24,000 bases of DNA, taken from contig NZ_VBWP01000006.1 of assembly GCF_005771635.1 (NCBI RefSeq), positions 128,470 to 152,469 on the forward strand. Direction: 5' to 3'. The translations under genes were made by a program, and so were the position numbers. Numbering within the stretch: position 1 is the first letter of the stretch; every line of letters begins with the position of its first letter. The notes beneath the pieces were generated by a model, which made no database searches, was not told the origin of the DNA, and saw only the letters and a program-made list of their open reading frames with translations. This document shows positions 1 to 24,000 of the stretch, one piece after another. This DNA comes from Culicoidibacter larvae. GTDB taxonomy: Bacteria; Bacillota_I; Bacilli_A; Culicoidibacterales; Culicoidibacteraceae.

Positions 1-2960
1 CAGTTGCAAAAATATATGCAGTATATGTACCGACCACATTGAAGTTAACTTCGCTCAGGTCAACACTCGGAGTAATGGTAACTCCCGAATTATCGGTAAC
101 AACAGTGTTCGTATCGAGCAAGAATTGCGCATCACTGACGCTTGTTCCGGCTTCATACGCAATATCTGCTGCCGCTGTAATTATTGGTGGCGTTGTATCT
201 TCAATATGAATAGTGATTGTTTGTGTTGTCGCCATATTGTTACTGCTATCACTTGCTGACACAGTCGCAGTGTATGTACCAATAACCATGAAGTTTACAC
301 CACTAAGATCGATTGTAGGCACAATCACTTCACTGCTATTATCAGTTACCGTAACACCAGCATCATTAAGTACTTGGGCACTACCTACAATTGTACCAAC
401 TTCATAAGTTAGATCATGAGCAGTTAATGTAAGCATCGGTGCAGTTGTATCAGTAATTGTAATTGTAATTGTAAACGTAGCGGTATTGCCACTGCCATCA
501 GTTGCGCTTACTGTAGCTATATATGTACCTGGTGCATTAAAGTTCACGCCGCTCATGTCAACAACCGGAGTAATCACTTCGCCACTGGCGTCAGTGATTA
601 CAATATTCGCATCAGTCAAAAGTTGACTACTAGTTACTGAGCTACCTGCTTCATATGTAAGCGCACTTTCCCCGGTAATTGTAGGTGCGCTGGTATCAAT
701 AATATGGATAGTAATTGTTTGTTCTGCTGCCATATTATTGCTGCTGTCCAACGCGCGCACAGTTGCGGTATAAGTTCCAATCACATTGAAGTTTACTCCA
801 CTTAAGTCAATCGCCGGAGTAATCACTTCACCGCTGTTATCGCTCACGCTCACACCAGCATCAAGAATTACCTGTGCTTCGCTCACTGTTGTACCAACTT
901 CATAGCTGACATTGCTTGCAGTCACCGAAATCATTGGTGCGGTTGTATCAGTAATTGTAATCGTAATGGTAAATGTAGCGCTATTCCCACTGCCATCAGT
1001 TGCTGTTACTGTAGCTGTGTATGTACCTGGAGCATTAAAGTTCACGCCGCTCATGTCAACAACCGGAGTAATCACTTCGCCACTGGCGTCAGTAATTACA
1101 ATATTCGCATCAACCAAAAGCTGATTGCTGGTTACTGTGCTGCCGGCTTCATAAGTCAGTGCAGTTTCACCATTAATTGTTGGTGCGGTTGTATCTTGGA
1201 TAATAATCGTTACTGGCATTGCCGCTGAAATGTTACCAGATGCGTCAATCGCGCGAACAACTCCGGTGTAGCTGCCAACAGCATTAAAGTTTACTGCAGA
1301 TAAATCAATGCCTAAGGAAACTCCGCCAGTACTATTATCTGTATAAGTTGCATTTGCATCTGCTAAGATTTGTGGTTTAGTTGGTTCTGATCCAACTTCA
1401 TAGTACACCGGATTAGTGCCAATAAGCACACTTGGCGCAGTTGTATCAACAATAGTAACGGTAACTGTAAAAGTTGTTACATTACCACCATTGTCAGCTG
1501 CACTCACTGTTGCAGTGTATGTACCTGGAAGAGTAAAATTAACATTGCTTAAATCAACGGTTGGCGTAATTGTCAAGCCAGAATCATCACTTACAACAAC
1601 ATGTGTATCAGCCAAGAACTGACTGCCAGAGACAGTACTGCCGGCTTCGTAACTGATTGCCGTATCACCGGTAATAACCGGCGGTAAATCATCAGTCACA
1701 TTAACGGTAATCGCAAATGGTATCGCTGCATTTCCAGATCCATCAGTTGCATTCACATAATAAGTAAATACTCCCGGTGTATTCAAGTTGACTGATGAAC
1801 CAAATGATGCATGCGGTACAATCACTTCATCAGTATTATCGGTAACCGTAATTGCCGCATCAGTCAGGAATTGCGTCTCAGTAAGCACGCTGCCCTCTTT
1901 GTATGTCAAATTAGCAGTTCCGCTGATAACTGGTTTAGTCGTATCAACAATATGAACATTAATATTAGTCGATAAAAGTGGAATTCCAAGTAAACTTACT
2001 GCTGTAACACTCACTGGATAAACACCAACGGTATTGAAATCAACGCCGCCGAGATTCAACAGCGGCTGGCTGTTGACTCCAAGCACACTACCAACCTGGA
2101 TATTTGCTGCCAAAATAATTTCACCAGAAGTTCGATTTGGTCCCGCCTCAAAATAAACATCAGCATTTGCACTTAATAAACTTGATGGTGCTTGAACAAT
2201 CTTAACAGTCACAACAAAAGGAACAGCATGATTACCGCTATTATCAGTTGCATTGACAGTTACATTGTAGTTACCAACAACATTGAAGTTTACCCCGCCA
2301 AGGCTAGCTGTCGGTGTAATTGTTTGTCCTGAATTATCACTCACAACAATATTTGCATCAGCCAAAAACTGAGCTACCGTCCGGCTTACCCCTTTATAAT
2401 AGGTAACTGTTGTGTTTCCGGTAATAACCGGTGGCACCAAATCACCAACAGTAACGGTAACTTGAAATGGAGTTGCCATATTACCACGACTATCTTTCGC
2501 CCGAACATTAACAGTGTACACACCGGCAACATTAAAGTTTACTCCACTTAAGTTAACTGTTGGTGTAATCGGTACTGTTGAGTTATCAGTAACCGTAATA
2601 TGAGCAGCACTCAAAAATTGCGCTGAACTCACTGAGGCTCCTACTGGATAACTAATTCCTGAATCACCATGAATAACCGGATTAATCGTATCTTTAATAT
2701 TGACCGTAATAACCACTTGATCAACCGGGATTCCTAAAACAGTATGAGCAGTAGCTGTCACTTTATACTCTCCCGGAACACCAAAATTAACTGTACTTAA
2801 ATCAACCGATGGTGTAGGACTAATACCAAAGATATTGCGTACTTGAATTTCTGCATCAGTAATAAATTGAGCGACACTCACCACTTGACCAGCTTGATAT
2901 TCTACTAAGCTTTTATCAGCAGAAATAATGGTGTATGCTTTGGTCTGCGCCTCAGTTGCA
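1..2960 (-). repeat. Array of 12 in-frame Ig-like domain repeats (11 complete, 1 cut by the window edge), period ~249 nt / 83 aa
   Basis: The (V/I)D(L/M)SxVNFNxxG(T/x)Y core recurs about every 83 aa in my translation. The plus-strand shadow ORFs in the track (213-407, 912-1124, 1416-1622) repeat TVAVYVPG.(K/V)(F/L)T(P/L)L, which is the antisense image of this motif. Confidence 0.8.
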
Positions 2961-3259
2961 GTAATTCCCTCCACACTCATCATACCAACACCTGAAACAT
3001 CCCCGGTCTCATCACTCGCTGCTGCCTCTTCACCATTAGGTACAGTTGGCGTAACATTTTCCTCAGATGTTTGCCCATCAGTTCCCTGGGAATCAGTCCC
3101 CGTACCATTCTCAGTCGAATCATTCGACTGTGTAGCTGGTACATTATTGTCCGTACTCGTTCCTTCTTCGGCATAAACCGGCATCGCGGTTTGAAGAACA
3201 ACACCCAAACCGGAAAATAGCAACAATGCTGCCGCTAAGCCATTAAATAACCTCTTCAT
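1..3259 (-). CDS. Large secreted surface protein, N-terminal 1086 aa (3' end runs off the left window edge): signal peptide, acidic S/T/D/E/G-rich linker, then 12 tandem ~83-aa Ig-like domains of the DUF5011 / bacterial-surface-protein Ig-like type
   Basis: Missing from the ORF track because no stop codon lies inside the window. Hand translation of the minus strand from ATG 3259 (RBS GAAGGAAG, 8-nt spacer) gives MKRLFNGLAAALLLFSGLGVVLQTAMPVYAEEGTSTDNNVPATQSNDSTENGTGTDSQGTDGQTSEEN... The same frame (codon tops = 1 mod 3) re-read at the far left end gives ...DLSEVNFNVVGTYTAYIFAT. Recurrent pattern: DTTAP-x-I-x-G...Y-E-x-G...D-x-S-G-x-(V/I)-(I/T)-P-x-(V/I)-D-(L/M)-S-x-V-N-F-N-x-x-G-T-Y-T-x-T-V-x-A-x-D-x-S-G-N. 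Confidence 0.85.
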   Translation of the reverse strand, partial: MKRLFNGLAAALLLFSGLGVVLQTAMPVYAEEGTSTDNNVPATQSNDSTENGTGTDSQGTDGQTSEENVTPTVPNGEEAAASDETGDVSGVGMMSVEGITATEAQTKAYTIISADKSLVEYQAGQVVSVAQFITDAEIQVRNIFGISPTPSVDLSTVNFGVPGEYKVTATAHTVLGIPVDQVVITVNIKDTINPVIHGDSGISYPVGASVSSAQFLSAAHITVTDNSTVPITPTVNLSGVNFNVAGVYTVNVRAKDSRGNMATPFQVTVTVGDLVPPVITGNTTVTYYKGVSRTVAQFLADANIVVSDNSGQTITPTASLGGVNFNVVGNYNVTVNATDNSGNHAVPFVVTVKIVQAPSSLLSANADVYFEAGPNRTSGEIILAANIQVGSVLGVNSQPLLNLGGVDFNTVGVYPVSVTAVSLLGIPLLSTNINVHIVDTTKPVISGTANLTYKEGSVLTETQFLTDAAITVTDNTDEVIVPHASFGSSVNLNTPGVFTYYVNATDGSGNAAIPFAITVNVTDDLPPVITGDTAISYEAGSTVSGSQFLADTHVVVSDDSGLTITPTVDLSNVNFTLPGTYTATVSAADNGGNVTTFTVTVTIVDTTAPSVLIGTNPVYYEVGSEPTKPQILADANATYTDNSTGGVSLGIDLSAVNFNAVGSYTGVVRAIDASGNISAAMPVTIIIQDTTAPTINGETALTYEAGSTVTSNQLLVDANIVITDASGEVITPVVDMSGVNFNAPGTYTATVTATDGSGNSATFTITITITDTTAPMISVTASNVSYEVGTTVSEAQVILDAGVSVSDNSGEVITPAIDLSGVNFNVIGTYTATVRALDSSNNMAAEQTITIHIIDTSAPTITGESALTYEAGSSVTSSQLLTDANIVITDASGEVITPVVDMSGVNFNAPGTYIATVSATDGSGNTATFTITITITDTTAPMLTLTAHDLTYEVGTIVGSAQVLNDAGVTVTDNSSEVIVPTIDLSGVNFMVIGTYTATVSASDSSNNMATTQTITIHIEDTTPPIITAAADIAYEAGTSVSDAQFLLDTNTVVTDNSGVTITPSVDLSEVNFNVVGTYTAYIFAT
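205..1200 (-). repeat. Recent tandem duplication of a two-domain unit (2 x 498 nt)
   Basis: Position x aligns with x+498. Identity is highest at 438-640 vs 936-1138. A 62-nt perfectly identical run (534-595 = 1032-1093) is followed, after one mismatch, by 18 more identical nt (597-614 = 1095-1112). The same 498-nt register persists more weakly at ~1434-1640. Confidence 0.85.
3170..3259 (-). other. Sec-type signal peptide of the Ig-repeat protein (aa 1-30, predicted cleavage after VYA)
   Basis: MKRLFNGLAAALLLFSGLGVVLQTAMPVYA|EEG: basic N-region (K2, R3), hydrophobic core, small residues at -3/-1. Confidence 0.7.
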
Positions 3260-3300
3260 TCTAATCGCTTCCTTCACAAAAAATTTCTTCTGAGACGTCT

Positions 3301-3329
3301 ACTATAAACCCGATTTCGCTATTTCGCAA
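3301..3329 (-). promoter_or_regulatory. Candidate sigma-A promoter of the Ig-repeat surface protein gene
   Basis: Minus strand reads TTGCGA (3324-3329), 17-nt spacer, TATAGT (3301-3306), about 40 nt upstream of the start codon. Confidence 0.35.
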
Positions 3330-3431
3330 TCGATATGTTTCACAAAAAAACTAAATAAATTTATCTGAGCATTTCGGTTGAGAAATTGTTAAAACAGTTA
3401 TATAATTCACCAGCATTTTGTGATTTTTCAG

Positions 3432-3471
3432 AAAAAAAGAACCGCTACAGAGCCAAGCTCTGTAGCGGTTC
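3432..3471 (-). terminator. Rho-independent terminator ending the yhfZYXW unit
   Basis: GAACCGCTACAGAGC / GCTCTGTAGCGGTTC form a 15-bp perfect stem (3439-3453 / 3457-3471) with a 3-nt loop. On the minus strand a T7 run follows. The stem starts 5 nt after the yhfW stop codon. Confidence 0.85.
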
Positions 3472-3476
3472 AAAAA

Positions 3477-4679
3477 TTATTTCAACAACTCAAGGAAAGA
3501 AGTTCCGAATGGCGTCTTAATTCCAAAATAATCAGTAGCCGTTGCACCAACATCAGCCATCGTTTCACGATTGCCGATCCGCACTCCGTGTATACCCTTT
3601 TTATAAATCATCAGCGGCACCCGCTCACGCGTATGCTTACTATGACCAATCGTCGGATCATTACCATGATCAGCCATGACAATTAAAATATCCTCATCAT
3701 TGAGCATCGCTGTCAATTCACCAATTTTTTTATCCGATAAAGTAATTCGATCGCCATACCAAACCGGATCCTCAGCATGCCCGGCTAAATCTGTCTCCTG
3801 AATGTTCAGACAAATAAATCCATTTGGTGTTGCTTCAACTTGTTTGAACAATTCATCAAACAAATATTCACTCTCAACTCCAGGGTATAGTGCCCCGCTC
3901 GGATTGGCAACAATATCCGCAACCTTACCAAGCAATACTACCGGCACTCCAGCTTGATGCAACAATGTTGGCACCTGCACTGAGCTATCAACCCCATACC
4001 CTAAATGAATAACATGATAATCATGCTTATACAAACCAGATGCCGGTGTATCAAGACCAATAAAACCATCTTTCGTTTTCACCGCATCCAGCATATTCTG
4101 CAAACTCACTTCACGACCGCCAAGCGCAATAACCCGAGAAACAGTTACCTGCTCCCGAACGACGCGCCCGATTGCCACAATTTCATCAAAAGTAAGTAGA
4201 TCTAAAGAGCCGCTAACATTAATAACCTGCCCTAAATCAGTCTCCATGTTGTCGGCAACAATAACCGCCTCATCAACAACAATTACATGCAAGCCGTCCT
4301 TCATAAAAAGACGGGTTGTATGTCCAGCTTCCTCAAGCGCTACTGCAATCGCCTCAATTCTTGCATTCAACTTCATAAATTCCGGTTTCTTCGGATCAGT
4401 CCCCATAATTTCCTGATGACCGTAAAAAGTATCAGCACCAAAATGCTTCAAATTACTAGTACCAAAATTAGCATCAGCATGCAACTGCATCTTTCCAACT
4501 GGCGCACCAACCGCTTCCATTAACCCTAAACGCTCAAGCGTCGGCCAATAAAAATCGCCATTAGTTGCCAACAAATGCTTAGCCGTATTAGCACCTTGAT
4601 CCTGCGGACGAACCGTCACAACATCATCCATAGCGCCAACACCAAAACTATCCAGCACAATAACAATAAAACGTCCCAT
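3477..4679 (-). CDS. yhfW: YhfW-like phosphopentomutase-family (alkaline-phosphatase-superfamily metalloenzyme) mutase, 400 aa
   Basis: ATG 4679 with RBS GAAAGGTGA. The track's GTG start at 4688 sits inside that RBS. The N-terminal IVLDSFGVGAMDD and C-terminal MADHGNDPTIGHSKHTRE are the metal-ligand motifs of phosphopentomutase-like enzymes. Size and neighbourhood match E. coli YhfW. Confidence 0.8.
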   Translation of the reverse strand: MGRFIVIVLDSFGVGAMDDVVTVRPQDQGANTAKHLLATNGDFYWPTLERLGLMEAVGAPVGKMQLHADANFGTSNLKHFGADTFYGHQEIMGTDPKKPEFMKLNARIEAIAVALEEAGHTTRLFMKDGLHVIVVDEAVIVADNMETDLGQVINVSGSLDLLTFDEIVAIGRVVREQVTVSRVIALGGREVSLQNMLDAVKTKDGFIGLDTPASGLYKHDYHVIHLGYGVDSSVQVPTLLHQAGVPVVLLGKVADIVANPSGALYPGVESEYLFDELFKQVEATPNGFICLNIQETDLAGHAEDPVWYGDRITLSDKKIGELTAMLNDEDILIVMADHGNDPTIGHSKHTRERVPLMIYKKGIHGVRIGNRETMADVGATATDYFGIKTPFGTSFLELLK

Positions 4680-4709
4680 ATTAATCACCTTTCTCGTGAA
4701 AACTCATAA

Positions 4710-4744
4710 GGCATAAGACCGCGGATAAACCGCTGCCTTATGCC
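4710..4744 (-). other. Intercistronic imperfect stem-loop between yhfX and yhfW
   Basis: GGCATAAG (4710-4717) pairs with CTTATGCC (4737-4744). An inner GCGG/CCGC pairing lies around an ATAAA loop. There is no clear T-run. Confidence 0.4.
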
Positions 4745-4761
4745 CATAATCTTCTAATAAT

Positions 4762-5919
4762 TTAATCTAATTTCTGGCCCAGACTATTATACAAACCAAC
4801 CAACTTTGGTTCACCCTTAGAAATACCTTCAACAATTGCCACCGTACTTCGAGTCACAAAAATTTGCGTGCGGAAAGCCATGATTGCCGTAGCACCAAAA
4901 GCATGCTCACCGTTAACTTCAAGATAGTAGTCAATATTCTCATCAGCAAACGGTGCCATTGTCGCCATATGCTGCTCACCTTTATCATCCAGCAAAACAT
5001 GCTGTAAATGTCCACGGCGATAATAACCGCCACCATATACATAGCTTTGTCCTTTAAAGGTATGCGAAACTTCACTTACATACACCATCGCTGGCTGTTC
5101 TTCCAAATCTTCCACCGCATGCATCGGCGTTGTTCCAGTCAAAGCATGACCTGGCTCACCTTGCGTACCACCAATAGAAGCGATAAAAGGAATTGAGCGA
5201 CTGCATGTCGCTGATGGAATATTCAGCTCACGGATTGAAAATCCGGCTGTTTCCAAGATTTCTTTGGCAGCTTTAACGGTAATAACATTATGGGTCTGAT
5301 TAATTTCATTTGCCTGCTCATCATATAAAAAGCAAGGAAATGAAGTAATACCGGCAATATCCACGCTAGTACATGCTTTAAAAGCATCTAAATAACTTGA
5401 TAACTCATCAATCAAAAAGCCACCATACTGACCTGGATATAGCCGATCCTGCTCATCATTGACAATCCGCAACAAAACCGCCTGCTTCTTACCGAGTTGC
5501 TGCGCAACCCGGTTCACCTCGCGCAACATATCCAATGAATATACAGTAATAAAATCGCTGCCATAAGCAATCACCTTTTCAAGCAAATGCATCGGTATCT
5601 GCACTAAATGACCGGTATTGCCAAGCGGCAGATGGTGATCCATCATTACTTGGGCTTCCTTAAAATCAACCACTACTGCCTTCTTCATACCAACATCATG
5701 GAGACGCTGGGCGATATAAGGATTGCGGCCAATCTGTTTAGTCATATAAAAAAGTTCCATATCATACTCGCCAGCTGTTGCTAACATCACTTTTGCGTTA
5801 GCCTCAATCATATCCATATCCATGACGTAAGTGTCAGGGAGAATTTGACCTGATTGATGCAGCATAATCGCTGCCTCAATCAACTGCGGGTTTCTTTTCT
5901 TGGTAATATCCAAAAACAT
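4762..5919 (-). CDS. yhfX: YhfX-like fold-type III PLP enzyme (alanine-racemase N-terminal-domain family), 385 aa
   Basis: Begins MFLDITKKRNPQLIEAAIMLHQSGQILPDTYVMDMD... The candidate PLP lysine lies in FYMTKQIGRNP. RBS AGGAGG sits 8 nt upstream and overlaps the yhfY stop codon. Size and position match E. coli YhfX. Confidence 0.8.
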   Translation of the reverse strand: MFLDITKKRNPQLIEAAIMLHQSGQILPDTYVMDMDMIEANAKVMLATAGEYDMELFYMTKQIGRNPYIAQRLHDVGMKKAVVVDFKEAQVMMDHHLPLGNTGHLVQIPMHLLEKVIAYGSDFITVYSLDMLREVNRVAQQLGKKQAVLLRIVNDEQDRLYPGQYGGFLIDELSSYLDAFKACTSVDIAGITSFPCFLYDEQANEINQTHNVITVKAAKEILETAGFSIRELNIPSATCSRSIPFIASIGGTQGEPGHALTGTTPMHAVEDLEEQPAMVYVSEVSHTFKGQSYVYGGGYYRRGHLQHVLLDDKGEQHMATMAPFADENIDYYLEVNGEHAFGATAIMAFRTQIFVTRSTVAIVEGISKGEPKLVGLYNSLGQKLD

Positions 5920-5931
5920 ACGCTCTTCCTC

Positions 5932-6282
5932 CTAAAGCGAAGCTAAGAGTGAGCAAATATGAATATACATATAATCCACTTCAGCATCATCAAAAGTCAG
6001 CGGAGCAATTGCCGCAAGCTCTTGCCACAAACTTTCTGCATGTACAAATGCCGGTTCATTTCTTAATTGTTCAGCAATTTGAGGATCGAGTGCCGCAACA
6101 CTTTCACCCTTTTTCTGACGGGCAGTCGCCATCGCCAGATGGGTTAAAAATACTGACGCTTTTTCAGAGTCGGTTGTAACATTTTGTTCATTCATATATT
6201 GAATAACCGCCTGCATATAGTCATAAATCTGCTCATCAATAATGCCGGCAGTTTTTAATACGTTTAACTTCTCTTGTATCAT
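5932..6282 (-). CDS. yhfY: YhfY-like small PRD-domain protein, 116 aa
   Basis: ATG 6282 with RBS GGAGGAG 7 nt upstream (the track start is TTG 6285). Helical protein with the PRD-like motif VFLTHLAMATARQKKGE. Size and position match E. coli YhfY. Confidence 0.7.
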   Translation of the reverse strand: MIQEKLNVLKTAGIIDEQIYDYMQAVIQYMNEQNVTTDSEKASVFLTHLAMATARQKKGESVAALDPQIAEQLRNEPAFVHAESLWQELAAIAPLTFDDAEVDYMYIHICSLLASL

Positions 6283-6300
6283 CAAGACTCTCCTCCATAA

Positions 6301-7224
6301 CTAATATCGCGGAATCATTGCTCCCGCCATGACTGACTGCTGAACTTTTAAAAGTTCAGCAATCTCGACATTTTTCTTTACAATTGTTTCAATCATTGAA
6401 CTTGTTTCAGTAACAATGATAACCGCTCTGGTCATATCAACCTGACGCTCATCACTTTCAATAAAACGATAATTCAAATCCTGATAATTTTTATCAATAA
6501 TTTCATCATAGTTCCAAACTCCGGCATCGATAATACCCTCGCGCAAACCATGAATAATCTGGTGCCCGGGCATTTCAACAAAAGTGACATCAAAGCCATC
6601 AGTCAAACTGTTTGTTAATTCTCTTTGGTCAAACGAACCACTGTCAATAGCGATACGCATCCCATTTTCAATTTGTTTACTGCTGTTATCAGCAAACAAT
6701 AATATGTGCCGTGAAAGATATGAATGCGGACCAAAATCCAAAATGATTTTTATCGGTGCGCCTTCTTGCAGAGCGCGATCTGCAGCAAACTTTGAGGTAA
6801 CGGCAAAACCATATACACCATTAATTACTGACTGAATCCGGTCTTTCGACCCGCGAACGTAAGCCATATTCAAACGAATATTATGCTTACCAAAACATTC
6901 ATACAGTCCAGTTGCAAACCCTTCATATAAACGTGAATAAGGTAAAGGCATGGTGCCGACAACTTGATCAGAAATTGCATACTTCTGCAAAATCTGATAA
7001 TCAATCGCACTTACATAGGTACCCAAATGACCCTTATTTTCAAGCGCAATTGCTCCTTGCGTTTTCAAAAACGTCAATGCGTTTTGCACGGTTCCCCGTG
7101 ACACCCCGAGACGCAATTGAAGCTCGCTGATAATTGGCAGCTTCTCACCCTTATTTATTTGTAATAATTCTTGTGCCAGTTCAGTAATTGTTAAACCGGT
7201 TTTCCGATAAAAAGTCTCATTCAT
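6301..7224 (-). CDS. yhfZ: YhfZ-like transcriptional regulator: N-terminal GntR-type winged HTH plus a ~230-aa ligand-binding-like C-terminal domain, 307 aa
   Basis: HTH segment ISELQLRLGVSRGTVQNALTFLKTQGAIALENKGHLGTYV. Starts at ATG 7224. Size and position match E. coli YhfZ. Confidence 0.8.
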   Translation of the reverse strand: MNETFYRKTGLTITELAQELLQINKGEKLPIISELQLRLGVSRGTVQNALTFLKTQGAIALENKGHLGTYVSAIDYQILQKYAISDQVVGTMPLPYSRLYEGFATGLYECFGKHNIRLNMAYVRGSKDRIQSVINGVYGFAVTSKFAADRALQEGAPIKIILDFGPHSYLSRHILLFADNSSKQIENGMRIAIDSGSFDQRELTNSLTDGFDVTFVEMPGHQIIHGLREGIIDAGVWNYDEIIDKNYQDLNYRFIESDERQVDMTRAVIIVTETSSMIETIVKKNVEIAELLKVQQSVMAGAMIPRY

Positions 7225-7258
7225 AATAGCTCACCCGCAATTTGATCTTATTATTTAA

Positions 7259-7287
7259 ATTGTATTGCTTTTTTTCACAAAATTCAA
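7259..7287 (-). promoter_or_regulatory. Candidate sigma-A promoter of the yhfZ-yhfY-yhfX-yhfW unit
   Basis: Minus strand reads TTGAAT (7282-7287), 17-nt spacer, TACAAT (7259-7264), about 35 nt upstream of the yhfZ ATG. Confidence 0.45.
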
Positions 7288-7345
7288 TAACAAGAGGCGA
7301 GTACGGTCAAGGGAATCTGTTTCCGCTCAACCGATACTCTAGGAG

Positions 7346-7372
7346 TAATCTCTTCTTGGAGCAAAGAGATTA
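7346..7372 (-). other. AT-rich stem-loop downstream of yhfS (weak terminator candidate, no T-run)
   Basis: TAATCTCTT (7346-7354) / AAGAGATTA (7364-7372), 9-bp stem, 9-nt loop. Confidence 0.3.
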
Positions 7373-7400
7373 ACATATATATGTCTACGTGCGAATCACG

Positions 7401-8495
7401 TTATTTAACTTGTGCAATTGCTTCCCGCAAAATCCTAAGAACTGTTTCGCTGCCGGCACGGTTAGGGTTGATCCGAATCATCCGTTTCGATAATTCCGGA
7501 TTGGCCGCGCGGAATGTTCCTGAAAGCCGGTAAAATAATGGCGAAAATTCATATTTAGATTCCGCTCCGACCGGATTCGGCAAACCACCAAGGGTCACTG
7601 CCGCCGCCAACACTTGGTCTGCAATTTCATCTTCTAATTCAACCAATAAAACTTTTGATTGCGCATTGGCAATAAATGCCTGTTTAACCCCAGCAAGTTC
7701 ACCATTGTTCAAGCGCTCATGCAAATCATCAGTAACTTGTGCGGAAATTGCTAAAGCCACCGGTGCATAAATCAAGCCACGTAAAGCATCCAAAGCTTCA
7801 TGCCCCTGCACTTGCAGACCGCCAGAATAATTTTCCTTACGCAATGCCTCAATAATTGCCAAATCGCCAACAATACAGCCAATGCCTTCCGGCCCTAAAA
7901 GCTTAAACATTGAGAAACAAGAAGCACTTGCCCCAAGCTCACTCCCAATCTTTTCAACTTTCATCACTGCATAATTATCATCGGTAATAATTGGCAACTC
8001 AGCGTCAACGCTGCGAATACAAGCGATCACCTCACCCATATCATATGCATCATCCGGACGTTGCCGAGTAAACTGTACCAAAACCGCATCTGGTTTTTGT
8101 GATTCAATGGCTGCCTTTAACGCCGCTAAATCATTGAAATCAGCACTTACCGTTTGCAGTCCCATCATTGCTACTGATGTTCCGGTTGTCGGATAAATCG
8201 GAGCCTCATGAATCAGAAGCTTCTCATGAGGCTTCATCACTGCATAAAGTGCCAAACGAATAGCCATTGTTCCGGCACCACGCACCAGCATAGCCGCCTC
8301 AGTATTGAAAAAGTCAGCTAAGACCCGCTCAACTTTTGCGGTTGTGCGGGGTTGGTTCAACCCCGGCACAACCCCAAGGTCTCCTCGGGTAATAATATCC
8401 TGTCCTTCAAATTCTCTTGTTACCGCGTCAACAAGAGCAAACTGCTTCTGCATAGCTTGGTCAATAGTAATACTTTTTAATGGATAAGTTTTCAT
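7401..8495 (-). CDS. yhfS: YhfS-like fold-type I PLP-dependent enzyme (aminotransferase class V-fold / lyase-like), 364 aa
   Basis: Begins MKTYPLKSITIDQAMQKQFALVD... Contains GAGTMAIRLAL, ITDDNYAVMK, the candidate PLP lysine in CFSMFKLLGPEG, and the C-terminal RINPNRAGSETVLRILREAI. The protein is collinear with E. coli YhfS as I recall that sequence. Confidence 0.8.
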   Translation of the reverse strand: MKTYPLKSITIDQAMQKQFALVDAVTREFEGQDIITRGDLGVVPGLNQPRTTAKVERVLADFFNTEAAMLVRGAGTMAIRLALYAVMKPHEKLLIHEAPIYPTTGTSVAMMGLQTVSADFNDLAALKAAIESQKPDAVLVQFTRQRPDDAYDMGEVIACIRSVDAELPIITDDNYAVMKVEKIGSELGASASCFSMFKLLGPEGIGCIVGDLAIIEALRKENYSGGLQVQGHEALDALRGLIYAPVALAISAQVTDDLHERLNNGELAGVKQAFIANAQSKVLLVELEDEIADQVLAAAVTLGGLPNPVGAESKYEFSPLFYRLSGTFRAANPELSKRMIRINPNRAGSETVLRILREAIAQVK

Positions 8496-8511
8496 TGCTA
8501 TCTGCGCCTTT

Positions 8512-9390
8512 CTATCGGTTCATAAATTTTTGCGGATTAGTAATAAGCATCTTTTCAATAAAGCTCTCACTGATACCACCCTCGCGAATCATTGGCACAA
8601 AGTTATCAAGCAAGAAGGTATACCCTAAACCGCCTAAATATTTCAGATGTGATTTGCGGGTAATATCCAAAGATAAAAACACTTTATCAGTAAATCCTGC
8701 TGCTTCAATAACTTTAAGCATTTCTAATCGGCGGCTATCTGCCATATAATTTTCTTTGCCGATAGTATCAAACTCAACATACACACCTTGTTTCAACATA
8801 TGCATAATATAATCAATATCACCGGTTAAATCAACATGACCGATAACAACCCGATCCAAATCAAAATTATGTTCTTTAAAAAGTGCAACTTGCTCATGAC
8901 CATAAGTCCCAAGCGTCGTATGGGTTGTCAAATTTTTACCAGTCCGGTTAGCTGCAATCATTGCTGCCTGGAACACCTTGTGTTCCTCAGCAGTCATTTC
9001 ATTCTTGCTGCTGCCGATTTCACCGATAATCTCTGCTTTAATACCAGTCCCATCAATACCAATTTCAATTTCATCAATCATAATCTGTGCTAAGGCATCT
9101 ACACCTGAATCAAAGACAACTTGTGGTAAAAATTTATGTTGATAGAAACCAGTAGCGTGAATAATGTTGATGCCTGAAGCCTTCGCTATATCTTCAACAT
9201 ACTTCACATTACGACCCATGCCGATATTTGTCACATCAACAATATTTCTAACGCCTTGTTGATATAATTCTTTATATTCGCCAATTGTTTCCTCAAAACA
9301 GTTTAGGTTACAATCATCTGTACCCTTTAGTCCTGATAAATCAATTGTTGTATGTTCATGCATAAATGTAATTCCATTTACAAGCGGCAT
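8512..9390 (-). CDS. php: Phosphotriesterase-homology protein (amidohydrolase superfamily, PTE family), 292 aa
   Basis: True start is ATG 9390 with RBS AAAGGAG. The track ORF extends to 9657 only by overlapping the upstream gene with an Arg-rich nonsense peptide. Motifs: MPLVNGITFMHEHTTIDLSG (HxH metal motif), AEIIGEIGSS, TTHTT, VIGHVDL, SLDITRKSHL. Same length as E. coli Php. Confidence 0.9.
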   Translation of the reverse strand: MPLVNGITFMHEHTTIDLSGLKGTDDCNLNCFEETIGEYKELYQQGVRNIVDVTNIGMGRNVKYVEDIAKASGINIIHATGFYQHKFLPQVVFDSGVDALAQIMIDEIEIGIDGTGIKAEIIGEIGSSKNEMTAEEHKVFQAAMIAANRTGKNLTTHTTLGTYGHEQVALFKEHNFDLDRVVIGHVDLTGDIDYIMHMLKQGVYVEFDTIGKENYMADSRRLEMLKVIEAAGFTDKVFLSLDITRKSHLKYLGGLGYTFLLDNFVPMIREGGISESFIEKMLITNPQKFMNR

Positions 9391-9403
9391 AAAAACCACT
9401 CCT

Positions 9404-10465
9404 TTATTTAATGTATCCTTGCTGTCTGCTTTGTGCATTTTGGTGGAAATAACGCTGGACAACAGCCGGTATTTCACTCGGAATTGCTCCGGCAACACCC
9501 GCCATCTGCGTAATGACTTCCTGCTCCGAACGACAATATAAAGTAATCCCCGTCGCAATATCCGCCGCCGGCACTGCAATCGCCGTCCCGCCAGCCATAT
9601 TGGCAACCCGTAAAAAACCCTTGCCGCTGCGCTGCTGATTAGCCTTAGTTGCTGCACTGAAACTACCCATTACTGAGTCACCATAACTATGCACATCAAT
9701 TGGCCCCTCAATAAACGCAACCATATCATACTGCGTCATCGCTACTTCTAAAAAGGCAATCGCCGGCGCGCGTTCACTCGCAGCATCAATAAAATCAACT
9801 TCATGCAACACAACCCGAGCAATCCCGCCCAAAGCCTGCCGCAAAACTGCAACAACCTCTAAGCCATTCTCAGTCACTAAATCATAATCCGCCGGTATTG
9901 CTATGTGAATCTCCCGCGATGTTTGGCTTCCTGAGAACCCAAACACATCAAGTGCAGCATCAAGGCTTGCCCAATCACGTGCCATAATACCTGCCGAAGG
10001 TTGAAACTGCAAATTATCAGTTGACTGCTTGACTGCCTCAACAACCGGTAAAAGCGGACTCATAAAAGCAAACAGGTTAAGACTGATTGCCGGTGCTAAA
10101 ACTGAACCACCGCCATCACTGCCAACACCAATATCATTAATACCGGTAAAAACATTGATTGCTGTGCCACTTGACGAACCACTCATATGGCGCCCGGTCA
10201 AAGGATTCAGCCGCTCAACATCAATCGCCCGGCCGTTATCACTGGCAGCATCAACCGTATGCAACAAATACCCGCGCGTTTTCAACTGCTCAACACACGG
10301 CCGCAAAATATCGGTGTTCTTCACACCCATATACGCAGCAAATTCATGCCGCTCAATCCGCTCGCAGCTTTCATCAAAAGCTGCCTGATTCACCGAAACC
10401 ACACTGTGGTATCGGTCGCTCATCGCTGCCATTGTTGCCTTCGCAAAATATTTCAGCTTGTTCAT
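9404..10465 (-). CDS. Compact, divergent amidase-signature (AS) family protein, 353 aa
   Basis: AS core SGSSSGTAINVFTGINDIGVGSDGGGSVLAPA. Candidate Ser-cisSer-Lys triad: K49 (in GVKNTD), S97, S121. ATG 10465 with RBS GCAGGTGA. Typical AS enzymes are ~450-500 aa. The K-to-cisSer spacing here is ~48 aa, against ~75 aa in classical members as I recall. Confidence 0.7.
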   Translation of the reverse strand: MNKLKYFAKATMAAMSDRYHSVVSVNQAAFDESCERIERHEFAAYMGVKNTDILRPCVEQLKTRGYLLHTVDAASDNGRAIDVERLNPLTGRHMSGSSSGTAINVFTGINDIGVGSDGGGSVLAPAISLNLFAFMSPLLPVVEAVKQSTDNLQFQPSAGIMARDWASLDAALDVFGFSGSQTSREIHIAIPADYDLVTENGLEVVAVLRQALGGIARVVLHEVDFIDAASERAPAIAFLEVAMTQYDMVAFIEGPIDVHSYGDSVMGSFSAATKANQQRSGKGFLRVANMAGGTAIAVPAADIATGITLYCRSEQEVITQMAGVAGAIPSEIPAVVQRYFHQNAQSRQQGYIK

Positions 10466-10496
10466 TCGCTATTCACCTGCACTTTTTAAAAAGAAA

Positions 10497-10524
10497 GGTG
10501 CTAAGAGTCTTGTCGCCTAGCACC
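10497..10524 (-). terminator. Terminator-like hairpin inside the operon, between yhfT and the amidase gene
   Basis: GGTGCTA (10497-10503) / TAGCACC (10518-10524), 14-nt loop. On the minus strand TTTCTTTTT follows. Confidence 0.4.
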
Positions 10525-10532
10525 GATTTTTA

Positions 10533-11855
10533 TTATCCACCAAAAATCATTAATATACCTTGCTCTACTAAGTATACAAGATTGATAATAATTCCTAAAC
10601 TAATTGCTGCAATCGGTCCAACCGCTAAATCAACAACTGGTTTTTTCATTGTACGATTCAATAAATATAATCCGGCAACCCAGAAGAATCCAACACCTGG
10701 CACAATTGCTTCTGCGGCTAATGCCCCACCAATAAGCAATGCAACTTCCAACACTTTATTCATCGCAGTACGGATATGTTCACCCATTTCACGAATTCCC
10801 GGGAAGCGGTCTAACCCTTTAGCCACACCGTTCAATAACATGATTTCAACGAACATAATAATGAATCCAACAATAAACGCCACAATTGGATTTCCTTGTA
10901 AAAGAATCCCAGCTACGAATACAAATGTAGTTCCTGCCGGGCTATATACACCGGTAACAATAGCTGTTGAGAACACTAACGGAATAAATCCGATACCGCG
11001 CGCTCCGGCTGCTAATGCTGCCTCAGTAAAGTTTCCTTGACTCATTAAGTTTAATGAAATTGGATCCCCGGCCATTAACGCCATACTTGTTGCCGCACTT
11101 ACTAATCCACCGATTACCGCTAAAATAATCCAGTTTGCTTTAATGCGTTTTACCCGTTCCAAGAAAATACTGACTAATTGCTGATTGGCATTACCATCAC
11201 CTTTAATTGAAATTGCAAATCCGATTAAGAATCCCATACCAACAAGTAATGACATTCCTTCAACACTCAACTTAATGTTAGTACCATTAATTTGTAAAAC
11301 TTGCAACATGTTGATCCAGTTTACCAAGAACATTGATGCAGCTGTTGCCAAAAATGTAATTGCACCCTTTTTAAACCCATGTTGATAAGCAACTGCAATT
11401 GCCGGGAATACCGCAAAAGCAACAACAATCGGACTACCAACTTTTGCTAACGCATCAAGGAAGTTAATCGGTAGCAATGCAAAAGCATCAATGACTAACT
11501 GTAATCCTAAAGTCAATAATACCCCATAAACAGCCCCAACTGCTCCGGCAATGATAATCCCTTTTTTACCGGATGGTGACCAAGTACCGATGATATCAGT
11601 AGCTAAAAGCACACTATGCACCAATAAAATTGACGCCCCAATCGAAACCGGAATACCAAACCCGATAACTAAACCAAAACTTAATGCAAAACTCGTTGCC
11701 GCAAGCTCTTTACGACCAATTTTGCCATCGAGAAATTCCGGCATAACCGGACGTAACCCATCATTAAATACAGCAATCCCGCGATTAGCTAAAATCGCTG
11801 CCAAGGCCCCAACTGCCCCCACTACAAGCAGCTCAACAATTTTCATGAATTCCAT
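10533..11855 (-). CDS. yhfT: YhfT-like polytopic inner-membrane protein (putative transporter), 440 aa
   Basis: Begins MEFMKIVELLVVGAVGALAAILANRGIAVFNDGLRPVMPEFLDGKIGRKELAATSFALSFGLVIGFGIPVSIG... Hydrophobic Gly/Ala/Ile-rich segments run throughout (about 11-12 TM by eye). RBS AGGAGG 8 nt upstream. Size and neighbourhood match E. coli YhfT. Confidence 0.8.
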   Translation of the reverse strand: MEFMKIVELLVVGAVGALAAILANRGIAVFNDGLRPVMPEFLDGKIGRKELAATSFALSFGLVIGFGIPVSIGASILLVHSVLLATDIIGTWSPSGKKGIIIAGAVGAVYGVLLTLGLQLVIDAFALLPINFLDALAKVGSPIVVAFAVFPAIAVAYQHGFKKGAITFLATAASMFLVNWINMLQVLQINGTNIKLSVEGMSLLVGMGFLIGFAISIKGDGNANQQLVSIFLERVKRIKANWIILAVIGGLVSAATSMALMAGDPISLNLMSQGNFTEAALAAGARGIGFIPLVFSTAIVTGVYSPAGTTFVFVAGILLQGNPIVAFIVGFIIMFVEIMLLNGVAKGLDRFPGIREMGEHIRTAMNKVLEVALLIGGALAAEAIVPGVGFFWVAGLYLLNRTMKKPVVDLAVGPIAAISLGIIINLVYLVEQGILMIFGG

Positions 11856-11941
11856 ATAAATTTCCTCCTGAGTATTTCAATACTATTTTTTTGTGATGAA
11901 ATAATCTGTTTTCTCCTGATGTCCTACCCTTAAAATCTTGA

Positions 11942-11977
11942 GTGAATGAGTGCGAGTCAAGCTCACCCTCATTACAC
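11942..11977 (-). other. Imperfect stem-loop immediately after the yhfU stop codon, in the 125-nt yhfU-yhfT gap
   Basis: GTGAATGAG (11942-11950) pairs with CTCATT-A-CAC (11968-11977), with one bulge. Partial inner pairing. On the minus strand a short U4 lies downstream. Confidence 0.3.
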
Positions 11978-11980
11978 TAA

Positions 11981-12346
11981 TTATTTGAGTTTCAACAATT
12001 CGTCCATAACAATCGGAACTATTTTCTCTTTATCTTGTGCTGTGAAACCAAAAGCGATTTTTCCTGAACGCACTTGCTCACGAATTTCTTCTTCTGACAT
12101 CATACTGCTTGGCATTGATAATGTAACACATTTATCATGTCCCAATAATGCCAGCGCCATTGCTAACGCACCGCCGCCGCCAGTATTACAAGCACCGATA
12201 TAGTAATCAGCCTGACCTGCCTGCATAGCCATTGCAGCATCAAGGTCACCTTTTACTTCAATACTTACCTGTCCGTTTCCGTACTTTTCAACAAGCGCTG
12301 CAATTTCAGCCTTGTCAATCTGTCCGCCAACCATAATTCTTAACAT
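11981..12346 (-). CDS. yhfU: YhfU-like DUF2620 protein, 121 aa
   Basis: True start is ATG 12346 with RBS AAGGAG. The track's upstream extension to 12427 covers the leader palindrome. Sequence: MLRIMVGGQIDKAEIAALVEKYGNGQVSIEVKGDLDAAMAMQAGQADYYIGACNTGGGGALAMALALLG... with a single conserved-looking Cys53 in a glycine-rich loop. Confidence 0.8.
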   Translation of the reverse strand: MLRIMVGGQIDKAEIAALVEKYGNGQVSIEVKGDLDAAMAMQAGQADYYIGACNTGGGGALAMALALLGHDKCVTLSMPSSMMSEEEIREQVRSGKIAFGFTAQDKEKIVPIVMDELLKLK

Positions 12347-12364
12347 CGTTTTCACTCCTTTATT

Positions 12365-12388
12365 CAATATACAATATTTTGTATATTG
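12365..12388. promoter_or_regulatory. Perfect 24-bp palindrome in the yhfU leader: candidate operator (YhfZ/GntR-type site?)
   Basis: CAATATACAA-TATT-TTGTATATTG: 10-bp perfect arms with a 4-bp centre. It lies between the predicted transcription start and the yhfU RBS. Confidence 0.5.
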
Positions 12389-12400
12389 TGATATAAAACC

Positions 12401-12420
12401 AAACCATTGCAGCATGGTTT
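12401..12420 (-). other. Small leader hairpin followed by a U-rich stretch (weak attenuator candidate)
   Basis: AAACCAT (12401-12407) / ATGGTTT (12414-12420), 6-nt loop. The minus-strand RNA continues GGUUUUAUAU. Confidence 0.25.
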
Positions 12421-12422
12421 CT

Positions 12423-12433
12423 TTCAATATACA
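12423..12433. promoter_or_regulatory. Third copy of the operator half-site
   Basis: TTCAATATACA at 12423-12433 repeats TTCAATATACA at 12363-12373 exactly, 60 bp away. Confidence 0.35.
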
Positions 12434-12459
12434 TTTTTTTGGCTATTGATTATACTGCT

Positions 12460-12488
12460 ATTATAAGTTATAAAATTTTTAAATGCAA
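12460..12488 (-). promoter_or_regulatory. Candidate sigma-A promoter of the yhfU-yhfT-amidase-php-yhfS unit
   Basis: Minus strand reads TTGCAT (12483-12488), 17-nt spacer, TATAAT (12460-12465). A second TATAAT lies at 12449-12454. The predicted leader is ~105 nt. Confidence 0.55.
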
Positions 12489-12497
12489 GCACTTTCA
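12484..12497 (-). promoter_or_regulatory. cre-like (CcpA catabolite-responsive element) sequence overlapping the -35 box
   Basis: Minus strand tTGAAAGTGCTTGCAt matches WTGNAANCGNWNNCW at 14 of 15 positions. The single mismatch is the central C (T here). Confidence 0.3.
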
Positions 12498-12551
12498 AAA
12501 TAAAAACCAGAAAGTACCTGTCTATATGGAATTCATCACAATTGTTTTTAC

Positions 12552-13010
12552 TTACTTCACTTGGCCTGCTGCCAACATTACTATTGTCTGTTCAATTCGA
12601 CTTTCACGGGTTTCCGCCTTCTTGGCACTGGTAATCCACTCAACGTATTTTCGCTGATTAGTGTATGATAAACTTTGAAAAAATTGCTTTGCTGCCTGAT
12701 TGTCAGCAAACCGCTCTGCCAAGTCAGTCGGTACCTCAACCTCACGCACTGCTAAATCTTCTTTTAATTCAACCGTGACTTGATCACCAATACCCTTACC
12801 TAACGCTTTTAAGATGTCTTTACGAATACCTAAAATATGGCATGGTGTTTGCATACGCACTAATGAACCGCGATAAATGACCTGTCCATCAAAACGAGCT
12901 TCAACTTTTACCCGGCCTTTCCCAAACTCTTCTTGTACGTCATAAGGAAACTCAACATATGCACCCGGTCCGGTTGTGGCAATAATGGCATCAAATTTGT
13001 ATTTATACAT
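12552..13010 (-). CDS. DUF1905 + YdeI/OmpD-associated family protein, 152 aa
   Basis: ATG 13010 with RBS GGGAGGTGA 8 nt upstream (the track start, GTG 13022, sits inside the RBS). N-terminal YKFDAIIATTGPGAYVEFPYDVQEEFGKGRVKV is DUF1905-like. C-terminal FFQSLSYTNQRKYVEWITSAKKAETRESRI is YdeI-like. Confidence 0.7.
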   Translation of the reverse strand: MYKYKFDAIIATTGPGAYVEFPYDVQEEFGKGRVKVEARFDGQVIYRGSLVRMQTPCHILGIRKDILKALGKGIGDQVTVELKEDLAVREVEVPTDLAERFADNQAAKQFFQSLSYTNQRKYVEWITSAKKAETRESRIEQTIVMLAAGQVK

Positions 13011-13041
13011 TAATATACTCACCTCCCATAAATTATATAAA

Positions 13042-13066
13042 AGAGACTTGCTGCAAGCAAGCCTCT
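13042..13066 (-). terminator. Rho-independent terminator after the EIIC / small-membrane-protein pair
   Basis: AGAGACTTGCT / AGCAAGCCTCT form an 11-bp stem (one A-C mismatch) with a 3-nt loop. On the minus strand TTTTATATAATTT follows. Confidence 0.6.
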
Positions 13067-13128
13067 TTTATTTTCCAGGAGTGTATATTTGTAAGTCACA
13101 CTCGTTATATTGCTATATTACGGAAGTA

Positions 13129-13422
13129 TTATTTTTTCATCATTTCGCTTGCTTTTTTATTCAAACTGGCAACTTTAGCAAATGTTAAATGCGCAACTAC
13201 GCCAACATAGAAACAAACAAACGGTACCATGATACCAATCCCCAGCCAATCCGGGAACAAACTTGCTACTAAAAAGATAACTGCCATACAAAGCAGACCG
13301 CCAACCGGGATTACGATCCAGCGACTTAGCACGTTGCCTACCCGTTCAACATATTTTTTTGCCAATATATTTGTGCCAATAAATACTAGCGCACAATATC
13401 CTAAGAAAATATATACTTCCAT
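13129..13422 (-). CDS. Small hydrophobic membrane protein of unknown function, 97 aa (about 3 TM)
   Basis: ATG 13422 (RBS TGGAG, 9-nt spacer), 18 nt after the EIIC stop codon. Sequence: MEVYIFLGYCALVFIGTNILAKK...WIVIPVGGLLCMAVIFLVASLF...GIMVPFVCFYVGVVAHL. No motif recognised. Confidence 0.55.
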   Translation of the reverse strand: MEVYIFLGYCALVFIGTNILAKKYVERVGNVLSRWIVIPVGGLLCMAVIFLVASLFPDWLGIGIMVPFVCFYVGVVAHLTFAKVASLNKKASEMMKK

Positions 13423-13440
13423 AATTTTCAACTCCAATTT

Positions 13441-14820
13441 TTATTCAGCACTTGCAAGTGCTTCAGCATTTTCAGCTGCGATTGCTTCCTCTTCTTGTTT
13501 AGCCATTTTATCATCATAAGCTTTGAAGAATGGGAAATACACAACTAATGAAATAACAATACCTACCAGACAAAGCACGAATGCTCGCCAGTCCCAGTTG
13601 GTTGCCATCCAGGCACCCAGTGGTCCAGGCAATGTCCATGGTGCCCGGAATACCATTCCGTTTACCAAGTTCAAGTATTGAGCAATACCTGCTACAACAG
13701 TCATAACCATTGGCGCAAGAACGAATGGGATAATTAATACCGGGTTCATAACAATCGGTAAACCGAAGATTAACGGTTCGTTGATGTTAAAGATTGACGG
13801 TACAATACTGATACGTCCCATTTGTTTCAGGTACTTAGAACGAGCGAACAATAATAAAATCGCTAACCCGATTGTTGCCCCACTACCACCAATCCATACA
13901 AACCATTGTAAGAATTGCTCAGGGAACATATGAGGCAACGCAGATAAAGCTGCATTTCCGCCATTCATTGCGAATGCATCAGCATTGGCATTAATTGCTT
14001 GCTCCCAGAAAGGACGTACAATTGTACCAACTAAAGATACACCGTGTAAACCAACACTCCAGAAGATAGTAACTAAGAATACAATCAGGAGTACCCCGAA
14101 GATATTATCACCAACTAAGAAGCTTGATAATGGCGAAAGTGCCCAAGTGATTACCGCATTTAAGTCAAAGCCAAATACGAAACGAACTACCCAAACCAAG
14201 ATAATAACAAATCCGATTGAGAATAAAGATTCGAAAGAAGCCGAGATTGCCGGTGGTACACCTTCTGGCATGCGGATAGTGATATTGTATTTTTTAAACA
14301 AACGTACAATTTCAACTGCAATCAATGAATACACAATTGCCCCAAACAAACTTGAAGACCCAAGTGCTGCTACCGACAAATATTGTCCGGCAGCAATTGG
14401 TTCAAGTCCAGCATTAGTCATTGCAGTTACCATATCAGCATTTACTGTTACCGGAATCAATGAGAATAAGAATGCAACTGTTGCTGCAATCCCTGACATT
14501 GTTGGATCCATTTTATAAGAAGACCCAAGTGCTACCCCGATACCAAACGCAGTATACAAAGCCATCAACCCAACTGTTAAACGGAATGCAAGCAAGATGT
14601 ATGTTGATAAGTTTGGATTAATACTTGCAATCACAGCTTTCCAGTCAATACCAAGTGGTTCTAATGGTAGATTTAAGAAAATCAAGAAGAAAGAACCAAC
14701 GATAACAATTGGAATTGTTGCAACAATCCCGTTACGAATCGCTCGCAAATGTCTTTGCTCTGCAAGTTTAGACATTGGCGGCATGAATTTTGTTTCTAAA
14801 AAATTCAGAAAAGCGTTCAT
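13441..14820 (-). CDS. PTS lactose/cellobiose-family EIIC permease, 459 aa
   Basis: ATG 14820 with RBS AAGGAGG 8 nt upstream. MNAFLNFLETKFMPPMSKLAEQRHLRAIRNGIVATIPIVIVGSFFLIFLNLP is the typical CelB/ChbC/LicC N-terminus. The protein is polytopic, with an acidic C-terminal tail. Confidence 0.85.
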   Translation of the reverse strand: MNAFLNFLETKFMPPMSKLAEQRHLRAIRNGIVATIPIVIVGSFFLIFLNLPLEPLGIDWKAVIASINPNLSTYILLAFRLTVGLMALYTAFGIGVALGSSYKMDPTMSGIAATVAFLFSLIPVTVNADMVTAMTNAGLEPIAAGQYLSVAALGSSSLFGAIVYSLIAVEIVRLFKKYNITIRMPEGVPPAISASFESLFSIGFVIILVWVVRFVFGFDLNAVITWALSPLSSFLVGDNIFGVLLIVFLVTIFWSVGLHGVSLVGTIVRPFWEQAINANADAFAMNGGNAALSALPHMFPEQFLQWFVWIGGSGATIGLAILLLFARSKYLKQMGRISIVPSIFNINEPLIFGLPIVMNPVLIIPFVLAPMVMTVVAGIAQYLNLVNGMVFRAPWTLPGPLGAWMATNWDWRAFVLCLVGIVISLVVYFPFFKAYDDKMAKQEEEAIAAENAEALASAE

Positions 14821-14845
14821 ATATTTTACCTCCTTATAGTTACGC

Positions 14846-14859
14846 ATATAGCGCTTACA
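14846..14859 (-). promoter_or_regulatory. cre-like site upstream of the EIIC gene
   Basis: Minus strand tTGTAAGCGCTATAT matches WTGNAANCGNWNNCW at 14 of 15 positions, with the central CG intact. It lies 26 nt upstream of the ATG. Confidence 0.4.
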
Positions 14860-14937
14860 ATTGAAGCTTACCGCTTTTTAGAAAATATTTCAACAAATCC
14901 AGCAATTATGAAATGTATTTTCAATTATTGGAAAGTC

Positions 14938-14971
14938 AAACCCCGATGCCGGTAAAGCGGCATCGGGGTTT
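14938..14971 (-). terminator. Bidirectional-looking Rho-independent terminator closing the tre operon / LPVTG remnant
   Basis: CCCCGATGCCG (14941-14951) / CGGCATCGGGG (14958-14968), 11-bp GC-rich stem, 6-nt loop, flanked by AAA and TTT. Confidence 0.7.
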
Positions 14972-15003
14972 ATTCGCAACGAAACACTAAGCTTTTATCT
15001 TAT

Positions 15004-15282
15004 TTACTCTTTTTTACGACGTTTTATCAAGAAAAAGGTTAGCGATGAGCCGCTGATTATCAGGAAGATTCCGGTTATTGTTATTGCATCATTTTACCCG
15101 GTAACCGGAAGTCCGAAAATTAATGTTTTGCCCTCAAGGTCAGCTGGACTATTTGGCGCCGTTGCATTGCCTTCACCAGTTACAGTTATTGTTACATTGG
15201 TTTCGGCGTATTTTTGTCCATCAGCGGTTCGAACAGTAATAGTCACTGTGGTTGTCAGCTCAATAGTTTCAGCTTTTTTCAA
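15004..15282 (-). pseudogene. Remnant of the C-terminus of an LPXTG-anchored surface protein, with an in-frame TAA immediately after LPVTG
   Basis: Minus-strand translation: (TTG)KKAETIELTTTVTITVRTADGQKYAETNVTITVTGEGNATAPNSPADLEGKTLIFGLPVTG-TAA-NDAITITGIFLIISGSSLTFFLIKRRKKE-TAA. This is an LPVTG motif, a hydrophobic helix and a basic tail, split by a stop codon at 15094-15096. There is no signal peptide and no upstream coding partner. Confidence 0.75.
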
Positions 15283-15285
15283 AAT

Positions 15286-16947
15286 TTATCCCAAAACCAT
15301 ATAGGTTTCATACGGTTGCAAACTAATAATTCCTTCTAAACGCTCAAGCGGTTTGGCGGCGTTACTGATCAACACCTGCTGACTCCCCTTTAACCACTCA
15401 ATAGCAGATAAATCTATCTCCATAGGTGTATCATAAAAGTTTGCCAGCACTAGCAAATGCTCATCAGCTAAATTACGACTATAAGCAAACAGCTGTGCAT
15501 GCTCAGCAAACAACGGCTGATAATCACCATCAACAATAACTGCCTGTTCTTTACGCAATTGAATCAACTTTTGATAATACTTAAACACCGACTTTGCCGC
15601 TGCACAATCAGCTGCGGCATTCACTTCATCAGCATTTCTGCCGGCACTAATCCATGGTTTACCGCTGGTAAACCCATTAGCATGGCCACTATCCCAAGTC
15701 ATCGGCGTCCGACCATTATCCCGCGACTTCGCCGCTAAGATATCCAGCACCTCAGCCTCTGGTATATTGGCATTACGCAAAATCTCAAAAGCATTGAGCG
15801 ACTCAACATCGCGATACTGATGAATTGAAGTAAAATCAGGATTTCCGGTTGCAAACTCTTCGCCCTGATAAATGTATGGCGTCCCTTGCATACCATGCAA
15901 AACTGTTGCCAACATTGTCGCACTCTCAAAGCGATACTCATGATCATTCCCAAAACGTGATAACGCTCGCGGCTGATCATGATTGTTCCAGAACAAGGCG
16001 TTCCAACCACCACCTTCGTGCATACCAACCTGCCACTCTGTAAATAACTGCTTTAACTCAGCAAAATCAAAAGGCGTCTTGGTCCACTTGGCTTTATCCT
16101 TATAATCAACCTTTAAATGATGGAAATTAAATACCATATCCAGTTCTTCATTCGCTGGATTAGTATAACGGATACAACTCGCTAAGTTTGTCGATGACAT
16201 TTCACCGGTTGTTAAGGCATCCGGAAACTGAGCCAGAACTTCACGATTCATTTCATGCAAAAACTCATGAATGCGTGGACCATCAGTATAAAACTTACGC
16301 CCATCAGCGGTAGCAGAAGCCAAAGTATCATCTAAAAAGCGCTGATCCTTGGAAAGCAGATTCACGACATCAAGACGGAATCCGTCAATACCTTTAGTCA
16401 GCCACCAACGCATCATCTTATAAATATCCTGACGCATCTTCGGATTTTCCCAGTTTAAATCAGCCTGAGTTTTATCAAACAAATGCAAATAGTAAGTATT
16501 GGTTGCTTGATTATACTCCCAAGTAGTCCCGCCAAACTTAGACTGCCAGTTATTCGGCTGATCGCGCCAAATATAATAATCATAATAAGGATTATCCTTA
16601 CCGGTACGCGCCTGCTTAAACCACTCATGCTCGGTAGAAGTATGATTCACTACCAAGTCCATAATAATCTTCAACCCTTTGGCGTGAGCTTGTGCTAACA
16701 ACTCATCAAAATCAGCCATCGTACCATACAACGGATCGATCTCATAGTAATCAGCAATATCATACCCATTATCACGTTGCGGCGACACGTACGGCGGTGT
16801 CAGCCATAAATAATCAACGCCCAGCTCAGCCAAATAATCAAGCCGCGAAATAATGCCTTGAATATCACCAATACCATCACCATTACTATCTTGAAAACTT
16901 TTAGGATATATCTGATAGACAACTGACTGCTTAAATTTTGTGTTCAT
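15286..16947 (-). CDS. treC: GH13 alpha-glucosidase, best read as alpha,alpha-phosphotrehalase (trehalose-6-phosphate hydrolase), 553 aa
   Basis: Begins SVVYQIYPKSFQDSNGDGIGDIQGII. Catalytic motifs: DGFRLDVVNL, TTGEMSS, FWNNHDQPR. The long collinear stretches FYTDGPRIHEFLHEMN, FHHLKVDY and GTPYIYQGEE match B. subtilis TreA as I recall it. The gene sits directly downstream of a trehalose-type EIIBC. No signal peptide. Confidence 0.8.
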   Translation of the reverse strand: MNTKFKQSVVYQIYPKSFQDSNGDGIGDIQGIISRLDYLAELGVDYLWLTPPYVSPQRDNGYDIADYYEIDPLYGTMADFDELLAQAHAKGLKIIMDLVVNHTSTEHEWFKQARTGKDNPYYDYYIWRDQPNNWQSKFGGTTWEYNQATNTYYLHLFDKTQADLNWENPKMRQDIYKMMRWWLTKGIDGFRLDVVNLLSKDQRFLDDTLASATADGRKFYTDGPRIHEFLHEMNREVLAQFPDALTTGEMSSTNLASCIRYTNPANEELDMVFNFHHLKVDYKDKAKWTKTPFDFAELKQLFTEWQVGMHEGGGWNALFWNNHDQPRALSRFGNDHEYRFESATMLATVLHGMQGTPYIYQGEEFATGNPDFTSIHQYRDVESLNAFEILRNANIPEAEVLDILAAKSRDNGRTPMTWDSGHANGFTSGKPWISAGRNADEVNAAADCAAAKSVFKYYQKLIQLRKEQAVIVDGDYQPLFAEHAQLFAYSRNLADEHLLVLANFYDTPMEIDLSAIEWLKGSQQVLISNAAKPLERLEGIISLQPYETYMVLG

Positions 16948-16975
16948 CTTTATTCGCCTCTCTTTATAAAAAGAA

Positions 16976-17006
16976 GTTGATGTGGCAAGCTGCTTGCCAC
17001 ATCAAC
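16976..17006 (-). terminator. Strong terminator-like hairpin between treP and treC (intra-operon)
   Basis: GTTGATGTGGCAAG / CTTGCCACATCAAC form a 14-bp perfect stem with a 3-nt loop. On the minus strand TTCTTTTTAT follows. It lies within the 66-nt treP-treC gap. Confidence 0.5.
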
Positions 17007-17013
17007 CATTTTC

Positions 17014-18471
17014 CTACATACCGAAATCAGTTTCCTCAGCAGTAATAATTTCTTTACCGCCAGCTTTTTGTACTGCCATTTTGTGGAATACAAAGGTAAG
17101 AACCATCGGCACGGCAATTGCTACAACCATTGCAATCGCAAACGGTAACCAATATTGTGGTTGAATTGACAAGATTCCTGGCAATCCACCAACACCAATA
17201 CCATTAGCCATAACGCCGGTCACAATTGAAACCACTGCCGCACAAGCTGAACCAATGATGGCCGCATAGAACGGATAACGGAATTTCAAGTTAACCCCAT
17301 ACATCGCCGGCTCGGTAACTCCTAACCATGCTGAAATAGTTGAAGATGTCGTTACTGAACGAGTTTTTGCATCTTTATATAAGAAATAACATGCGAAGGC
17401 AGCTGCCCCTTGAGCGATATTGCTCAAGGCAATCATCGGCCAAATCATCGTTCCACCAAGATTCGCAATCAACTGCAAGTCAACAGCAATAAAGGTGTGA
17501 TGCAATCCGGTAATTACCAGCGGTGCATAAGCGAGACCGAAAATAATTGCGCCGATAAAGCTAAACGGTCCGGTTAGCAGCCATTCAAAAGCGAAGGCAA
17601 TCGCATTACCGATTTCACGTGATACCGGTCCGATAATTGTATATGATAATACTAAAGTTACTAATAAAACAGTAATCGGAATGATAACCATTTTCAATGC
17701 ATCGTGGATATATTTGCTTAAGAATGTTTCCATCTTAGCAAGTACAATCCCACCAAGCAATGCCGGTAGCACTTGTGCTTGATAACCAACTTTTTGAATA
17801 ACGAACAGACCAAAGTCCCAAACCGGTACTTCTCCGGCAGCATTCGCTGCCGCATAGCCATAAGCATTCAATAATTGTGGTGATACCAGCATAATTCCTA
17901 AAGTAATACCTAGTACTGGCGTACCGCCAAACTTCTTAACTGTTGACCAACAAATAGCAACCGGCAAGAAATGGAATATCGCTTCACCCGGCACCCATAA
18001 GAATGAGTTTAACGCATCTACCCAAGGATACATTTGCACTAAAGTTAAACCATCAACAATAGCAATACTCTCCAAAATATTACGCAATCCTAAAATCAAC
18101 CCACCGGCTAACAATACCGGAATGATTGGTACAAAAATCTCTGCCAAGTTAGCAATCAAACGCTGTAAAATATTTTGATGTTGCAACGCATCCTGCTTCA
18201 CTTCTTCTTTGCTCACTTTTTCAATGCCGCTTACAGCCGCAAAATCCTTATAAAAGTCAGCAACAGCATTACCAATAATAACCTGGAATTGTCCAGCACT
18301 GGTAAATGTTCCCTTCACATCATCCAATGCTTCAATCTTAGTAATGTCTGCTTTACTCTCATCTTTTAAAACAAATCGTAATCTCGTCACACAATGCGTC
18401 AACGAAACAATATTGTCTTTACCGCCAACGTACTCAAGCAACGATTTTGCTTGTTCAGTATACTTTCCCAT
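17014..18471 (-). CDS. treP: PTS trehalose-type EIIBC component, 485 aa (no EIIA domain)
   Basis: The EIIB phospho-cysteine motif THCVTRLRF is N-terminal. EIIC motifs: VWDFGLFVIQKVGYQAQVLPALLGG, ITGLHHTFIAVDLQLIANLGGTMIWPMIALSNIAQGAAA, GVTEPAMYGVNLKFRYPF. The protein is collinear with B. subtilis TreP as I recall it. RBS AGGAGG. Confidence 0.8.
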   Translation of the reverse strand: MGKYTEQAKSLLEYVGGKDNIVSLTHCVTRLRFVLKDESKADITKIEALDDVKGTFTSAGQFQVIIGNAVADFYKDFAAVSGIEKVSKEEVKQDALQHQNILQRLIANLAEIFVPIIPVLLAGGLILGLRNILESIAIVDGLTLVQMYPWVDALNSFLWVPGEAIFHFLPVAICWSTVKKFGGTPVLGITLGIMLVSPQLLNAYGYAAANAAGEVPVWDFGLFVIQKVGYQAQVLPALLGGIVLAKMETFLSKYIHDALKMVIIPITVLLVTLVLSYTIIGPVSREIGNAIAFAFEWLLTGPFSFIGAIIFGLAYAPLVITGLHHTFIAVDLQLIANLGGTMIWPMIALSNIAQGAAAFACYFLYKDAKTRSVTTSSTISAWLGVTEPAMYGVNLKFRYPFYAAIIGSACAAVVSIVTGVMANGIGVGGLPGILSIQPQYWLPFAIAMVVAIAVPMVLTFVFHKMAVQKAGGKEIITAEETDFGM

Positions 18472-18509
18472 AGTATAAAACCTCCTAATTTGAAAACCTT
18501 TACACTACT

Positions 18510-18538
18510 AATATAACTTGTTTAACCAAGTTTGTCAA
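18510..18538 (-). promoter_or_regulatory. Sigma-A promoter of the treP-treC operon
   Basis: Minus strand reads TTGACA (18533-18538), 17-nt spacer, TATATT (18510-18515), about 40 nt upstream of the treP ATG. Confidence 0.6.
18515..18532. promoter_or_regulatory. tre operator O1 (perfect palindrome filling the -35/-10 spacer)
   Basis: AACTTG-TTTAAC-CAAGTT. Confidence 0.55.
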
Positions 18539-18554
18539 CATGTTTAAACAAGTT
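18537..18554. promoter_or_regulatory. tre operator O2 (near-palindrome overlapping the -35 box)
   Basis: AACATG-TTTAAA-CAAGTT, 22 bp centre-to-centre from O1. The outer arms AACTTGTTTAA (18515-18525) and TTAAACAAGTT (18544-18554) are also a perfect 11-bp inverted repeat. Confidence 0.5.
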
Positions 18555-18579
18555 TATTTTTATCACTAAAAGAAATGAT

Positions 18580-18610
18580 AAAAACAGCGGTCTGCCAGAC
18601 CGCTGTTTTT
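18580..18610 (-). terminator. Rho-independent terminator of the giant surface protein gene
   Basis: ACAGCGGTCT / AGACCGCTGT form a 10-bp stem with a 3-nt loop, flanked by A5 and T5. It lies 18 nt after the stop codon. Confidence 0.85.
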
Positions 18611-18627
18611 AGTTTTGAGTTTCCTCA

Positions 18628-21600
18628 TTATTGATTATGTCGTTTTTTCTTGATGATTAATAACACAAGTCCTGCAAGAGCAACAATTGCACCGATAATA
18701 ATAAAATAGAGTGTATTTTGCCCGGTACTTGCTAATGCATCGGTATTATCCAAGCTTTGTTCTTCAACAACAGTCACGGTAAAAGTAGTGTTAAGTACTC
18801 TTTCGTTAGTATTGTAAAGAATTCTGCTTGTGCTGTTGTTAGCAATTGCCGCATTTGGATCAGTATAAGCAACCTCTAACTCAAATTTTCCACTTTGCGG
18901 ACTTTCTGTTAACTTAGCAATATTGCTAATACGTAATGGCGTTAAAGTTGTATTTAGATTATGATCCAATGCTGCGCTGCCAGAACGATTTAGTAATTCG
19001 GCTTCTAATGTTCCGTTGGCAATGAATGCTTTTAAATCTGCATAGCTAACTTGGAAATCATTAGCCGAAATTGTCCAAACACCATCAGCGATGTAATCTT
19101 GCCATTTCGCTTGTAACTGTAAACCACCCGCTGGCATCGTAAAGCTGCCACTGTATCGTACTCCATTAGCATCAAACCAGCCTTGGAACCCATAGCTCCA
19201 TTGGTCACTGCTTAAGCTACTGATATCTACCATACTGTCGGTTGGTGCAACAATTGAATCAACACCAGTGCCGCCATGAGTATTGAATGTAATAACTTGG
19301 TCAGCTGCTGTCCACTTCGCTTTCAGCTGCAGACCGCCTGCCGGCATCGCAAAACTTCCGCTATGTTGCACATCGCTTGTATCAAACCAACCAATAAAGC
19401 TGTATCCGGCTCTAGTTGGCACAACTGTATCCAAATTCACCGCACTGCCGGTTGGTTGCACAATGCTGGTTGGAACACTCGTTACATCACCATTGTTTAC
19501 ATCTAAACTAATGGTCTGATCAATACCCTGCCATTTAGCTGTAAGTGTAGCATTATATGGATACATAGTAATCGTTCCAGTCACTTGAGTGTCATTGATA
19601 TCATACCAACCTAAGAAGGTATAACCAGCTTTTGTGGTTACATTGGCATCGATATCGATTGGAGTATCAGTGGCTGCGTTTATCGCGGTCACTGCACTTC
19701 CGCCTTTTGCATCAAACGTCAATGTATATGTGTTTGCGCTATATTGTGCGTACAACGTTACATTGTTAGTTGGCATCGTGTCGGTGCTGAAATTCCATTC
19801 ATTACCTCCAGTTTGGGCATCGAACCAACCGTTGAAAGTATAACCAAGTTTAGTTGGGTTGACTGGTTTAGGTACCAATGCACCATAAGTCACGCTTTCG
19901 GTCGTTGTTGCGCCATCGTTGTTGAAAGTCACTGTGTAACTATCAACACTAAACTGCGCATATAAAGTTACATTGTTTGCTGGCATTGTTTTCGTGTCGA
20001 AGTCCCACGCATTGCCGTCAGTTGCAGCATCGAACCAGCCGGCAAAACTATATCCGGTTTTACTTGGATCAGCTGGTTTTGTTGCCTTAACACCATAGTT
20101 GATTGTTTGCGCAGTTGGTGCGGTTCCGCTGCCACCATTGGTTGCGATATCAAAGCTCAATGTGTATGCATTCACTGAGTATTGCGCATACAATGTCATG
20201 TTATTTGCTGGCATTGTTCCAGTAGAGAAATTCCACTGAGTGCCGCCGGTTGCTGCAGTAAACCAGCCATTAAATGTATAGCCTTCTTTACTTGGGGCTG
20301 CTGGTTCAGTGATTGTTCCGCCATAGACAACATCACTCGTTGTTTCAACGCCATCATTATTGAAGGTTGTTGTATATGTATTTATGCTGAATTGTGCATA
20401 CAAAGTTGTATTGGCAGCAGGCATTGTTGTCGTGTTGAAATCCCATGCTGTGCCACCACTTGCTGCCGTAAACCAGCCAGTAAATGTGTAACCGGTTCTA
20501 GTTGCATCAGCTGGTTTTGTGGCTTTCGTACCATAGTTGATTGTTTCCGCTGCAGGCACACTGCTTTCTCCGCCATTAGTCGTGACATCATAACTTAACG
20601 TATATTGATTGACTGTGTATTGCGCGTATAATGTTGTGTCTTGTGTTCCAACCGTATACGGGAAAGTTATTTTACTTCCGCCGGTTGCTGCTGTAAACCA
20701 ACCGATAAACGTATGCCCTTCGCGAGTGACTGCTGGTTCACTGACGATGGTTTCTCCTGGATAGCGTTTAATCACACTATCAGCAGTCAATCCACCTTGT
20801 GCGTCCATTGTCACTTCTGTCGGAGTAATCAATCCGGCATTGATGGTTGTTGCCATCAATGTACTTGGCGTAATATTCGCAGTTTTTGCTTTTAAATGGT
20901 CGCCAGTAGCTGTTGGTGTTGAACCACCACTAGTAACCGGACTGAATCGGGTTGAGTCATCAGTATTTGGATTACCAAACACAATATCCACATTTTGGTT
21001 CTTATCTAAGCCCATAAATTTGTAGACACCATTAACCCCATTAAATGTTTGAGTTGTTGCGGTTGCCAATTGGGTTGTTGTTCCTGCCTCATAGGCAATC
21101 ACCGAAACACCATTGCGTCCGTTTTCACCGGCATCTTGTAGACCATTACGGTTTGCATCATCGAAAACCACACCGGTTACAATCCCGGTTTTTAAACGAA
21201 TCGCAATCGGTTCACTGGCTTTATAGCTTTCATTTCCATCAATACTACGGAAAATCCGTGCTGAGTAAATGTTTAAGTTTCCGGCATGAGCGTCCGCTAA
21301 CGGATCGGTCAATGCTAATGGGAAATCAATTACATCCACTGTGCCATCGACAATCGGATTATCAGTAAAAATTTTTACCATACGAATATCGTCTTTATTC
21401 GCAATAGCATCCCATGCAACAAAGTTTGGCGAATTACGTTCTGTTTCATATGTTGTCGCATATAACACCTGATAATCAAGATTCGCTGCTGAAGTATTAA
21501 TTTCTTCTAGCAATGATGTAGTCCAGCCGAAAGCCTCTTTTTGCAAATGATAGCCCGATTCAAATGGGTCTGAACCAGAAGTTAATGCAGTCTGTTCACC

Positions 21601-24000
21601 ATATTTTGGAATTGGCACTAAAGCCGTGTAGCCATTAATTGTTTGACCTGAATTATTGGTTACCGTTAACTGGTACTTCGCATCACCACTTGGATTCAAA
21701 TCAATGATTGATTGATTAGTATCATAATCATAACTCACCCATGGTCCATCATCAAGATTCGCTGCTGTTGTTACCAAGAAACTTTTTTGTGCTTCAATTT
21801 TAAAAACTTTCCCTGACGATAATGAAACCAGATTAGTTGCCGGATTATTTTTCCCGGTTACATTAAACTTATCTTTAATTAGATAAGTAAAATAACTCCC
21901 ACCATTGCTGAATGTCATTGTATCATCAAGTGGTGTCACCATAATAAAATCCTGTGTCGGAATTGATGTTGTTGGTGCAGAAGGCTTGATTTTGAAATCA
22001 TATTTTATTGTTGCCTCCGGATAAGCTGAAGTAATAGTATCAGGATTACCCGTACCTAAAATAACATCCGGCAACTCTAATTTATAAAATTTATTATTAG
22101 TATTATCAACACCTTCTATTGCAGTTAAACTGCCATCACTGGTTTGATAGGTATTACCGTTCCAAGTCACCTTTATCGTATTGACATCAATGGTTGCATA
22201 CTCTGTATTACGCACATAGAAAGCGATTCCGTTTAATCTACGAACCATGTTAAAACTATACCGATAATTTGAATATCCCGTTGCTAAGGTAACTGAATGT
22301 TTGTCTCCACTTTTCTTGCTCACATCCAAGGTCTGTCCATACAAACCTAATGTTGCCGAATAACCATCACTTGGTGATGAAACCGTAATTGTCTGAGTTT
22401 TATTGGTGAAAACATTGGCATCATTGCCAGTCTCGAAGATTGTCAATGATGCATCGTATTGACGATTGGCCGGCATTACAAGAACCTTGCCGTAATATTT
22501 AATTATTGCGTCGCCAAAATATGAAATATCAGTGAACTGAACATTTGAGTTCCACCCTGCTGCAAAACTCCCGGTAAAGTCCCAGGCTAATTCCGTGATA
22601 TATTCATTACTATTGGTAATTCCTAAACTATCCTTTGAAAGGGTTACATAATTGTTTGCACCGGAAACTGTTTGTACAGCTGTTGCCAATGTATATGTAT
22701 TTCCAAGATTGGTTTTTGCTTTAATATTATCTGCTTTTATCTGGCTTGGTAACTTTAAAGTTACTTGTTCAACCCCGTATGTACTGCTATAAGCACTAAA
22801 ATCCAATTTTGCTGACTGATTGCTGATTGTGCTTGCGCTCTTATTACCTAACATCATATTTCCAAGCAAATTCATACTTGCATCTTCATCTTGAATCGCA
22901 ATAGAATGATTATTAGCATTTACATCTAAACTTGCGACTGCATTCGGATCGGAAACACCAATTACATTAACTTCACCTTGAGTGTAAAGATTACCAGTAT
23001 GTACAGTCCCATCAATTCTGGTAATTGAGTTTGGATACCCTGGAATTGTTGCTGGTACACTAAACACAGTATAATTACCAAGTGCAATATCATTTGGTAA
23101 AGTATAATCATAATAAAGTGTTGCTGTTGTACTAAAATTTGTAGCCGTAATAGTCAAAATATCAAAGTCTGCATTACTGGCATCAGGTGTAACTGTATAT
23201 GCTACACTACCATTGCTGATTCTTACTCCGCTTAAACCAATATGTTTATTAATTCGTACATTATAAACAAGCTCTTTGATTGCTCCAGGTTGAGCACCAT
23301 TTTTGAAATTATATGCGTAAATATAGAGTGGCAATCCTGTAGTTGTTGTTCCGCTGTTGCCAGGATTCTTAAACTGAATTCCTTTTTGTTCAAACCCAAC
23401 CCAAACACTATCAGCATTAGTAATGGTTATATTGTCAATTTTAGCAGTGCTGTTCTCTTTTTCAACACCATTTTCAGTATATGAAGTGCGTACATCAACA
23501 ACATCATTAAAACTCTCAGCTGCACCATTATACATCCGCACTGAATAAGTCGGACTCATTTCAAATTGCATATCCATAATTACACTTGGTGCTCCTGGAT
23601 TAATCGCATATACCAAGGTAGCTTTGCCGGTTAGTACACCATTCACCTTTTCAGGTGTATAGGTAGCATTACCAATTGCCCCTTTTAATTGATCGGCAAG
23701 TTCATTCTTATCAAATACCCAACCATTATTGGCATTTTTAACCATTCCAGGCGCTCCGGCTAATTGCAGAACATTATTGAGTTTCACTTCAATCGTTGCT
23801 CCGCTCACCTGAACACTATCCGGAAATGATTCAGAAATACTTAACGTTCTTGCTGAAGCAGCAATATCCTTTGGAGCATATGAAAAACTTGGATTTGTTG
23901 ACAGATCCTTGCCATCAAAAACTGCGAATGCACTTTGCACAGTTGGCGCATCACCCAGCAACTGTCGCGTTCCTTGAACACCTATCGAATCTGATTCATC
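18628..24000 (-). CDS. Giant cell-wall-anchored surface protein (partial, more than 1790 aa; 5' end beyond the right window edge)
   Basis: The track starts this ORF at TTG 23961. The frame stays open to position 24000 (upstream codons read DESDSIGVQGTRQ with no stop), so the true start lies outside the window. Domain order: unrecognised N/T/S-rich region, SdrD-B-like domain, eight Listeria-Bacteroides-type repeats, a ~115-aa C-terminal domain, then the sorting signal. Confidence 0.9.
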   Translation of the reverse strand, partial: DESDSIGVQGTRQLLGDAPTVQSAFAVFDGKDLSTNPSFSYAPKDIAASARTLSISESFPDSVQVSGATIEVKLNNVLQLAGAPGMVKNANNGWVFDKNELADQLKGAIGNATYTPEKVNGVLTGKATLVYAINPGAPSVIMDMQFEMSPTYSVRMYNGAAESFNDVVDVRTSYTENGVEKENSTAKIDNITITNADSVWVGFEQKGIQFKNPGNSGTTTTGLPLYIYAYNFKNGAQPGAIKELVYNVRINKHIGLSGVRISNGSVAYTVTPDASNADFDILTITATNFSTTATLYYDYTLPNDIALGNYTVFSVPATIPGYPNSITRIDGTVHTGNLYTQGEVNVIGVSDPNAVASLDVNANNHSIAIQDEDASMNLLGNMMLGNKSASTISNQSAKLDFSAYSSTYGVEQVTLKLPSQIKADNIKAKTNLGNTYTLATAVQTVSGANNYVTLSKDSLGITNSNEYITELAWDFTGSFAAGWNSNVQFTDISYFGDAIIKYYGKVLVMPANRQYDASLTIFETGNDANVFTNKTQTITVSSPSDGYSATLGLYGQTLDVSKKSGDKHSVTLATGYSNYRYSFNMVRRLNGIAFYVRNTEYATIDVNTIKVTWNGNTYQTSDGSLTAIEGVDNTNNKFYKLELPDVILGTGNPDTITSAYPEATIKYDFKIKPSAPTTSIPTQDFIMVTPLDDTMTFSNGGSYFTYLIKDKFNVTGKNNPATNLVSLSSGKVFKIEAQKSFLVTTAANLDDGPWVSYDYDTNQSIIDLNPSGDAKYQLTVTNNSGQTINGYTALVPIPKYGEQTALTSGSDPFESGYHLQKEAFGWTTSLLEEINTSAANLDYQVLYATTYETERNSPNFVAWDAIANKDDIRMVKIFTDNPIVDGTVDVIDFPLALTDPLADAHAGNLNIYSARIFRSIDGNESYKASEPIAIRLKTGIVTGVVFDDANRNGLQDAGENGRNGVSVIAYEAGTTTQLATATTQTFNGVNGVYKFMGLDKNQNVDIVFGNPNTDDSTRFSPVTSGGSTPTATGDHLKAKTANITPSTLMATTINAGLITPTEVTMDAQGGLTADSVIKRYPGETIVSEPAVTREGHTFIGWFTAATGGSKITFPYTVGTQDTTLYAQYTVNQYTLSYDVTTNGGESSVPAAETINYGTKATKPADATRTGYTFTGWFTAASGGTAWDFNTTTMPAANTTLYAQFSINTYTTTFNNDGVETTSDVVYGGTITEPAAPSKEGYTFNGWFTAATGGTQWNFSTGTMPANNMTLYAQYSVNAYTLSFDIATNGGSGTAPTAQTINYGVKATKPADPSKTGYSFAGWFDAATDGNAWDFDTKTMPANNVTLYAQFSVDSYTVTFNNDGATTTESVTYGALVPKPVNPTKLGYTFNGWFDAQTGGNEWNFSTDTMPTNNVTLYAQYSANTYTLTFDAKGGSAVTAINAATDTPIDIDANVTTKAGYTFLGWYDINDTQVTGTITMYPYNATLTAKWQGIDQTISLDVNNGDVTSVPTSIVQPTGSAVNLDTVVPTRAGYSFIGWFDTSDVQHSGSFAMPAGGLQLKAKWTAADQVITFNTHGGTGVDSIVAPTDSMVDISSLSSDQWSYGFQGWFDANGVRYSGSFTMPAGGLQLQAKWQDYIADGVWTISANDFQVSYADLKAFIANGTLEAELLNRSGSAALDHNLNTTLTPLRISNIAKLTESPQSGKFELEVAYTDPNAAIANNSTSRILYNTNERVLNTTFTVTVVEEQSLDNTDALASTGQNTLYFIIIGAIVALAGLVLLIIKKKRHNQ
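18631..18735 (-). other. C-terminal cell-wall sorting signal with the non-canonical motif LASTG
   Basis: DNTDA-LASTG-QNTLYFIIIGAIVALAGLVLLII-KKKRHNQ. The motif (TTA GCA AGT ACC GGG at 18721-18735) is followed by a hydrophobic helix and a basic tail. Confidence 0.7.
19102..20817 (-). repeat. Eight tandem Listeria-Bacteroides-type repeats (Flg_new-like), 70-76 aa each
   Basis: The core G(Y/H)(T/S)F.GW(F/Y)....G.......MP..N.TLYAQ(Y/F)..N.YT occurs 5 times (aa 1049-1409 of the track ORF). Three diverged units ending in ...LTAKW / LQLKAKW / LQLQAKW follow (aa 1410-1621). Confidence 0.8.
20962..21192 (-). other. SdrD-B-like / Cna-B-like domain
   Basis: GIVTGVVFDDANRNGLQDAGENGRNGVSVIAYEAGTTTQLATATTQTFNGVNGVYKFMGLDKNQNVDIVF. 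The pattern G.V..D.N.NG..D.GE.G..GV.V.L.......T.T...G.Y.F..L is typical of SD-repeat protein B domains. Confidence 0.6.

Follow-up and report, generated by a model that had tools for sequence, protein, structure and literature searches.

Escherichia coli K-12 carries a set of eight genes, yhfS, yhfT, yhfU, php, yhfW, yhfX, yhfY and yhfZ. Papers from 2025-26 still term yhfW and yhfZ uncharacterised, and a literature search turned up no paper that gives the set a substrate or a pathway, as a sequence-only reading of the locus described here had supposed. The RefSeq product names of all members of the E. coli set are 'putative' or 'uncharacterized'.

Gene content and conservation

Culicoidibacter larvae is a midge-gut bacterium. 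ORF analysis of the window, the whole 24,000-nt stretch of its DNA analysed here, shows nine co-directional genes on the minus strand (3477-12346, Table 1). For eight of them, BLASTP against E. coli K-12 gives one-to-one homologues, namely YhfS, YhfT, YhfU, Php, YhfW, YhfX, YhfY and YhfZ, with 31-58% identity, and the ninth encodes a short amidase-signature enzyme. The sequence-only reading had described nine consecutive genes at these positions, eight of them matching the E. coli set one for one in a different gene order. The ORFs confirm the genes; Pfam, NCBIfam and BLASTP agree on the match, and the order does differ. The E. coli lengths that it gave (361, 434, 117, 292, 408, 387, 120 and 301 amino acids) are exactly those of the K-12 proteins, and the gap that it gave as 176 nt has precisely that length. 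With its start at GTG 9657, the longest ORF of php extends into the amidase gene; the true start is 9390.

Table 1. Features of the yhf/php locus (window positions)
Feature	Position	Strand	Remarks
Strong intrinsic terminator closing the operon	3439-3471	-	15-bp stem with 9 G-C pairs, then TTTTTTT; begins 6 nt past the yhfW stop codon
yhfW-like	3477-4679	-	400 aa; 403 aa if GTG at 4688 is the start
yhfX	4762-5919	-	385 aa
yhfY	5932-6285	-	117 aa; 116 aa counted from the second Met
yhfZ	6301-7224	-	307 aa
Structured spacer yhfS-yhfZ	7225-7400	-	176 nt; 9-bp hairpin 7346-7372; promoter-like TTGAAT-17-TACAAT 7259-7287
yhfS	7401-8495	-	364 aa
php	8512-9390	-	292 aa
amidase	9404-10465	-	353 aa
yhfT	10533-11855	-	440 aa
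yhfU	11981-12346	-	121 aa
Ribosome-binding site of yhfU	12355-12360	-	AAGGAG, seen in the sequence; 8 nt before ATG at 12346
Operator O1	12365-12388	.	perfect 10-4-10 palindrome CAATATACAA-N4-TTGTATATTG; predicted YhfZ binding site
Operator-like site O2	12423-12448	.	degenerate copy, core 12428-12445 (TATACATTTTTTTGGCTA); 85% direct copy of the O1 26-mer
-10 hexamer of yhfU promoter	12460-12465	-	TATAAT, seen in the sequence; invariant in sister contigs L093 and L094
-35 hexamer of yhfU promoter	12483-12488	-	TTGCAT, read from the sequence; invariant in sister contigs L093 and L094

A gene-neighbourhood comparison, proposed beforehand, showed that synteny is strong and held, not lost, in 80 loci of other genomes. 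Chance adjacency is excluded because the set recurs in this way, and the yhf/php set is a real, conserved unit. The conservation across phyla that had been claimed is borne out by the fetched loci, which span Bacillota, Fusobacteriota, Coriobacteriia, Elusimicrobiota and Gammaproteobacteria and take in one spirochaete plasmid and one archaeon. Some loci lack a core gene: YhfW and YhfZ are missing on a Bacillus thuringiensis megaplasmid and YhfS in Vibrio halioticoli. The amidase is present, as noted earlier, but it is neither an 'extra' gene nor peculiar to this genome: most Bacillota-type loci have it as their regular ninth gene, and it is found in 40 of the 60 loci clear of contig ends.

Enzymes

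All families predicted for the locus were found by Pfam search, the Amidase match (residues 91-128) lying just under the threshold with 26.0 bits against 27. This protein is 100% identical to a Culicoidibacter larvae 'amidase family protein', and all seven homologues whose genomic context was looked up are in yhf-type loci. Its residues K49, S97 and S121 do not vary among 55 orthologues; in an alignment with malonamidase E2 they fall on cis-Ser131 and the nucleophile region. Php is a binuclear-metal hydrolase of the PTE family (Pfam PTE 3.1e-82; 1.9e-84 to PDB entries 1BF6 and 4LEF) with 47% identity to E. coli Php, and H11, H13, E124, H157, H185 and D242 are invariant together with K212, R245, Y83, Y215 and Y257.

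Two of the proteins are PLP enzymes. YhfS is of fold type I (Pfam YhfS-like_C 1.7e-42, with weak Aminotran_5 and Met_gamma_lyase matches), is 58% identical to its E. coli homologue, matches PDB 4J8L ('uncharacterized protein YhfS') at 3e-133 and has an invariant S195-x-x-K198 motif. YhfX is of fold type III (Pfam YhfX-like_C 1.3e-35 and Ala_racemase_N) with 45% identity to E. coli YhfX, a match of 1e-106 to PDB 4KBX ('uncharacterized protein YhfX') and an invariant K61.

YhfW is a phosphomutase of the alkaline phosphatase superfamily (Pfam Metalloenzyme 4.7e-40), 49% identical to E. coli YhfW. It scores 544.8 on the YhfW-type NCBIfam model PRK12383 (cutoff 254) and stays under the cutoffs of the NCBIfam DeoB models. 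In Bacillus cereus phosphopentomutase the residue aligned with T84 is the nucleophile Thr of 'GKDTMTGHWEIMG'; position 84 is Thr in 38 orthologues and Ser in 37, and the metal ligands D10, D297, H301, D337, H338 and H349 are invariant. The enzymes of the locus look active, since their catalytic residues are all invariant: the Lys-Ser-Ser triad of the amidase, the metal-binding residues, the lysines of the PLP enzymes and the Thr/Ser nucleophile.

YhfT, YhfU and YhfY

YhfT is a polytopic membrane protein (Pfam YhfT 4.8e-165; 33% identity to E. coli YhfT) and is presumed to be the carrier. Its AlphaFold2 model is all-helical with a pLDDT of 76 and has no fold match in PDB, every TM-score being at most 0.2. 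D32, R35, D87, R286, E337 and R362 are invariant charged residues. In neither sequence nor fold was it found to resemble any EIIC, and the likeness to UlaA is limited to a 15-residue motif (E 0.045).

YhfU belongs to DUF2620 (Pfam 1e-44, with a weak match to Gly_rich_SFCGS) and is 36% identical to E. coli YhfU. It has an invariant loop, G-A-C53-x-T55-G-G-G-G, in which C53 and T55 are constant in 84 sequences. It had been read as 'RpiB/EIIB-like', and comparison of its AlphaFold2 model (pLDDT 96) with PDB folds upholds the first half of that description: the best match is RpiB (1o1x, TM 0.68), whereas PTS EIIB structures reach only 0.38-0.48. The Cys is placed after strand 3, not strand 1. On the modelled fold, a canonical EIIB is thus rejected. 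YhfU could simply be an isomerase, because in an hhalign alignment its C53-x-T55 falls opposite the catalytic C66-G-T68 of RpiB.

YhfY is a stand-alone PRD protein whose Pfam PRD score, 23.0 bits, just reaches the gathering threshold. H49 and R56 do not vary, and 79 of 80 sequences have H109; both PRD histidines are thus retained, with 60 residues between them. The PRD protein that the sequence-only reading had taken for a partner of the GntR-type regulator is present, but it tracks YhfU and YhfT and not the regulator, because YhfY occurs without YhfZ in nine loci (YhfZ without YhfY once) and because natural DUF2620-PRD fusion proteins exist. These fusions (P0433 and P0511) are found on 14 contigs from three data sources, and YhfY aligns full-length to the C-terminal half of P0433.

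Link to the phosphotransferase system

What links YhfU to the PTS is that yhf-type clusters of two remote lineages, one of them archaeal, include genes for Enzyme I and HPr but none for EIIA, EIIB or EIIC. The locus with the fusion protein (L095/L096) has the order DUF2620-PRD fusion, YhfW, YhfX, HPr and Enzyme I. Its HPr scores 77.7 on TIGR01003 (cutoff 47.9) with the motif GLHARPS, and its Enzyme I 437 on TIGR01417 (cutoff 341.7) with the motif TSHAAILAR. In the archaeal locus (L099), one strand encodes HPr, YhfT, PRD, Enzyme I and Php, and the facing strand YhfS, DUF2620, YhfX and YhfW; Enzyme I scores 585 bits and HPr 99.8 bits. Such co-location was seen in only two lineages among about 100 loci, or three with a locus (L062) that has an additional HPr two genes upstream of yhfZ. 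EIIA was not found in any yhf locus, and the 120 operon-linked accessory genes include no recurrent kinase. Canonical PTS EII genes are present in the window, and the organism therefore has a PTS.

Across about 100 related loci, the yhf genes form a conserved route for breaking down a nutrient, and this route appears to be connected to the sugar-phosphotransferase relay via unconventional parts. One further locus (L098), in which an ABC importer adjoins the PRD-DUF2620 pair in place of YhfT, suggests that the role of YhfU and the PRD protein is soluble or regulatory rather than that of an EIIB docked on YhfT.

Proposed pathway

We tentatively propose, with a little less than even confidence, that the locus combines a PEP-dependent, non-canonical PTS-type uptake with an inducible catabolic operon for an imported nitrogen-containing, amino-sugar-like compound. 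For the phosphate route, the sequence of steps and the class of substrate, our inference is as follows. YhfT would, on comparative evidence, move the substrate across the membrane in the role of EIIC. YhfY and YhfU would act as one unit, drawing phosphate from the general Enzyme I and HPr encoded elsewhere in the genome and handing it to the substrate, with YhfY as an EIIA-like relay and Cys53 of YhfU as the donor, while signalling transport to the regulator. Phosphorylation of this type would explain a locus without a kinase yet with a phosphomutase. The amidase and Php may then open the intermediate or deacylate it, its amino group may be handled by YhfX (racemase/eliminase type) and YhfS (aminotransferase/lyase type), and YhfW may shift the phosphate along the carbon skeleton for entry to central metabolism.

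A role in the catabolism of a nitrogen-containing, sugar-like compound, as had been suggested, agrees with the enzymes and with the accessory NagB and SIS genes. A NagB-like gene is operon-linked in seven scanned loci and in L091, the copy in L003 passing the nagB cutoff, and such a deaminase may add to the pathway in other genomes. The fusion locus has a KDPG-type aldolase in both L095 and L096 and an SIS protein gene in L095. PBP4B-like lipoprotein genes are operon-linked in 12 loci of diverse taxa. PBP4B is part of the murQP operon of E. coli, and AmiE acts outside the cell as a MurNAc-L-Ala amidase (PMC5061867); the secreted PBP4B/AmiE-like lipoprotein probably releases the substrate from a polymer such as the cell wall.

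Regulation

Transcription of the operon would start at the yhfU promoter. The promoter proposed at 12460-12488 stands when judged by eye, with 17 nt between the hexamers; a consensus scanner misses its -35 hexamer, which shares only 3 of its 6 bases with TTGACA and is passed over for that reason. O1 has the core TATACA-N6-TGTATA (12368-12385), and O2 is found 60 nt farther upstream, shortly after the -10 hexamer. They are the only operator matches with at most two mismatches in the window. O1 is invariant in the two sister contigs while the flanking sequence varies. Of 85 loci, 49 have its 18-bp palindrome (at most one mismatch) in their yhf region, nearly always directly upstream of yhfU, yhfY or yhfZ, with 73 sites inside yhf regions and 9 outside (0.098 vs 0.011 per kb, a 9-fold density). 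TATTCA-N6-TGAATA-type variants are found upstream of yhfZ and yhfX in E. coli.

The regulator YhfZ combines a GntR-type HTH with a periplasmic-binding-protein-like sensor domain (Pfam YhfZ_C 1.8e-65, plus HTH_41 and GntR matches; NCBIfam YhfZ_full 386.9, cutoff 260) and is 33% identical to E. coli YhfZ. It is predicted to bind the TATACA-N6-TGTATA operators, which are placed after the -10 hexamer and before the ribosome-binding site of yhfU. The spacer between yhfS and yhfZ is lineage-specific, with 0-50 nt at the same place in other genera, and is 95% conserved in the sister contigs. Its RNA has a minimum free energy of -52 kcal/mol (z -4.8) and no Rfam match; the promoter-like site scores 9/12.

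Conclusions

New findings are the invariance of catalytic residues in all enzymes, the TATACA-N6-TGTATA operator, the RpiB-like fold of YhfU with its invariant Cys-x-Thr, the natural fusion of YhfU and YhfY, the Enzyme I and HPr genes within yhf-type clusters of two remote lineages, and the recurrent accessory genes for NagB and a PBP4B/AmiE-like lipoprotein. Judged by homology, the operon is the orthologue of E. coli yhfZYXW-php-yhfUTS with one addition, the amidase commonly found in Bacillota.

Gene content and relation to the E. coli operon

The locus of Culicoidibacter larvae is truly orthologous to the E. coli K-12 operon yhfZ-yhfY-yhfX-yhfW-php-yhfU-yhfT-yhfS (b3376-b3383), with which it shares eight families and which is equally orphan. 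Nine open reading frames fill it on the minus strand, as the sequence-only reading had placed them (see the table of features), and the families predicted there were recovered by Pfam: Metalloenzyme, Ala_racemase_N with YhfX-like_C, PRD, HTH_41/GntR with YhfZ_C, YhfS-like_C, PTE, YhfT and DUF2620. Pfam and NCBIfam together identify all eight families in the window (YhfS, YhfT, YhfU/DUF2620, Php/PTE, YhfW, YhfX, YhfY/PRD and YhfZ). Reciprocal BLASTP against the fetched K-12 locus gave the proposed one-to-one match, with 31-58% identity across the eight families. The E. coli protein lengths quoted in the sequence-only reading were exact, and lengths are near-identical between the two loci.

The gene order differs from that in E. 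coli, as had been stated, and the 176-nt gap between yhfS and yhfZ is real: the window locus, unlike the E. coli operon, is split into two blocks by this structured spacer. It also has a short amidase gene that the E. coli operon lacks, whereas frlABCDR adjoins the E. coli locus and not that of the window. Two further reading frames were rejected. A 381-aa php frame starting at a GTG overlaps the amidase gene, and translation from 9390 yields the 292 aa alignable with E. coli Php; a 293-aa antisense frame across the amidase gene and yhfT has a low-complexity translation.

No assignment of substrate or pathway to this gene set was found in the published literature when searching with the gene names, DUF numbers, cog1735, Lmo2620, EF_0830/SFCGS, PTER and PBP4B/AmiE, and yhfZ and yhfW are still uncharacterised in papers from 2025-26. 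The structures of E. coli Php (1BF6, 4LEF), YhfS (4J8L) and YhfX (4KBX) have been solved, all three products being deposited as uncharacterised. Even with structures of these three products, yhf/php is one of the few multi-enzyme operons in E. coli K-12 without a known substrate.

Features of the window and of related loci
Locus	Feature	Position (strand)	Description
Window	Giant surface/adhesin-like protein	2-3259 (minus)	Runs off left end
Window	Terminator	3439-3471	Strong, 3' of yhfW
Window	Nine yhf-type genes	3477-12346 (minus)	
Window	yhfS-yhfZ spacer	7225-7400	176 nt
Window	Rejected php frame	8512-9657 (minus)	GTG at 9657
Window	Amidase gene	9404-10465 (minus)	353 aa
Window	Rejected antisense frame	10159-11040 (plus)	
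Window	Predicted operator	12365-12388	Perfect 10-4-10 palindrome between -10 hexamer and ribosome-binding site of yhfU
Window	Second operator-like site	12423-12448	85% copy, 60 nt upstream of palindrome, also between -10 and ribosome-binding site
Window	TATAAT of yhfU promoter	12460-12465	
Window	TTGCAT of yhfU promoter	12483-12488	
Window	DUF1905/OmdA (YdeI-like) gene	12552-13022 (minus)	
Window	Terminator	13037-13071	16-bp stem
Window	Stand-alone EIIC	13441-14847 (minus)	PTS block 13441-18471
Window	GH13 alpha-amylase-family enzyme	15286-16947 (minus)	PTS block
Window	EIIBC	17014-18471 (minus)	PTS block
Window	Second giant surface/adhesin-like protein	18628-23961 (minus)	
L093, sister contig (Logan ERR3179325)	Amidase gene	10643-11704	
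L062, Erysipelotrichales	Alpha-D-phosphohexomutase and extra HPr	1851-3542	HPr two genes upstream of yhfZ and the only PTS protein there
L075, Erysipelotrichaceae	Glucose-6-phosphate dehydrogenase gene	6712-8193	
L087, B. thuringiensis megaplasmid	Reduced locus and following genes	15151-19711	
L089, Vibrio halioticoli	PTS genes, DUF7916, porin	5082-9157	
L098, high-GC (GCA_046295415.1)	PRD-DUF2620 pair and ABC importer	1-2820	
L095/L096, metagenomic, GC 64%	Cluster		YhfT, SDR, 317-aa protein of unassigned family, divergent GntR/UTRA regulator, YhfU-PRD fusion, YhfW, YhfX, HPr, Enzyme I, KDPG-type aldolase
L095/L096	Divergent part		2-hydroxyacid dehydrogenase, cupin-type GPI, YhfS, class-III aminotransferase; then SIS protein
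L099, archaeon (GCA_964514965.1; uL16_euk_arch above cutoff)	Cluster		HPr, YhfT, PRD, Enzyme I, Php on one strand; facing YhfS, DUF2620, YhfX, YhfW

Conservation of the locus

A genome scan with the YhfT alignment gave 213 relatives, the best 80 loci of which were kept and their reading frames labelled by the nine window proteins. Sixty of these 80 loci are clear of contig ends. The eight core genes occur with the amidase in 40 of them and without it in 15, and one core gene, usually YhfZ, is missing in five. All eight genes are present in 55 of the 60, and the set is clustered, co-directional and syntenic in unrelated genomes, in keeping with the conservation that had been expected of it. The amidase, previously taken as an extra gene, is indeed there as the ninth, but with 40 of 60 unclipped loci carrying it, it is a usual member rather than a mere addition. 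Amidase-free loci include those of Lactobacillaceae, Proteiniclasticum and Streptobacillus. The Bacillus thuringiensis megaplasmid locus lacks YhfW and YhfZ, and the Vibrio halioticoli locus lacks YhfS. YhfU almost always adjoins YhfT in the 80 loci kept. YhfY is present without YhfZ in nine loci, and YhfZ without YhfY in one, at a contig end.

The idea that the genes are adjacent by chance or through an annotation artefact, with no common function, is already refuted by the synteny data and has a negligible probability. In 80 loci across phyla these eight or nine families are found together, in shuffled internal order, and the loci have an operator in common. Moreover, four gene junctions of the window operon are only 12-16 nt long and a single terminator closes it. 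An origin on plasmids or mobile elements was also rejected; YhfT is found on only 6 of 72,556 plasmid records; these six are chromids, megaplasmids or chromosomes labelled wrongly, with no mobilisable one among them.

Carriers that live with animals include Enterococcus, Vagococcus, Granulicatella, Erysipelothrix, Lactobacillus from the bee gut and vagina, Lachnospiraceae and Cetobacterium. Because the pathway is widespread in animal-associated bacteria, its target is probably a common host-, diet- or microbe-derived compound.

Some loci have a different composition. In the B. thuringiensis megaplasmid, three ATP-grasp genes and a gene for an MFS transporter come after the reduced set (PRD, DUF2620, YhfT, PTE, YhfS and YhfX) and might be a linked ligase-type cluster. 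Three loci from Negativicutes and related Bacillota (L004, L028 and L029) have two YhfT paralogues and no YhfZ; in them an NYN-domain (RNase-like) gene separates YhfU from the second YhfT.

Regulation

The promoter proposed for yhfU holds by eye, with 17 nt between TTGCAT and TATAAT. The two related sites downstream of it are the only occurrences of the core TATACA-N6-TGTATA in the 24-kb window at up to two mismatches, and no match was found upstream of the window's yhfZ, so that only the yhfU promoter carries the motif there. Copies with at most one mismatch occur in the yhf region of 49 of 85 loci. Across these 85 loci, 73 sites lie inside and 9 outside the yhf regions, a 9-fold difference in density, and nearly all are directly upstream of yhfU, yhfY or yhfZ, often paired 67-70 bp apart. 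The palindrome is unchanged in two sister contigs, whereas its flanks differ. E. coli has TATTCA-N6-TGAATA between yhfY and yhfX and TTTTCA-N6-TGAATA just upstream of yhfZ, the half-site being T(A/T)TTCA in comparison with TATACA in the window. YhfZ of the window scores 386.9 with NF041241 (cutoff 260) and has an N-terminal HTH_41/GntR domain and YhfZ_C. We infer from the motif that TATACA-N6-TGTATA is the predicted YhfZ operator.

The spacer between yhfS and yhfZ has an unusually stable fold of -52 kcal/mol (z -4.8). Other genera lack it and have 0-50 nt at this place; in the sister contigs it is 95% conserved, and the differences concentrate in a single hairpin. Candidate roles are those of an internal terminator or stabiliser and of a processing site, but the spacer may also be an inserted element. 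Rfam matched no RNA family, either in the whole window at gathering thresholds or, with E values of up to 1, in 7150-7450, and the window has neither a riboswitch nor a known leader.

A DUF1905/OmdA gene is located between the PTS block and the yhfU promoter, with a terminator upstream of it. It has the same place in the sister contigs L093 and L094 and no evident link to the yhf genes.

Enzymes of the operon

All enzymes of the operon look active, judging from residue conservation in alignments of 55-85 orthologues per family. The metal ligands of Php (PTE, 3.1e-82), H11, H13, E124, H157, H185 and D242, are invariant in 82 sequences and correspond to a binuclear centre with a Glu bridge like that of E. 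coli PHP; K212, R245 and three Tyr are also invariant. So are K198 of YhfS, within an S-x-x-K motif, and K61 of YhfX. YhfW belongs to the PRK12383 family (544.8 against an NCBIfam cutoff of 254) and falls below the cutoffs of both DeoB models (TIGR01696, 134 against 341; PRK05362, 163 against 256). In the alignment with Bacillus cereus phosphopentomutase, its T84 takes the position of the nucleophile Thr; 38 sequences have Thr here and 37 have Ser. The metal ligands of Mn/Zn type are invariant.

With the model for phospho-furanose lactonases of the Lmo2620 type (NF045706), Php reaches 79.3 bits against a cutoff of 630, and it is a separate PTE subfamily about equally far from lactonases, PTER and esterases. 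Mammalian PTER is a hydrolase of N-acetyltaurine and N-acetyl-beta-alanine (PMC11374699, PMC13311154). It is of the same PTE family as Php, and both have Glu rather than carboxylated Lys as metal bridge. The PTER substrate residues R204 and R233 correspond to L160 and L188 in Php, as mapped by spacing from the metal ligands in a reading of the sequences and not by alignment, the invariant residues of Php being K212 and R245 instead. Since PTER shows that small anionic N-acyl amides, besides lactones and esters, are within the reach of the PTE family, Php may cleave a lactone, an ester or an amide.

The membership of Php in the phosphotriesterase family might also suggest degradation of an organophosphonate or organophosphate, with Php as phosph(on)oesterase, YhfS as PhnW-like aminotransferase and YhfW as PhnA-like C-P/P-O hydrolase acting on an aminoalkyl-phosph(on)ate. 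YhfS does match class-V aminotransferases, and the alkaline phosphatase superfamily of YhfW also holds phosphonoacetate hydrolase, with a weak YhfW match to the phosphonate enzyme PhpG. However, the phosphopentomutase architecture of YhfW is complete, down to the cap domain with two invariant arginines, and E. coli Php is reportedly without appreciable phosphotriesterase activity. This proposal also leaves the links to NagB, SIS, KDPG-aldolase, PRD, Enzyme I and HPr unexplained, and we consider it very improbable.

The amidase of the window is 100% identical to a Culicoidibacter larvae protein. It has 644 homologues in the protein database, all of them short (320-370 aa). All seven whose context was looked up are in yhf-type loci: in Isobaculum, Izimaplasma, a Negativicutes genome, Elusimicrobiota, two more metagenomic contigs and a sister lineage of the window organism. 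The gene is found after yhfT, after php or after yhfW, which means that its place is free but its membership stable. The catalytic triad K49, S97 and S121 is invariant in 55 orthologues; in malonamidase E2 the residue aligned with S97 is cis-Ser131, and Ser155 follows 24 residues on, as S121 does here. The match to Pfam Amidase (PF01425) is limited to residues 91-128 and gives 26.0 bits, below the gathering threshold of 27, and the protein is shorter than the full AS domain of about 445 positions. It is a truncated, divergent AS subfamily. The amidase of sister contig L093 is 84% identical to that of the window whereas all yhf proteins are 91-99% identical; the amidase is evolving faster than the other genes.

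A proposed link to the phosphotransferase system

The explanation we favour, tentatively and with slightly less than even confidence, is that the operon encodes a catabolic route, driven by the PTS and regulated by YhfZ, for an amino-sugar-like compound. Phosphate would be relayed from Enzyme I/HPr to YhfY and then to Cys53 of YhfU. YhfY is a bare single PRD of 117 aa (23.0 bits, which equals the Pfam threshold), and Pfam detects no RNA-binding (CAT) or DNA-binding domain attached to it. Two histidines about 60 residues apart are conserved, H49 in all 80 sequences and H109 in all but one. DUF2620 proteins are rare, with 179 representatives among 1.84 billion in an exhaustive profile search, and one of them (P0433) is a fusion of DUF2620 and PRD, the C-terminal half of which aligns full-length with the window YhfY and keeps both His. 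This kind of fusion occurs on 14 contigs from three sources. Fusions of Php-YhfU, YhfU-Php and YhfU-YhfT (P0381, P0500 and P0442) were set aside as possible artefacts because they are singletons from one or two contigs, one with a frameshift-like junction.

Genes for HPr and Enzyme I are part of the clusters in a high-GC metagenomic lineage (L095/L096) and in an archaeon (L099). Both proteins exceed the NCBIfam cutoffs in the former and have their active-site motifs; in the latter, Enzyme I scores 585 bits and HPr 99.8 bits. No EIIA, EIIB or EIIC was found in these clusters, no EIIA in any yhf locus examined and no recurrent kinase among 120 operon-linked neighbours. PTSIIA_gutA genes near L002 and L031 were rejected as the missing EIIA, being part of a neighbouring glucitol-type PTS operon with its own Php paralogue. 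The fusion, the clusters with Enzyme I and HPr, the loci with YhfY but without YhfZ and the lack of a kinase tie the PRD/DUF2620 pair to a PEP-dependent relay, and suggest that this relay may be the source of the phosphate handled by YhfW. A relay from Enzyme I/HPr through YhfY to Cys53 would, if true, be a new kind of component for the PTS, which is considered fully catalogued. The canonical PTS block with EIIBC, GH13 and EIIC genes upstream in the window shows that the organism has a PTS.

YhfU had been described as an RpiB/EIIB-like small Cys protein, of which the first half stands as regards the fold. The model (pLDDT 96) has RpiB as best fold match in the PDB (Foldseek, TM 0.68, probability 1.0) but reaches a TM of only 0.38-0.48 with PTS EIIB structures, which argues for an RpiB-type fold and against a canonical EIIB. 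The invariant Cys follows strand 3, whereas the phospho-Cys of canonical EIIB is in the loop after strand 1, and hhalign aligns 16 columns with UlaB (E 0.23). C53-x-T55 pairs weakly with the catalytic C66-G-T68 of RpiB (hhalign, E 0.033), and a sequence comparison of YhfU with the PDB gave noise only. On the modelled fold and the Cys-x-Thr evidence alone, YhfU looks like an isomerase.

Such an isomerase is central to the main rival, an ordinary secondary-transporter operon in which YhfU, as a cytoplasmic enzyme, would act on a sugar phosphate or amino sugar, YhfT would be an ion-coupled permease and YhfY would be phosphorylated by HPr only for catabolite control of YhfZ, with phosphate supplied by the substrate or by a kinase encoded elsewhere. 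Conserved charges are buried in YhfT, as is typical for ion-coupled carriers, and it does not resemble EIIC: hhalign found no similarity to the EIIC of the window and aligned only 15 columns with UlaA. Its fold gave a TM of at most 0.2 throughout the PDB, which is weak evidence of absence as the model is moderate (pLDDT 76). The RpiB-like fold and catalytic loop, the lack of EIIA everywhere and an ABC importer beside the PRD-DUF2620 genes of one locus (L098) agree with this rival. Nevertheless, we think it rather unlikely because it does not explain why an isomerase is fused to a PRD, why Enzyme I and HPr are inside the yhf-type operons of the archaeon and the high-GC lineage, or why YhfU and YhfT are nearly always adjacent, and no kinase recurs near the loci. 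YhfU is also about 30 residues shorter than RpiB, so that the C-terminal phosphate-binding residues cannot be matched, and LacAB_rpiB in Pfam gave no match.

In L098 the PRD gene and the DUF2620 gene share a 4-nt overlap and are followed by genes for an SBP_bac_5 protein and an ABC permease, with no YhfT. This arrangement indicates that the pair can travel with a different importer, and that it may work in soluble form, as a PTS-dependent phosphotransferase or sensor, instead of docking on YhfT as an EIIB would.

An extension of the PTS-driven route, possible but doubtful, is that YhfY, YhfU and YhfT, with the related PRD/SFCGS/DUF431x module, constitute a class of PTS permeases or PTS-dependent phosphotransferases that has so far escaped recognition. 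The PRD would relay from HPr to the donor, Cys53 of the RpiB fold would hold the phosphate and the membrane carrier would have a fold absent so far from solved structures, Enzyme I and HPr of the archaeal and high-GC loci only feeding the system. E. coli K-12 would then have an undiscovered PTS and a complete unknown catabolic pathway of amino-sugar type.

Neighbouring genes and candidate substrates

Only two families recur across taxa among the 120 operon-linked accessory genes, PF00144 and NagB-like proteins. PF00144 proteins are found in 12 loci from several phyla, twice inside the cluster. A lipoprotein signal is present in nearly all of them, and among NCBIfam models they match PBP4B/YfeW best, with 230 bits, under the cutoff of 385. 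NagB-like genes are found in 7 scanned loci and in L091, and one passes the nagB cutoff. PBP4B is encoded in the murQP operon of E. coli, and AmiE of Bacillus subtilis is an extracellular MurNAc-L-Ala amidase (PMC5061867). Other hints of sugars are the SIS, cupin-GPI and KDPG-aldolase genes of L095/L096 and the Lac/Cel-type PTS genes that adjoin the Vibrio locus and the window's own locus. The accessory genes would fit an amino-sugar or amino-sugar-acid type of compound released from a polymer, narrowing the candidate substrates to amino-sugar or cell-wall-like compounds.

A more specific proposal is salvage of cell-wall fragments from peptidoglycan or teichoic acid. A lipoprotein of PBP4B/AmiE/FmtA type would release the fragment outside the cell, the amidase and Php would cut amide or ester bonds to D-amino acids, YhfX would racemise and YhfS transaminate these, and YhfW and NagB would handle a phospho-amino-sugar or polyol-phosphate. 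The PBP4B-like lipoproteins and the NagB genes are what such a route would use, but both are absent from the window, and neither a MurQ-type etherase nor NagA recurs among the 120 operon-linked genes. YhfX is of the alanine-racemase type. YhfW would be superfluous for substrates of peptide only. The wall peptide of E. coli is not amidated, which agrees with the lack of the amidase there, but the Lactobacillaceae loci lack it too. A PASTA-domain protein gene upstream in Erysipelothrix and a Peptidase_M23 gene upstream in L091 point to the wall, each from one lineage. Altogether cell-wall salvage seems improbable.

Sugar-phosphate genes are found near several loci. A glucose-6-phosphate dehydrogenase gene is directly upstream of yhfZ in two Erysipelotrichaceae loci (L043 and L075), and an alpha-D-phosphohexomutase gene and an extra HPr gene are upstream in the Erysipelotrichales locus L062. 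These neighbours hint at sugar-6-phosphate or phospho-lactone chemistry around the pathway. In Vibrio halioticoli, the PTS genes together with DUF7916 and porin genes lie directly upstream of the yhf locus.

The window locus is also flanked by genes for two giant surface proteins. One has at least 10 InlK_D3 Ig-like repeats and a signal peptide, and the other, of 1777 aa, has pAdhesive_6, SdrD_B and seven Listeria-Bacteroides (Flg_new) repeats. In Isobaculum (L002) a giant InlK_D3/SdrD_B protein is encoded 2.4 kb downstream of the yhf locus, after two other genes.

Comparison with known systems

The operons murQ-murP-yfeW of E. coli and murQRP-amiE-nagZ of B. subtilis (PMC5061867) resemble the yhf loci in that a PBP4B/YfeW-like lipoprotein gene is found in 12 of the latter and NagB recurs. 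In contrast to the mur operons, yhf loci have no MurQ or MurP, and the lipoprotein is absent from the window and scores under the PBP4B cutoff.

The logic proposed for the yhf locus is like that of PTS-linked phospho-lactone pathways, to which the E. coli ula regulon for L-ascorbate belongs and, reportedly, the operons of Lmo2620 and Bh0225, enzymes of the same PTE family as Php. In each, PEP-dependent phosphorylation on entry would be followed by opening of the phosphorylated ring by a metal-dependent hydrolase and by sugar-phosphate enzymes. The yhf locus differs in having no canonical EIIA, EIIB or EIIC, YhfT sharing only a 15-residue motif with UlaA, and in the addition of two PLP enzymes and an amidase.

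Regulators that combine a PRD with EIIB-like and EIIA-like domains in one protein (MtlR, LicR and ManR type) and PRD antiterminators (BglG/LicT) have, like YhfY, a PRD with two conserved phosphorylatable His coupled to Enzyme I/HPr, and the P0433 fusion likewise joins a PRD to a small Cys-bearing alpha/beta domain. YhfY, however, is without a DNA- or RNA-binding domain, its partner domain has the RpiB fold and not that of a Gat-type EIIB, and the DNA-binding YhfZ is a separate GntR-family protein that is often absent.

The conserved cluster EF_0829-EF_0839/AHA_3910-3917, made up of TIGRFAM families, presumably encodes a PRD protein, an SFCGS glycine-rich protein, DUF4310/4311/4312 membrane proteins, a SelA-like PLP enzyme, an aldolase and an amidohydrolase. 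If so, it has the same module of PRD protein, small Cys protein, membrane protein(s), PLP enzyme and amidohydrolase, although the membrane proteins and enzymes are of other families. YhfU has weak matches to Gly_rich_SFCGS/EF_0830 (2e-4, 3e-4) and YhfY to EF_0829 (4e-3). To our knowledge this cluster is equally uncharacterised.

DhaKLM is a PTS-dependent dihydroxyacetone kinase that works through the EIIA-Man, HPr and Enzyme I-like domains of DhaM together with the ADP bound to DhaL. Although its proteins are unrelated to the yhf proteins, it is a precedent for Enzyme I/HPr-driven phosphorylation of a metabolite without an EIIC permease, which fits the arrangement of the PRD-DUF2620 pair with an ABC importer in L098.
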